Source: Marsupella aquatica
Taxonomy: Eukaryota; Plantae; Marchantiophyta
NCBI GenBank assembly: GCA_973895155.1
Contig: OZ316891.1
Coordinates: 3,051,801 to 3,115,800, forward strand
DNA length: 64,000 nt
Direction of reading: 5' to 3'
Within the stretch, counting starts at the first letter, position 1. The number at the start of each line of letters is the position of its first letter. The notes beneath the pieces are model-generated. The model had not been told where the DNA came from. It saw only the letters and a list, made by a program, of their open reading frames with translations, and searched no databases. Shown piece after piece: positions 1 through 64,000 of the stretch. The translations under genes were made by a program, and so were the position numbers.

Positions 1-1506
1 CGGGAGGGAGAACCAGAGGAGGAGAGGGGTAAGGACCGCTCGCGAGGAATAGTGGCTCATTTGCAAGCACGAACTGGGCAGGCGACTACGGGCGGCCAAC
101 TACTGTCAACTTCTTAGGCAAGCGCTCAGGGTGGGAACAGATACCGACTATCAACTCAAGAAGGGTATGAGCAACGTCAATCAAGCGGCACATTTTTGGG
201 GATGCCTGTTCGAACGGGCAACTGAGTACATTGGGACTTACGAGGACGAAGAATCAGAGAGAGCAGCTCGAGAACGGCAGGAGCTCGCCCGATTGTGGGA
301 GCTGCAAAAAGCTGCCTTCTTAGGAGGAGAACTCATCAAGGCTTAATTCCTGTGGACACCTACTGGCAACGAGCTAGACGACCTGCTGTTTTGCAAAGAC
401 AGAGTCGTCGGCATCCGCGAAGCCATCAAACGCTGCAACAACATACACTGGGAGTTGAAGGGTAGCACGGAGGGGTGGACAAAGGCAACCGTGCTAGGAG
501 AGACATCCACGGCAGCCGAGATGAAGAGGAAGGGAAACAACAACGAAGAGGCCACCCCGGCAAAAAGAACGAGGTTGGCGACACCAAAGAAGCTAGCAGA
601 ACAGCAGAGCAGGAGGCAGAGAGAAGCCGAGGAGGAGGAGGTCAATCCCATCAACGCCATTCCAACAAGAGATGATACCTGGAAAGGCTGGGCGGTGATT
701 CTCCCTGAGAAAGTGCAATTATGCTTTGCACAGGAGGAGGATGCATGCTTTACGGCTATGCAGACTCGGAAATACCAAGGCTTCATGGCCGGATCCGGCT
801 TGGAAGCCTTCGTAAAGTTACCGTGGCTGAAGCTGGAGGTGCCGGATTCAGACTTACTAGAATTCGTGGGATCATGGGAGTCCGAGACCAATTCCACAAG
901 GGTGTATGGGAAGGATTTATATCTCACTCCCCAGGTGATTGCCGAAGTGTTTGGCTTGCCGATGGGCAATAAGACCAAGGTAGATACCAGGAAGACTTTG
1001 CCAGACAAGGAGTTCCGGTCGTTTCCAGGGCCTTCAACAAAGAATGGCTTCTTCCGAAACACCTGCACCAACCCGCATATAGGAGAGATGATCGATTTCT
1101 TGCGGGTGACCATGCATTGCAACTGGCCGAGACCAGAGATCGGCAAGGCACAGGTCTATCTGGAAAAGAGGCCAGACCCAAGCCGGGACTACAATGGTTA
1201 CCTCCTCACTCAACTAAAGAAGATCTTGAAGGAGGAACAACTGGTGATCGGCAAGGGAAGCGTGTCCCTGCTTGGCTATCACGTACCGCTATTATGCCGG
1301 TATGCCCGAAGTAAGACCTTTTCCCCGGTACTTCCCCTACAAGCAAGGGCACCAGAGGAGGTTCCAAAACAGAGGCCGGCAACGGAGAAACCCAACCCGC
1401 CCGATAGTCCTACAATCGAGCAGGTGTTTAGGCCAAGGACGAAGGACTTGCCAATGCAGCAACTAGGCATGCAGAATCTGCTGAAATTGCTGGAGAAGGA
1501 AAAGAG

Positions 1507-1537
<31 letters not shown>

Positions 1538-3617
1538 CCAATACAGGACACTGCTCTAGAGGTAGGCCTAAGCCTGCTTACAAGGGAAAACCCCTTTACT
1601 GGAGTCAAGGAGAGAAGGAGGCCGGAACACGAGCCGGGAGTCCGGATGTATGTAGGAGCCTCTAGTCCCGAAGCCGAGGAGAAGCAGGCCGTAGCTCTCG
1701 GCCACGACAAGGAGAAGAAGAGATCAACATGGAAGCCGGAGGAGGAACCAAGACCGATGAGAGGTGAAGCCGTGTTCACGACAAAACCAGGAGAACAGCG
1801 GGAGAAGCCGGTAGTCCAAGCCGAGGAGGAGGCGGTGGAGGACTACAACAATGATAACTCCAGCTACAGGTCGGATCATCATGTTCCAGGAGTAAGGACC
1901 TGTGGCCGGTTCATCCCCACGCTCCCAAGAGTAGTTCGAGGAGACCCGACCCAGTAGAGCAGCACCGAGTCTCCCCCACCAGATGTCACTCCCCCGAGCT
2001 TTGACGGCATAAAACAGACGGCGCAGGAATTTCAGGAGCGAATCAGGGAGGAAGAGGAGGCAGCCCTGGCTAGAGAGAAGGATTTACCAGGAGGAGAATG
2101 GCCAGAGGACATCAGGCGGCTTGCAGAAAAATGAAGCAGCCCTCCAGCCACAATAGAAGAGATCCGCAAGGCGGCTTGGGAACAAAGGCCGCGGTGGATG
2201 ATGCCGATGACTTCTACTTCCTCCACCTATGCTAAAAATAGAGCCATGGAGTACGGGGAGATGTGTGGAGAGCTAGCGCTCTGCATCTTTGGGGAGGAGT
2301 TGGAGCAAGGACCATTTTTTCAGAGGGAGATGTTGGAGAAGCGCCAATTAGAAGAAGCGGTTGCTTTGGAAAGAAGCAAGAAGGACAAGGTCATCCGTCG
2401 GCTTAGGGCAAGGGAAGCCAAAATCAAAGACCTGAGGGCGGCCAAGAAAGCCCAAGATGAGCTGCGGATTAAGCGGCATGAGCTAAATATCATGCAGGGC
2501 CAATTGGATACCGCACAATCTGATAATCGAATTATCGAGAATAAACTGACTCGAACCCAAGGAGAGTTGGCCGATGCGATCAAGGAGCGGGAGATTGTGG
2601 AAGCGAGAGCTGAGGGATGCAGAGGAGGCCCACATAACAGCCAACAACCGGGCCATGGCGGAGACCCAGAGAAGGGAAAGGGCGTTGAAGGGGGAGCTCG
2701 AGGATATCCGTGGAGCCCTTGAGCAGAAGGAGGCTGAGTTAGGGAAATCCTATCAAGGGATTATTGTGCTGCAGTAGGAGCTTGCATCCCTGACTACTAG
2801 TTTCAAGGCCGACCTACGAGAGAAGGACGACCAGCTCGACCAGACTTATGCCAAGATGAATAAAATGGAGTCTGAGGTCGTAACGGAGCTCGACAAAGAG
2901 CTAAGAGCAACCCAGGAGGAGAGGGCTACCTTCAAGAAGGAATTGGAGGAAGCCCACAGGGAGCTGGAGGAAGCCCAGAAGGAGCTGGAGGAGGCGTGCA
3001 AGGACCTGGACGAAGTGCAGGAAGAGTTGGAGGAAAGCACGCGGAAGCTGGAAAACTTACAACGGCGAGCCGACAACCAAATGGAGCGGCTGAAGAAACA
3101 AGCCGCAGTATTTAAGTGCTTGGCTTCTTCCAGCCCAACTCCAATTGGGGCAACCAAGTTACCAGGAGTGGTACTGGCCGAAGGACAAGCCGCGCCACTT
3201 GCACCAGTGCCGGAGGTAAGTGGGAAGGGGAAGGGGCCAGCTGCCGAACCAGAAAAGAAGAAGAAGCGAAAACCTTCTGGGTCAAGGAGCAATACGGCTC
3301 CACAGGCCGTGGTGACCAAGGAGGTAAACCCAGCACCGACCTCAAGTAGGGTCACGGCAGAGGATCCAACTACCCTAGAAGGAGGGGAGGGCAAACCCGA
3401 GGCCGGGATACTCGGTAATGAAGCCGAGGTACCGAAAGCGCCACTTGAGTGTGTAGGGAAGGCCGTAGCCGATGCCGAAGCCGAGGGTGGACCCAGTCAA
3501 GCCGATGGAGAGTTGATTCAGTCCAGGGCAGGTAATCTGTCAGAGAACGAACCTACGGCAGTGGCTGAGGAGGAAGCGTTGGGGGCGTCCACTGAGGAAC
3601 AAACACCGCTGCCATGA
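1..3617 (+). pseudogene. Long extra ORF of a Gypsy (Athila/Tat-like) retroelement, copy 1; N-terminal plant-transposon/PMD-like domain and C-terminal coiled coil; disrupted
   Basis: ORFs 131..346, 455..1957 and 2198..2722 share one frame, separated by single stops. A frameshift near 2600 leads into 2574..2777 and 2856..3617. The region ~2330-3100 is heptad-like and E/K/L/Q-rich. Copy 2 of this ORF lies directly downstream of an integrase. Confidence 0.7.
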
Positions 3618-4065
3618 CGGTGGTGGAGGGCCGCTCCTTTCAAGGAGGGCGAACATGGAGGGAGGAGGCGTGAGTGGGCAGGGCGGGCTCAGATCTCTAA
3701 GTTTAGGATTAGGATCAGGATCAGGACCAGGAGGCGGCCCTAACACTTAGCTTAGTGGGATTGCGGTTCCACTGGTAAGAGCAACACTTGTACTTCTGCC
3801 TCGCTGTACATAGGTAGATTCAGTTAGGTAGATTAGGCTTACGTTGCAAGGAATTAGGCGGATCCACTACCAGGATAAGTACCTGGGCAGCGGAGAGCTC
3901 AGGGCCTTTTCTTTAGCAAGTTTTTAGTTGCACCAGCCGGGCTGGGATCAAGTAGTAAGAAAAGCTCTCGGTTAGTCATACAATGACCCTTGTGTATATT
4001 CATGTTTCCTCATGCCTAAGAGCTGAATAGAGTTGGCCTCACGGCTTAGTTTGCAGAGCTTGTGT

Positions 4066-4760
4066 ATAGAGGAACCCATTTTCTGAATGATATAATTAGT
4101 CGTTTAAATGAGCAGTATTTAGTTAGACATAGGCCTACTACTCCCTACCACCCAAAGGCAAATGGATTGACAGAACGAGCCAATGGAATTATAGGAAAGA
4201 TATTGAACAAAACCGTAGCTCAGAACAAACTCGATTGGGATGATAAATTGTTTGCTGCTATTTTTGCTTACAATTTAGCCTATAAATCCACTACCAGTCA
4301 TACACCTTTTTTCTTAACCTTTGGACAAGAAGCCCTGGTACCAATGCAACTTGAGATTCCTACATTTCAAGTTACAATTGAGGAGAGATCTTCAGAGGAG
4401 GAAAGCCTAAAGGAGCGAGAGTATAGGTTAGAAGCTTTAGAAGAGGCAAGAATGATTTCAGTTGAGAGAGTAGAATATAGACAGAATACCATGAAGCAAC
4501 ATTATGATAAGAAGTTGAAACCAGTTAGTATTCACACAGGAGATCTTGTATTACTTTATGACAGTAGGTATAGTAGGTTTCCGGGGAAACTATACACTTG
4601 CTAGTTAGGACCTTTCAGGGTATCAATGAAGTTCTCTAATGGCTCTGTGCAATTGGCCAACATAACTGGAGAGGTGTACCCAGTTTGCATCCATTACGAC
4701 CGCCTCAAGAAATACTATATGGACGAAGATGAAGTTGTTTGCGAGGACGCTTCACAATTA
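4066..4760 (+). pseudogene. Retrotransposon integrase C-terminal half (rve core and GPF region), Athila/Tat-type, 5'-truncated
   Basis: RGTHF..., TPYHPKANGLTERAN, WDDKL..AIFAYN, TPFFLTFG, GDLVLLYDSR..PGKL; after a TAG the frame continues LGPFRV..NGSVQL. Confidence 0.9.
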
Positions 4761-4888
4761 AGTGGGGAGCTATGTGATGCCTAGCCAAGAATCACTAGGC
4801 CGGTTTACATGGTAAAAGCAGGAGTGTACCCTGGAAACACCTTAGTATAGTAACAAGACAAGGAAAATATAAACAATTAAGGGTGACT

Positions 4889-5920
4889 ATGGAACTCGGG
4901 CCGAGGCCGGAAGTAAGGACGTCGGGGGAGAGAATACGATTAGGGTTAGGGCACGCTAAGCGTCGGCGGCTAGGGGTGACCAACGGGTGGGAAGACCAGA
5001 GGAGGAGAGGGGTAAGGACCACTCGCGAGGAATAGTGGCTCATTTGCAAGAACGAACTGGGCAGACGACTACGGGAGGCCAAATGCTGTCAGCTGCTTAG
5101 GCAAGCGCTCGGGGTGGGAACAAATACCAACGATCGACTCAAGGAGGGTATGAGCAACGTCAATCAAGCGGCACATTTTTGGGGATGCCTGTTCGAACGG
5201 GCAGGTGAGTACGTCAGGACTTACGAAGACGAAGAATCAGAGAGAGCAGCTCAAGAACGGCAGGAGCTCGCTCGGCTCTGGGAACTGCAGAAGACGGCTT
5301 TCTTAGGAGGAGAACTTATCAAGGCCGAGTTCTTGTGGACTCCTACTGTCAATCAGCTCGACGACCTTCTATTTTGCAAAAACAGAATCGTCGGCATTCG
5401 GGAAGCCATCAATCGCTGCAACGACCTACACTGGGGGTTGAAGGGTAACACGGAGGGGTGGACGAAGGCAACCTTGCTAGGAGAAACATTCACGACAGCC
5501 GAGATGAAGAGGAAAGGAAACAACAACAAAGAGGCCACCCCGGCAAAAAGAACGAGGTCGGCGGCACCAAGGAAGCCAGCAGAGCAGCAGGGCAGGAGGC
5601 AGGGAGAAGCCGAAGAGGAAGAGGTCGATCCCATCAATGCCATTCCAACAAATGATGACACCTGGAAAGGCTGGGCGGTGACCCTTCCGGAGGAAGTGCA
5701 ATTACACTTTGCACGGGAGGAGGATGCATGCTTTACGGCCATGCAGACCAAGAAGTACCAGGGCTTCATGGTCGGATCCGGCTTGGAAGCCTTCGTAAGA
5801 TTACCATGGCTGAAGCCGGAGGTGCCGGACTCAGACTTATTAGAATTCATGGGATCATGGGAACCCGAGACCAATTCCACGAGGGTGTATGGGAAGGATT
5901 TCTATCTCACTCCCCGGGTG
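4889..5920 (+). pseudogene. Extra ORF copy 2 (direct repeat of 1..937 at offset 4983), truncated at ~5920
   Basis: 4984..5920 aligns co-linearly to 1..937 (roughly 90% identical by eye). The ATG at 4889 is in frame with ORF 5114..6025. Confidence 0.85.
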
Positions 5921-7996
5921 TGTGGTACGTCCCATGGCTCCCTAAACCCAAGAAACCCCCTTGCACAAGCCGATTCCCGCAGGTTTCGCGCTTGGCGAGG
6001 CCGTTTTCGTGGCTTAGCGGCATGAGACGCTGTTAACTTCTTTCTACTACTACTATTAACATTTTACACACATATACTGGACAGATCCTTCATCGGGTCA
6101 TGAGATACGTAGTTGGCCTAATCTAGGCCTTCCCTTGTCTTCCCCTCCTTCTGGTTAGGTATGTTTGGATTCTGCCGCCGGAATGATCCCCAATAGGCTT
6201 GGTTAAGCCGCTAAGACCTCTCTCAGCTCGACACATCCAACTCTCACTCCCTTGCTTACTTTCCTTCATCTATTAGTTGATGTGGGCACTCTTCACACAA
6301 GTTAATGCGACACACAAATAGCAAAATGACTCCTTTTGACTGAGTCATACCATGCACTTGCCATACAAACAGTACATCTCCCCCGGGAGCCCGCGACTCT
6401 ACCCGGTTTATCCCCTCGGGTAAGCCAAAAATCATCTTCAGACGTGCCTCATCGAGACATATCACTCTCCCATGCGCTCAGGTTTGTTGACGGGCCTCGT
6501 CAAAGTTCTGAATGAACTCCGTCATATCCTGCCCGTAATACCTGCTCCCGTTCCAAGGGAGGGAGGCGAGGTGCTCAAACCCCTGGGTCTTCAGATAGCA
6601 TGCATGCTTGGGGTGGAGGATGTTCTTGTGAACGTTGTCCCCCATGCGATGCATGGTCAGCTTGGCTACCGCAACCGTGGCCAAAGGCAACCCGGATACG
6701 GCTGCGGGCTCCTTCCTCTTCCTACCCCGAGACTGATTCCCGGGGTGACTAGAAGAAGGGGACATCTCTCCATCCTCTCGGTCAGGTGGTGGTAGCGCGA
6801 CTGCCGTGAGTATTGGTGTCGGGGCCGCTAGCGTTACCGTGTTGTCTCCTCGGGCTTGTTGGGGTGGTGTGGGGTTGTTCGTACCCCGCGGTCGTCGATT
6901 TAGAGGAGGGTGAGCCTCCTCGTCTTTGGAGCTGATATGTACCGCATTCCCACGGGTCGTACTCGGAGAGGTGGTGGAACCGGTGGCGGGGACTGGTTTG
7001 GCTGAGGCCGAGGAGGTGTAGGTGCAGGTACGGGCACGGATTGGTCGGCACTGATCGTTGATGGTAGAGTTGCCATGAAGTTTTGCAAGTGCCGGTGGAG
7101 GTTTTCCGACGCAAGTGGAGATGGTCTTGTCGACCGGGTAGTGTTGAACTCACCATTGATGATAGCCCGGACCCGAGCGGGGATGTGGTCAAAGTGGTGC
7201 CTCTGTAAGTTGATCATGCCCGGAATATTGAAGACCTCGTCCGGAAGGCGAAGCAGTGCCTCCCAGAAGCTCATGTATTTGCCTCCATCGAAAAAGTACC
7301 CTAATACCTCCCCGGGTCGATAAAGCTTGCTCTGGGACGGGTACTCAAAGTTAAAGAGATAGTGGTGGTGGCCTTCTAGGCGGATGGCTCTCTTGTATTC
7401 GCGTTCGATCTCGTAACAGCGTGGGTTGGCATGTTTCAATGAGTCGGCCAAGTGTCATCCGATAGACAGGAACTGAGTCCAGAATTGTATGGCCGAACTG
7501 GAAAGGATTGTGTGCGATATTCAGAGGAGATAGCAAGTGACTAAGGAAAAGCGAGAGAGCTAGGATCGAAGCTGGTGCGTGGACTGGAGAGCTTGGTGCA
7601 CTGCAAAGGATCAGCCCCCTTTTATACCCTGAGAGCTCGTTGATCGCCCGACGCCTCCTCGTCGCTTATAGGTCGAGCCTTTCACGCTCGCAGTGTACCG
7701 GCCCCTTCTCCAGTTCGGGTCAGCTCATGTTAGTGGCCGCCTCCCGGAGTTTGTTATACGGACCCGAGGGAGGGGGAAAAAGGGCCCATGACACGCTCGC
7801 AACCCGGGCGTGCAAATGGCGACCCGCCGCCAGCCCAAACATGGATTCCCCTTATTGACTAATGATTTCCTACTCATAATGGCTACCTAAGTACTATCAT
7901 TATGCTAATAATAATGGCCTAAGATACCCCTAATGCGTGTGCTAAGCGCGGTTAGACCGAATTACTCAGTACCCGCTGTACCGGCAGCGTCACACA
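5921..7996 (-). mobile_element. ~2.07 kb LTR-like segment (TG...CA ends) with a minus-strand TATA box and an internal degenerate ORF
   Basis: Ends TGTGGTACG (5921) and CGTCACACA (7996) form an imperfect inverted repeat. TATAAAA on the minus strand at 7626-7620 precedes ORFs 6900..7451, 6478..6765 and 6256..6465. No TSD found. Confidence 0.5.
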
Positions 7997-8388
7997 ATGT
8001 CCTTTGGCAAAGTAAGGATCTCCATTACGGCTTGCATGAACCCAACTGACAATCTATTGGAACCTGCAAAAGCCGCCTTGGGACTGGGATCAGTTTTTGG
8101 GTAGCAAACACTCAACATCGATTTATGGCGGGCATCCTCAAAGGAAGTCATTGGAACATATCCTGTATGTTTCGGGACTTTTGCCGAGAATTCCACCTTG
8201 CAGAAGACATCCATAATGAGAGTAACTACCTGAATTGAAAACAAGAATATGTCAAAAATGGGTACTTTTGGTTAGCGAGCTCGCTAGCAAAAAGTGCACG
8301 CAAAATATTGTGGATATCTTACCTCAATGTCCATATCTGCCTGATACAAAGGAGATGGAAGATTCTAGACCTTTTTTGGGGCCCCAAT

Positions 8389-8676
8389 CTTGGGGGGTTA
8401 ACTAAGTGTATATTTTGGGGTACCACGTGCAATCCTAGCCTAATATAAATAGACCTATTTTATAAAGAAAATATTCCAAGAATATTATCTATTTTCAATA
8501 TTAATGACCTATTTTACTTTATAAAGGGTATATATTAAACAATATTCTATAAACATGAGTTTATAATACCTTCTTTTGCCTCCTACGCTTTTTAAAAATT
8601 TAGTTAAAATTTGTCAAAACTACCTATTTTGGATCGCACATGGTTTCTAAAATTTTTGATAGTCAACCCCCCCGAG
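8389..8676. mobile_element. 288-bp MITE, copy A (8-bp TSD, hAT-like)
   Basis: TIRs CTTGGGGGGTTAACTA / TAGTCAACCCCCCCGAG; flanks GCCCCAAT (8381-8388) and GCTCCAAT (8677-8684); AT-rich core; reverse-complement homolog at 30726..31013. Confidence 0.85.
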
Positions 8677-8924
8677 GCTCCAATACAAGGGGAAAACTTG
8701 CCTGTGCAAGCAAAAATTCTACTGTTTGCTCGCACGTTACAATTACCCTCCCTTGGTGAGCTTGCGGTCCACTGAGACAGTACTGGCCACAACTGGGGGC
8801 GAGCAGACAGTCCATGGACCTATGGCAGGATTGGCCAAGGCTGGACAGATTGTTGAGCAGGAAGGGACTGCTCAATCTACTGCTAAATAGCAATCATCGA
8901 CTATCTCTTCTACCCTACAAAAAG

Positions 8925-11900
8925 ATATTAGGGATTTGGTGGAGAGTTGGGAGCCACAAACTGGTCCTAAGCTGACAGGGGAGGAGAGACGTTGCATGCA
9001 TCGATTCCTGAAGAGTTACTAGAATTGTTTTGCATTTAGCATGAAGGATTTGGGGACATTAAAGGGCCCTGGTATTCAGATTGAATTGGCTAGTGATGCA
9101 CCAATCTTTCGTAGACCATACCGTTACAGTGACACGGAGAGAACTCTGATTCAAAGCAAAACTCAAGATTTGTTGGAGGCTGGATTGGTAGAGATTTCAT
9201 ATGGGGAGTATGCATCTGCCACAGTGATGCCAGCCAAGAAGGATGTGCATAGCAATTACACAGATAGGCGCATGTGTGGTGATTACAGACCTATTAATCG
9301 CCACACAAAATCTGATCGATATGCCATGCCTACACCTGAGGAGATCTTTGATGCTGTTGAGCATGCAAAGGTTTTCAGTTCATTGGATCTGAGGGCAGGG
9401 TACCATCAACTTCCAATTAGGCATGCTGACAGGTCCAAGAGAGCATTCTGGGGGATTGATTTTATGGCAAAGATCGTTTGTATCAGTGGTTGTTCTTACC
9501 ATTTGGGTTGAAGAATGCACCAGTTGAGTTCTAGAGATCATGGATCGAATCCTTGCAGGTTTGGATTTTGTCAGATGTTATATTGATGATATTTTGGTCT
9601 ATTCTTCTACTATGGAAGAACAGCAGCAGCACTTGCAGATTGTGTTGGAGAGATTGAGAGCACATGGGTTGAAGCTCCATCCTGGCAAGTGTAAGTTCTT
9701 CCAAGACAAGATTGAGTATTTGGGCCACACTATATACCCAGGGGGATTGGGTGTACAACAGACCAAAGTGAAGGCCATTACATAGATTCCTCGTCCTATT
9801 GATGTGAGCAGAGTTCGTGCATTCTTGGGATTGGCGAGCTACTACAGGAGGTATGTTAAAGGATTTAGCCTGCTTGCTAAACCTTTAACCATACTCACTA
9901 AGTTGGATCAGGAATGGACTTGGGGTGATGACCAAGAGCATGTCCTTCAGGAGTTGAAGCAAAGGTTGGCATCATCCCCTATTTTGAGAAGACCCATTTC
10001 AGGCAAACCATTTCAACTACACACTGATTGGAGTGGAGTAGGACTTGGAGCAGTGTTGACTCAGAAAGATGATGAAGGGCATGAGTTTGTTGTGGCATAT
10101 ACCAATAGATCAAACAATTCAACAGAAGCTAAGTATAGCTCTTATGAGGGAGAGTGTTTGGCAGCAGTGTGGGCTGTGGCACACTTCCGTTGTTACTTGT
10201 TTGGTAATCCTTTCACTTTGATCACTGATCATCAGCCTCTCAAGTGGTTAATGGAGTCTGACAAGCTCACTGGGAAGCTTGCAAGATGGGCATTGTTGTT
10301 GCAGGAATATGATTTCCAGGTTGTACATAGACCTGGAAAGGTGAACTTGGATGCAAATGGGTTGCCGCAATCCATGTACCAGTCAACAGGATGAGATTGG
10401 AGCCAGATGACATGATGAGTCAGATAAGGAGATGGTGCCAGGATGGCATGCATTTGCCTTTCTTTTTTGGGTGCCAGCATACAGTGGATCTGTGGACTCT
10501 ACCTCATTGGATGGAGTGGATGATGAGTCTTCATATATGGATGCTGGTGAGGTAACTTCTGGACAACAAGATATTCACAATGATGTGAGAGTGTTGGAAT
10601 ATTTGCGTAGTGGTTCTATTGTTGGCAGTGTTGATGCCAAAGAACGTGATAGGGTTCTACAGATAGCCAAGAGGTTTCGATGGGAGGGAAACCATCTTCT
10701 GAGAGTACTGCATGATGGTAGGGTGTTGGTGGTACCAAAATCATCACAACAAGTACATTTGGTGCGACATGCACACGAGGAGTTGGGTCACTTTGGTGTG
10801 AAGCGCACTTACGGCTTGCTGCATACACATTATTGGTGGTGTGCTATATACACTCATGTCCAGCAATTGATAGCTAGGTGTGTGGTATGTGATAAAGTGA
10901 GAGCATCATTTAATGCTGTCACTCCCCAATTGCACCCGTTGCCGATCATGGGTCTGGGATATCGTTGGAGTTTGGATTTTGCTAGTCCATTACCTTTTAC
11001 CCAACGTCATAATCGGTATGTTTTGGTCATGGTGGAGCAGTTCTCCAAGTGGATTGAGCTAGTGGCGTTGCCAGATAAAGCCAGTGGAGGAGTTGCTGCT
11101 ACATTTTTGGACCGAGTACTCAGTCATTTTGGAGCACCAGCTGAGGTGTAATTGATTAGGGAACTGAGTTCAGTGGAGAGTTTGAGAGTTTGTGTGAACA
11201 AGCTCTGATTGATCATCGTACTACCTCTCGTGATCATCTTGAGGCAGATGGGTTAGCTGAGAGAGTTGTGCAAACTGTGAAGAAAGGATTACGTAAGTAT
11301 GGCTTGCAGGTTGGTCATCTGGGAGATTGGGATCTCCAGCTACCTTGGTTAGCTATGGGCAATTGTTTCAGTCAGCAAGCATCACTTGCATCCTTCTCAC
11401 CTTACTTTTTGCTCTATGGTAGAGAGCCAGATTTGCTAGCAGCTATTCGTCGTGATGCTGCACCAGTTGTGAACTTGGATGATCCTGATGTTTGGGTCAA
11501 GGTGTGTTCAGAGAGAGCACGAGTATTTCACAGAGTGATGCCCATGGCTTTTGAAAACCTTGCCATTGCCCAACATTGTGATACTTTGAGGTATACCACT
11601 ATTCGTGGAGGAGGTTACCGTGCAAGCATTCAACAATTTCATCCTAGTGATTATGTTAATTTGCAGCAGATATCACCCACAATACTTGATGTGATCGCAG
11701 GCCGAAGAATCTTACATGTGCGTGAAGTGTTGCCTTCTGGTGTCTTGATGTTAGAGGGACGCGATGGTATGGTTTGGAAGGATCATGTGCGCAACTGTGC
11801 ACCATGTCACCTTCCCAACATTGATGGTACAATATATCCAAGCTTGGCACATGTTCGTGCTGGCTTAAAATGTATGTTGTGTGGATCTGCTCAGGGAGCA

Positions 11901-12011
11901 ACTACTATGTTGATTTGTGATAAGTGTTCAAGAGGATGGCACATGTCATGTTTGACACCACCATTGCAGGTGATTCCTTGTGGATCATGGCTGTGTCCTC
12001 AATGTTGGTGA
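8925..12011 (+). pseudogene. Ty3/Gypsy pol (RT, RNase H, integrase) with C-terminal PHD finger; frameshifted, 5'-truncated (no gag/protease seen)
   Basis: RT: RMCGDYRPIN, LDLRAGYHQ, YIDDILVYS, IEYLGH. RNase H: LHTDWSGVGLGAVLTQ, YSSYEGECLA, TDHQPL. Integrase: HHCC finger (HEELGHFG...CVVC), WSLDF, ADGLAER. PHD: CMLC..CDKC..WHMSCL..WLCPQC. Confidence 0.95.
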
Positions 12012-12175
12012 AGCCGACTAGTTATCATTTGTGTTCTCTTGGCAGATATGGACTGCAAGTAGGTGATCGATGGGGCTCACTTGCACCCGGCCTCCTGATC
12101 TTCACACCTAAAAAGGTGTATATCAACCTTGTAGAACTCATGGCTGGCTAGAGTTAGAAGACCTTATTCCCAGCT

Positions 12176-12185
12176 AGGGGGGCAA
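12176..12185 (+). other. Polypurine tract of the Gypsy-PHD element
   Basis: AGGGGGGCAA immediately upstream of the LTR start, ~165 bp after the pol stop. Confidence 0.65.
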
Positions 12186-12324
12186 TTATGGGTTTTGGAC
12201 ATGTGTGGACATGAGTTCCACTTGTATTCCATTCTCTTATGTTTGTGATGTGGTAGTGTGACTATGTGTGGATGTATGTGACAAGCGATGTATGTTGTGT
12301 AGCGATGTGTATGCACACAACAGC
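12186..12324 (+). repeat. 3' LTR start (partial) of the Gypsy-PHD element
   Basis: Follows the PPT; ~140-bp direct repeat of 12655..12795 (T[T/G]ATGGGTTTTGGACATGTGTGGACATGAG...). Confidence 0.65.
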
Positions 12325-12654
12325 TGTCACACCATTCTAGATAGTGTTAGAGTGTATCATACTATCTAGATCCGTATATTTGGTATGTATGTTATATGAG
12401 CCGATAAGGTTCCGTCAGGTTTGTGTGAGAGGGTACTTCTCTCTTGTGAGGCATTGAAAGGTCATCTTTCAATGTTGAGCCTTGGAGATAGAGGAGCTTG
12501 AGTGTGGCTATGGTGGCTGTGAGCTCCGCTTGTGAAACGTGGATTCCTTGAGTAGTGCAAGGTGCATTGGCTTGACATACATGTGTGATCGGATCGGTGT
12601 GGGATCGATGGGGTATTGTGGACCAAGATTGTTGTGCCGATTGTATTGAGATTT

Positions 12655-12958
12655 TGATGGGTTTTGGACATGTGTGGACATGAGTTCCACTTGTATTCCA
12701 TTCTCTTGTGTTTGTGATGTGGCAGTGTGACTATGTTTGGATGTATGTGACAAGCGATGTATGTTGTGTAGCGATGTGTATGCGCACGACAGTTGCCAGT
12801 TGATCGATGGCGCGCCCAGTATGCGCAATAGGATCCGAGTTGGAGGCCAAATGTTTAGGGACCAAATTTGGTCCAGGGTGGCAGGTCTCCAAAAGCATAT
12901 ATGAAGGGAGTGGTGTCTCCCTGGGGGCCAAGGGCGAGCCGAAGTCGTGAGCCGCGGC
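12655..12958 (+). repeat. Second LTR copy, left part (interrupted by the CACTA)
   Basis: Starts TGATGGG and matches 12186..12324; ends at the CACTA TSD GGC. Confidence 0.6.
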
Positions 12959-12989
12959 CACTAGTAGAAACCGGGGTAATTTAGACCAT

Positions 12990-13115
12990 ACCTTATAGGA
13001 CTATGCCCACTAAGTCCTTTTTCCATACTTAAAACGACTCGCACTGTTTGCCCCGGTTTTGTTGAAGACTAGAAAAGACTATGAGTGTTTTATGGTTCAC
13101 TAAAAGACTATGAGA
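12990..13115. repeat. CACTA left subterminal repeats (putative TnpA binding sites)
   Basis: Repeated (A)AAGACTATG / GGACTATG / ACGACTCGCA motifs. Confidence 0.6.
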
Positions 13116-16100
13116 AGTAACCTTGCTACTTTGTGAAGGGTGAATAGTCTGTGGGTTATCATGGACCATAATGTTCACTTATGTTGAGGAGGGGTAATTC
13201 TATAAAGAGGGTGATAGCAAGGGGCATAACTCATTAAATGGCCTTATTTGTGAGCAAAAAGGTTTTGGGTTTAATGAAGTGGGGTTCATGGAGGATGGAC
13301 TACGGAGGGATGGTCAATATATTTTTGGCCATTACTAAATCCATCTATAAAAGGCCAAGAAGCACAAAGGTAGATTTGTAACGGTCCTTTTTCATACATT
13401 AGAGCTCCCTATCATTCTTGCACCGGGAATATTGCTTTTTAGGACCGGATATAATGTTGGGCAACCTTAATCCTCATTACAGCACAATAAAATGCCAATA
13501 TCATACATGTATGTGCAAATATGACCATTCATTGCCTTCTTAGGGTTTAGGGTGTTTGCCTTGTTGGAGTCTACTAGTGTTTAGAGAACATATGCTTAAT
13601 TATGTGCTCAACTGCTGACCCCAATGGTAAGGGCTTCATAAATTCCTTCCCTAATTTTTTTTAAGGGCTTTCTCAACCCTTGGGCCGGACTAAGTACAAA
13701 CTACATGGGCAAGGCGCGGGAGAATGAGGCCGTAACTCGGTGGCCTAAACAAGGTGGTGGGGTCTTGGGTCGGGTGTTCGGGGTTTTTCCAAAGGGTTTT
13801 TCATTCGCAGTTGTGCTTTCTCTATCTCTCCAGGCGCCATGCTGCATCCCTAAGTGTATACACTCTTGCCATCCACGCATGGCCCCTTACCTTTTACTGC
13901 CATTGTTGAATGCAGGATCAACCCGGATATAGCACCTGTGTAGAGGCATTGGGTGAGCGTAGTGAATGCCATTTGTGGGCCGAACGTTCGTGAGTCGAGA
14001 GCTACAGATCGTCCTACAGAACGACTGGCAGTCGGAGCGGCGCAGGAGCTTAGAGTGGGCCAACGCCAGCTGAATACAAGCCAGGAGTTGTTCGATAGCA
14101 TAAGGTGAGAGTCCAAGTTTTGTGTTGCTTTAGTGTCCGAGCAGCGTGCTGCCATTTCAGCCATAGTGCACCGCCTTTGAAGCTCCCGTTGTTAGGGCTG
14201 GTAAGACATCACGGCTACATTGCTTTTCTTTGTTGTCCTCTGTCTTTTTGTGGGGACAACCTACTTGATTTGAGCTGCGCAAATCGCCATAAGTTAAGGC
14301 ATGCGTCATGCCATCTGGATAGTGTGCCACCAAACTATGGGAGGATGAGCAACGCGTGGCTGTAACCAGGTATTCTGTCAGCACTGGCGAGATTTCATTG
14401 CTAAAATCCTATTGCCTGCAATGTGTCTTGTAATGTGTTTTTCCTCATTCAATCAGGAGCTAAGAAGGGTATTGTTAGGCTTCAATTACTCTGTGTTTTT
14501 CTCCAGCTCCATGGTACAGTTTGTGCTTTGTCTGGCACCCATGCTCCGTCGATCGTAGAGCTAGGTCAACCGAGCTTTGAAGAGGGAGGCTGTGGGAGCT
14601 CCTTACTGTGCTGCAACTGCTCTTCAATCAACGGAGTAGAGATTGTAGCTACGATCAGTGTTTGCGGAGCTGCCAGCCGGGTGCTTCGATAGTAGAGAAG
14701 AGCAGCCACAGTGATTCAGTCCTTCTCCTACTTGCAACCAAGGACCCCCTGTGCATCATAACGTTGGACCTCGGAGCTGAGCTGCGCATTGTCTCTATTA
14801 CATGCCTTGTTCTCCCGTCCAATGTTTCCTGCGATTTTCTTTCTTCTAGAAGAGAATGGTGATTTCTTCTTCAATCAAACAAAACCCCACCCAACCACCA
14901 CCCAAGAACGTGGGGTGTGCGCTTCTTAATCCTCCTCAAACTGGCCCCAAGTCTGCTGAAACCCCATATATTACCCACCGGCACCAATGGTCCAGTCCCA
15001 ACCCGTCTTCCGCTTGCCACCCTCCTCACTCTCTCGCGCATCTATCTCCCGATATTTCACGCGCAGCCGAGCCCACCAAAAGCTCTCTCCCTACAATCCC
15101 TCCTAAATCAACTTTCTTGTTTCCTACTGCTGCTGATGTATGTTTGTTCTCCCCTATTTTTGTTTACTGATTGGTCTCTCCACACTTCTTGCTTGACATT
15201 ACTGTTTTGCTCCTCCCTGGATCCGAACATGCCTTGTGCCCCGTGCTCCAACCTGCATCCTTTTCTTTACTGAGGGGGGGACCACAGCCTCCAGCCATAC
15301 CTTGTGGCGGGCCTGGTCAAGACGGTGGTCAGCCGCTCATTTTTGCGCTTTTTGGATTTGTTTCCCAAGCTTCTGGGCAAGGGCATTACCATTCCGGATT
15401 CTCCCCGAGGCGCCACTAGCTTTTTTTCTCGGTTGCCCGTGTGCCTACCTTCTTAGTTTAGTTCTTATTTTCTCTCGGTAGGTTTTCATTCACCTGATTT
15501 GGACTTTTTGCTCCGGTGGAATCTGTCTTGACAACTTGTGGGAGTTCTAATTGTTTATATTGAGCATTACATTAGAGGAGAATTATGAGAAGCTCCTTTT
15601 GTAGCATCCACATGAATGCTGCTGGTGTGAATCCTGTGTCAAGTGCAGGGTTGGTGATGGCAATTTTGAATGGTTCCATTGCTCAGCCAGTGGTGTTGCT
15701 CAGTCACTGAGGCGGGGCAGGGGCCCACCTTTGTAAGGTACAAACTAACTCAGAATTTGAATGTAGTATTTGGCTTCAATTGGCTCCTTGGTTTTGCTGG
15801 CTTCACAATGTCTGCTCATAACATTTTTTGATGAACATAGGTATGGATAGAACATAGTAATTGGGAATTCGAATCACACTGTTGTCTGCTTTGTTGGAAT
15901 GTGTAACTGCATACACATTCCACCTGAGGGTCGCAAGCTGGAAACATTTGGAGGGGTTAGTTTTTTGCAGCTTAAACCTATCAGGATTTTGCGCTTGTGG
16001 TGACGCTATCCTTTCTGCCACTTCATGAGTTTGTTATGGACACTGTGTATCAAAGTTCTTCTCAGGAGGCGCTGAGTTTGACAGGTCCATGTAGCTGCGC

Positions 16101-17193
16101 CATACAGCTTAGACTGGTGTAAGCAACTCAAATCAGTTGCTTTAGGCCTGCAGGATCGCGACCTAGATTTGCAAGTTGATTCTCCATGTTCACAGAACTC
16201 AATTTTTCAACATTGCTTTTGCTTTGTTGCTGACTGTCCTTGCCCGTAAAAGTACTTATATTCTCTGAGCTGCGGTTGGTTTGCAAGTCCCTGTAAGGTA
16301 TCAATGTACCTTTCTCCTCATTTTTTCCGCCTCACTTCCCTCTAAACCTTCACTTCGAGAATTACCTGAAACAAATCACTGTCTTTCTTGTGTCTATGTA
16401 CGCAGTGTCTGAGTTTCATCGTAATCTGTTGCATACCAATCACTGCAAGCCATTGCCATTGCTATCTCTGTTACGTCTATGTTGCTATCTCCATCTTCAA
16501 GCTGTCTGTGCAACTCTCAGGTGAGCTCGTTCATTGATGATTCATCGATTCTATGTTTTGAGCTGGACTTGCGCTTTGTATTGCATTGCAAAGCTTTGAC
16601 TTTGAACTACGATTTCTCGTTCATAACTACGATGACCACTACATTGCCTTACTCTGTTCATTGCAGTAGCACAAATACTCAATTTCATTGACAGAGATAC
16701 TGAAATTGCCACCCACTTTGTTTCAGTGTGTTTGACTGCTCGCTCTTGCAACTTTGGAGGAGGGAGTCTACAGGCGGGAACTGACAACACGCATTGAAGG
16801 TAGTTGAAGTCACTTGGAGAAATCATTCTTCCATATACATAGTTTCAGATTTAAAAAATGCTCCTTCTCAGCAGCATGTATTGAGTAGTTTGCCTGTCAG
16901 TTGAGTTATTGCTTTCCCATTGACAAACCTAGCATGTGGAGGAATTGCTAATTGAGCTGTATATTGCTTTGCCAGCTGAGCTCCTTGTTGAGCTCCTTTG
17001 GCGCCTTGCTGTGGAGGTAAGCCAACGCTTCACCTCATCTCAACCTTGACCTTCATTTTTTACTGGTGAGAGACTGAGTTGCCTCAAAAGTTGTGAACGT
17101 TGAGTTGTGTTGCGGTTGATAGCCTACTTTAAAGATCACGTCAGTATAGTGTGGATAGTTAACGAAGGGTGTGTGCTGCATTTTGATCTGGAC

Positions 17194-17232
17194 AACCAAG
17201 TGTAGAGTTGACTCTTTCTGAATGTTGTAGTC
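17194..17232 (-). pseudogene. Captured ubiquitin fragment (antisense to the CACTA genes)
   Basis: Reverse complement reads GAC TAC AAC ATT CAG AAA GAG TCA ACT CTA CAC TTG GTT = DYNIQKESTLHLV, identical to ubiquitin residues 58-70. Confidence 0.8.
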
Positions 17233-17680
17233 TGTTTTGCCTTGAACTGGGCCGTGGATGAATTGAGCTCGTGAGCAGTTTTTTTCTTTCCCATCTTCCT
17301 GAAGCTTTGTCTGCTTTCTGCCACCTCAGTGGAGGTTCACTTGCACAACACGACAACCAATGAGTTTTCTCTTTGCTGCAACCTGCAAGGTGAGACTTTC
17401 AATCTTTCTGGATGAAAAAACAGGATCCAAATATGATTTATGTACATGTCCATGGAGAACATGGTTTTATATACATGCTCTTTGTCTTAGGAACTCAACA
17501 TCAAATATGTACTATGCACTTTTCATGCTATGTGTATACTGTGACCTGTAGTTGGAACCAATTTAGTGAGTGGGAACTGATAAGTGCAGGTTGGTTGCTG
17601 TGGGCAAGGCAAGTCGACCTCCTGCTCGCCTTGCTCATCAAAGGACGTGAACAGAGGACATCACAACAAAAGCAACACTT

Positions 17681-18130
17681 ATGGTGAGGACCCGCAACGC
17701 TAAACATGTGCGGCTTGCACGCAAGGCAGAGATGTTGCGCCTTGAGTATGTCAGACTGGGGATCCTTCCAGTCCAGTCTGCATGGTACTTTGAGTACCCT
17801 ATTCTTTCCAGGAACAACTACAGCCGGCCACTACCTGCTTCAGTACCCTTCCCGACATCCTTGGTATTTGTGTCTCTTGTACATGACCCACCACAAATTA
17901 GGTGCCAAGGGTGTGTGCACAGTTGCCAATATGACTGTCCTGCCTGTAGGGCTTCTGGCCCAGAGTTGGATGACCGTTCTCTTGGATGTCCGTTTTTGCA
18001 TAGAGCACAATGTATCATCTGGAACCACTCGCCATCCTGCAGTGTGCCTGGCGATGTCACTTGTCCTGCCCTCCCAGACCCCACCACCAGTGACTTTGGT
18101 GTCTACACATGTTTGGATCACACGCTCTAG
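17681..18130 (+). CDS. CACTA cargo ORF1: 149-aa basic N-terminus and Cys/His-rich putative zinc-binding protein
   Basis: ATG-initiated and uninterrupted; CQGC..CQYDCPAC..GCPFLH..C..YTCLDH; same strand as neighbouring cargo. Confidence 0.5.
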   Translation: MVRTRNAKHVRLARKAEMLRLEYVRLGILPVQSAWYFEYPILSRNNYSRPLPASVPFPTSLVFVSLVHDPPQIRCQGCVHSCQYDCPACRASGPELDDRSLGCPFLHRAQCIIWNHSPSCSVPGDVTCPALPDPTTSDFGVYTCLDHTL

Positions 18131-18773
18131 AGGACCGCTTGTCACACCGCATGCACAGACCAGAGACCATTGACCTATAACTTAACACTCTGACTTGAAC
18201 AGAGAGGATATTTACTAAAAAATTTGAATTATGAGCAATTTTGGGTCCAGGGTTTAGGGTCAACAGTACATAACTTATCCTATTATGGCTGCACTAAGTA
18301 GAATATCCTAATTTAAGATGCTAGCAAGCTCACTTAAAAGTCTCCTTTCAAAGACTGGAATTAATGGGCCATGTGATAACCTGGAAAAAGTGATTTATGC
18401 CTAACTTATTTGCCTCATTCACTATCATAGCCTATTTAGGATGTATAAATTACAACCCTGATCACACTGCTTGATACCAATCCTGTTCAAAAAATGCCTG
18501 TTTTACATGTGACGACTATTGTATGTGATTCAAATGCATTAAATCTTGTTGCAGATCTCCTTTGGTGAATCATAGCCACAAAATTGAGGTGTAGGTGGAG
18601 CTATTGTACTAGGGGATCAGTTTTCAGTGTGGGCTCAACAAACGATAAAGTATGTCTACTCTGCATCTCTATGTGATCATTTCATTGCAGTAGCAATTGC
18701 CACTCTAGTCTATATGCTACACTGTACTTTTTGTACACTGCTAAACTGTATTGTATCTGTCTCATGCGTAGGC

Positions 18774-19454
18774 ATGGCACGCCCTAAAATCCGAGCCAAG
18801 AAGCGGGGGACAGAGGTGAGCAACACAGGTGTAGTTGGGCCAGATGGTAGTAACTTCTCCGCAAGTCAAATTTTCTAGAAGGCAGCTCATTGTTGTGCCA
18901 TTTGTGACGATGGTGGGGGCTTAGCCATATGTGAGGGCCCTTGCATGAGGCATTTCCACCTCAACCCAGAGTCTGACCTTGCTACAGAAAACAACTGTCC
19001 AGGGGTGGGCCTCCCGTCAGCACACTAGGGAGGCTGGATGTGCACTGATTGTTTGGAGAAGCAGGCTAAGTGTAATCAGTGTGGGAAGTTGGGGTCTTAT
19101 GAGGGCTCTGTTGATGCTCCACCACTTGTTAGGAAATGCCCTGACAGATATTGTGTGAGGTTCTTTTGTTTTTCATGTTTGCCCGATCTTGCCACAGCTT
19201 GCCCACTTCATAAGTGCAAGGCATGTGGTCAGCACGATGAAGATTTCTGGGTGGACATAGTCCACTGTGTTAGGTGTCCCACCATGTGGCACTTTCATTG
19301 TTTGAAGGAGCGTCAAGCAGAAGGCTATGCTTGTGACAGACACATCTATCATCACTCTGCACATGGTGTTGATCGATGGATCTTCTATTGTCATCGCCAT
19401 GCCATAGATCCTACTTTGCACACTCCTATGAGAGATCACATTTCTTGGCTTTGA
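18774..19454 (+). pseudogene. CACTA cargo ORF2: stand-alone EDM2-type composite triple PHD finger (226 codons, two in-frame TAG)
   Basis: One frame from ATG 18774: CAICDDGG..CEGPCMRHFH..WMCTDC..CNQCGKLGS..CPLHKCKAC..CVRCPTMWHFHCL..RWIFYCHRHAIDPTLHTPMRDHISW. TAGs at 18876 and 19026. Splice acceptor just before the ATG. Confidence 0.88.
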
Positions 19455-20016
19455 ACCTAAGTAATGTACATGCATAGTGCACCTGATGTGGATACCTTGG
19501 AGATTGCAGACATTCCAATTTTGAGAAGAAGGACCTCTGTAGGAGAGGATGCTTAGGCAACAATTACCCTAAGTTCATTACTTGTTCCTGGGTACATGCC
19601 TTCAAAAACTCCCCTACAGCCCTCTAGGAACTTTTTTAACTCTGCAATCATTTTGATCACGACTTACACGACACTACTTAAATTAAATCAGGACTTCTCA
19701 TTATCAGCATATAAGTTACAAGGCTATTTAATTTGCGAGAATTCCCTTAAAGTGTACCAACATTTTGTATTCTCATTGAATGTCTGCCCATTTACAACAT
19801 CTGTATGTGGCATCACAAAACAATTGCACTTGTCACCTTCAATATTGTAAAGGCACATATTCAAACTATGAGGTGCATCCTTGCAGGTGTCTAGTACGTT
19901 TGAACCAATATTTCTACCATTTGGAATCGGAGCAGAGACTCACCAGACGACTGGACTGGATTATCAGGTGAACGCATTATCTTCCGGTCTGTAGTGATTA
20001 GGTGGGGTGTGTGTAC

Positions 20017-20865
20017 ATGGCCTCTAGGAAACGTACAAAGGTTGACCACCCGCCTCTGTTGGCTGGAATCAAAGCCATTTTGATTCCTGGCCACTATGGG
20101 TTCACCCAAGTGAGTTGGCCAATCGTACAAAAACGATTCTCAGAGTTCCATGGGACTGAAGTCAAGGACATCACTCCACAGACTACACATGTTGTTGCGG
20201 GGACATGGTTGGATGTGATGAACAAGTGGTCATGGTCCTTCATTGATTCTGCCATTACCAACCAAGGTCTAAAAGTGGTTGAAGTCTCTTGGCTGACTGA
20301 TTCTGTTAAACATAGGTGTGTACAGAGTACTGAGCAATATGAGTTGTGGAAGAGTGAGGAGGCCACTGTAGAGGCTTTGGCTGAAAAGGAAGCCTATGAA
20401 GCAGCGGCAGAGAAACCCAACTTTGCTTCTGTCGAATATGGACCTGTTGTCAACATAGGACACCATCCTATGCGTGCAGATGCTATATTGAATGAGCATG
20501 GCAAGGAGAGAAATACCATTATGAAGGGGTTCAGTGTGGTATTTGCAGAAGAGGGAATTGGGGAGACTAAGTGCAGACTGTACAAGTCCATAGTTGTTGA
20601 GCTAGGTGGGACAGTGGAGGAGAGTCTAACAGAAACCTCCACTCATGTTGTAGGTCTGTCATACATGAAAATATGCAGAAAATTCTTTAAGACAACAGTG
20701 CGTCATTTTGTCATGAACAACAATCTTTGGGTGCTTTCCCCTGATTGGCTTCTGGAATCAGCAGCGAGAGGGAAACGACAGAATGCTTGGGACTTTGATA
20801 TTTTTGAGGCCTGGCCCTCCAAGCTTCAGCGAAGATGTATGCTTACCAATGGTGGGAGAAAGTGA
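20017..20865 (+). CDS. CACTA cargo ORF3: intact 282-aa tandem BRCT-domain protein (DNA polymerase lambda-like BRCT)
   Basis: Two repeats carry THVV and W-L-x-[DE]-S motifs (TTHVVAG..VEVSWLTDSV; LGGTVEESLTETSTHVVG..VLSPDWLLESA); N-terminal NLS-like RKRTK. Confidence 0.85.
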   Translation: MASRKRTKVDHPPLLAGIKAILIPGHYGFTQVSWPIVQKRFSEFHGTEVKDITPQTTHVVAGTWLDVMNKWSWSFIDSAITNQGLKVVEVSWLTDSVKHRCVQSTEQYELWKSEEATVEALAEKEAYEAAAEKPNFASVEYGPVVNIGHHPMRADAILNEHGKERNTIMKGFSVVFAEEGIGETKCRLYKSIVVELGGTVEESLTETSTHVVGLSYMKICRKFFKTTVRHFVMNNNLWVLSPDWLLESAARGKRQNAWDFDIFEAWPSKLQRRCMLTNGGRK

Positions 20866-21041
20866 GGAGTAGGAGTCCCTCATATTTTTGTATAAATCAC
20901 AATTTTGTAATAAATGTGATCCCTGAACTAACTCATCTTGTCATGGTTGGTCGCAGTTGAAGTGATTGTTGTTTCCTGCTGTGTGGGGTGTGACTGTGAA
21001 TCTACTTGCTGGGCTCTGTTTGGCTGAAAACTTTGGTGGGT

Positions 21042-21488
21042 ATGTTGTCTCTTCCAGACCGACAGGCCCTATGTAGGGTCCTCCTACGGGTTGCATCATG
21101 CATGGCTACTGCTTGGGCTTACTTGTGTGGATTGGTAACCAGACAGAGTGTAGCTCCATCCGAGATAATGCCTGCAGACCTTGGATGTGTTGTGAATGTT
21201 GTGGTGAATGAGGATGCACAGTCCGAAGAGGACATTTACTTTTCAGCAGATGAGTTAGACAAGCACGATGCTGTAGGTGGTTCCTTGTTGCCTAATTTGG
21301 CAGATGATATAGTTCTTACACATGTCTGGCCGAGGGTTCTTGTGGTGTCTGGCGCACAAGATATCTGCAAATATAGACTAATTAGTACCCAGTGGAGGGA
21401 CTTGGTAGCAACATGTGCACCATGGAGGGCACTGCTGCCACTGCTTGTAGGCACGGATCGGAGACCACCATGGCATGAGAAGGTTTAG
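21042..21488 (+). CDS. CACTA cargo ORF4: F-box domain protein (C-terminus possibly frameshifted)
   Basis: SLLPNLADDIVLTHVWPRV...ICKYRLISTQWRDLV matches the plant F-box consensus LP.LP.D...I..R.....R.V...W..L. Confidence 0.72.
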   Translation: MLSLPDRQALCRVLLRVASCMATAWAYLCGLVTRQSVAPSEIMPADLGCVVNVVVNEDAQSEEDIYFSADELDKHDAVGGSLLPNLADDIVLTHVWPRVLVVSGAQDICKYRLISTQWRDLVATCAPWRALLPLLVGTDRRPPWHEKV

Positions 21489-21905
21489 ACCTTGATGACT
21501 TAATGTACATGCCTGAGTACCTCAGGGCTAAGTGGCATCGACAACAGGATTGGTATCCGTATTTGATGTGGTAGTAAGATGAGGACATCTCACACCGGTC
21601 TCGCACCTGGCACCTGTGTCTATGACTATACATGATTGGACTCTAATATGGTCATGGATGTACGTGCAGAGGCAGTACATGTGAGGACAGCGGAGGAGTT
21701 GACACCCTCAAACATTTAGGAATTTTGTCTCATTCACTTGAGAATAGGTACATGACTCAGGCACCTATATTTTTTGTTTTTTTGTTTTTTTGAAACGTTA
21801 TGCTACGTATTTTGGCAAGTACAGTCGGGGGTGAAATCCTTAACAGGAAGTGTATTTTTCACTTGCATAATAAAATGATAGGGTGCTGAGTGCGTGTGTA
21901 TAGTG

Positions 21906-24900
21906 ATGGCTCCAAGGTTGCCTCTTCGCAACCCATTTAGGATTAGGCATCATGATTCTAAATTGTGGATGTGTGAACAAGCCCGGGCCGCCCAAGGTAG
22001 GAGTAGGAGGATGAGATGCCATGCACACAGTGCCAAGGATTCAAGTCGTTGAGTTTGAACACTGTGCACCTTCACCTGCTGCGGCATGAAAGGCACCCTC
22101 GGTGGAGGGTTTGGAATGTACCAGCAGAAGAAGACTCCTCTGATGAAGAGTGGAGAGCTGACTTTGTGGATTCTAATACAGCTAGGCGTAGAGACTACGT
22201 AGAGCAGGACATAGACTGTGTAGAGGATGGTCCTAGGGTCCAACATGAGAACGTGGATGACCAAGATGGAGATGCAGAGGCAGTCACTGAGGACGGTGGG
22301 ATGGATATCCCAAGAATGGTTCAAGAGATTTTTTTGAAGACCTTGATGCTTTTTACGACACAGTGGAATCAAAAGAGGACAATGAACCGCAACCACACAT
22401 TGGAGACGGCCAAGCTGAACCTGACTTTGACATTGGGGAAGGTGCAGTAGAGAGGGAGTGGGTGTTTGGGGGCCCAAAACACATCAAAGAAGCTTGCATT
22501 CCCATCTACGAGGGGTCGAACTGCTCCAAGCTGGGTTTTGTCGTGTTGTTGTTGAACATCTGTGGCAATCACAATGTTCCCAATATATTTGTGACAGAGT
22601 TGTTGACCTTCCTGCGCCGAAATGTGTTACCAGATGGTAATTCAATTCCAAAAAATATGTACGAGGCTAGGAAATTGATGTCTAACCTTGGGCTGAACTA
22701 TGTGTCTATTGACGCATGCCCTGATGGGTGTGTTCTCTTTCGCAAAGAGCATGCAGATAAATTGACATGCCCTCATTGTGGTAAGCACAGGTACAAGAAT
22801 GTAGGGAAATGTACACACCCTGCCAAGGTTCTTCGTCATTTTCCTCTCATTCCTAGACTACAACGTCTGTTTAGATGCCCTACCATTTCCAAGCTGATGA
22901 CATGGACTCCTGATAACAAGAGCAGTGATGGCCTACAGCGTCACATTGGAGATTCCAACCATTGGAAATTTGTTGATGAGAGGTGGCCACAGTTTGCTGT
23001 AGAGAAGTGGAACTTTCGATTTGGTCTATCACTGGATGGAGTAAACCCATTTGGAGACAAAAACAACCGTTATTCATGTTGGCCGGTTACGCTGCTAAAT
23101 TACAACCTTCCCCCATGGATGACTACAAAGAGGTTTTTTGTCATGATGGTGCTGTTAATCCCTGGACCAGCTTCTGTGACCGAGCAATTCATAGATATCA
23201 TGTTGGCTCCAGCAGTGGAAGAGTGGAAGACTTTGTGGATAGAAGGGGTGTTAACCCATGATGTTCTGAAGGGGCTTCTTCGACCCAGCCCCTTTAGACT
23301 GCATGCAATTTGTTTGCTGGATATAGCAGATTACCCAGGCCATGGCATCATATCTGGACGAGTGACAAAGGGCTATGTGGGGTGCACACCATGTGGGAAA
23401 AATGTGACAAGTGAGTGGTCGCATGCCCTGCACAGTATGAAATTTCAGGGGCATAGAAGGTATCTGCCTGCTGATCATCCTTACAGGCACACACGGTCTC
23501 AAATTGCACACTTCAACAACAAAACAGAGCTTCGTGGCCCACCACAGAGGGTCACCAAAGAGCAAGTCCTGAGGTGGGCAGCCAGGAAGGCTGATTGGGA
23601 CAAGATAAGTGCCACTGATTGAGAACCTGAGGATCCAGTGGTGAAACACGGTGTGAAAAGACAGACCTTGATGGACTTGGAGTTGGAGTACTGGAGGGTA
23701 ATGTACTTAGCCTCCAGCCCCTGTATGATTGCAATTTTAGATTGGAGCAATGGTGGATTGATGTTGGTTACAATCCTCCTATGTGGTTAATTAGTGTTTC
23801 TGTTGTTGAATTCTTTGCTTTGTGGAGTGCAGGAATTCGAGCCCAGCAAACACAATGTGGACGTCATGCACATTGAGAAAAATATTTGTGAGAGCTTGCT
23901 GAAGTTCTTGTCGGGTGAGAAAGATATAGGAGCAATTTGAGCTGATATGCAACAGAAGAGGATTCGCCCTCACCTTTGGTTGAAGCCCCATGCAAGCAAT
24001 CCCAATGTACTTCTCAAGTTCCAAGCTCCCTATGTGTGCACACAGGAAGAATGGAAGACATTCTTGTATAGATTGAGCTGTCTGAAAGTGCCCTCTGGCT
24101 ATGCTGGTGCCTTCAAGAAGCATATTACAAAGAATAAACTTGGCAGTATGAAAACACATGACTACCATGTGTTGATGCAGCACATTATGCCCCTATGCCT
24201 TAGAGGTCTCATGCAGAAACCAGTCTGTAATGTCATTCTTTGACTGTGCAATGTATTTCGCCGTATATGTGTGAAAGTGTGGGATCCCCAAGGATTGGAG
24301 CAGTTGAAGCAGGATGCTGCTTATGTCCTCTATGACTTGGAGATATACTTCCCCCCTGCTTTCTTTGATGTTATGAGTCATCTCCTAATCCATGTGGTAG
24401 AAGAGCTAGGGCAGTATGGGCCAGTCAGTACCAGATGGATGTACCCTATGGAGCGATACATGAAGTTGTTGAAAGGTCATGTGAGAACATACTACAGGCC
24501 AGAGGCTTCCATGGCATTGGGGTACATTAAGGATGAGACGTTGGGGTTCCTAACAGAGTACATGGCTAGGTCTGGTGAAGCTATGACAAGAGTTTGGAAA
24601 TCTGGTGAAGATGATGGAGTGAGTGGCGAGGTTGTTGAAGGTGTGGGACGTGCTGTTCAGCTGCCTGTTGTGATTCAAGACAAGGCTCATTCATATGTGC
24701 TGGCAAACACAGAGCCTATGCAACCATGGTGGAGGTGAGTGATTGAATTGACTTGCCTTTGTTGTGATGCTTCTTGTCTGTTCCAAGGGTGATCTTAGGT
24801 TGTCATGTGTTGTTTAGACCTAACTATGCCTGTACCTCATATTGCAGGGAATATGATATGCAAAAAGCTGCACACTCTGGGCAGCAGGATCCCTTCCCAC

Positions 24901-25607
24901 AGTTCGAGCAGTGGATTCGGGTGACAATTCGAGAGCATAGTAGACATCACCCAGATATGGAGAAGGATTTGTATCTTCTATCTGTGCCACCACGATTGTC
25001 TATTCTGACCTACAAACGGATGAGAGCTTATGGAAATCATTATCGAGTGAGGGATGAGCAGGGTGACCATTGTGTATCATATGATTGTGGTTTGATTTCT
25101 GTGTTTGAGCAGAGAACCTCTGAAGAACAGAGGGGGTGGATGAAGATGGGTTACGTGGGGGAGTTGACCGACATTTGGGTGTTGAATTATGGTAACACAA
25201 GTGTCCCAGTGATATTGATGAAGGGATCATGGGTGAAATCAGAGTGGCAAAGACCAAGGGCCACCATGAAGCGTGATCATGATGGGTTCTTGTTGGCCAA
25301 TTTTAGGTCCAGAGTACCAGAATGGTCTGAGCCTTTTGTTTTCCCTAGCCAAGTTGAACAGGCTTTCTTTGCAGATGTGGAGGAGTCACATGGCTGGAGG
25401 GTGGTATGCCATAGCCAAGCACGGAACAGGCAGATGGATGGAAGTAAAGTAGAGTTCAGTTTGGATGACCATGCTGCATTCGAGCATCCTAGTCACGAGA
25501 CTGTACTTCCAACTCGGGCAGGGACTGACTACATCCCCTTAACATTGAGAGAGACATATGATGAACCTGGGCAAATGGAATATGATGAGGTTGATGATTT
25601 GCAATAG
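21906..25607 (+). pseudogene. tnpD: CACTA TnpD-like transposase (transposase-associated Zn domain, Transposase_21, DUF4218, DUF4216); 3 exons; disrupted
   Basis: Motifs CPC..C..V..HL, IDACPDGCVLF, VLRHFPLIPRLQRLF, GLSLDGVNPF, YSCWPV..YNLPPW, HNVDVMHIEKN, MKTHDYHVLMQ, FFDVMSHLLIH, GPVSTRWMYPMER, EPFVFPSQVEQAFF. Introns 23698..23832 and 24735..24847. Frameshifts near 22020 and 22335; TGA stops at 23620, 23938 and 24241. Confidence 0.95.
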
Positions 25608-25784
25608 GCAACAGCTGGCGATTGGCAAGTATGAGGTTGAGGATGACTACCTGCACAGAGTCACAGAACGAGAATTGCTGCCTGGAATGATGTTTAGGAT
25701 AGTTGGATATGCATGAAATTGATTGATACTTTGAAGTTAGTGTGCTGATTCTCCCTGTTTGGTTGTGGGTGCTGTGCAGAAGCT

Positions 25785-28700
25785 ATGGGGGAAGAGGGTG
25801 ATGACATGGAGACAGACATGGGGCTTGGAGAGTGGGGTGAAGAGGAAAGATTGGATATGGATGGAGACCCAGATGCAGGGGGCTCACAGAAAAATGCATC
25901 TATGCAGGATGCACAGGGCCCCCATCAAGTCCCAGGTAGGTGGGCAGCTAGAGAGAAATCACATAATCCATACCCTAGAAGGAGCCAGAGTTATTGGTAA
26001 GGGACGCCTGATAATTATGATGATGACTATGATGGAGCAGAAGATGGATGGGATGAATATGAACACCTAGAGCGTGGTAGAGACGGGTACAGAGGGCAAT
26101 GGAAAGGTGAGGAGGATGATTGAACAAGTAAGTGCCTTGTGCTAGTGATTTTGTGATGGTAGTAGAGATTTAGCTCAATATGGACTTATCTGATGTGTAG
26201 CTAGGGCAAAGAGTTTATCTTACAGGTCCATGAGTGTGGCATGTACCTGTTGGTATGCAGACTCTGATTGGGACAATCACAAAAACAACAAAGGCCATCC
26301 ACGTTCAGATAGGAGGCAATCATTCATAGGCGGGAGAAACGACCCTAATTCATCAAGACAAAGCAATAGGACAGGTGGTCCAGAACCATCTATGTGCCAA
26401 GGGAGAGGTAACTTGGTCATTGCATAATTGCTCTGAAGTCCAGTGTATATTTGGCAGCAGGATTTATGATTCATACTTACCTAATGGATCCTATAAATGT
26501 GCAGGGACTCCAGGGAGGTTTGGACAATGCAATCCAGGCCGTGGGGGGACACCAGGCCGTGGAGGGACACCTAGTAGCGCTTCAGGGAGTACCAAGGCAG
26601 GAGATAGTAACAAATTTGGTAAAGTAGAAGTGAATTCCGATGGTTGGATAACTCCCACATGTGATGGTAAGAACCGTTGGCATGCTGACCTAAGAGGAGA
26701 AGTATTGCGTTGGTTAGATTTGAGCATTACAGAGTTTAGGAGTCAGAACAAAGCTGATTGGGCTGCTATCTGCAAGGACATTCTTGAACGGTGGGACTAT
26801 GTTGGTAATGATGGTAAGGGCCCAGTTGAAGATTGCATATCAGATTATGCAATGAGGATTTTGAAACAATAGAGGCATAGGTTGAAAAGGATGTGGATAG
26901 ACAATGGTTCTAACAGGAGAATGCCACCACCCCCATCATTGGAATTGGATCAATGGACACGGTTAATCAAAGGGTTCATGTCGGAGACTGGGCAGAGCAA
27001 GAGTGAACTGATGTCAAATGCTCGAGGCAAAGTGAAACACCTGTCACAGGCTGGGAGAGGAAGTTATGCTCCAGTGAAAGAACAATTGGTAAGGCAGTGA
27101 CATGCCTGATAGTAAGCCTCAAACTTATCATCTTGCTACCATTATTACATTTTCATTGACAATCAACACTTGGTTTCATTCATATGTATGTTGATGTGGA
27201 CTGTAGAAGAAATTGGCAGGTGAAGAACCATCAGCACAAGAAGTGAGAGAGGAGTTCATGAAACAAAGGAGTGAGGTGACAAGTGTGACTTCCAAACAGG
27301 TGATTATATTGTAATTCTGTATGTTCTATGACTATTTGGCCTTGAGCATCAGAAAGAATTGTAGTAGGAAGTAAGCAACCAGTTCTTGGGGACAATTATC
27401 TGAGATATGTAAGCTGTGTTATGACAAGGAACTGTTACAACTCTCACAGAGATGTGTGAACGGTTGAAGTCATTAGAGTGTGGACTCCCTCGAGTGGAAA
27501 GTAAATTGGCTGATCGTTTGGATATTGTGGAGGCATCTGTAGCGAACCTTCTTGCATCAGTGGAATCTAATTTCAAGCTTGTGATTGAAAAATTGGGTGG
27601 TTCCCAACCAAACAATGAGGGCAACATTGTACAAAGTGTGCCCTTGTTAACAAAAAAGGGAATTGGCAAATCTGACACAGGTATGGAAATGACACCGGCT
27701 CATTGTTCATTGTGTCCTATGTTCAAATGTTAGAAGTAAGTTTTCATGAATTGAGTGAATGGTTTGAATGCAGGAAGAGTGGAGGTAGAGGACCCTGTAA
27801 TCAGTAAGCAAAATGGAAAAAAGGTTGTTGAGACAGGTAACCTGCTATGATCCAGTACATTACATTTGAAAAGTGCATGGAGTTTTGTGAAGCTTAAGCC
27901 GGTTGGAGGTAATCTTTTCTGTAAGAACTGGTTGGATCAACTGGGATCTGAAGTGACATCATGATTGATGTATCAGGTGATTCAAAGAGCAATGAAAAAG
28001 ATGTGCCCAGTGCCTCAGTGACCATAGCCAAGGAGGTATCAGGTAAGCTGATACTTTAGATTCCTCTCCTACCATTGTTGAGAAACAATTCAGTGGTTAA
28101 TAGATTGAACCTGAATATTGTGGTGTGTTTATTGATCAGCAGAAGCAGACATGGAGGATATGGCAATGGCAAAGAAGGGGAAGAAGGCTATTCATAATGG
28201 TAAGGAGATAGTGACAACTTTGTGGTTGGTGACATGTACATGGCGCACATGTGATGAGTGATTCACTTATGTTGGACAATACACTGAATTGTAGTTGATG
28301 CAGAGTTGACAGACTCTCAACCAAGTGGGAGCAGGGTGAAGCGACGTCAAAACTTGGGAGCAACATTGGATGCAAGTAAGATTGTAGATGCTTCAATTGA
28401 AGCAAGTACAATGTTGGCAGATACTGAGATGATGTCGCAGGGAAATCCTGCTACACAATCGGAAGTGTCAAATATGGATGCAGATTCTTTGAAGAAGAGT
28501 GTAGCCAATTCTCGATCACCAGCACAAAACACTCGTGCCAAAGTCATGACTCGCAACCAAGGTATGAATAATGTCATGTATAAGCCACCCAGGAAAGCCA
28601 AGAAAAATAGCCAGGGTAAGGTGGAGGTGATAGCCACAGCAGAGCCAGTCCATAATCTTCTATCATGGGAGGATGACTCACAGGTATGTGTGGGTACAGG

Positions 28701-28896
28701 CATTTTGCGACCGGATCATGCTAAATTCCATGGCAAAGTGGTCCCGGATGACCATGTAGTAGTGTTGTTGAATACAATGATTGTATCTGATTGTAATTTG
28801 CCATTTCCGAATAGAGACGATGATCCACCTCAAGAAATAATTGCAGATGCAGTAGGATCTCTTGTGCTCCGGCCATTAGAGTGTGTTAGTCTGTAG
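25785..28896 (+). pseudogene. tnpA: CACTA TnpA-like multi-exon gene (Ptta/En/Spm Transposase_24-like central domain, TNP1/En/Spm C-terminal domain)
   Basis: PPSLELDQWTRLI..KSELMSNARGKVKHLSQAGRGSY; C-terminal VGTG..FHGKVVPDDHVVV..LPFP..IADAVGSLVLRP; ~10 GT-AG introns; TAG at 26870. Confidence 0.8.
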
Positions 28897-29389
28897 TGAC
28901 TGAATACAAGTGTAGTTAGAATCAAGTGAATTGTGTCACATTTTGACATTGCCTTGGAAAGATCCAAGAAATATCTGTACCAATTTTTCCATTTGGTAAA
29001 GAGGATGAAGGAGTGTGTGACATTGATATTTCTGAATTCTGTATGTATGAAACAAGTGATTGATGTCAAACTATGGCTCTATGATAATTGTCTATGATAC
29101 TTGAATCTGTTTTGTATCATTTGAGTATTAGTGTGTATGGTATAGAGAAATACTTTGTGACCTTCTTTGTAGTCTATGATGTTTGAATCTGTGAATTCAT
29201 ATTAGTGTACATGGTATAGAAGATGGCTTTCTGAAACTCTGAGTTCTAATGTTAACATGATGAATGGTGAGCTTATAGAGTGAGTTCATTCCAAGTACAC
29301 AATAAAACATAATTGGAATGTGTTATTTGTGCACAAGAGTGAGTTCATTCCAAGTAGTATAGTGGGGTTTTCATCACTCATATCCAGTT

Positions 29390-29714
29390 GACATGAAAGA
29401 CTTATACATACCCCACAAAGTGTTTACTTTAGTCATTTTATAAACCCACAAAGTATATTTAAAGACTACCCTTCTAGTCGTTCCCAACGACTCACCATCG
29501 CAGCCTATAAAAGACTACAAATGACTCACCAAACCTACCCACACAAAGACTACAATAGTCTAAAAATCCAGTCTATTAAACGACTTACAAACCAGTTCTA
29601 TAAAGGACTCAGTTGATTATAGTAACAAAACATACGACTCGCAGTCCTATAAAGGACTGGAGTCTTTCCCAGTCATTTCCAAGTCCTATACGGTACTGAA
29701 TAGTCATTTAATGG
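29390..29714. repeat. CACTA right subterminal repeats
   Basis: Multiple AAAGACTAC, CTATAAAGGACT and ACGACTC motifs in both orientations. Confidence 0.7.
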
Positions 29715-29747
29715 GGTCTAAATACCCCCCGGTTTCTACTAGTGGGC

Positions 29748-30308
29748 GGTCATGACAGAAAGGGAAAGCGCCAAACGGAAACAATGATATCTTCCCAACG
29801 GGAAGTCCGTTGGAGGACTTCTTGGGTGCGTTGGAAATCTCTCAAGGCCAAGTAGGCGTGGAGGTTGGGTTCTTGGGTGCATGTCCTGGGGTCAGGGTGA
29901 TCACTTAGTGATGGATAGGTACAAGGGGGTATCCGGGCCGCGCTCAAGGAAGGAGTTGTTCTTGACGAACAGTGGGCATGGGTTCTGGTTCCGGCTTATG
30001 GCATCGAGAGGACCTATCGCTGACCTATTTACCAATGTCTGTTGAGCTTGAGTTAGGATGCTAGACTTGGCAAGTTCTAGATCTTGAAGGGTTACTTACC
30101 GAGGTGCTTGGTTGCTTGTGCAAGCAGTGAGGACCGTTGAGTAGCGGTCGTGTTGGTGAGCAAGTGCAGCTTCGTATGGGAGGGGCCGTGGGTTGGTGCA
30201 AGGGGCACTAGGTTGCTTACTTGAGGTAATCCGTGGAGGCATTCAAGCACTAGGAGCACTTAGGCGTGGGTGCTGAGCTTGGTGAGGGGGCTGGGTGGCA
30301 AGGTCCAC
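29748..30308 (+). repeat. Second LTR copy, right part (resumes after the CACTA)
   Basis: GC-rich non-coding sequence continuing after the TSD; exact 3' end uncertain, abuts Harbinger ORF1. Confidence 0.45.
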
Positions 30309-30309
30309 C

Positions 30310-31256
30310 CCTAAAGGACTGCCCTAGGTGGACCAATCCAACCAACGATATGGCAAAGGGGAATGGCAAAAAAATGGTAGCAGCAAAAGGTGAGGAGAAA
30401 GATAAGGACAGCTCAAGCCCAACTCCAGAGGTTCTTGAGACATCAGACAATGACATTGCAACACAAGCAGTTGATGACTATGAATCAGGATTAGCAAGCA
30501 GGAAGAGACCTATAGGAAATTGGAGGGCAAAGGAAGAGTTAAAGCGAATGAAGCACCAAGAAGATGCTCTGAAGATGACAACGTTGGCTCAGAAAGAGAT
30601 TGCCACTGCCAATGTGCAACGTGCTGGAGTAGCTGAAAACAATTCCAGTATGGCATTGCTTTCATTACCTACAAATAACATGACACCACAGTTGCAAGCT
30701 TTCATGGAGGAATGGAAGCTGGAAACTCGGGGGGTTGACTATCAAAAATCTTAGGAACCACGTGCGATCCAAAATAGGTATTTTTGATAGAAATTAACTA
30801 AATTTTTAAAAAACGTAGGAGGCAAAAGAAGGTATTATAAACTCATGTTTATAGAATATTCTCTAATATATAATTTTTATAAAATAAAATAGGGTTATTA
30901 ATATTGAAAATGGAGAATATTCTTGGAATATTTTATTTATAAAATAGGTCTATTTATATTAGGCTAGGATCACACGTGGTACCCCAAAATATACACTTAG
31001 TTAACCCCCCAAGGCTGGAAATTGCCATCAATTTGAAGCAACAAATGCAGCAGCATATAGATGTCCAGCCAATTCCTCCAGTGACACACAATCCACTGCC
31101 AAGCGTCCGACAGCCGGTATTCCCAATGCCACACCTCCAAATGTTGTTCAGGAACCAGAGGAGTCTGAGGATGAAGGGGACAAAGCAATTGAAGTTCCAG
31201 TCGGGGAACAGCCAATGAACCAAGATGCTTTTATGGCAATGCTTGAGCAGACATAA
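30310..31256 (+). pseudogene. PIF/Harbinger ORF1 (Myb/SANT partner protein) C-terminal half, NAM-associated-type region, MITE-interrupted
   Basis: LKDCPRW and RPIGNWRAKE motifs typical of PIF ORF1; the reading frame continues across the MITE. Confidence 0.75.
30726..31013. mobile_element. 288-bp MITE, copy B (8-bp TSD)
   Basis: TIRs CTCGGGGGGTTGACTA / TAGTTAACCCCCCAAG; perfect TSD GCTGGAAA at 30718-30725 and 31014-31021. Confidence 0.92.
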
Positions 31257-32462
31257 GTTTAGGTAGAAATTCCCTAGCTAAACTACATAAAGGGGTAGCT
31301 TTCAATTGGTGCAGTAGGAATCACTCTTGTAAAACTGGATCAATTCAATATGAGGAATTTTTTGTGCTTTAGGCATTTCATGGCATTGTCTTGTAGGACT
31401 ATTTATACATTCCAACAAATCTACATTGTCGGTTTTACGCATACCTATCCACTCACACAAGACTGATAATTTATCAAAAAAATTCCAGAACATGGATTGT
31501 ATTACAACATTGTCACATCTGGTTTACAAAAATGCAGCCACCCTCAGGCCTGCCTTTGCAATTTTGAAGTACATCCTACTCTATGTATGTGTTGCACTCT
31601 ATATCCGCCAATTGGCTTAGAAAGAGATGGCCGCTGCCAATGTGCCTCGATATCCGCCAATTGAAAAACCGGGACTATACCAGCTGAAACATTGAAACTT
31701 GCAAAAACAAAACTTGCTCTACAACAGACTACTTGTGTCCCCAATCAGTTCCCAATTGGTCCAATCCCTCCACTTCAATCTGATGGCCATCGCCAATTGT
31801 AAATTTCACCATCAAATTTGTCATCTTCGCCATTCTCCAAATCAGAGAATTCCACCCTCGCCCTCCTCGCACGTCGAGGCTTCTTCCTCACTGCCCGAGT
31901 CTTCTTCTTCTCCATGCTTGTTTGGGGAGGCGGAGAGGGAGGTGCTTCCTCTCTTGCAATGACAACTGGGAGCGTTGCATCAACCTAGGTGGGAGCAACA
32001 TCGGGTGTAGGATGTCAAAGTGAAGGGGAGTAGGCCTCTCCTGCCTCCTACGCTCATCCACATCTCGGATTGGAGGTGCCATAAAAAATACTAGGGAGGA
32101 AATTGCTCTTCCAGTACCCAAGACAATCACCCTCTCCCTCCACAACGTTGAGGCACAATTGCCTCCAGGCAGCCAAATGTCGAGGCACAGTTGCCAATTG
32201 GAATGCCTCACTAGAATCCTCATTACATAATGTATACAAGGGTTTGTAGCGAGTGTTGGCTCCACCTGCAAGAATAGAAGCTCCTGGTGAAAACGTGTTG
32301 GCAGTCCTACAGAAATACAGAATGGGACCTGTCCTGCAGCTTCTTTAATGTTGAAGAGACCTGTCTAGCTTGCCATCTCATGTGAATCAGGACACGATGC
32401 TGGACACAATTGACATGCCCTAAATTAATGTAAATGACAAAAACGAGACACTCACCCCAAGG

Positions 32463-33774
32463 TCAATTATCAGTATAGCATGAGCCCTTTCGATGCCACA
32501 AGTGGTTGATTAAATCATTTCTCAAGCGGAAATGGTTTTCTTTTTTGTGAATTTCCCTATTGGCCTCAAGGAATTCAAGCTAGGGCATTAACCCTTGTCT
32601 CACATTTGGTGGCTTCACCCTCAGATATGGAGAAAACTCTTCACCTCTTTCATCCTCCAATATCATATTGTGGAGGACCACAGATGCCATGAGAAGGTGA
32701 GTCAAGTTTGACTCATACCAAGATCTTGCAGGCCTCTTGATAATTTCAAACCTGGCTTGGAGCACACCATGCCCTCTCAACATCTTTCTTGGCACCTTAT
32801 TGGCATCTGGCAAAGTGACTAAACTTTTCATTCTGTGGAGAATGAATAGTGGAAATGAACATTGACCACTTTGGATAGATGTCATCCACTAGAAGATATG
32901 CTCTATTATACTCAACACCATTCACATGGAATGAAACATTAGCAGAATCATTGGACAACCATTCATTCAAAAGAGGGGATCTATCAAGCACATTCAAGTC
33001 ATTGTTGCCCCCTGCCAAACCCCAAAATGCATGCCAGATCCAAAGTTCCTGATCTGCAATTGCCTCTAGTATGATAGACTTGGTCTTATCCTTGTCATTG
33101 TATTGCCCCTGTCAAGAAACTGGGCAATTTTCCCATTGCCAGTGCACGCAATCCAAGGATCCAAACATTCTTGGAAATCCCCTCTCTTGATAACTTCCAA
33201 ATGATTCTGAAAATCTTGAGTGCTTGGCTTTTGCAAGTACCTGGCTTCATAGATTTCCCTAATGGCTTTTGTAAATTGATACAAAGACTCCAAGGCTGTG
33301 CTCTCTGCGATTCTGCAATATTCATCCATGGCATCTGCCTACCATAAGCTAGTTGTCGTAGAGGTGCTGTTATTTTCTGGTGTGGAGATAGACCTGGTTT
33401 TCCTATAGCATCAAACTTCAAACGTAACAGAAATAATCATCTTGTTCACACACTGCAAGAAGGATTTTGTTGAATAATCTACTGCTCATTTGAAACCTTC
33501 TTTGAAATTTGAGTTCTCCATATGTAAGATTGTCAGAGAAATAATTGTTCCACAGATCCTGTGCACCCTTCTCTCTATTCCGGTTGACATTCATGTTTCT
33601 GCCTGGCCTTGACCCTCCATGTTTTCTTATCGTTGGAGGTGCCAGAATATGCTGGATGGACAACAGTCCACTATACATCATCATCCCCCAAAATCTATCC
33701 TCCTCATCCCAATCGTCTTCATCATCTTCCACCATGTTCAAGAAATTCTCCCTGCATGCCTCCATAGGATCCAT
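32463..33774 (-). pseudogene. PIF/Harbinger DDE transposase (Plant_tran family), frameshifted
   Basis: FQRRFQMS..LF, GLSPHQKITAPLRQLAYG, DEYCRIAESTA, GNNDLNVLDRSPL, YLLVDDIYPKW, LHNMILEDE across four partial ORFs. Confidence 0.92.
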
Positions 33775-34067
33775 AGCAGCAAACCCGCGCAAACCAAAAT
33801 CTGAAAAACAGAGCACGGGCGATGGTGCACGACGTCAAGGATGAGAAAGACACCAAGAAACCAATTTGCTGTCTCATCGCGAACATGATTGTGAGAAGAT
33901 TGACCAGTTCGAACCTGTACTATACCAGTTCGAACCCTGGTTACAGAATACAGGTTGTATTTTGGAGGCGACTGGTGGGGAACATTCAAGTCGTCGTGTG
34001 CCCTGCTATTTCCCAGGCGTCTTTCCAGGGGTCAAATTTTTGGCTATAGCTGCCAACAGCTGCCAAA

Positions 34068-34085
34068 CTGTTGGAGATGCTCTAA
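34068..34085 (-). repeat. PIF/Harbinger terminal inverted repeat and TAA target
   Basis: CTGTTGGAGATGCTC|TAA (reverse complement GAGCATCTCCAACAG) is a canonical PIF/Tourist end; the partner TIR was not found in the window. Confidence 0.8.
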
Positions 34086-35190
34086 GACCCCCAAAAAATA
34101 TAGGTTCACATTTGTTAAAAACACCTATATCACATGTCACATTTGTGAACAAATGTAAATTAATATAGAACTAGATTACCGGGTGGGTGTGGGGTGTGTA
34201 GTGGGAAAAGGTATTTTGGATTCTTGTAGTCTGTCATGTGATGGGCAAGCATCACATGACCCTCTGACGGGCATGCATGGCCCCTACGATCCCTCTCCTA
34301 TAGGGTCCCATCAGGGCACATTGCCCAACGTATTATATGACGGCTGCAATATAGAGGGAACTTCATGACCATCTGTTGTTGTTTTGAAGACAAAAAATAG
34401 ATATATAAAACAAAATTAGAGCTAGGAGATACCTACATTAGATAAAATATTAAATCAGCAGATTCTCAAACACATTGTCAATAATGTTGATTATGCTGGA
34501 GCCAGGGCATCGAGCTAAAGAACAAGGCATATTCTGAGCATTTATTTTACCCCTAGCTTTGGAGGTCTTTGAGTTTCACACTATCTTTGACCTTATCATG
34601 CATGCAAGTGCAAAATTTTGTGTAGGGTGGAGATATTATCTCCCTACTTTTGCCCTCACGGTCTTCTTTAGAGAATTTGTTGCACTACAGAACACTATGC
34701 AATCAATATTCTTCAGAGAACGGTTGGTTTTAAGGCCCGACAAAATCTTTTTCATGACCCTCCTGAGTGGTTTACTTCAGAATTCTACCCTGCTCATCAA
34801 TTTACGTAGGGTGCTAGTTCCTGTGCTATTGAAAGGAATTATTTGGGCTTTTCGGCTCTTTGGTGTTGCTGAGATTTTCCTTCGTGTTCTTCCCCATATT
34901 TGGTCTCCTTGTAAGTCCATTAAACCACAACTGCCCCTTCAAGAGCTAAGGGTTACACATAGGATCCAAGATTACAGTTACAAGTAAGTTTTTCTTGAAA
35001 TCCTGGAAGAGACTAGCACCTTAGAGGAAAGAGGTGAGTGGAATGTAAAACAAGGGCCAAGTATTTGACACTTCCCTTTTGTACAGAAGTAGTTCAAACA
35101 GAAGTTGTGGTTCAAACAAAAGTTGCTGACAACGTGATTTTGTCCTTTTGAAACACAGGTCTATTTTGACCAAAATCAAAAAGATGTTTT

Positions 35191-35879
35191 TTTTTGGTTT
35201 GTTTTGTTTTTTTTTGTTGAAATAAAACCCGCGAAAACCCACGGGAAGGGGGGCCAAAAGCCATACAAGGCAAAGAACAAAGCCAGAAAAGAACAAAAAA
35301 ATGGAGGGCCAGTTTCTTCCAAAACTCCAGGTCAAAGAGGACCACTCCAAAAAAAAAGAGTATCAGACCACTGCCAAGCGACCTAAGATAAGTGTTTAAC
35401 TATAGAGCCTAGCATCTGAGCGCGTGATCCATCTCAACTTTTCCATACCTACTAATTCTTTAATCCTGAGAATTCTAGTATGTTTTCTGCTAGGGCCGGA
35501 GGCCTCACAAATACCATGAAGAGAGTCCAGAAGTTCAGACAAGACCAGGTTCATGTTGAAGATACGAGTCTGTCTAGAATTGAAAACTTGCTCGTTTCTA
35601 GCCAGCCATAAAGTCCACATTGTGTGGAAAATCATGAAGATTTTGAGGGATTTATGGGCTCCCTGGTGACCTCGTAGTACCAGAGTGGCAAAAAGATCAG
35701 CTTGTTGCCAGTTGAGAGTGCCTGTAAACGTTTGGCCAACCAAAGACCAGCAGCATTGAGCGAAAGAGCAGGAAAGAAAAAGATGTGGGATCGTCTCCAG
35801 AACATTGGAGCAAAGCAAACAGTGGCTGTCTCCTTTCCCGATCCTCGCAGCTCTGACTCCGGTGAAAAGACCTTGTGCT
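35191..35879 (-). mobile_element. 5'-truncated L1-type LINE 3' fragment
   Basis: zf-RVT motif C..E T..HLFLSCSFA..CW and WTLWLARNEQVF; A-rich tail at 35191-35217; 17-bp TSD AATCAAAAAGATGTTTT at 35174-35190 and 35880-35896. Confidence 0.88.
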
Positions 35880-37283
35880 AATCAAAAAGATGTTTTGAAA
35901 TAAAACAGGTGATTTGACCAAAACTAGGCGGGCTAGTCACTAGTTTTCCCTCAATCTTGGAAAACTAAACCATGCATAGATTCTGTGCTTCTCCATAAGT
36001 AGGGAAATTCAAAACTATACATAATTACTTTAATCCTAATTAGGCTCACACATAAACCAATTATTACAAACCATTTTGTGCCCAGTACAAATATGTGACA
36101 TTCGAAAAATGATGGGCAGAAAAACATGCGGGCTGTCCCAAGGAATGGGGTGAAAGTAGATTCCAAACACGACCGCCTTTGGATTAGGTGAAATGCCCCT
36201 AAAATATGTTTTCTGTTAGAATGTGCCCCACACATGTTTTGGCTAGGTGTCAACAAAGTACCGGGTAAACGAGGTGGAAATTAGATTCCACACACAACAA
36301 CCTGGAAAAACCTTGTATGGGGTGAACTGTCCCGAAACCGAGTTTTTTTTCGCAAATATGCCCCTCACATGTCTTGGCTAGGTGTCAACAAAGCACCATG
36401 GAAAGTAGACCTAGCAAACCTTTTGGCTTGGGAGAAATAAAATGGCCACCTGCCAAGTCCAGAAGCCAATAAAAAGGATTTTCTGCTATCAAAAAGAGCG
36501 AACCAAGCTACTACTAAAGTATGCATGTGCCACTAAAACTCTGACAGAACACACGTCCCATGCGAGGCCGTGAATGAGTTTGCCACGTTGCCCACTCCCC
36601 AGATTCTTTGGTCAAGGAACGTGATGCTACATCATATCACATCATGTGTCTCATCCACTTTAATAAATGGCGGACGGGTAGAAATCCAAACAGAAAACGA
36701 GCCCAAATCGCCCCAAACATTATCCTCTCCGAATTCCCGAATGTGTACAAAAAGTAACTTTCCATTCTAGGAACCATTTTGATCTCCGTACGCAGGCGAG
36801 TGAAATCCAAGACGGATAATATGTTCTTCTGCCCCCGTTTTACCCGAAACTGATTCCCGTAGAGACGAAGAAGCCGATGGACCAGAACAACCCAGATCAG
36901 ACCCTTGTCCTACTAAAAAGCACTTTACTTATATAAAGCAGTTTATATTTTCCAAGTCAACAGGAACCTGGTACAAGGTTTAACGAGAACGATACATCCA
37001 AGCAATACTTTCTTTTCACCCGGGATGGAAATGTTAGAGGAATTCTCCGAGTTTATTATCCAATCCTTACAAGATGTCAGCTTCAAAGGCGGGCAACTAG
37101 TATAGCATACGAGTGCTGTATCCCCACCAGGAAAGGCTCAAGGTTACGAGTGGTGTGATTTGATTCCCACTTGCTTCTATAATTTTTGTCTTAAATGTTT
37201 CCATTATTAGAATAAGGAATGTTCAGCCAGTGGTTCTGAAATCTAGAGAGATCTGAGGGTTAACTCTCTAGAGATCTGAGGGT

Positions 37284-37447
37284 CAAAAATAAATCTAATA
37301 CAAGGAATCTTCATAGCATATTCTATCGTTTCACACAATTGACACTTTGTTTTTTGGCAAAAATAAATCTAATACAAGGAATCTTCATAGCATATTCTCT
37401 CGTTTCACACGACTGACACTTATATATATATATATATATATATATAT
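37284..37447. repeat. ~64-bp direct duplication followed by a (TA)n microsatellite
   Basis: CAAAAATAAATCTAATACAAGGAATCTTCATAGCATATTCT...TGACACTT occurs twice; TA run ~37421-37447. Confidence 0.85.
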
Positions 37448-38267
37448 GACATTAGGGGGAAAAACATTAAAATTGAGTCTATCATATCCTTACAAGAGAT
37501 TAATTTTTGAACTCTGAGACAACAGCTACACAACATGCGCGTGGCGCGGGATGTTTCAAATTTAGGGTTGTATGCGGACTCAATATAGTGGCCCCCTAAT
37601 TATCAACCGGCGGCTCGGCAGTATAGGGTCCCGCATCCAGTATAAATTGATGGTCAAGTCAATATTCTATGGTTGGAAATCGGTTGAGGATGTTTCCAGA
37701 GAGCACTGGGTCCTGCCAGGAATTTGGAATTGATGATAAAGTCAAAACCCCCCACACTGCTTCAGGTTTTCATGTTAATCAGATCTGAGCGGGTTGGAAA
37801 AATCGGAGGTGGATGGAAATGTGGATCATGTGAAGAGTGGGCAGCAGACTTTTGTCTCTGGTTAGTAGTGGAACGCGAAAAGGAGGGTTTGCGAAGCATC
37901 ATCATCCGGTCGCAATTGTATGATGCACAAGAGGTACAACAGTCAAGATATTTTCGTCATCCATTCTTTTGGGAGCTTTTGGTCGGCAGTCCCGACAAAT
38001 ACCCACACCCCTCCCACCCCGTCCTCCATCCCCTTGCCATCCGGGAGGTGCGAGGGAGAGAGGCTGGGCGTGGAACTTGCTGGAGCAGTGTTCATACATG
38101 ACAGCTCACTTACTGGCGCAAATGACAGAGATGGGAAGGCTGGCTTGACCACCTCCCCTCTTTGATTTTTTCCGGGACGGTTCTTAGCAGAGGTTTTTTT
38201 TTGGTGGCGAAAATTCATCAAATTCCATCTCCCCAAAAAGCTTTTGCCAATCCTGACTAAATTCGCT

Positions 38268-38520
38268 AGTATTTTTCTGTCCCAGTGTCCCATCTAATCA
38301 CACTACTTGAGTATTTTTCTGTCTCATTAGCCAGTGTCCCATCTAATCCCACAAGTTGAGTAGTTTTCTGTCTCATTGGCAAGTGTCCCATCTAATCACA
38401 CTAGTTGGGAACAAATCAAAGGTCCCGTCAACCAGAATCTAATGGTCATCCTGTCCCACCTAATCACACTATTGCAGTAAGTCCCATTAACCAAAATCTA
38501 ATGGTCCCATTAACCAAACT
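38268..38520. repeat. Degenerate tandem repeats (AGTGTCCCATCTAATCACACT family)
   Basis: 3-4 copies of a ~50-bp unit plus two CCCATTAACCA(A/G)AATCTAATGGTC-like units. Confidence 0.75.
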
Positions 38521-40352
38521 CTGACGGTCAGTAAAATAATAAGATAAATGATATTTTGAGCATCTTCTCCTTCACGCAGACACGACATTCGCCACTCTGG
38601 CGAAAAAGTAAAAACCTTAAAAATAAGCTTAAAAATACTCTGATTCTTAGGTTCTCACCCGACCAGTACATGACCGGAATGAGCGGATGTGGGGTACGCG
38701 CCACACAATCACATCCGCGTGATGGCTGACGGACCAGCCAGTACCGGTGGCTGGCGTGCGGCAGACTACCCACCGTTCACAGAGAATGCAGGAACAAGAG
38801 TACACGTAAAGTGGGAACAATTCCTGCAGAGGGTGAGAGGAGAAGATTCTGGATACATGACCCATGCTGCTGCTCCTGTCGCCTGCCTGCGTGTCTGAAA
38901 GTTCTTTGTCTTGAACGTGTACTGGGAGAGTACTACCGGGATAAATCCAACAAGTCCAGCTGCTCCCTTTCATCTGGTCGTTCATCTGGTGATCTTACCT
39001 CATGCCCCTGAGTCTCTTCGTCAATGGACCAAAAGGAGAGTCAGAAAGATTCCAACTTTATTCAAGAAGCAAGAAGTGTGGTCACACCACCTTTTCCAAT
39101 TGATAATTGACCTGCTAGCCTGCAAGGTGGGTGGTCTAATGAAAGGGACTGACAAACTACACTCTTTACACTTGGAAGTTTCCTGCAAATAAAATCTAAC
39201 AGTTGAGGCTGCATGATCTGGATATCATGATAGGGCCTCCCCTGTAATCTCGCCAGTACTAGCTGCCAATTTCTCTGTAGTGGATCATGATCGATTTTCG
39301 AACAAACGAGCGGGCACACATCACAGTGCTGGCCGGTGGAGACCAGATTATAAATACCCAGCGGCAATTCTAGTACGGAGGACAAGCTGAAGTACAAACA
39401 TCACAATAATTTCGTCCTGAACACAGACTGGCGCAAAAAGTCGACGGCAGAGATTTCATTGCAATGTAAACCCAATCCATCACAATACGTGACCAACCAA
39501 ACGGGAACAAAGGTCTCATAAATTGGTAACATCCTAAGTACGTCTATTCCTTCCAGCCTTCCATTCCAGAAAGCTTCCTCTAGAAAAAGGGTCACAATAC
39601 CCCGAAATCTGTACACTCCTCACCTACCTACGAAACTAGGACGGCGTACTCTCGCACCAATTGCTCCACCTCATTTCTCTTGCAAGTAGAGCCTCCAAAA
39701 GCTTTGACATCGTTCTCCACCTGGTTTTGTGACTACACCGGCATCATGAGGCATGCCGAGAGTTCTGTAAACCACCTCCAAAGTGCCAATTGGGACATGG
39801 TACCCGCAACAATCTTGACTTGCCGATACTACCCACATTGTGAAAGAAAACGTTCAACGACTTCACGGATATAGAGGTGAAACGTTTTCAAAATTCGAAG
39901 GTTTCTTCGAATAGGAGCGAAGCACTCTGGACACTTTCTCAACAGGGCTTGCTTAGCCCCATTGCTTCGCCCCATCCGGCCTCCGTGGCAGGCGTAAACC
40001 GCTATAAAGGGAAAGCTTCAAGAAAAGTTCATAATCCATGGTCATAGGAGTTTCTCCTTCGTGGTAACCACCATCACGACACGGCTAGTGCTTTCGCCAA
40101 GAAGCCCAAGGACAGCTGAAACCCATTGATTGCAAGGCTCCCGCTGACTCCCCTATTTCTTTCTTTGAAGGGACGGACATCAACTCCCCGCGTCCACTGT
40201 AGTAGGCTGCGGAAAACCCAGGACAGCTTTCGAGGAATGAATCGTCGTAAATATGTACATAAAAAATAGTCTACAGCAAACCGAAACAGCCTGCCCTCGC
40301 ATCCTTCTTTCTCAACCCTGCAGAAAGCCTGTGGCTGCTGCTGCACACTCTT

Positions 40353-42269
40353 CTACACCACACTAATGGTACTGGGCCCAAGACTGTTGCTGCTGAAGGG
40401 AGCCTTCAACTGAAATGCACTACTCCTGGTGGGATGTTGTTCCAGAAGCTTTAGAGTCAGGTTTGAAGAGGACTCGGTGGACGGAGAAGGTCCGAGCGTA
40501 AGCTTTGCCATCTCAGACCCTTCGTCCATCTTGGCAGGGCATGCAGTAGGTTTCACGACCTTGGAACCAGATGACGGCGAAGGCGACGGCTTGCTGAACC
40601 CTGGAGCCAAGCCCCACATTGGATAAGGGTAACCAATTGGCGCACCCAGTCCTACAGGTGGCCCTGCTACAGTTGGACCCCCAGATACTGAAACATTTCC
40701 TGCGGTTGGAATGGCAACCGGCCTTGAAAGCACCGTCACATCTCCTCCGTAGCTTCCAGTAGCTTCACTTGCCTGCTCTGAACTCAAAGCCATTACCGGG
40801 AGCGGGATGGCCTGCTGAAGGTGCGGGAGCATAGGGAAGTTCCTAGGAGGCACTCCAGCGATGGGCAGAATCGGAGTGAAAAGCTCCGACCCTCTCGCCA
40901 AGCCCTGCTGATCGAAAAATGCCCCAGGATTATACAAACCTCCAGATCCTAAGCTTAGCTGGTGAATAGGAGCAGATAAATCCGGGCTCTTTGCAGACAC
41001 TTCCTCCACCATTGGCCTTGGACCCTGCAAGAATTGACGGAGAATGTCAGTTGTGTAAGGCACGACGTGAAAGCTCCAAATACCTGCCAAACCCTGAAGA
41101 CGAACTTCGAATTCAGTTCCCCCGATCATAGCTTCCGCTGGTCAAACTCTGAGGTCGCTATCCGTCAACCCAGGCCACCTAAATCTATACGGAGTCGTTG
41201 ACTACAAACGACTCGGGTGAGATAACCAACAAGAGGCCCTGTCAGGATGGAAGATTTACCGTCTCGGAAACAATGTCGAAGAGGCTTGACCTTCGTTTCC
41301 TCTTGTTCAAATTACTTTGCCTGATGAAATACTTTTGAGCGTGGCTTGCCACCTGGGTTGGAGTCCTTGTTTGCACAAAGTTCCTCGAGATTCCTCTCCA
41401 ATCTCCTTTCCCAAGTTTCTGAAGGCCCAACAAGAAGAGACGGTGCTCTTCTTCAGTCCACGGAACTCCTGAAGACAAAGATGTATTACCGTGTCAGGCA
41501 GACTTCAAGGAAACATAGTCCCAGCGACGGGAACAATGAATCGCTCTCTACCACAGCAACCAACTCAAAACACGCTTGCGCAACAGTCTCATAGTGGACA
41601 GTCCAGGTATTTACAGAGCAAATTTGATGCAAAAACAACTCGAGTCAACACAATTCCCTCCAACTCGATCGACGCATGCCACACACCCCCAGATAGTTCT
41701 CAGCTGAAGGTACTAATCAAAGCCTAAACTAATAGCTCCTTTCCTAAATTTAAGAATTGGGGATGGGAAATGTAAACTTTGGAGGAAAACGGCCACGGTC
41801 ACAGGTGGCCTCGAGGTAAAGGCAACAGGCGGAGAGTACCGTATGACGCTTATCTACTACAGTACGACGAGGGCTTTTTGAAACCGCGTGCATGCAATGT
41901 CAGGGTGCGGGGCTGTATCAGCATCACCTCGACACATTCTGCCCGGTAGGGGAGGGGAGTTGAAGGCAAATAAGACTCACCTTTCTTTCGCTCTCTGGCG
42001 TTGCTCGAGGTTTGCACGAGGCCATCGGAAACGTAACCGTCTGCTGCAGCTCCAGATTCAGAGTGCTCGGGTGTCGAAGGCGGATTGTTCGCGCTCGCAT
42101 AATGAGTCAAGTTCCCCATACTCACACTCTTCCGCATATTGGCTGCTGCTGTGCCATCGTTCGTGGTGAGCCGAACGCCGAACAACCGAACTCCCCGATC
42201 TGGACATCGATCGGGGCACGTTCGAGAATTATGCCCATTATTGCCACAGTGGGAGCAGCGGCGCGTCAT
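40353..42269 (-). CDS. MYBS3: MYBS3/KUA1(MYBH)-like transcription factor: CCHC zinc knuckle, RLFGV repression motif, SHAQKYF single MYB; 3 exons (42269-41981, 41468-41260, 41024-40353), 389 aa
   Basis: [96 protein letters not shown]; GT-AG introns preserve the frame. Confidence 0.95.
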
Positions 42270-45200
42270 CTCGGAGGTCTCCAGTTCTTCCAGCCCCGGC
42301 CGACCTGAGGGGATGCCTGAGTTAGCCACAGCGACTGGCGGTAGCTTTAAACGGTCTATTTTCGCTGACGGAGGGGGTCGCGTACGACTACGACGAGGAG
42401 CACCGAGCTAAGCCGGCGGCAAGAAAACGCTCCCTCTTAGAACGCAATCGGCTGTAGGAGGAACGAAACCAAAACGAAGACTCCAAGTTCGTCAAGTACC
42501 TAAGGATCCTAATCCTTGCTGCGAAACCCTCGAGCGATCAGAGCTGACCAGCCTGCGTGCCACAGAGAAACGACTCCAAAGACGCAGAGAGCAAAACTGA
42601 TCGCCTCCGTTCCGCAGAACACCGGGGAAAACCCTCAATTGAGAAACAGACGACGCATGTGTAAACGTACTTCTTCACAGATCGGCAGCAATGACGCCGC
42701 AGAACAACCCAATTCGCCGCCAAACAGAACAAGATAACGACCCGACCTCGCGCACACCCTAGCGATTCCGCCTACTACACAACCCCTACTTCCTGCTTTC
42801 AAGCTCCTCCCCCGATCAGCCAACCAGCCCGGTGACAAGCGCGAAAGCAAGTCAGTTCCCTAACTCGTCTCTGCTCTGCTCTGCCGATGGCTTCTCAGTT
42901 CTCACTCTCGATCGTCCCTCCGCTTCACTGTCAATCCGCACTTCCACACTCGTTTTCGTCAGACGCCCACCGAAACGAATCCCTAGCAGACTACACTGCC
43001 TTGCCTTCGCCGACCTTCAGAAACCGCCCATCTCTCGATCAGCCCGGTCTGTGCGCAAGCAAGCGGGAAAGTATCGGAGTCCTTTTCCGTGGGTCGGTCC
43101 ACTCCCTCACTCTCTCTCTCTCACTCCGTACCACCTTCCTCCCCCTCTGAATGAAAATTATGCCCGAAGAAAGATCCCACGCTCTAGCACTGAAGGCCTT
43201 CTTCTTGTCATGCGCCCTGCTAGGCTTGCTAAAGAAATAAAGAAAGATCGGAAACCACCCACGCTGACACGCAGCCCGGGGCAAATATCTGAAAAAGATT
43301 CGGGTCGATGCGATGATGCGTTCCAAGAAGGAATGCTCGAGAGGCGCAGATCGAGGCAGCACGCGAGGGTCGAGGATCGTTCGTCGAAGACTCGAAGGGC
43401 TGGTGGTGGTGGTGGTGCTGCTGCTGCTGTAGGCTCGGAAGAGTGGGAAGAAGGACAGGGAGAGAGGTTACCCCCTGGTTGGTTGGTTGAATGGATGGTT
43501 GGTTGGCGGACGGGGCTGGCTGGCTGGCTGGCGGGCGGGCGGGCTAGCACGCATGGCCGCCTGGCTGGCTGCCCTTCCTCTCATTTGCCTAATAATTGCC
43601 TGGCTCGGCTGGCGTGAACGGCGGAGGATGGGCGGATGGAATAAATAAAATAAACTATGTGTTACATCAAATATCAATGGAAGCGACAAAGGAACAGCCA
43701 GATTTGCCCAATTTGCCTGTCATTTTTGGAAAAAGGAATAGAATTGTCCGGTGCACGGAGGATGGACTACATATGTTGCACTGCTAAGAATAAAACGTGC
43801 CAATCCAGCGACCAAAGAAATGGAGAGAAAACCAGGGGAGATATGACCGGTGAATCGACTGGTGACATGATACGATTCAGGGCACGTTCGGGTGGATGTA
43901 TGGCCTGGCAGGATGCCATTCCATTGCCTGGCTTGGCTCGCGTGAATGGAGGAGGATGGGTGGATGGGATTTTTTTTAAAGTCTGTATATCAATGGAAAC
44001 AACAAGGGAGCACCCATTCTTTTCTCATTTTTGGGGAAGAATAGACTTTACCATTGGACAAACAACCGGTGAACTGACTAAATACATGTTGACAAAGTAA
44101 ACGCTAACCTGACTGCCCCAGCTTTGTGGAGGAACATGGTTGTGTTCCTTACCAGTTCCTTCACCCCAAAACTTGCCCGTTGCACCAGTCACAGCCTAGA
44201 GAGTAGCTTTTGGTTGTGGATAATTAGTTAGACTAGCCCCATTACTCATCCCTTAAAAGTAAATAGACATGAAAATACAAAAAAGTATTGAAGTATATTA
44301 CTTTTACTTCATCTTTGCCCCATCCCTGTTTTTGTCACTTTTGTTCATCTTTGCTCTCGCCCCTATTTTTTGTCCACTTTCATGTATGTTGTCTTTATTA
44401 ACAATCATTGTCAGTTTTGTGTTTACTGAGAGTTAAGTCTAGATTGTTCACTCTAGACCAAAGGCCTTAAAAGTAGCTTCCCTTTGCAAGTTATTAGTAA
44501 GATGAGGGATTCAGTGGATGAACCTGATATTTCACACTGCCAAATAAAGACCAAAGGCGTTAAACAGGAATCACTCAAATTCCAGGGAAGCTTGGGCAAC
44601 AATTTGACTAGACAAAATGGCTGCTTGGACAGAGGGAGGGAAGAAAGAGATAGAAGGAAGGAGAGGTTGATATTTTTTTCTCTGTGTTTGCTTGTCATGG
44701 AGGGGTACTCATTGCCAAGTAAATATCTAATTGAACTCCAACATTATTGGGGGAGGTTTGTCTTGAGGGAAACTATAGATAATTAGACACCAGGTTAAGG
44801 AGGAGCCTTGTCTTGAAAGGGAAGCTATACTTGTTCTGGAAGTAAAATTGACTAAAGTCAAATAAATGTTAGGATTGACTCTGATGACCACCTATTTTTT
44901 TACACTTCATAAGCATTCATACGAGGAATGAGACCAAGAAAATGTGCGACTTGAGTAACAAAAGATTCAAAGATTGTCAAATCCATGTGTTGGTTGTCAA
45001 TCCAAAGGTCTTGTCTACTCTTAGGATCTAGGAGAGCTTTGGGTTGGGAAAGTAAAAGTCTGATATAAAACAAACTTCTGCTATGGAAGGGGGTAGGTCT
45101 TGAGACCAAATTAAGTGCATGGGAGTCACACTCCATAGAAAAAGTCTAATGGTGTTGGAGTCCGCTTCTGGGTCCTGACTAGACAATCTGTTGGATCCTG

Positions 45201-45315
45201 GTTTGACACTTGTGCTGAGTCTTCCCCTCCCCTCAAGAATGTTGTTCTTATGGGCATTGTCTTCCACTTTGGACCTTACATTTGTGTCGTGATTTGATCT
45301 AATAGCTTTTAAGTA

Positions 45316-45510
45316 CATTGCCACTAAAGATGTTTAAATTTACAAAACTATCACTGTTTTTTTGTATCTATAAAAATGCCATGGTTTCCATATGTAGTTC
45401 CCCTAGTTATCTTGGTAAACTTGTATTCCATATACAAAACCGTGATATTTTTATAAATACAAAAAAAATAGTGATAGTATTATGAATTAGAACATCTTTA
45501 GTGGCAAAGT
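45316..45510. repeat. ~195-bp fold-back inverted repeat (MITE-like)
   Basis: TTGCCACTAAAGATGTT..ACTATCACT..TTTGTAT.TATAAAAAT pairs with ATTTTTATA.ATACAAA..AGTGATAGT..AACATCTTTAGTGGCAA. Confidence 0.8.
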
Positions 45511-48500
45511 CTCTGGCAAAGTGATTAATAGCTTTTTGATCTAAACTCTAATATATGTAACCTTGTTCTTTCTTTATGATGTCTATTTACTAAAAGTCAT
45601 TCTGGTGGGAAGACTCCCTGGCCATTTGATTATGTTGACATTTTTGCCAGTGCTACTATGCAACTTTTTTGTGCCCAACCCATCACTCTCCCGACAGCTT
45701 GCACATTCCTTGAAATCCAATAACAAGGGTCATCTTGCTCCCAAAGTCCGACTGACATCTCGCTTATGTTCAATAACACTTCCACCCAACCTCACTTACC
45801 ATTGACAATGTTGTGCCATGCACGGGCATTGGGTTGTTGTTCGATAGTGAAACTAATTCATAGGAGCACTTCTGATGTAAACACCACCATTCTCATTTTG
45901 GGGGTTTGTCTCGAGAGGAAAACCTTATTTGGTAAAATCTAAGCTAAACGCCAACATTTTCTTTAGATTCTTGGTTGTGGGGGAAATTTACTTATCTTCA
46001 AGCTGAGATTGACTGAAACTTAAAGTCTTATATAAACACCAACATTTCTTTTGGTTTGTAGTGAGGGCAAAACTTCAATGGCAAGCAAGAGCCCACTAGC
46101 ACAAACCATTTGTCAAGCCACACGCTGATATTTATGCTAGTGTCCAACATTACTAGAGGCCACGAGTAAACGCAGTAGATAAGGAGTGTAACAGTAAATG
46201 AACAGCGATAAACACAATCTAAGTTATTACTCTTTTCAACCAGATAAATCCACTAGACAAATACCGTAGCAGGGGCTCTTATTATCTGCATGGGTGAGGT
46301 GGGGGCCAGAGGGGGAATCAAGATAACAGGGGAAAAGGCAATAATTATTGAATCGAGAAGCTCCAGTCACTACTGTAGTTGTCTAGTTGAGATCGGATTT
46401 GGCATCATAAACATAGGAATCTATAGGTTTATTTTGTTTTCTCCTTTCAAATGAATTTTCTGTTTTTCGTACAAAAAGATATGATAGATTCGCATTTCTA
46501 TGATGCCAAATACATGTTTGGGACAACCAGGGGAAAAGAATGACTGATTGGATGGACAACTCAATTGTTTTTCTTTTGAACTCTACTGTTGCCACAGGTT
46601 TGAGATTGAAATTTGTTTGGCCAGTGGAAGACATGACACAGATATTACTTTTATTGGCTGAGCTATGTTCAGCTCTGTGATGGGCGCCCAAAAGAAGCCC
46701 TCAAGATTTTTATTTATTTATTTTAATTTATTTTTGCCTCAAGATACTTTTGTCAAAAATATATATTGACTGCAATACTGGATTTTTATATAATTTCCCT
46801 TGTTCTAAAGAAACCAAACAAAATTCAATGTATTGCATACATTATTTGTATTCAGGCAAGGTCATGATGGCTTACGTAAGTAGAGGAAAGAGATGAGGTG
46901 AACATTTAATGATTTGTATTTATTTGATTCTATTGTTTTTTTCACTATGTTCAGTCTAATGTGACCAAAGGACCAAACCCACTTTGGTCAGGGCCTACTG
47001 TAGTTTATTGATTTTATTTTTATAACTTGACACAAATCCGTCTAGGAGCATTGCAATTTACAAAGCGAAGTAATAAGGCTGGAGATGGTGTGCGAGCATG
47101 CCTAACCGGAGATGGACAACTGGAGTTGAGCAATCGCTACAGTAGTCGACTAACTCAAGGGGTACGTCACTGTAAGTGGGGTAAGCTGGAGCCCACCTTT
47201 TTATTCTAGGTTTCCGAATAACTCCAGTACTGAGGATGGTCCGATGGTGGACCAACTGGCCCTTTATTGCTCAGAATAAGTAACCAACTAACTTCAACGA
47301 AGACCTACAGTAGTTATGGACACCTATAGTAGTTTACTTAGTTTCTTTCACCTGCAGAATTGATCCTCTTCCAGATTAACCCCATATATATAGTCTACCA
47401 TAGCAAAACATTAAATATCCACATGTTTACTTTCCTAGGTTTTTCACCAATTATAGGACCGAGTATTTCAAACTTCACACTTCACTCAAAAATGACATTA
47501 AATAATCACTATGGTGCTTATACTGTAAATGGGTTCCTTGCAAAAACGTGCAGTACAAACACCTGGACAACTAAACAAGAGGGTACGTTCAGTTGGGCTC
47601 TTAGACAGAAACGGCTGACAACCAATCCGATTGTGAGATTTCGTAGCAAATATCCAACACTTAAGTAAACAATTTTGGGATTTTATACTGTACCGAGTCG
47701 ACCATCAAGCAAAACAGGCTATTCTATCCACTTACATGATAAGGTCAAGGAATTTGCTATCCATTTCTATAGTTGCCAGCCTGACTTCCCGGGATTTGCT
47801 TAGGTCCACGGCTGTCCTTCTCACCTGGTGCCCCACCCTAAATGTTGCCACCATGCGAGATTCATACTCTCGATCATAGGTTCCAGCACGTAACTTAGGA
47901 TCACAATTATTAGTTAGATTCCTCTAAAAAGTGGTCTATGATTCTTTTGCACTCTATTATATTAGCGATTCTCTACGTTAACTCATCACAGCATCTTGAA
48001 AATTGTAGCGAGAAAACTGTCAAGCTAAACAGGGAATTCTTTCTAATTCCATATGGTCAAGCAATTTGCTATTTATCCATTTTAACATTTGCTCCTACTA
48101 ACCACTCGTCAATTGTAAAGAGAGAGGCAATAAGGGAAAACAATACTGAGTAGGACATACGCATACCATAAGAACAGTAGGGCCTTGCAAGACCATGAGA
48201 TAAGTAAAGTAAACTGCTTATCCACCAAGGAGATATATCTAATCACTTTGAGTTATCATCAAGCTAGGTTGATATCTTATATTTCAGTCGTGTGACTGGA
48301 TAATGGAACTTATTTTTGAAAGTGGTAGGAACTTGGGATAATTCCAAATATGGGATTTACTAGGATATACCTTGCCACTGATTTTTTTCTATTTATCACA
48401 ATGCCACTCTTTTTGTTTGTGGGTTAAGAAAACAAATCTATGTTAACTCCTTCACATCCAATGGCTATCATCACAACCAATTCCTAATCAAATGGTCCGA

Positions 48501-51500
48501 GTGTCCCTCAAGATGACCTTCACCACCCTTGGGGCAGCTGACCAAGGGGTGGGTCGGGTGGTCCTGCCCCCCAATCCTACACATGGCCTATATCTACTGC
48601 CAGCCCCTGTGCGTAGCATTTGCCCCGGTCCTCCTCAGGATGGTCAAAGTCACATTGAGGGACCCAAGCCATCTGATCTTGAAATTGGGTGACTGAGATT
48701 ACAACCATTTGATGTGAAGGAGTTTGTTTTTTGCTGCATCTTCTTGTGCTATGTAACAAAATTGTCTAGATATTTTCTTTTTTTGCAAATTAAAGGGGAA
48801 ATTGCCCTTGAGAAAGCACAACAACTGGTTTGTAAAAGGGCAAAAACCCTGGCTGGTTTGATATTTCTATATATTTCTATATCAAGCTTTGCAACACTAC
48901 TACAAGTAACTGTGGGAATAAAATGTAATATTCCTGCCTACGATGGCTTGGAGCAGAACCCATTGCTACCAGAGCTGATGTTGGAGCAAGATTTTGGAGC
49001 CCTGCTGGTCACAGGTAACACCTGGCCACTTGACTACCACCAGGGCCCAGCCAAGTGGTTCAAATTGTCCTAATGTTTTCCAAATGCCTTGTGGATGACA
49101 CTAATGAGACAGCCGGTTTTGTGGATAGGAAGTTGTTGAATGATCAACAGATACTCTGAAGTTTGTGAGTATCACAACATGCTCATTGCAACCTAAGCAG
49201 AATATCACTGAAGGGCCCCAGCTAAAGTTGATGCATCACATCTGGCAAACATTTTGTACCAGCCTTTAGCTAGATGTCTGACCATCATTCAAATGTAGGA
49301 CATCAAACAATTTTTTACCAAAATAGGTAGATCTAAAGATGTAGCCACACATGTACATGGTCGTGCAAGTGCTCTTAGAGATTTATACTAGACAGCCTAG
49401 GACTTGGGTGTAAGTTACTAGCTGATGGTTGTGTTTTGCATAAAAGATGTCAAGGCAAGACAAAGAAATGCAAATGAGACAAGTAAATTATTGAAACATC
49501 TTATGTGCTGTTTTGGCCACTCCTTCATCTTTGCCATGTAATTTTTGTGCCCATGATGTAGTTGCAGCCGTGGTGTCACTGTGAATGGGCTGACAAGTGT
49601 GAATGAGTTGAAAAGTAGAAGTCAATCATATCTAAGATGCCTAGATACAAATATGAGTACAAGTTATTCAATATCCATGAGATGCAAACCTGTGCAAGGG
49701 GTCTACAAAGGAAGATGTAAACCAATTATGCAAGTGCAACAAATCAGATCCCCATTGATAAAAACATATTGTCACTAGGGATACTGTTGCTCCTGCCAAA
49801 CCACTCCTAGTTACCCACACAAGTGGCTTCTCAAAACGACAACGCAATCACCCAAATATCTCTATGGCAAAGGAAAAAAATATTTGAAGGAGCTTGAGTG
49901 CATAGTTGTCCACCTTAGGGGCACCTTACATTAATGTGCTACCATTTTCCTATAGCAATCAGCAAGACACCAGCAAGAATCAACGCTAAGAAGATACTAA
50001 GGGGGCTCTTACAAAAACTAGGGGCAACACTTTTTTCTCCCATATGTGAAGGTGGCTTTTCAAGAGGTTGGGGGCAATTTCAACTGCTCTCTGGTCTCAA
50101 AATGTGAGCAGGGCCATCCATTGGGGAAAAACTGCTACAGATTGCTCACTTTACAAAATATTGGGGGCACATTTTCAATGTAACCTGTTGCTAATCTTAC
50201 ATGGAATGGAGTGAGGCCCAACTTTTGCTTATGTGGAGCACAATTTTGTCCCAGATTTTAGACCACCTCTCTTGGAGGTCTGTTCATTGGGTGCTTGATC
50301 CATTCCTGTTTTGAGTCTTTTACATTAAAAATGGATCCACGTTTACCTCATCAAATCTGCTATTGTCTTAATAATAAAATCCTTAGCCAAAAAATTATTT
50401 GATTTTGAGGTGAAGTGGGTCCTAACTTGTCTCCTAGCAAATTATTCCAGCACCACTTGCTGCAGTTCCCTTATCACAAGACATTGGGGGCTATTAAAAT
50501 TTTCCAACCTCTCCTGTAGCCCATGTACACTATCTTTAGGATGTTAAATGGCTGGTAGATTAGCTTTGATAAGAAAAAAACTCAAACTGCCCCAAGGTTT
50601 TGTGAAGCCACCCACCCTGAGATGCAAACCTTGTCCTTCAAATGGCCACACTTCACTTTAGATGAACTTTGGGCACAATCAATTAAAACCATTGCCCAAC
50701 CGGGACATCTCTCAGTGGACCCCTTTTGTTGATGTGTACATGTTTTTCCCTCAGATACTTACTAGATCTCCTCTTGAAACGAGCAAGGGGGGATTCTATG
50801 GCGTTGTATTTATTATCCCCAGACCTGACACATTTTGGTTCAGGCATTATGACTATGGTGTAGGGAACTGGGATGGAGAGACACTGAAGGGCCCCCACAG
50901 TCTTGTAAAGCCCTCCTAAAATCAATGTCCAAAATTCAACAATCATAAATGTGTAAGCTTAACAACTCAGACCTTGTCTTGGTCTGATATTTAGACAACG
51001 TTGGAGGTGGTATAAAATAGACAAGAGGGCATGACACCTAACGCAAGCAGCAAAAAACCTTGGGCCTCACCGGAGTAAAAAAGGATTGGTAAACTTTGGC
51101 ACCTGCTCTCATTTTGTAAAGTGAACTTTGACAAAAAACCATGAATGTAATTGGAGATTGAGAGATACAAAGAAAAATGCAAACGGTTGCCACCCTTTCT
51201 TTGTACACTGGCCGTTAGCTATATTCTATGTCACTTCTGACCTACAGGCTACTTTGTAATGCCAATTAGATGATGAGTTGGCAACCATCACACTAGCTAA
51301 GATGGCCTGCCCTCCATTACTAAAATCCCCCCCCCCCCTCTCTTCTTTCAGCTGATGGGTTCAACAATAACCAACAACAAAGGGGGCCAAAAAGCTTATT
51401 TCATAGGTGAACTACAAAACTAAACAAATAAAAAGGCGTATGTCATAGTTGAACTATAAAACTCATTCGAGGCAACAAATAAAACACTTTATGTCATAGG

Positions 51501-53184
51501 TGAACCACAAAAGTCATTTGAGGCAACAAATTAATAACTAGAATCAAACAGTTCCAGGAATGACAAGTGGCATTCCGTCCATCATATTGCACCGTGAGAA
51601 CGCTTGCATACTGTACATCACATCAGCGCATATTCAATCCCGTCCCCTTGTTGACGCGGGTTCAAACCCTGCTCGCTCGCCCTTCCACACGAGCAAATAA
51701 TCCGACGAGTTTTGCGAGTGTCCGCTGAGCTTCGAAATCATCCATTTCCGTGGCGTGTGCGCAGCGAAACACCGAGTGAGAAAGAAAGTACTCGGTAAAG
51801 TATAAGTGACGAACATGGGAGGTGAGGCAGAGACGAGCTTCACATCGTATCTTCGCTGTAGCGATGGCGAAGGAAGCATCATCAGTCGTCAATGTGCGAT
51901 CTGCTCTGTTTGGCTCTCGATCGGCCGCGGTACGAAATGCCTACATACGCTTTTACCCCGATTGCCGGATTGTCAGTCAGCGAGTCCGTGAAGCGATTTA
52001 TTGCGGAACGGTGAAAATCTCTTGCTGCGAGTCTTTGTTGTGATGATTGATGACTGAGTTGTGCACGCGTGATTGCCGAAAGGTACAGAGCTGTGGAGTG
52101 GCAGTACCATCCTGTGCGGGTCGAGCCGTCCTGCCTGTCTGTCCGTCTAAAGTCATTCTGACGGACGGACTGACTGACGGACGGCCTGACTGGCACACAA
52201 CGCAGTGAACAATAATTATTATTATGAACGCTGACGAGTGATGGATGATGATGAGTGGTAAGTGCTTTTGTGGTGATGGTGGTGAGTGAGTGCGCACCAG
52301 ATGATGACAGTGAGGCATTGAGTTACTGACTGGCAAATGCAAATTCGTCCCAAAGTTTGTTCTGCGTACAAGTCTTCTTTTGTTCGTCAATCAGGAGTTC
52401 GGAAGTTTGTTCTGCACGTCTGTCGTCTTTTTTTCCCGTTCGGAGTTTTTGCATGTGTCTCTGCTCATTAGCCTTCCTCGTACTGGGCTTCTTTCATCAG
52501 GAGTTATACACGTCCGTGCCAATGCTTCGCACTGTCTGGCGCTGTGCCTCTGACAATTTATTCTTTCTGGCCAGTTGGAATATTATTCTCGGTGAATTGT
52601 AGTTTCTTTACTTCATCGCCTTTGTGTTGTCCTTCCATGCATGCGACTCACTGCAATGTCGACTTTTCAGCACGATTTGTTTAATCAGTGAAGAGCGACT
52701 AGCGGAGGAGGTCGATTTCTGCTCCAAGCTCGGCGAGACTAGGCCCTGGATTGTGCATTGCAGTGGCGTTCTGAAGGTGTGGAGTGCGGGGTAGGAGGGC
52801 AGGACGGCATGCAGGGAGGGAGGCAGGAGGGACGCAGGAGGGATGGAGGGATGCAGGGAGCAGATTGCCTGAGCAGGAGTAGAAGCAATTGGCTTTTTTA
52901 CTCGATAGTATCCCCTGGGTGACAGGAACAGCGTCAGTTTTTCTGCGCACGTCCTCTTCCTCCCTTTGCTGCGATGGAGGAGTGTCCTGTACTGGTCGCG
53001 GATGGGCAGGGTTAAGGAGGTGTCAATTGAGGGGCAGTCGGCCAGGATAGAAGACTACTACACATGTTCAATCCTCTTCACTGAATCGGATTCTGCCGCC
53101 GCTTGACTCTTGAAAATCATTAGTGCCGCTGCTCCCTTCTCTCTCTACTTTACAGGCACACAGAGTTCGTGCTCTAGCAACAAG

Positions 53185-56100
53185 ATGGGGATTATTTCCA
53201 GAAGAGTGCTTCCGGCATGCGGCAATCTCTGCATTTGCTGCCCGGAGCTCCGGGCACGATCCCGGCAACCTGTCAAGCGTTATAAGAAGCTTCTTTCGGA
53301 CATCTTCCCGAAGTCTCAGGTTGCTTTTGCCTTGCTTTTTTGCGCTCGAGGTTTCTCGTCCCAATTTGTTTGGTTTTTGAAGTGTTTCAACCGACCTGTA
53401 CGTCCTTTGTTTGACGGGACTGGTGTGAAACATGAATCTGCTCACCTGAAATTTTATGAGAGCTCATAGATTTGATTGCTCAAGGCGCCCCTTTTTAGGC
53501 CATAATCAATCAACAGGTTTAGTACATTCAGCGATTGGGAGGGTCACTTCTCTTGCATATGACGACTTCAAATTTTTGTCTTCATGATTGCGGTTGCCAA
53601 GGATTCTGACTTGGCTTAATTGCGTTCGTTGTGATATACGAGTGTTGCAGGAGGAGCTACCAAATGATCGCAAAATTGGAAAGCTCACTGAATATGCCTC
53701 TAAGAATCCATTACGTATCCCTAAGGTGCCTTGTCTTCCATCCCTGTTCATCATTGGAAGGTGCCATTTTCAAATTTGAAAAAATTTCGGCTCTCGTGGA
53801 TATTTGCAGTCGGGGCGAGACTGGGCAGATTGGAGGAAAATAGAGTCATATGATTTTGACCTTAAGAAACGTGCGGGACGTGGCATCGTCGTAGTCAGTG
53901 TATCTCCCACGGTAGAGATAGCAGCAGCAAGTTAGCACTTGGCTTATCTTCTGTTCCTTGCAACCGTGCATGCTCCGCATCGATGGGGTGCCGATTTGGA
54001 AGTTGAAATGTCCGACAATGTACCTGCTGTCCTACTCGTGGCAGGCGCTCAATGTTGAGTTATTATTTTTACACGGCGGTTGTCGATGGTTTTCATCGCA
54101 ATCGCCTTGTTCCTAAGTTTCTCTTGGAAGATCATACAGAGCAGATTGGAAGTGCGTACAGGGTGATAGTACGAGTGTGACAATCTGACGGACGTCATCT
54201 TTGGAGACCCGACATTGGAGTGTGAATGACATACTTGAAGTCCAGATTTGAGTCCGGCATTGAGTTAGGACTGGGTGGCCTGTGAGGCTTTGCTTGATGG
54301 TGTGTGTTCTCAAGCTGCATTGTCTTTAGAATCTGAACTGGAGTCTTCGTTGTGCAGATTGCAAGTAGCCTCGAGCAACGTGGTTACAAAGCCTTGAGAA
54401 ACGAGCGATATTCTCCGTTGAGGGTTGTCATGCGAACCTATAGCAAGCTCCTTTCATCCTGCCGGGATCAAATGTAAGTCGCGTACAGAAAGGATCCGCG
54501 CTTGCGGGGACACTCTCATTGGTCAGCTGTGGAAACTATAATACTCTGAAGGTTGTTAGTTTGGACGGCCTGCCTACTGGTTGTTCTTCTAGCGGGTACA
54601 CGGAACTAGGAAATTATGGAGGGGCGGTATGGAAGCTTGGATCAACCTTCTATCCTCGTGTGGCACCGTGAGGGTGTGGTCACCATGGGGTCAATTTACA
54701 GTCCGAAGGCTCTGGTCATGACTCTCCTATGTAACCAGGGCAACGGAGGCAAAATGTAGCGTGAGACTTTAATCAGGCACTGTGAGTCAGTGGGAAACTT
54801 TGGCACTGCTGCATAGGTCAAACGCATAGCACAGCCTTGTTGACTGTGAATTGTAGAAAGCAGTAATGGCTTTCGTTGCATACCAAGCAGGAAATCTTAG
54901 TGAAAGAGGACCTATAACGTAGCATTCTTCGATCATCGCATGATGTCGGGATGTTAAAGAATAAACACGGAAGGGAATTTGGTTTTGAAGTTCTTTGATA
55001 AGGATTTCTGTGATCCAATACTGATGAGTCTCACGCATCATTCGGGGTTTGGCCCGTTAGTTGCAGTTCATAGTTTGCATTGCGCTGGGACTGCCCGTGA
55101 TTCGATGTGCTACGCAGTGTTGGGGCACTTCGTCAACTTTTAGACTGCATGGCGTGCCCCTGCTTGGTAGTGGCATCCTTCTTGTGGCCCACACATTCTG
55201 TGCTCGCGTAGGTGAAAGATTAGCGTCGGTGACCTTGGAAGAACTCCAATTGTCTGGACAAGTGGGTTGATTGGACTCGTGTACATCCTTCATACTACAG
55301 CGCCATTCACCGTCTGGTGCACGTCAAATGGTCTTGTTATAGGCTGGAAGGATATCACAGTACTCTAGTACGCTTTCCCCGAGTGGCAAATTGGTGAACT
55401 GACAACACGCTGTTGTTTCGAACTGCAGGCCACTATTTGCAACTAGCGCGCTATCTATGATTCGTGTTCTTCTAGACAATGGACGAAACGATGCCATGCA
55501 AGTTCTTGCATGTGCGACTCTGATTGATTTCCTCAACAACCAGGTAAGGTTTTTAGGAGTATGAATTGGTGTCGACCTCATTGTCCAAAAGGCTGGTTGC
55601 TGAAGATGTTGAGCAATGTAGGAAACAGCGTGCATCTCTCAGTGGCATCCTGCTCCATGTCGATCCATTTGTTTTTACCCCATGTATGAGGAAGCAGTGT
55701 TTCTTGGATTCCGATGCAGCGACTCAACAATGTGACAAAGCTTTTCGCTTTTACCCTTACTGCCAACGTTTGTTCCAAAATTAGACTGCGTCATGCTATC
55801 TTAGTATTCAAGGAGAAGCCAAAATTAAGCTTTCTAAGGCTTTTCATTTCGTGAACAATCTGGTAAAAGATGCATATGTGATCTTCGTCACCACAACCCC
55901 AACCTCAACCTCACGCAGTCGGGTCGTTGGATGTTAGGACGAGACAGACAGTGGAACTTTCGGATTATATGGAGAATAGCCTTAAGCAATTGAAAATTCT
56001 GTAACAGTGTATCATATTTGTCCAAGCTGCTATGCCTTGGAATTTTTCCTTCCATTGCTTCTTGTACCATGTTAAATGTGGATGACAAACCATATTGACT

Positions 56101-59100
56101 ATGGCATCCTTTATGTAGTTGGTCTGTAGTTATTTGCAAAACGTTTTTCCTCCACTTCTTTTTTCATTCATTATACAGTGCCCATGGACTGTGGAGTAGA
56201 TGGATTCTACTTATACGCGAGATTTGGATGCACTACTTCCGAAGCTGTGTGCTCTAAGTAAGGAGACGGGTGAAGAGAATAGGCGCTTACGTTTACGTGC
56301 TGCTGGTTTGCAAGCACTAGCATCTGTGGTAATTTCAAACTTTTTTTTTTCTTCAACCTTTACCTTTGCATAGATCTCGATCTTTCCGGTACTGAAAATT
56401 TGGTACTGGTGCCAGTGCCAAAAGGTTTGAGGAGGAATGTGGAAACTCGAGTTGTCTTCTCGGTCGTATTAATTCTTGATGGTGTGTTTCGGTGAAAGCA
56501 GATTATTTTCTTGGGCAAGTACTCTCATATACCTCCGGAGTTTGATGATGTGAGTAGCTATTGCAACTTTTCTTCATTTTAATCCAAACCAGTTCTTGGT
56601 GTCATTGGAATATGATTTTCAGATGCTTTTCTTCCCATCGACTGGCAAGTCTACTGTCGATCGAGGTATCCTCAGGAGAGTCATTAGTCTAGCTATCCTA
56701 AAACTGGCAGCATAAAGTTGGACCTCGTACGGTCTAATGTTCGGTTCGACCTGCAGGTTGTTGCAGCTGTATTGGAAAACTATGAGATTTCTCGACCTGC
56801 TCAGGAGGTGGAGATCCAGGATAGGGAAGAAAGACATAGTAACAGGGCTAACGGGATATGCAGAGGGGAGGGCCGTGGTCCTGTAGCTGTTATGAGAGGG
56901 GCAGTCACAAAATTACGGTTGCACAAGGACAAAATCAACCATAGAGATCCTTCCAACCTGACAAGGTGTGGCCATCTGCTCCTGGGCTACGTTCCATGGA
57001 CATGTTCATCTGTCATGGCAATGGTGTCTTGCTTTATTGTGGGCTTTGAGGTGGTTTGGCAGTGATTCCTAGATGCAGTTGTTTCTGCTCAAACTGAAGA
57101 TCTTGTTCAATCATGATTTGTAGTTCTCTGATGGGTCGTGTATAGAATGGAGACAGAGACGCCAATGGTTTGGTCCCAACTATGTATTCAAAATATGGCT
57201 CGCCTCGCAAAAGAAGCCTCCACTGTAAGGAGAGTTTTGGAACCTATGTTTCGGTATTTTGACAAGGAGAAGGTTTGGCCACCAGAAAAGCTAGCCATCA
57301 AAGTGCTCCGTGACCTGCAACATTATATGGAGAAATCAGGTCGTGTACCCTACCTACGGTTTTGTCCCTTTGCACGCATCTATGCCCAAGACCTTATTCG
57401 AATCCAACTCGGGTTAGAATTGTGGTTGGCATTTAGTTCAGGGAAGCTTGAGCAGGACGAAAAAAAGGCGACATTGTGATAGACGTTATTGCGGAGCAGC
57501 CTCTAGTTACAATTGTGTAAATACATGGGAGCAGCAGGCTACATTGTGATAGATCCAATTTCTTTTCTTCCTCCAGTTTCCAAGCTCCCCTTTACTCCTG
57601 AGACACAAAGCCAGAATTTCCTTCGGTGGAGCTCAATGAAATTGGAGATGCGTTTGTAGTCTTACGTGCACCCTCTAAAGTGGTTGAAGCTCTGGGTTAA
57701 CTAATAAAGTTCAGAATTTCCTCACAGACAGTAAATGCGCCTGGTGGGGTAGATTCAAGAAATGATGAGCTGATCTTTGTTTTCTTTTGCATTAATGCAG
57801 GAAATGAGCAGTTATCATTGCCAGCTCTAGTGCGACATCTTGATCACAGCACGGTGATTGACAATCCTGAATTGAAGACAAGTATAGTGGAGGTCATAGT
57901 TCACTTGACGCGCCAGTCCAAAGTGAGAGCCACTGTTGCAGTTGTTGGAGTTATGAGTGACTTAATCAGGCACCTCCGGAGAAGCATGGAGTGTTCTGTA
58001 GACGCTTCGAAGCTTGCGAAAGTTGAGACTCTCAAGCTTCATAAAGGTCTTCAGCATGCTCTGGAAGAGTGTTTAATAGAACTTGCAAAAAGGGTACTAC
58101 AAACTCACCATCCATTGTTGTTGTTTTGCCGCAATGAATTTGCATAATTCTGTGATCATCCAAGTAACGTGATTGGACGTGCTATTCACGGTTGTTGATA
58201 ATTCTAGTCTTTTCGGCCAATCTCATTTCTCTAAAAGGGATAACTGCATTCTAGTTTGATTTTAGGACAATGTTCCCGGCGTCGCTCATTCGAACCCTCG
58301 AAGTCGCACTTGAATGCTTTTGTAACTTTTGTGCCGTAAACTCTTTATGCTCACATCAGGTAGTGGATGCCGCCCCACTTTTTGACATGATGGCAACTAA
58401 TTTGGAGAAACTACCAGCTAATCCTGTCATAGCCAGAACCACGACCGAGGCTGTTTGTGTGTTGGCTCACTGTCTGGCTTATGTTCCAGACCAATCTGTT
58501 GCTCGACAGGTGCATATCATTCACGTCTTTATCCCCCGATTAGATGTGGTTTCTTTAAGGTTCTTTTACTTTCATCTCTTCGTATCACGTTCTAATTAGT
58601 AGGCACCGTGTCTGAGGATATTGTCGACAGTGTAAAAGTTATGCCCTGGTATGTGTAGCAGGTTTTGCCAGAGGGCTTATTTCAAGAACTGCTCCAAGGA
58701 ATGGTCCATCCTGATGTTGAGACACGTGTGACGATAAACCATATCTTTGCGCTCCTTCTGGTACCGTCATCTTTGATTTCCAACTCGGAGAACTTGGAAG
58801 CCCCCCAAAGCCGACCTGAGACCAGCTCACTGTTATCAAAGTCGTCTTCTGCATTTAGTTCTGCAGCAGCTTTGTTCGAAAGATTGGAAAAAGAAAAATG
58901 TGGATTTGCAGAGAGGAATATGTGTTTCGACAATAGTAGGCGTGAAAATATCAAGGAAAATGTGAATGGGATAGAGATGATAGTGATGGGTGCTGCTAGA
59001 AATGAGGATGAAGGAATTACATATTCTTCAAGTCCTAGCCCGAGCCACGGGACCAGAGCTTCCGAGGTACAATCCACGGATAGATTCACGGCACCATCGA

Positions 59101-62054
59101 GGAGTCCTTCAAACAGCACAAAGGATTTTGTAAGTACGGACTCCTTAGCTCACTAGTCTATGGGAGGTCTTGTAACTTTGTTGTCTTAAATATATGTCCA
59201 TCTTCATTATCCAAGCCGGATTGATTGTCAGAAGGTGGAAAACTGCAGAAACCTTGAGGCTCCATGTCTGGCGTCTTCTGTTACGATTTTGTATAAGTAG
59301 CGTTATTCGTCATTTTTATGAGAGTTTGTTTAGATCGATCAAGAGTACCAAGTTCGAATTTCGTTGACCTAATGTCTCGTTGGCAGGATCCGAGTGTAGT
59401 AAGGTTAAGTGGGCACCAAGCAGCCCTTCTCCTGTCAAGGCTGTGGATTCAAGCAATCTTACCTGATAACGTGCCTTCCAGCTATGAAGCTATTGCCAAC
59501 ACTTATATTTTGACTCTACTCTTTTCTCGAGCAAAGGTGTGCACTTAGTTGCTAAGGAAGGATACGACTTTCTAAATATTTATCACTGGGCTATCTTCTA
59601 AAGCGCCGTTGCTATCTTTTTTTTAGATCAGTGGGTCGTGAAGAAACAAGGACAAGCTTTTCAATACTAGTGTACTTGCTCTTATAGCACATATCAGCTG
59701 TTGTTAGTATCGCAGATGTGATGATTTTGTTGCGCCCATAATAACATGGTTTTGCGGGTCTAGAATCAATTTGTTAAATGACACCTTTCGTACTATGCAT
59801 GATGGATGCAGACCTCCAGCCATAAAACAGTTATACGGGCTTTCCAACTGGCCCTATCTCTCAGGAGCTTGGCAATCGATCCAAATTGTAAGCTAAACCA
59901 ACCGACTTCGTAAACAGCAAAGCTACTTTTTAATCGTGGTGTGATGGTGTTCAACAGCTAGAGTCTTATGTAATTCTAGCCTCCATAGTTCTGTCTCTTG
60001 ACGATAGTTCCTCAGATCCATTGTTAAGATGTCTCACGGTGTTGACGGAAACTGTATTGTAGGTAAGTGTGGGAGGCTTTAAGCTACTCACCAGCTTCAA
60101 TCATCAAATCTAAATTACCTTTCATAAAGACAATTGCAGTCTTATTTTCAAATAAACCGTTTTTCACTTGTACTGTTTCTTATAAAGATGTGTTTGCTGT
60201 CTTTAGATGCTGGCGTCCAGCTGCCTCCATCCAGGCGAAGATCTGTGTTCACACTGTCAACCGCAATGCTTGTTTTTGCTGGCAGGGCTTATGGTGTCCC
60301 ACAGCTTGGTACTGTGGTCAAGGCATCTCTCACAAATGCTTTAGTAAGATTGAGCAGATTTCCTTCCTATTATTTTCGTTCATCTTTCGAGCTTGCATTT
60401 TGTATGCCTTACTCGTTTCTACGGTTGAAAGTGGACCTTCAAAGTTGATCTTTTCACCCTTGCCAAAGTCTAACGCTCTCATCGTGTGACTACTCATGTG
60501 CAGAAGGACCCTTACTTGGAGTTGGCAGATGACATTAGATTGAAAATTGTCAACTCTTCTGTTGGTTATGTGAATGTCAAGGACTATGGCTCAACTGCTG
60601 ATGATCGTGATGCGTATAAGTCTTTTTTGGGCATTTCTGTATCAGAGGAGCAAACGCCTGAAGCGTTAGCTGCCCTCATTGTTGGAAGCTCTTCAGTTTT
60701 AGGGGTGAGTAGACCAGGAGTCTTCGGCTTCATCTAGCTTGCGCATCCGCAAACAGCTAACAAATTCAAAGTTATTTGTCAGAGGATGCACGGGCAACCT
60801 CTCTGCATTTCCTGGCGTCGCGTACCATTCAATCATTGCCATCTTTTGGGCTTGTTCGTGTCATCTGAGGGTCGCGCAATTACGCAATGATTTTTGCAGC
60901 CCGAAGATTTCGCTGTTGCCGATCAGATGCTGCAAAATTTTCCTGCTGAGAATAGATTTCGGCCTGGATCACAATCATATCCTGAGACGTTCTTCTCTAG
61001 CGAGTCCCCACTTGCGTTGAGAGATTCTGTGTCATTTGATGAGGTTCGTTCCGCCCAGTTAATCTTCCTCTTCGTTGCTTGTGTATCAATGTTGTCAATT
61101 ACTGGGCAGTGTGGCTTCTCAGTGCTAGCATTTCTCGATGTGGAGTGGACATACCACGCACTACCGAGAGAGCTGAGGATTTTCTGACAAGATTCGCTCA
61201 CTATCTCGGAAACTATCCAACTGCAGGAATTACACCGTACAAATAGCTCACTGGATGACAACCTCACGGCTGAAACTGGTGGAGCGGAGCTGCCTAGGCT
61301 TCTTGCAAACTTTTGTGCTCCTCCACTGACAACACATGCAATCAGCGTTTCTCAGCTACTGGAAGCGGTGGGATGTTTTTTTGCGCTTTTACTGTTTGTC
61401 CCGTTGCTTCCATTCTTCCTGTCAGCGAGTTTCTTTTCTGACTTCTCAACTCTTCGATGTCATGTTTTGACTTCAGGCCATTGTAACGGGCCAGCGGGTA
61501 ACCACGTCAATGACAGACGTCCCGCTACCATACAATGCCATGGCCAACCAGTGTGAAGCCTTCGGAACTGACTATCGGAAGAAGTTATCTTCGGTATTGA
61601 AATTAGGTGGCCAATACGGCACACTAGTACTCACATTTCCAGAGAAGGATTTCTGGCCATGCTCAGATACAAATGAGAAACAGCAGCATGGTCAGTTTAG
61701 AGAGGTATACTTCTGTTTTGAACTTGCGCGCTATGCAGTTGTATGGGGAGAAATTGCGGTTAGAGGTAAATGCAAGACACTTATTTGGGAAGTGTGGGTT
61801 GGGTCTCTTATTACATGGAGCTGATGATTTCGATGGGCGAGTAGTGTTCCTTAAGTTTGTATGATCATCTCTTTCATTGTTCAGTCATTATGATCCAATC
61901 TGGAAGGATTTTTCTAAAGAAGGCCAGATCCATTAGAGCATAATAAGAAAGTGCTATTTCTGGGCTTACAGCTGCTCCTATTCAACTATGGCAGGTGGTC
62001 CGGCTCCCGCCGGCTAGTCCTTACGACAACTTTTTAAAGGCTGCCGGCTGCTAG
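53185..62054 (+). CDS. EFR3: EFR3-like ARM-repeat protein (plant EFOP / SEMI-ROLLED LEAF 2 family, PI4-kinase membrane scaffold); ~19 exons
   Basis: N-terminus MGIISRRVLPACGNLCICCPELRARSRQPVKRYKKLLSDIFP; NDRKIGKLTEYASKNPLRIPK; LAKEASTVRRVLEPMFRYFD; PEGLFQELLQGMVHPDVETR; C-terminus RLPPASPYDNFLKAAGC. GT-AG exons traced (e.g. 53185-53319, 53651-53725, 54358-54473, 55429-55543, last 61972-62054). Confidence 0.93.
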
Positions 62055-63360
62055 AAGTGCTGATTACATTGTCTAGACCATTGACCGATGAGTGACTTCC
62101 GCAGCGATGACTTATGCTGCAGTGGATGGCCAGCATAGAACCTGCGTGACACTGGTGAGCTCTGCCCCTGAGGTACTCTGAGTTTTCATGCTTTGGTCAT
62201 AACATTTATTGTGAAGATTTGCCTATGACAATGTTGAAGCCAACATTTATGTGAGTTTCCTGTCCACTGAGAAGCGAATCACAAGAGGCAGATATTCTTT
62301 TGCAGGAATATTGTGCGAGACTCCCGACACTGCCGAATAATGTGCGACGAAGTTTGTCTAGTCTTGTGGTCCCTTTCGCGATATAACACTACAATTTCAA
62401 TCAAGGCCGACATGAAATTATCAAACTCATTCAATTGAATGTATATTAGAGAGCAGAGGTTACAATAAAACACGCACCTGAGTAAATTTATGAGGGTATA
62501 CCATTAGTCTACCCGGTAGAGACTGTATAGTAAAGTTTTTCAAGTAGGAAAAACTGCTGCGGATATGGTCGTTGGCGTGTCATTCTTTGTAGATAATTTA
62601 CTCTTTTTGTACTAAATATTTATTTCAGTGTCCTATGAGAGTATGGCAGTGACACAACTTTGAGAAAGTTACATTATACGTTAGAGGAGCGGGTCGAAAG
62701 TTAGAAACTTGGCAACACACGTCAGCCTGTTTGCTAACTGGAGACCACCTTGCGGTGCGGGTGTTGAGATTATAATCGATCAGTATGATTTCTAGAAACT
62801 TTTACAAGTTGTAAAGGAAGCAACGTTGTGGGCGTGCTGTCATTGGTTGAAGCTCTTCAAGATAGCCCCAAGCGAAATTCAATAGCCTCACTGAGTTGAT
62901 CATATGATTGATTTGTATGAGCGCAGTGAAGTTATGTTAACTATCTGTTAATCACCATGGTAAGTTGACCATTTCACCATTATATCCAACAGACATTGCA
63001 TGTGTCTTGCTGAGATGTGTCTCGTTGAGATATTTGAGATGTTCTCAAATATTTCCTGACACCAATCTTATCAAGTGAGTTCTGTCTGCAAGTTGCAGTT
63101 GTCAGTCATGCTGCAACAGAACTGACATGGATATTTGGGCACTTTTGCTAATCCTGCTGTGGATTGCTAGTTGTTCGAGATGTTGTTTTTTGCAAAGCTG
63201 AGCAGAAAAAATGTGAAGCTAACGAAGGTGTGAAGCTGGATCTCGACGGCTCAGAGGTACTTTGGCTTGCTTCCGAAATTTCCGTGGTTGATCTCACGAG
63301 CATTAGAAGTGACCTGGACCCTGCAGTGGGAGGTGAGCCTAAGAAATGGAACCGAATTGG

Positions 63361-63458
63361 CTGAATTGACTCCTATAATGGCCGAATTGACTCCTATAAT
63401 ACACAGTTGCTGAATTGACTCCTATAATGGCCGAATTGATTCCTATAATACACAGTTG
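63361..63458. repeat. Tandem duplication of a ~49-bp unit built from GAATTGACTCCTATAAT subunits
   Basis: CTGAATTGACTCCTATAATGGCCGAATTGA(C/T)TCCTATAATACACAGTTG occurs twice. Confidence 0.85.
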
Positions 63459-63614
63459 CGCCACTTTTGAAGTGGTTGTCATTCAAATTTGGAGAGGCTT
63501 TTTGAGTGAAAAAAAAGTGAAATGTAAAAAGAGAAACCAATAAGAGAAGAGAAAGTAATAAGAGAAAATAATTATGTTTTGTGTGAACATGCTTTTCCAA
63601 GCAGGACAAAGTAT

Positions 63615-63825
63615 TTCACTTTACCATCCATGCTACCCCATGCTCCTCCCTATACCATCCATGCCAATCATGCATACAAAGTGCTCTTCCCTCTACCATC
63701 CATGCCATATCATCCATGCAAAGGAAGTCCTCCCTTTACCATCCATGCCAATCATGCATACACAGTGCTCCTCCCTCTACCATCCATGCCATACTATGCC
63801 CCATGCCATATCATCCATGCAAAGA
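63615..63825. repeat. Minisatellite-like TACCATCCATGCCA repeats
   Basis: At least 5 copies of TACCATCCATGC with a higher-order ~85-bp duplication. Confidence 0.8.
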
Positions 63826-64000
63826 AAATGTTGTATTGGATCATGAGAGGAGTTTTAATGATAAATATTTTACATAATCAAAAAAATAGTGCACAATCTA
63901 ATCATGAGACAAAAACAAGACAAGAAAAATAGTGAAAAAGAAGGAAGGTTTAAAAGATATAAATTACAAAAACAATTTAAAAAATCATTCTCATTTTGTT

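Follow-up and report, generated by a model that had tools for sequence, protein, structure and literature searches.

A decayed CACTA transposon copy from Marsupella aquatica belongs to a multi-copy family with a cassette of EDM2-type PHD, tandem BRCT, F-box-like and cysteine-rich reading frames

Introduction

En/Spm (CACTA) elements have CACTA-type terminal inverted repeats (TIRs), a 3-bp target-site duplication (TSD), subterminal repeats and a TnpD gene followed head-to-tail by TnpA (PMC13547354). The element described here, from a window of 64,000 nucleotides of the liverwort Marsupella aquatica (contig OZ316891.1), shares this layout and differs in having four extra co-oriented genes before TnpD. 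The enlarged En/Spm elements of the red alga Chondrus crispus (16-20 kb, 4-5 ORFs) are alike in size and ORF number, a comparison made without domain names (PMC6431247, citing Kojima 2013). In Table S6 of a survey covering 775 active CACTA clusters of plants, 11 rows name BRCT, PHD or F-box; one of them is a CACTA row (RTT107_BRCT_5, one cluster), and none of the 11 is a CACTA row with PHD or F-box (PMC12973397). We found no description, in the literature searched, of a cassette of PHD, BRCT, F-box-like and Cys-rich proteins on a CACTA element.

Co-option of host chromatin regulators by transposable elements has precedent, and VANC of the VANDAL (MuDR) elements is likely derived from MAIN, a host chromatin regulator that was captured (PMC13547354). 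Few plant transposon-encoded counter-silencing or targeting proteins are described, and the support for them has been called context-specific (PMC12973397). The VANDAL elements, with VANB and VANC, resemble the present one in being DNA transposons with extra genes, but they belong to another superfamily; the anti-silencing activity of VANC was shown by experiment, whereas the cassette here is known from sequence alone, and its modules are a PHD protein, a BRCT protein, an F-box-like protein and a Cys-rich protein of no known family, with no VANC/MAIN-like or PMD Pfam domain in ORF1-4. Pack-CACTA elements also have CACTA termini flanking host-derived sequence; they are non-autonomous and carry chromosomal fragments (PMC6379663), whereas the present family has TnpD and TnpA together with whole, diverged ORFs that, for ORF1-3, are constrained at the protein level. 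Two host proteins bear on the modules. Arabidopsis EDM2, of the ASI1-AIPP1-EDM2 complex, binds chromatin with H3K9me2 and represses early polyadenylation (PMC7529245), and its loss raises Mu1 transcripts and lowers COPIA4 transcripts (PMC3632883). The BRCT domain of plant Pol lambda binds LIG4/XRCC4 and has been linked to excision-site repair (PMC4444747).

Results

The element spans 16.8 kb, from 12959 to 29744 (Table 1). Among ten candidate pairs of CACT-type TIRs with up to two mismatches, 12959-12972 / 29731-29744 is the sole pair with a matching TSD. The TIRs and perfect TSD of the initial annotation are borne out by the 14/14 match of the repeats, by GGC on both sides and by an empty-site joint, 12955->29745, in contigs of three of four runs. 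A 7-bp motif, picked by eye, is present six times in the two 500-bp ends and not at all in the interior, against a mean of 0.22 and a maximum of 2 in the ends of 2000 shuffles; these repeats are likely TnpA sites, a role that we infer from sequence. The short TIRs starting CACT(A/G), the 3-bp TSD, TnpD, the subterminal repeats and a TnpA gene, whose domain match is below cutoff, place the element in the CACTA / En-Spm group. The inverted repeats 8384-8672 / 30729-31018 were rejected as the ends of an outer element, since each has its own short TIRs and they are therefore two MITE copies. A Gypsy element adjoins the CACTA copy, and the pol of this Gypsy has a PHD finger at its end (38 bits).

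Table 1. Features of the CACTA element, in window positions
Feature	Positions	Strand	Basis
Left TSD (GGC)	12956-12958	.	empty-site joint; 3 letters fit both sides
Left CACTA TIR	12959-12972	+	14/14 complementary to 29731-29744
Left subterminal 7-bp repeats, 3 copies	13065-13110	.	repeat count vs shuffles
Variable 5' region without coding match	13091-17560	+	Pfam on 5 frames, contig depth, deletion joints
Conserved non-coding start of family core	17565-17680	+	contig cover in X5, X7, X8, X9
ORF1, 149 aa, open, Cys/His-rich, predicted zinc-binding	17681-18130	+	homologues, column constraint
ORF2, 226 codons, stand-alone EDM2-type triple PHD	18774-19454	+	Pfam, homologues, tree
ORF3, 282 aa, open, two BRCT domains	20017-20865	+	Pfam, homologue P0002
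ORF4, acidic N-terminus and F-box-like motif, frameshift near 21481	21168-21577	+	weak Pfam/PDB F-box, contigs
TnpD transposase gene, apparent introns, broken here	22016-25607	+	Pfam domains
TnpA-type multi-exon gene, decayed, approximate limits	25781-28896	+	Transposase_24 match, reading frames
Right subterminal 7-bp repeats, 3 copies	29462-29552	.	repeat count vs shuffles
Right TIR	29731-29744	-	pairs with 12959-12972
Right TSD (GGC)	29745-29747	.	

TnpD matches Transposase_21 (198 bits), DUF4218 (92 bits), DUF4216 and, weakly, Transpos_assoc, and is interrupted by frameshifts near 22018 and 22329 and by stops near 23620, 23938 and 24241. The frame-changing indels are absent from other copies, as judged from contigs, and the family, unlike Pack-CACTA elements, has its transposase genes. 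The TnpA-type region has a Transposase_24 match at 26873-27097 (E 0.003) that lies below the Pfam cutoff. Because TnpD is broken, the copy at 12959-29744 is not autonomous. The initial annotation missed this decay, to which two stops in ORF2 and a frameshift in ORF4 also belong.

The contig comparison covers six of the nine matching runs (X2, X3, X5, X7, X8 and X9; X1, X4 and X6 were left out), and contigs of all six, with five labelled organisms among them, cover cassette sequence. On the element were placed 8837 contigs from X2, 22746 from X3, 950 from X5 and 1051 from X7, and the cassette bins covered were 30/30 in X5, 26/30 in X7, 30/30 in X8 and 21/30 in X9; for X7 and X9, the pieces of low depth might stem from carry-over between samples. 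In X7, diverged matches of high depth also occur over ORF2, the TnpD core and a part of ORF4. Summed contig depth, which is not a copy number and was used in support only, had medians for cassette, TnpD+TnpA and 5' region of 62k, 58k and 2k in X2, 163k, 190k and 8k in X3, and 141, 149 and 9 in X5, the variable 5' region thus lying 15-30x below the cassette in these three runs. The cassette is therefore a trait of a multi-copy family found in several organisms, not a peculiarity of one copy. Among the contigs listed none joins two coding regions and so documents a conserved gene order directly.

Five frames tested in the variable 5' region (13091-17560) gave no Pfam match, and deletion joints fall within it at 14746->16730, 15166->17571 and 17261->17565; it may possibly consist of leader exons or of copy-specific captured DNA. 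Contigs of X5 and X8 have loose ends upstream of 17564/17565, and the conserved non-coding start of the core contains a splice-acceptor-like site near 17589 that presumably works in splicing. A further joint, 18119->24283 (ORF1 to mid-TnpD), was disregarded because only 22 letters lie on one side.

Four co-oriented reading frames precede TnpD, at 17681, 18774, 20017 and 21168 (or 21042), spaced 300-640 bp apart. Their CpG o/e (0.27-0.39) is similar to that of TnpD/TnpA (0.26-0.29). The arrangement described at the outset, four compact ORFs each with its own ATG and needing no intron, is as described, but in this copy the frame is uninterrupted in ORF1 (149 aa) and ORF3 (282 aa) alone.

For ORF1, two full-length stand-alone homologues at 54% identity, with the same MVRTR motif, were found among 75 candidates. 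In the alignment 67 of 146 columns are invariant against a null of 42.7, and 7 of 9 Cys are kept; taken alone, the Cys enrichment is not significant (p 0.08). The proposed Zn finger stands as a Cys/His pattern but finds no Pfam match below E 0.3; there was also no usable Atlas match, and the AlphaFold model is poor (pLDDT 44). ORF1 is thus a Cys/His-rich protein of no known family and a putative zinc binder. An overlapping frame at 17706 (155 aa) was set aside, having no Pfam match, whereas the 17681 frame has homologues.

ORF2 contains the same run of three NSD-type PHD fingers with a C-terminal extension as EDM2, and so has the composite fingers and extension that define the EDM2 family, although its NSD/EDM2-type PHD matches lie below the Pfam cutoff (E 4e-5 and 7e-4). 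It differs from EDM2 in being about 220 aa long, intronless and without the RFD and everything after the PHDs; complete EDM2 proteins have about 1200-1400 aa, with an RFD at the N-terminus and a long C-terminal part, an architecture absent from the ORF2 group (217-245 aa), whereas the best long matches of ORF2 carry a DNMT1-RFD plus NSD-type PHDs. Five full-length stand-alone homologues, 217-245 aa long and with 38-81% identity, were found among 112 candidates; every one of them has its C-terminus at a shared HISW motif or no more than 9 residues away from it. With the four distant rows, 53 of 208 columns are invariant (null 16.2, maximum 26 in 5000), as are 18 of 22 Cys (p 6e-9). ORF2 matches long EDM2-like proteins at E 1e-33 to 1e-18, and its identity to 123 of them, the host's own EDM2 gene not being included, reaches at most 35%; near-identity to a host gene piece, which would have counted against a long-maintained cassette, did not appear in this set. 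A tree groups 11 short ORF2-type rows of about 220 residues on one side with 100/100 support and separates them by 1.4 changes per column from the 25 remaining EDM2/NSD-like rows. Grass-type EDM2-like records have three GT-AG introns in the PHD region and ORF2 has none; an acceptor-like AG lies 2 nt 5' of its ATG. The EDM2-PHD module proposed earlier is thus upheld by homology and clade, but in this copy its frame is interrupted by TAG at codons 35 (18876) and 85 (19026). An X5 contig carries a sense codon at 19026, and the breaks at 19026 and, in ORF4, at 21481 are not common to all copies. The C-terminal motif is missing from 12 of 20 other short ORF2-like proteins, which indicates that many are truncated or frameshifted. 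A metagenome scan with the ORF2 alignment gave nine loci from 221 stretches (25-46% identity), none of them matching ORF1, ORF3, ORF4, TnpD or TnpA; scans of genome contigs and of viral contigs gave no locus (0 of 13 and 0 of 42, respectively). Derivation of ORF2 from the neighbouring Gypsy PHD, or the reverse, was not adopted, the similarity (27% over 48 columns) being generic and of a single finger. By its homology to EDM2, ORF2 likely reads chromatin.

ORF3 was called a tandem BRCT protein from the start, and its BRCT matches pass the Pfam cutoff in two stretches (51 bits vs 21.3); the two halves align to each other at 23% (E 3e-6). One full-length stand-alone homologue, P0002, was found among 623 candidates (61%), with 10 of 10 Trp kept (p 0.007). 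The sole PDB match is DNA ligase 4 (E 0.008), an Atlas search with P0002 gave generic BRCT leads only, under 0.9, and the AlphaFold model is poor (pLDDT 30). The domain may resemble the N-terminal BRCT of Pol lambda, which is a possible origin of ORF3. Docking of ORF3 on DNA-repair factors is plausible from its domains.

ORF4 starts at 21042 or 21168 and ends at 21577, or at about 21646 across further stops; reading on beyond the stop at 21488 takes a frameshift near 21481, where other copies in X2, X3 and X5 have one more base. An X8 contig spans the region (20886-21726) with 51 differences in 839. An F-box-like motif is present, as had been proposed, but it is sub-threshold (Pfam E 0.07, 13.5 bits vs cutoff 20.5; only PDB match the FBXW11 F-box, E 0.63) in a broken frame. 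The short C-terminal part has no Pfam match, and Atlas gave no result for ORF4. Because of the weak F-box and the short C-terminal part, a putative role in SCF-mediated degradation is the functional label with the least support.

Discussion

Our reading of the locus is that of a broken copy of a CACTA family whose accessory genes would act as adaptors to heterochromatin and DNA repair, and on balance we favour it. That these are selected accessory genes is very probable; granted this, a chromatin and repair-adaptor role has about an even chance. Protein-level constraint on ORF1-3 is strong in the alignments, and we infer that the distant homologues of ORF1-3 are likewise linked to CACTA elements. 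The claim of a long-maintained cassette rather than Pack-type scraps is supported for ORF1-3, with their diverged full-length homologues and retained Cys and Trp, and reaches no further.

The alternatives differ in where the constraint arose and what it serves. Neutral Pack-type capture, in which a single successful element took up host fragments that then multiplied with it as passengers, could draw on the breaks in ORF2, ORF4 and many ORF2-like proteins, on the restriction of the conservation result to ORF1-3 and on a DNA-level codon comparison that is not significant (p 0.07-0.20): in the best-supported rows, the only ones compared, 8 of the 21 codons with changes are synonymous, against an expectation of 22-28%. 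TnpD is equally broken in this copy, however, and full-length open homologues at 38-61% share starts and stops and selectively retain Cys and Trp, while ORF2 lacks the introns of EDM2-like records. For ORF1-3, the stand-alone homologues, the kept Cys and Trp and the separate ORF2 clade at no more than 35% identity make such capture very unlikely and largely refute it. The constraint might instead have arisen in ordinary lineage-specific host families of short PHD, BRCT and Cys-rich genes, captured more recently by the CACTA element. The distant homologues do come from contigs of 1.0-2.9 kb, without genomic context, P0033 and other short EDM2-like proteins branch elsewhere in the tree, and the comparison was made without the host's own genome; but four unrelated, intronless, co-oriented whole genes, closely spaced, would need four captures, the CpG depletion of the ORFs matches that of the transposase, many members of the ORF2 clade look like decaying copies, and the diverged, high-depth matches in X7 extend beyond ORF2 to the TnpD core and part of ORF4. 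We consider this origin quite improbable.

Selection could also have been for target-site choice and transposition chemistry and not for counter-silencing, the PHD protein tethering the transpososome to heterochromatin as a safe harbour and the BRCT protein recruiting repair for completion of the insertion. The copy lies within a repeat of very high depth, next to the Gypsy element, whose terminal PHD finger indicates that integrating elements capture PHDs in this genome, and efficient integration of transgenes in Arabidopsis requires Pol lambda (PMC4444747). ORF2 is nevertheless a separate gene and not a transposase fusion, and a single insertion site in a repeat-rich window is uninformative on preference; we hold this explanation to be unlikely.

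Under the favoured reading of accessory adaptors, the modules would have been captured long ago from host genes and trimmed to a basic N-terminus and a bare domain, ORF2 from an EDM2-family gene, likely via a spliced intermediate, and retained by selection at the transposon level. ORF2 would likely bind H3K9me2-marked chromatin as EDM2 does, without the other EDM2 domains, and would act as a competitor of the host reader, divert it, or hold element proteins at such chromatin, so that the element might be expressed from, or inserted into, silenced chromatin. Since loss of EDM2 raises Mu1 but lowers COPIA4 transcripts, a PHD-decoy effect could go in either direction. At breaks made during excision and insertion, the tandem BRCT of ORF3 would attach to end-joining factors; SKP1 would be the partner of ORF4, a decoy or adaptor in this scheme, and the ORFs may be expressed by splicing of a shared leader to successive acceptors. 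By analogy, a VANC-like anti-silencing role of the cassette is plausible. A bolder and rather doubtful extension is a virus-like accessory operon, in which four stripped host modules from one spliced leader would form a multi-protein counter-defence unrelated to VANC that reads H3K9me2, hijacks EDM2-type transcript processing, steers end-joining at excision sites and redirects an SCF ligase, and whose age would have let its PHD gene become as diverse as the sampled long EDM2-like proteins.

If the adaptor reading is true, the family would show that transposons have a second way, using several genes, of recruiting chromatin, repair and ubiquitin modules of the host. The four cassette proteins are small and testable, one of them belonging to no known family, and they could contribute to an explanation of the high copy number of CACTA elements in heavily methylated genomes.

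The CACTA element and its cassette

Every feature tested identifies the element that holds the cassette (table) as a CACTA transposon. Its terminal inverted repeats (TIRs) match perfectly at 14 of 14 positions and are the only one of ten CACT-type pairs (at most two mismatches allowed) with a matching 3-bp duplication. The empty site, with 12955 joined to 29745, is found in contigs of the sequencing runs X2, X3 and X5. A 7-bp motif, chosen by eye, is present in six copies within the outermost 500 bp of the two ends taken together (shuffle mean 0.22) and is absent from the interior.

Features of the window (forward-strand coordinates)
Feature	Position	Remarks
Direct-repeat region	1-5283	repeats at 1-300 and 4984-5283
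MITE copies	8388-8673; 30727-31013	opposite orientation
Ty3/Gypsy pol	9023-12011 (+)	decayed
CACTA element	12959-29744	16,786 bp; cassette inside
5′ part of CACTA	13091-17560	T-rich
ORF1 (Cys/His-rich)	17681-18130	open
ORF2 (EDM2-type triple PHD)	18774-19454	TAG at codons 35 and 85
ORF3 (two BRCT)	20017-20865	open
ORF4 (F-box-like)	start 21168 or 21042	frameshift near 21481; true end uncertain
TnpD gene	from 22016	Pfam Transposase_21 198 bits, DUF4218 92 bits
TnpA-type region		3′ of TnpD in CACTA
NAM-associated frame	30254-30751 (+)	PIF/Harbinger
Plant_tran frame	32583-32885 (-)	PIF/Harbinger

The four co-oriented frames described by the initial annotation upstream of TnpD, the CACTA transposase, are present within the TIRs. 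It had presented them as compact ORFs, which holds for ORF1 and ORF3 and fails for the interrupted ORF2 and the frameshifted ORF4. The modules it named are likewise recovered in part: the two BRCT domains of ORF3 score above the Pfam cutoff, the NSD/EDM2-type PHDs of ORF2 match just under it, the F-box of ORF4 is a weak match (E 0.07), and a Pfam search gave no useful family match for ORF1. The ORF2 stops, the ORF4 frameshift and the frameshifts and stops in TnpD make this copy dead, a point absent from the initial annotation.

The T-rich 5′ part has many splice-like sites and weaker CpG loss (0.43-0.54), and it varies among copies through large deletions; it could represent leader exons or a Pack-like region ahead of the conserved core. 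The host plant is repeat-rich. The integrase region of the Ty3/Gypsy pol carries a PHD finger at its end (Pfam PHD 38 bits), and about 950 bp downstream of this pol the element is inserted in a very high-depth repeat that is possibly a Gypsy LTR. The two copies of a MITE of approximately 285 bp are 91% alike and bounded by short TIRs of their own that start GGGGGG. The NAM-associated and Plant_tran frames, the gene pair of a PIF/Harbinger element, face each other. The direct repeat, at least 300 bp long (91%), encloses GC-rich, coiled-coil-like ORFs without clear Pfam family and possibly marks an LTR element.

The cassette in other copies

The cassette is a family-level trait, found in many copies across runs and not confined to the window copy. 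Eleven runs were listed, none recorded as RNA; nine contain the stretch, and six of these were compared. Contigs mapping to the element numbered 8837 in X2 (about 57% of the run read), 22746 in X3, 950 in X5 and 1051 in X7, with identities spread over 80-100%. Median summed depth of the cassette in X2, X3 and X5 matches that of TnpD plus TnpA, the second CACTA protein, and is 15-30 times that of the 13.1-17.2 kb region, a measure that is not copy number and carries supporting weight only. Cassette bins were covered at 30/30 in X5, 26/30 in X7, 30/30 in X8 and 21/30 in X9. Of the runs containing the stretch, the best may derive from the window's own sample; low-depth pieces of X7 and X9 are possible carry-over. 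Long cassette pieces in X8 (e.g. 17564-18211 and 20886-21726) are about 90-98% identical. One piece each in X5, X7 and X8 spans from the last spacer into TnpD; none linking two coding regions was among the matches listed.

The ORF2 stop at 19026 is a sense codon in X5 copies, and at 21481 other copies in X2, X3 and X5 have one base more. The stop at 18876, a position absent from the contig rows listed, is Gln in the homologues P0003, P0004 and P0005.

Constraint and origin

Five of 112 candidates are homologous to ORF2 (38-81% identity, 217-245 aa; sequences without genomic context). Four distant rows share 53 invariant columns out of 208, versus 16.2 in the null, and 18 of 22 Cys are kept (p 6e-9). 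Of 75 candidates, two are homologous to ORF1, each with 54% identity across 97% of the ORF1 length; 67/146 columns are invariant (null 42.7, maximum 56) and 7/9 Cys kept (p 0.08). One homologous cluster among 623 candidates (61% identity) was found for ORF3; all ten Trp are kept (p 0.007), and its BRCTs align to each other (23%, E 3e-6). These searches spanned 0.55-1.75 times query length, leaving fused forms to the whole-library search made with ORF2. At the DNA level, 24 listed substitutions gave 8 of 21 codons synonymous versus 22-28% expected (p 0.07-0.20), in rows probably mostly private to the window copy's lineage.

In line with the divergence initially proposed, ORF2 is at most 35% identical to any of the 123 EDM2-like proteins over 300 aa compared with it. 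A profile search returned 555 proteins at E <= 0.001 (best 150 listed), and the long ones tested have EDM2-type architecture. In a quick tree of 73 of the 150, 17 of 23 short rows fell on one side (SH-aLRT 93) and six among long rows. A careful tree (LG+G4) of 36 hand-picked rows, keeping the most complete short rows and excluding long-branch and fragment rows, recovered 11 short rows together as one side (100/100), separated from the others by 1.4 changes per column; the tree is unrooted, and donor placement is beyond its resolution. ORF2 has no introns, unlike the PHD region of the metagenome loci L003, L004 and L006, which has three GT-AG introns, and this suggests capture through spliced RNA. 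A conserved C-terminal motif ends 8 of 20 hand-picked other short ORF2-like proteins; its lack in the other 12 is the pattern that decay of transposon copies, or contigs cut short, would produce.

Short EDM2-like PHD proteins (about 330-390 aa) with a basic N-terminus also occur at L002-L007 and as P0033, which groups among the long rows and so indicates a truncation of EDM2 separate from the ORF2 clade. Among the top-scoring long relatives, P0015, P0018, P0020, P0028 and P0032 form a distinct EDM2-like group of 620-770 aa, ending soon after the PHDs, and are a candidate donor lineage.

Possible function and comparison with known systems

EDM2 is reported to bind H3K9me2 chromatin and to act together with ASI1 and AIPP1 in suppressing early polyadenylation in heterochromatic introns (PMC7529245); its loss reportedly derepresses Mu1 and tightens COPIA4 (PMC3632883). 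As a bare EDM2 reader, ORF2 would likely rival EDM2 or serve as an anchor for element proteins at silenced chromatin. ORF3 presumably resembles the Pol lambda BRCT, and its sole PDB match is ligase 4 (E 0.008). In Arabidopsis, the Pol lambda BRCT is described as binding LIG4 and XRCC4, with a link of the polymerase to excision-site repair (PMC4444747). The sole PDB match for ORF4 is an F-box (E 0.63); for ORF4, with its short C-terminal part, a role as decoy or adaptor is more fitting than that of a full substrate receptor. Acceptor-like sites 5′ of ORF1 and ORF2, together with AATAAA 3′ of ORF3 and ORF4, hint that the cassette may use a shared leader and alternative splicing.

The element differs in structure from Pack-CACTAs as these are described in PMC6379663. 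One precedent is En/Spm of Chondrus, with elements reported at 16-20 kb and 4-5 ORFs (PMC6431247). Table S6 of PMC12973397 gives an accessory BRCT-type match in one of 775 active CACTA clusters and a PHD or F-box in none. Titles and abstracts searched, a coverage that stops short of subscription journals and Repbase, held no description of the combination, and in PMC13621724 the relevant terms are confined to references. Further precedents are VANC, the anti-silencing protein of VANDAL transposons, which is reported to derive from MAIN, and an NDX-like domain within TnpA (both PMC13547354). The cassette is not a VANC-family gene, yet its mode of action may be similar. The accessory cassette, carried in the window by a dead copy, is real and unusual, a family-level feature under protein-level constraint.

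What the first reader, a model, noticed from the sequence alone, without database searches (positions are those of the whole stretch)
18774..19454. Transposon-encoded, PHD-only version of the heterochromatin reader EDM2
Seen: reading through two TAGs (both consistent with CAG>TAG deamination) gives a 226-codon protein made only of an NLS-like leader and three PHD-like fingers. The motifs CAICDDGG..CEGPCMRHFH, CGKLGS, CPLHKC, C.RCP..WH..CL and R..FYC..H.ID..L.TP.RDHI follow the EDM2 PHD region as I recall it from Arabidopsis, and the ORF stops where that region ends. The ORF track shows only the last 138 aa. Established: EDM2 reads H3K9me2-containing mark combinations and, with ASI1/IBM2 and AIPP1/EDM3, enables full-length processing of transcripts across heterochromatin. 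Inference: a TE-borne PHD-only form could protect the element's own transcripts, act as a dominant-negative decoy, or guide insertion to H3K9me chromatin.
Basis: partly seen in the sequence, partly recalled or inferred. Interest (0 to 1): 0.85.

Follow-up and report, generated by a model that had tools for sequence, protein, structure and literature searches.

The report
Transposon carries its own histone reader
A high-copy plant DNA transposon carries a separate small gene built only from the histone-reading fingers of the host protein EDM2; this copy is broken but intact relatives exist, and the protein is predicted to grip histone tails, likely helping the transposon stay active in silenced chromatin.

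Summary
Observation confirmed and strengthened. The 226-codon frame (two TAGs) lies inside a complete 16.8-kb CACTA transposon (12959-29744; 18-bp terminal repeats, 3-bp target duplication, Tnp2 transposase, empty sites seen in three runs). Stop-free relatives exist (81-36% identity); sister contigs read CAG at the second stop. About 21 such short proteins form one compact clade (100/100) on a long stem; next-best hits are named EDM2 proteins (31-34%), then NSD. 164 of 168 zinc ligands are kept against 573 of 1162 other positions. An intact relative folds confidently (pLDDT 89) and is modelled to bind histone H3 1-13 on finger 1 (score 0.63, best control 0.01; a textbook pair, so likeness only). 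Corrections: PHD-only EDM2-like genes also exist in hosts (Marchantia, grasses); finger 2 and the K4 pocket are remodelled, so H3K9me2 reading is untested; the leader resembles the H3 tail (A-R-x-K in 10 of 17), not just an NLS. Most likely a selected accessory reader that helps the element act in silenced chromatin; insertion targeting is the main rival. Not found in print in my searches.

The parts
12959..29744 (+). Complete CACTA (En/Spm) DNA transposon, 16786 bp, inserted into another high-copy repeat
   Evidence: 18-bp perfect TIR and 3-bp TSD; empty-site joint 12955->29745 in 3 of 4 runs
12956..12976 (+). Left TSD (GGC) and TIR beginning CACTA
29727..29747 (-). Right TIR and TSD (GGC)
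18741..18771 (+). Likely branch point and AG splice acceptor two bases before the ATG (inferred 5'-UTR intron end)
   Evidence: sequence directly; no RNA data
18774..19454 (+). Compact EDM2-type triple-PHD gene, 226 codons, intronless, broken here by TAG at 18876 and 19026
18777..18803 (+). Basic N-terminal leader resembling histone H3 1-9 (5 of 9 identical: A1 R2 K4 A7 K9)
   Evidence: post hoc test
18894..19052 (+). PHD finger 1 (codons 41-93); predicted H3 strand-binding groove at 45-54
   Evidence: PF23011 E 7e-4, below cut-off; complex model of relative P0002
19071..19211 (+). Finger 2 (codons 100-146), shortened, Cys132 in place of EDM2 His
19215..19400 (+). Finger 3 (codons 148-209) with aromatic residue 192 (Trp in 32 of 32 EDM2) in the predicted H3 interface
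   Evidence: PF23004 E 4e-5, below cut-off
17681..18130 (+). Cys/His-rich ORF of unknown family, upstream accessory candidate
   Evidence: no Pfam, no Atlas hit; covered by sister contigs
20017..20865 (+). Open 282-aa BRCT-domain accessory ORF
   Evidence: PF00533 E 1.5e-13; intact relative P0169, 61%
21000..21488 (+). ORF with weak F-box likeness; sister contigs show an extra base at 21481
   Evidence: PF00646 E 0.077, below cut-off
22007..25607 (+). TnpD-type transposase (Tnp2, DUF4218, DUF4216), broken by in-frame TGA at 23620, 23938, 24241 and by indels
26330..28896 (+). Further ORF pieces in the position of TnpA; no family match
   Evidence: 0 Pfam families for 3 pieces; label by position only

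Best explanation
A CACTA transposon family carries a stand-alone gene made only of an EDM2-type three-finger PHD cassette; the protein is predicted to bind histone H3 tails and likely lets the element counter or work through host silencing of its own chromatin. Shown: location inside the element, many sister copies, intact relatives, conserved zinc ligands, relationship to EDM2/NSD cassettes, absence of EDM2's RFD and C-terminal domains. Predicted: stable fold; H3 1-13 lying as a strand on finger 1 with a second contact on finger 3. Inferred: ancient capture from a plant EDM2-like gene, expression as a separately spliced exon, and action as a reader without an effector that occupies H3 tails, competing with host writers/readers or bridging host processing factors and the element's other accessory proteins; the H3-like leader would act as a built-in competitor or decoy substrate.
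For: Element anatomy. 949 contigs of run X1 lie on the 821-bp gene region. Six full-length stop-free relatives, P0002-P0006 and P0008, at 35-81% pairwise identity. Ligands 164 of 168 vs 573 of 1162 other positions in 7 relatives. Of 39 shown in-frame differences to sister contigs 15 are silent against 21-27% expected (omega about 0.4-0.6, p 0.009-0.07); in-frame indel rows are one compensated pair, 5 other rows lie past the stop. Clade 100/100. Model pLDDT 88.9, pTM 0.83; best fold matches NSD PHD-C5HCH, Z 5.9, rmsd 3.0, 85 aligned. H3-tail complex 0.63 vs best of 3 controls 0.01; the mark was reached by 51 of 78 solved and 2 of 108 mismatched pairs; runs agree in >=71% of contacts, partner pLDDT >=49. 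Context from passages read: EDM2 fingers bind H3K9me2 and favour full-length transcripts (PMC7472560, PMC9910501); TnpA-activated Spm elements keep H3K9me (bioRxiv 10.64898/2026.08.24.746577), so an active CACTA is transcribed through marked chromatin.
Against: No function was measured. The H3 model is a textbook PHD-peptide pair (solved AIRE and NSD3 complexes), peptides are outside the tool's calibration, only unmodified H3 was used, and it was run on relative P0002, not on this broken copy. The K4-pocket acid of EDM2 is lost (0 of 16 vs 64 of 65) and EDM2 Arg190 and Ser60 are replaced, so mark specificity may differ. No contig spans both the PHD gene and the transposase, so linkage in other copies is inferred, and the genomic context of the distant members is unknown. 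About half of the 21 relatives are truncated or frameshifted. The silent-change test uses only the 40 best-supported of 128 rows and mixes in this copy's decay. Placement of the family is open: inside liverwort EDM2-like clade p-AU 0.49, outside all EDM2 rows p-AU 0.475. In the monomer model the leader is not docked (pLDDT about 50).
Confidence: 0.45

Rival explanations
1. Insertion targeting: the reader likely tethers the transposase complex to nucleosomes with a given mark so that new copies land in repeats, like chromodomains on chromovirus integrases.
For: This copy sits in another high-copy repeat in a window full of TE debris; precedent for chromodomain, PHD and MBD capture discussed in PMC6673714 (passages); predicted H3 binding.
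Against: The precedents named there are domains within retrotransposon proteins; here it is a separate ORF 2.5 kb upstream of the transposase; one insertion in a repeat-rich genome says little.
Confidence: 0.22
2. Faithful mini-EDM2: the protein would read H3K9me2 as EDM2 does and recruit host AIPP1/ASI1 to suppress premature polyadenylation inside the 17-kb multi-ORF element.
For: Finger-1 groove residues D/E45, G47, G48, L50 and the finger-3 aromatic 192 are shared with EDM2; long multi-ORF element that likely needs splicing and read-through.
Against: RFD and C-terminal domains absent; finger 2 loop and K4 pocket remodelled; the papers that map the AIPP1-binding region were not held, so it is unknown whether that surface is kept.
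Confidence: 0.13
3. Repair coupling: the PHD and BRCT proteins likely act together at excision or insertion breaks to recruit or block host repair.
For: Adjacent, same-strand, open BRCT ORF with an intact relative.
Against: Adjacency only; no interaction tested.
Confidence: 0.08
4. Passive cargo: a captured EDM2 fragment amplified with the element and not translated, or useful only as siRNA camouflage.
For: This copy and about half of the relatives are broken; capture by Pack-CACTA is common (PMC13317346 passages); no RNA evidence.
Against: Open frames, shared start and stop, 164 of 168 ligands kept at 35-55% identity, a shared structural remodelling of finger 2; 31-34% protein identity to host EDM2 is too far for siRNA cross-talk.
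Confidence: 0.08

Closest known systems
EDM2 (ENHANCED DOWNY MILDEW 2) PHD module
   Same: Same three-finger order and ligand pattern, same end motif; named EDM2 proteins of Selaginella and Neltuma and the Marchantia protein of the same build are among the best non-family hits at 32-34% identity.
   Different: No RFD or C-terminal methyltransferase-like domain; finger 2 loop 7 vs about 27 residues with Cys for His; acidic stretch before finger 1 lost; intronless and inside a transposon.
Host short EDM2-like proteins (liverwort paralogues P0014, P0017, P0027, P0031, P0058; grass 'EDM2-like' 259-401 aa)
   Same: Lack the C-terminal domain, some are PHD-only. The liverwort set gives the top non-family BLAST scores and shares Trp in finger 3, non-Ser at 60 and His194.
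   Different: They keep the long finger 2 and His ligand; annotated as host genes; shared ancestry with the liverwort set is neither shown nor rejected (p-AU 0.49).
NSD1/2/3 PHD1-3 and PHD5-C5HCH
   Same: Best solved-structure sequence match E 2.5e-27 for the profile; best fold matches.
   Different: NSD-like protist proteins score below EDM2 and lack the end motif; no SET or PWWP domain.
TE-encoded epigenetic accessories: VANC, Spm TnpA, TET/JBP in fungal EnSpm, CopiaMBD, retrotransposon PHD/chromodomains
   Same: Transposon-borne factors that engage host chromatin marks; TET/JBP occurs in EnSpm elements (PMC12730594 passages); MBD captured from a host reader (PMC6673714 passages).
   Different: Those are DNA-binding activators, enzymes, or domains within retrotransposon proteins; this is a stand-alone histone-reader cassette from a traceable plant RNA-processing regulator in a DNA transposon.

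Membership tests
CACTA/EnSpm transposon | CACTA...TAGTG termini with TIR | tested here: met
   18-bp perfect TIR
CACTA/EnSpm transposon | 3-bp target site duplication | tested here: met
   GGC/GGC; empty-site joints
CACTA/EnSpm transposon | Tnp2-family transposase | tested here: met
   PF02992 E 1.3e-58, PF13960 E 3e-26; broken in this copy
CACTA/EnSpm transposon | TnpA-like second protein | tested here: inconclusive
   ORF pieces at 26.3-28.9 kb have no Pfam match
EDM2 | Tandem atypical PHD cassette of EDM2/NSD type | tested here: met
   24 ligand positions align; best named hits EDM2
EDM2 | Finger 2 matching PF22908 with His ligand and long loop | tested here: not met
   No PF22908 hit in 5 of 5 family proteins scanned, strong hits in EDM2; Cys in 14 of 15 family rows covering the column vs His in 31 of 32 EDM2
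EDM2 | N-terminal RFD/acidic region and C-terminal methyltransferase-like (ELP) domain | tested here: not met
   Frame ends at the cassette in the window and in 6 full-length relatives; upstream coding exons cannot be excluded without RNA
EDM2 | Nested inside EDM2 phylogeny | tested here: inconclusive
   AU p 0.49 (with liverwort paralogues), 0.475 (outside), 0.021 (with angiosperm EDM2, rejected)
EDM2 | Binds H3K9me2-containing tails | not testable with these tools
   Only unmodified H3 could be modelled
EDM2 | Joins ASI1-AIPP1 complex | not tested
   No AIPP1 sequence in session; the one complex job went to H3
NSD methyltransferases | SET and PWWP domains | tested here: not met
   Only PHD-type Pfam hits
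Histone H3 mimics | Free N-terminal A-R-x-K with K9-like lysine | tested here: inconclusive
   [AT]R.K start in 10 of 17; 54 identities vs 13.6 in shuffles, 0 of 20000; rows related, start Met chosen by best score, one subclade has the motif internal, other ORFs of the element also have basic leaders
Histone H3 mimics | Bound or modified by histone readers/writers | not testable with these tools
   Needs biochemistry

The most novel reading that the evidence does not exclude
Plant CACTA elements long ago captured the reader module of the host machine that keeps heterochromatin-containing genes expressed, rebuilt it as a free H3-tail-binding protein carrying its own H3-mimic tail, and deploy it with BRCT and F-box-like partners as a dedicated counter-silencing cassette; the model also points to finger 1 plus a conserved finger-3 tryptophan as the H3 site of EDM2 itself.
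Probability: 0.25. Interest if true: 0.88.

Novelty: new variant of a known kind. Interest (0 to 1): 0.7.

Why it matters
Known plant TE counter-silencing factors act on DNA (VANC, TnpA). A stand-alone histone reader taken from EDM2 would be a different route, aimed at the histone layer that TnpA leaves in place. The family is a natural, small (about 220 aa), confidently folded version of the EDM2 cassette, for which the PDB search returned no plant structure, so it makes both the TE question and EDM2's histone-binding mode directly testable. None of the 10 family proteins looked up carries an informative annotation, so it has been missed by gene catalogues.

Tried and rejected
The 290-bp inverted pair 8384-8672 / 30729-31018 is not the element's TIR: each copy has its own G-run ends and 8-bp flanking duplication, i.e. 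two hAT-type MITE insertions. No own genome is held, so no copy count or codon-level dN/dS on full-length copies. No RNA holder listed: no evidence on expression either way. 'Longer' homologue search gave 1 hit of 3704 candidates (Mesostigma NSD-like) and missed EDM2, a word-index limit that the full HMMER scan overcame. Metagenome scan: 9 loci, none of the compact family; L001 is a full EDM2, L002-L008 short EDM2-like, L009 unrelated PHD repeats. Viral contigs: 0 of 42 candidates. First fold with 6 sequences was poor (pLDDT 47.6) and not used. 69-row tree finished only as a quick tree; the 35-row careful tree left out short fragments and redundant angiosperm rows. Wide VIA search not run. BRCT ORF: no PDB match at E<=0.01. 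Cys-rich ORF: no Pfam or Atlas hit. Earlier scan notes: nothing. Primary EDM2 papers (Lei 2014, Tsuchiya 2013 and 2014, Duan 2017, Lai 2019) not held; their results are taken second-hand. Supplements of the Spm preprint are closed and could list a PHD accessory among its 962 proteins; Repbase could not be searched.

Full report
1. Observation. The frame 18774-19454 (+) has 226 codons with TAG at codons 35 and 85. Read with X at the breaks it has a basic leader and three Cys/His fingers; Pfam gives only sub-threshold NSD-type PHD hits. Five stop-free proteins of 217-245 aa match it end to end at 81, 74, 52, 40 and 38% and share its start region and DHISW end. Contigs of four public runs laid on the gene read C at 19026 in 99-100% of summed depth, so the second stop is CAG>TAG. 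All five relatives have Gln at the first stop; the base itself was not among the 40 of 128 rows shown.

2. Setting. The gene lies in a CACTA element, 12959-29744, with 18-bp perfect TIRs and a GGC target duplication. Contigs in X1, X2 and X5 join 12955 to 29745, the empty site in other copies of the flanking repeat. On the same strand follow a BRCT ORF (E 1.5e-13), a weak F-box ORF (E 0.077), the Tnp2 transposase (E 1e-58) and unassigned ORF pieces. The transposase has three in-frame TGA stops and indels, so this copy is decaying throughout, not only in the PHD gene. Sister contigs cover every bin from 17.2 to 29.7 kb in X1, X2 and X5, and 949 contigs of X1 lie on the 821-bp gene region. Summed depth is not a copy number and no contig spans both the PHD gene and the transposase, so co-occurrence in other copies is inferred.

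3. Family. A profile scan of 1.84 billion proteins gave 555 hits at E<=0.001. Of the 150 listed, the top ranks are short proteins like the query; 68 carry the GRHFT motif seen in the C-terminal domain of named EDM2 proteins (marker chosen by me). I count 21 short relatives; six are full length and open, one lacks its start, the rest are truncated, frameshifted or altered at the end. Ten looked up come only from raw assemblies, without informative names. They share a finger 2 with a 7-residue loop (about 27 in EDM2) and Cys for His, and form one clade (100/100, stem 1.77; 35 rows; SH-aLRT 90 in the 69-row quick tree). Origin is unresolved: union with liverwort paralogues p-AU 0.49, outside all EDM2 rows 0.475, with angiosperm EDM2 rejected at 0.021. 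Liverwort paralogues give the highest non-family BLAST scores (126-115 bits vs 114 for the Marchantia full-length protein and 66-91 for NSD-like protist proteins) and share three diagnostic residues. PHD-only EDM2-like genes also exist in host annotations of Marchantia, Miscanthus and wheat relatives, so PHD-only is not unique to the element.

4. Selection. In seven relatives 164 of 168 ligand positions match against 573 of 1162 others. Among 39 shown coding differences to sister contigs 15 are silent (expected 21-27%; omega 0.4-0.6; p 0.009-0.07) and none hits a ligand; this is a truncated table that includes this copy's own decay, so it is modest support. Indel rows inside the frame are one compensated pair; five more lie just past the stop.

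5. Structure. Intact relative P0002 with a 100-row alignment folds at pLDDT 88.9, pTM 0.83; residues 1-20 are low. Fold matches are PHD readers, best NSD PHD-C5HCH (Z 5.9, rmsd 3.0, 85 aligned; middling by the tool's own scale); the profile matches NSD2/NSD3 at E about 3e-27 and no plant structure. Residues 22-226 modelled with a natural H3 tail (L011) scored 0.63 against 0.01 for the best of 3 controls; the mark was reached by 51 of 78 solved and 2 of 108 mismatched pairs; runs agree in at least 71% of contacts, partner pLDDT at least 49. H3 1-13 lies on finger 1 (45-54) with further interface residues 190-196 and 203 of finger 3. PHD-H3 is a textbook pair, so this shows likeness, not binding. 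Position 192 is Trp in 32 of 32 EDM2 and aromatic in 15 of 15 family rows that cover it: a candidate methyl-lysine contact (inference). The acid before finger 1, which in canonical fingers reads unmethylated K4 (recalled), is in 64 of 65 EDM2 and 0 of 16 family rows, so specificity likely differs.

6. Leader. After Met the window protein matches H3 1-9 at A1, R2, K4, A7, K9. Ten of 17 family leaders start [AT]-R-x-K; total identities 54 vs 13.6 in within-leader shuffles (0 of 20000). An AG two bases before the ATG could join upstream coding exons. It remains a lead, compatible with also being an NLS.

7. Mechanism. Most likely a selected accessory reader without an effector domain that binds H3 tails and helps the element counter or pass through silencing (0.45); rivals are insertion targeting (0.22), a faithful mini-EDM2 recruiting AIPP1/ASI1 (0.13), repair coupling with the BRCT protein (0.08) and passive cargo (0.08). 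I put 'selected, protein-coding accessory gene' at about 0.85 and 'binds H3 tail' at about 0.7.

8. Literature. Passages read: PMC3632883, PMC7529245, PMC5364540, PMC9910501, PMC10241880, PMC4980392, PMC7472560 (EDM2 domains, H3K9me2 binding, AAE complex); PMC13317346 (gene capture; 0 hits for PHD or EDM2); PMC13547354 (atlas of Arabidopsis TE products; 0 hits for PHD, EDM2, BRCT in main text); bioRxiv 10.64898/2026.08.24.746577 (passages and section 6: 962 Spm proteins, 0 main-text hits for PHD, EDM2, BRCT; H3K9me persists on TnpA-activated Spm; supplements closed); PMC6673714 and PMC12730594 (precedents). Searches listed no paper whose title or abstract start describes a TE-encoded EDM2-type reader; most subscription papers and Repbase are not covered.

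9. Verdict. Real feature; not an EDM2 member by domain content, but an EDM2-type cassette turned into a transposon accessory gene. New variant of a known kind (TE-borne chromatin factors); interest 0.70.

Noticed in passing
window 9023-12011 (+): Gypsy-type pol pieces (RT, integrase) ending in a canonical single PHD finger (PF00628 E 1.5e-9), just outside the CACTA; unrelated to the EDM2-type cassette. PHD-bearing retrotransposons are known (PMC6673714 passage).
   Followed up: partly
window 8384-8672 and 30729-31018: Two copies of a ~300-bp MITE with G-run ends and 8-bp flanking duplications, in opposite orientation; the second interrupts a NAM-associated-domain ORF (30254-30754).
   Followed up: partly
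window 17681-18130 (+): Cys/His-rich 149-codon ORF with a basic start, inside the block that sister contigs cover; no family found.
   Followed up: partly
window 20017-21488 (+): BRCT ORF and weak F-box ORF between the PHD gene and the transposase; an accessory cassette I did not find described for CACTA.
   Followed up: partly
window 13000-17200: Left quarter of the element is thinly covered by sister contigs with many deletion joints: a variable region; telomere-like TTTAGGG/AAACCCT motifs at 13540, 18250.
   Followed up: no
proteins P0014, P0016, P0017, P0020, P0024: Non-seed-plant EDM2 and paralogues begin M-A-R-T/V, again like H3 1-3, whereas angiosperm EDM2 begins with an acidic motif.
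   Followed up: no
proteins P0014, P0017, P0027, P0031, P0058: A liverwort clade of EDM2 paralogues lacking the C-terminal domain (100/99); one of three papers holding EDM2+Marchantia+transpos* concerns Marchantia miRNAs (listing only).
   Followed up: partly
L026, L039: Viral contigs with an exact H3 1-10 start fused to non-histone sequence: possible viral histone mimics.
   Followed up: no
window 1-300 and 4984-5283: 300-bp direct repeat, 91% identical, around ORFs with a weak integrase hit: likely an LTR element.
   Followed up: no

Follow-up and report, generated by a model that had tools for sequence, protein, structure and literature searches.

A CACTA transposon of the liverwort Marsupella aquatica carries an uninterrupted twin-BRCT gene with a DNA polymerase lambda-like second repeat

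Background

Cut-and-paste transposons need the repair machinery of their host twice, at the break that excision leaves and at the gaps of the landing site, and both their gain in copies and the survival of the break are usually seen as a matter for the host alone. With CACTA (En-Spm) elements and Pack-CACTA cargo, the element described below shares its CACTA termini, a target duplication of 3 bp, TnpD- and TnpA-like genes that follow each other head to tail, and additional internal sequence. Several DNA transposons carry extra ORFs that are thought to act on host pathways, for example the VANB and VANC genes of VANDAL elements and the TET/JBP genes of fungal EnSpm and other elements, all of which act, or are proposed to act, on silencing (PMC6446971, PMC12730594; papers are cited here, by PMC number, for portions of their text).

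The BRCT domain of DNA polymerase lambda (Pol lambda) is a docking domain of DNA repair. When Pol lambda is recruited through Ku in human cells, R57 and L60 matter more than any other position, and gap filling is reduced by Pol lambda without catalytic activity, an effect that depends on R57 (PMC12056208). Arabidopsis Pol lambda consists, at its N-terminal end, of a nuclear signal followed by one BRCT domain, through which it binds LIG4 and XRCC4 (PMC4444747). Two BRCT domains in one chain are found in BRCA1, MDC1 and plant BCP3/4, and tandems that bind phosphopeptides have a motif in which S/T-G stands in the first loop and T/S-x-K precedes helix 2 (PMC10386641).

Here we describe a CACTA element that carries a twin-BRCT gene as one of four extra ORFs, all on the same strand and 5' of TnpD, a set that distinguishes it from CACTA elements with TnpD and TnpA and from Pack-CACTA cargo. 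This ORF is not a piece of host sequence taken up recently but a complete gene of two domains, which has its own deep family. It appears comparable to the accessory genes of other DNA transposons, set in a standard CACTA frame; whereas VANB/VANC and TET/JBP are connected with silencing, its product is a DNA-repair docking domain. We found no published description of a CACTA-borne BRCT gene (Repbase, subscription journals and most supplements were outside the search) and, in the literature searched, no account of a cut-and-paste element in eukaryotes that brings along a gene for controlling how its host repairs breaks. Three papers on transposon products and capture (PMC13547354, PMC13317346, PMC6446971) contain no mention of BRCT.

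Results and discussion

A complete CACTA element surrounds the BRCT ORF

The features on which the analysis rests are given below, in coordinates of the window (the whole stretch of M. aquatica DNA that was analysed, 64,000 nucleotides).

12956-12958, no strand: target-site duplication, left copy, same letters as 29745-29747, at the empty-site joint
12959-12976, + strand: left terminal inverted repeat, beginning CACTA, 18 bp complementary to 29727-29744
17681-18130, + strand: ORF A, 149 aa, open here, with a basic N-terminus and a Cys-rich C-terminal half, in a well-covered part of the element
18774-19454, + strand: ORF B, 226 codons, NSD-type PHD finger cluster, premature TAG at 18876 and 19026
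20017-20865, + strand: ORF C, twin-BRCT gene, 282 aa, with a basic N-terminus (possible nuclear signal), no catalytic domain and no intron needed
20050-20349, + strand: BRCT repeat 1 (residues ~12-111), with the family-specific W64, W71 and W73
20350-20511, + strand: linker, with helix 114-132 (T117 and E123 conserved) and then a low-confidence, fast-changing stretch
20512-20808, + strand: BRCT repeat 2 (residues ~166-264), Pol lambda-like, K185/L188/Y189 aligning with R57/L60/F61
21168-21580 (limits approximate), + strand: ORF D, weakly F-box-like (F-box E 0.064, under the cut-off), frameshifted near 21481
22016-25607, + strand: TnpD-type transposase (Transposase_21 E 1.3e-58, DUF4218 E 3.2e-26, DUF4216 E 1.8e-5)
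26330-28896 (limits approximate), + strand: TnpA-like gene pieces (Transposase_24 E 0.003, under the cut-off), at least one premature stop, at 26870
29727-29744, - strand: right terminal inverted repeat, complementary to the left repeat
29745-29747, no strand: target-site duplication, right copy, matching 12956-12958

The element is a complete CACTA of 16,786 bp (12959-29744); its terminal inverted repeats are perfectly complementary over their 18 bp, and the 3-bp duplication stands on both sides. Contigs of three of four public sequencing runs contain the empty site, joining 12955 to 29745 in such a way that the three letters fit either side. Because of the inverted ends, the flanking duplication and the empty-site joints, we place the BRCT ORF inside a single CACTA element. 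Together with the TnpD- and TnpA-like genes, these features bear out the claim of an earlier note on this DNA that the ORF lies within a cut-and-paste transposon. TnpD is broken in this copy by a frameshift near 22329 and by stops at 23620, 23938 and 24241, so the copy does not have the unbroken transposase of an autonomous element and is unable to move itself.

The neighbours of the BRCT gene are in varying states. ORF A matches no Pfam family under E 0.3. The matches of ORF B to PHDvar_NSD (E 3.8e-5) and to PHD-1st_NSD (E 6.6e-4) fall short of the curated Pfam cut-off. The ORF is a candidate anti-silencing gene, and we take it to resemble the PHD fingers of EDM2, a plant protein that reads heterochromatin marks. 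At ORF D, other copies have a one-letter insertion at 21481 relative to the sequence here. A captured plant BRCA1/BARD1 gene, which would combine PHD and tandem BRCT, was considered as a common source of ORFs B and C and rejected: ORF B starts and stops independently and is of NSD type, not of the extended PHD family, and the BRCT relatives stand alone. By eye, a splice-acceptor-like AG lies just 5' of the start codons of both ORF B and the BRCT ORF (18770-18776 and 19995-20019); the accessory ORFs may be spliced from a common leader.

In the 5' 4.3 kb of the element (12959-17300) there is no long ORF, contigs give lower cover, and deletion joints are numerous (14746 to 16730 and 17261 to 17565 are two of them); on these grounds we regard this part as varying between copies. 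Summed contig depth is lower over 13277-17315 than over 17316-29744, depth not being a copy number.

The CACTA element sits just 3' of the part of an LTR retrotransposon that codes for protein, apparently within the LTR. This host retrotransposon (9023-12011, + strand) encodes an integrase with a terminal PHD finger (PF00628, E 1.5e-9). Two 290-bp stretches, 8384-8672 and 30729-31018, are 91% complementary, lie 22 kb apart and flank the retrotransposon together with the CACTA element; they may represent one small element that is present twice, in opposite orientations. A Harbinger-type element is represented by pieces at 30254-33834 (NAM-associated E 7.9e-11, Plant_tran E 5.2e-35). Judged by its plant transposon families and by gene pieces that look like those of a host, the window is DNA of a land plant.

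ORF C encodes two BRCT domains and nothing else recognizable

ORF C runs without a stop from the ATG at 20017 to the TGA at 20863-20865, while the remaining two forward frames hold 16 and 20 stops across the same interval; from base composition, about 1e-4 stop-free frames of this 849-nt size are expected in the whole element. Pfam recognizes BRCT in two stretches of the protein (E 1.5e-13; 51.2 bits, the cut-off being 21.3) and no other domain type. The 8-kDa and polymerase domains of Pol lambda are absent by the same search, the ORF stopping 18 residues past repeat 2. AlphaFold2, run on a 16-row alignment, predicts two BRCT folds (mean pLDDT 82, pTM 0.50), a helix at residues 114-132 after repeat 1 and a linker whose residues 135-162 have pLDDT below 50. 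The protein thus shows the marks of the BRCT superfamily: a profile score above the cut-off, the fold, and the conserved G, TH and W. All of this agrees with the earlier note, which had described an uninterrupted 282-aa ORF with two BRCT repeats and no catalytic domain, and had placed the repeats close to the limits found here. Several relatives (see below) end in an acidic tail, which the window protein does not have; no frameshift is listed in other copies over the corresponding stretch, 20810-20865. A predicted complex of the BRCT protein with the TnpD core scored 0.46, the same as the control (0.46), and speaks neither for nor against an interaction.

The resemblance to BRCA1 and MDC1 extends to the presence of two BRCT domains in one chain and to scores of 27-32 bits for BRCA1 repeat 1 against our family profiles. 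In contrast to proteins of this type, ORF C is missing the phosphoserine pocket: BRCA1 S1655 and T1700 correspond to E179 and F223 of repeat 2, and repeat 1 has P-G and T-W-L at the motif positions. Its linker of ~55 residues with low pLDDT, the low pTM and the rmsd values of 12-20 on tandem chains also hint at a departure from packed tandem BRCT domains, although packing may escape a model built on 16 rows.

An unnamed family of twin-BRCT proteins with a probable internal duplication

We searched for relatives in two ways. A word-indexed search returned one (P0002, 61% identical), and a full scan of 1.84 billion representatives returned 17 matches at E<=0.001, 16 of which are single or twin repeats of the same kind as in the window protein, the other being a multi-BRCT amoebal protein at the threshold. 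Counting cluster members, nine full-length proteins are available (264-321 aa, 16-59% identical to the window protein); none contains another domain type above the cut-off, and the eight other full-length relatives are likewise without Pol X domains. The relatives form clusters of one to three members on contigs of 0.6-13 kb and are annotated as unnamed, hypothetical or BRCT domain. A near-length profile search recovered only P0002 and P0012, and 7,521 candidates included no longer fused relative, which is weak evidence. Loci of the distant relatives were not found in metagenome contigs, viral contigs or prokaryote genomes. Likewise, the 1.84 billion representatives contained no close host donor. 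The earlier note had named as a refutation high-identity grouping of the repeats with an unrelated host tandem-BRCT gene; in the family searches and the repeat comparison, no such grouping with a known host tandem-BRCT protein appeared. By its sequence, ORF C is a member of a divergent, unnamed family of stand-alone twin-BRCT proteins.

Within this family the most constant residues are W64, W71 and W73 in repeat 1 and Y216, C220 and R229 in repeat 2, and the net charge of the repeats ranges from -11 to +8. Structure libraries added little: the ESM Atlas gave only generic BRCT clusters (0.84-0.90), and a viral fold library gave no match under E 0.3. Single relatives searched against the PDB gave E 1.1 (P0029), REV1 first (P0013) and spurious UVR8 repeats (P0011).

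Repeats 1 and 2 are 23% identical over 71 residues (E 2e-6), and their profiles align to each other over 100 columns with an hhalign probability of 98.8. Ten repeat-2 domains score 35-56 bits against the repeat-1 profile (a range that leaves out the second repeat of P0023, which is repeat-1-like at 77 bits), as compared with 26.7 bits for the best solved single domain, so no solved BRCT is as near to the repeats as they are to each other. One starred branch of a 25-row tree holds 10 of the 11 repeat-2 rows, the exception being P0023, which has long branches. Both repeats of P0023 are of the repeat-1 type, a pattern that suggests either that duplication happened twice or that one repeat was converted. 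The simplest and most likely reading of these comparisons is that a single BRCT domain was duplicated internally, once and long ago, and this speaks against the idea that a host tandem, for instance that of BRCA1, BCP4 or LIG4, was captured.

Repeat 2 resembles Pol lambda's BRCT domain in profile but not in fold rank

The earlier note had likened repeat 2 to the Pol lambda BRCT, and this likeness holds for the sequence profile of repeat 2. With a repeat-2 profile built from four sequences, the human Pol lambda BRCT is the best single-domain match in the PDB (33.2 bits, E 3.5e-7), aligning over ~90 residues, or nearly the whole domain, with one 2-residue gap; the runners-up are BRCA1 domain 1 (28.2 bits) and REV1 (27.6 bits), which leaves Pol lambda a margin of ~5 bits. 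Rtt107 stands above Pol lambda only as the sum of three stretches, the best of which scores 19.4. Two whole-protein profiles score 33.1 and 33.5 bits against the one-domain chain 2jw5. The Ku-related positions R57, L60 and F61 of Pol lambda (structures 2jw5 and 9g9l; the 2jw5 chain starts at residue 30) align with K185, L188 and Y189 of repeat 2. The short basic N-terminus of ORF C recalls the nuclear signal that precedes the BRCT of Arabidopsis Pol lambda (PMC4444747, PMC10787897).

The likeness does not extend to the rest of the protein or to other methods. Unlike Pol lambda, ORF C has two repeats, is not followed by 8-kDa and polymerase domains and is a single ORF in a transposon. In comparison with the human enzyme, R96 and S116 are not kept in repeat 2 (they align with F224 and L246), and repeat 1 is without the motif, having S, I and V at the positions of R57, L60 and F61. 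The repeat-1 profile ranks PARP4 first (26.7 bits), then REV1 (24.5 bits), with Pol lambda at 15.5 bits, and a mixed-repeat profile places REV1 first among single domains (37.5 bits, as compared with 29.2 bits for Pol lambda). A structure search gave Z scores of 16.1 for PARP4, 14.5 for XRCC1 and 10.4 for Pol lambda, at ranks 28-29, and Foldseek with repeat 2 alone put Pol lambda at rank 32, with no match under E 0.001. Among the 24 scorable repeats (one of 25 rows was too short), R or K occurs at the R57 position in nine, a hydrophobic residue at the L60 position in 12, and both in four. We presume that the N-terminus of plant Pol lambda is nearer to this twin-BRCT family than the human one is. 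On balance we lean slightly toward descent of the twin-BRCT gene from a Pol lambda-type BRCT.

ORF C stays in frame in other copies of the element

We compared contigs from public sequencing runs, of which 11, from seven studies, were listed; nine contain some of the stretch, and contigs of five were compared. No RNA run was listed among the 11, which does not bear on expression. In four runs the 911-bp BRCT stretch is matched by 590, 177, 96 and 28 contigs, with likeness from below 90% to above 99%, and the share of these contigs that runs into unlike sequence is 0, 0.01, 0.03 and 0.09. All 30 bins of the element are covered in three of the four runs; among the contigs listed, no single contig links the BRCT ORF to the transposase in another copy.

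The earlier note had allowed that the ORF might be absent or degenerate in other copies; instead it is present and in frame in them, with no stop codon among the best-supported 40 of 134 variants. These 40 comprise 13 synonymous and 27 replacement changes, a ratio of ~0.72 over the whole ORF that is not different from neutral (p 0.2). Three indel rows in the ORF are net in frame, and two deletion joints fall within it, each in single low-depth contigs. Over the two BRCT domains we counted 11 synonymous and 14 replacement variants, with 26% synonymous expected (ratio ~0.45, one-sided p 0.04), whereas the linker and tail hold 2 and 13 (the linker alone 1 and 9); the contrast between domains and linker/tail has a Fisher p of 0.08 in the same best 40 of 134 variants, for a division chosen after the data were seen. 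Given eight breaks in ~5.6 kb of the other annotated coding sequence of the element, an 849-nt ORF would escape damage with a chance of ~0.3, and for this reason the intactness of ORF C in this copy is weak evidence when taken alone.

Possible roles of the twin-BRCT protein

The reading that we favour, tentatively and with somewhat less than even confidence, is that ORF C is a maintained CACTA accessory gene, probably from a duplicated Pol lambda-type BRCT, whose product would serve at excision breaks as a decoy bound to Ku. The element would express a nuclear, enzyme-less twin-BRCT protein; repeat 2, judging from the aligned residues, would occupy the polymerase X site on the Ku70/80 bridge, and host Pol lambda would be kept off the excision break. 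The ends at the donor site might then be joined more slowly and copying from the sister chromatid favoured, which would restore the element and raise its copy number, sister-chromatid repair after excision being a known route to transposon copy gain. Repeat 1 may bind a second partner through its own conserved tryptophan patch. A more far-reaching version, in which a plant CACTA lineage has an old host-manipulating kit composed of a Pol lambda-derived twin-BRCT decoy that blocks end joining at excision breaks and so lets the sister chromatid serve to restore the element, a triple-PHD histone reader and an F-box-like protein, strikes us as possible, if doubtful.

Alternatively, the product of a maintained accessory gene might use the patch that is conserved in its own family to bind not Ku but DNA ends, poly-ADP-ribose or a chromatin protein. 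It would then be a tether, or would work with the adjacent PHD and F-box-like genes against silencing, and we give this a real if minor share of the likelihood. The residues best kept in the family (the three tryptophans, Y216, C220 and R229) are not those of the Ku-binding helix, the best fold match is the PARP4 BRCT (Z 16.1, rmsd 2.2, 96 residues aligned), which has been called nucleic acid-binding (PMC12212138), a PHD cluster and an F-box-like ORF are present in the same element, and accessory transposon proteins are predicted to contact many host proteins and to evolve fast (PMC13547354). However, net charges between -11 and +8 give no hint of a nucleic-acid surface common to the repeats, fold rank separates BRCT subfamilies poorly, and the repeat-2 profile favours Pol lambda over PARP4 by ~14 bits. 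The protein could also mimic the ligase IV tail and compete for XRCC4. The best whole-model Foldseek match is the 255-residue chain f of the NHEJ complex 9cq3 (E 1.2e-10), and as chain F of 9cq3 is ligase IV, we read chain f as the tail of that enzyme; ligase IV is a known tandem BRCT with a long linker (PMC10386641), and a helix after repeat 1 is conserved in the twin-BRCT family. That match reflects spacing only (TM-score 0.28, rmsd 22), however, the best stretches of the profile alignments each take in a single repeat of human ligase IV (20-29 bits), Pfam shows no match to a ligase IV linker family, and the repeats are nearer to each other than to ligase IV, all of which makes mimicry of this kind very improbable.

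Two further explanations dispense with a role for the element. The gene could come from an undescribed host twin-BRCT family, one member of which was picked up by the CACTA element and serves the host or nothing; we hold this to be unlikely. CACTA elements do capture host sequence (PMC13317346), and the failure to recover any neighbourhood for the distant relatives in metagenome contigs, viral contigs and prokaryote genomes is compatible with a host family, yet their occurrence as very divergent, continuous ORFs in such small clusters fits mobile cargo better, and the 21 Arabidopsis BRCT proteins, as described in the portion cited of PMC11014961, include no small protein with two long-linked repeats. 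It is likewise quite unlikely that ORF C is inert cargo, a captured and drifting fragment that is open here by luck. The ~0.3 chance of escaping damage, the whole-ORF variant ratio not significantly below 1, the broken state of ORF B, ORF D and the transposase, and the two deletion joints seen inside the ORF in single low-depth contigs are in keeping with such a fragment; against it, the nine full-length members keep both folds and the invariant core residues at 16-59% identity, the best 40 of 134 variants include neither stop nor frameshift, and no close host donor occurs among the 1.84 billion representatives.

Conclusions

A transposon-borne BRCT protein would make it a testable question whether a cut-and-paste element takes a hand in the repair of its own breaks, because the gene is small, K185 and L188 are defined positions for mutation, Ku70/80, XRCC4 and LIG4 are defined candidate partners, and excision footprints and end-joining reporters provide simple read-outs. 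If the protein does dampen end joining, it could be a natural tool with which to shift genome editing in plants toward templated repair. Even without a role in repair, it represents an unnamed BRCT family with a conserved surface.
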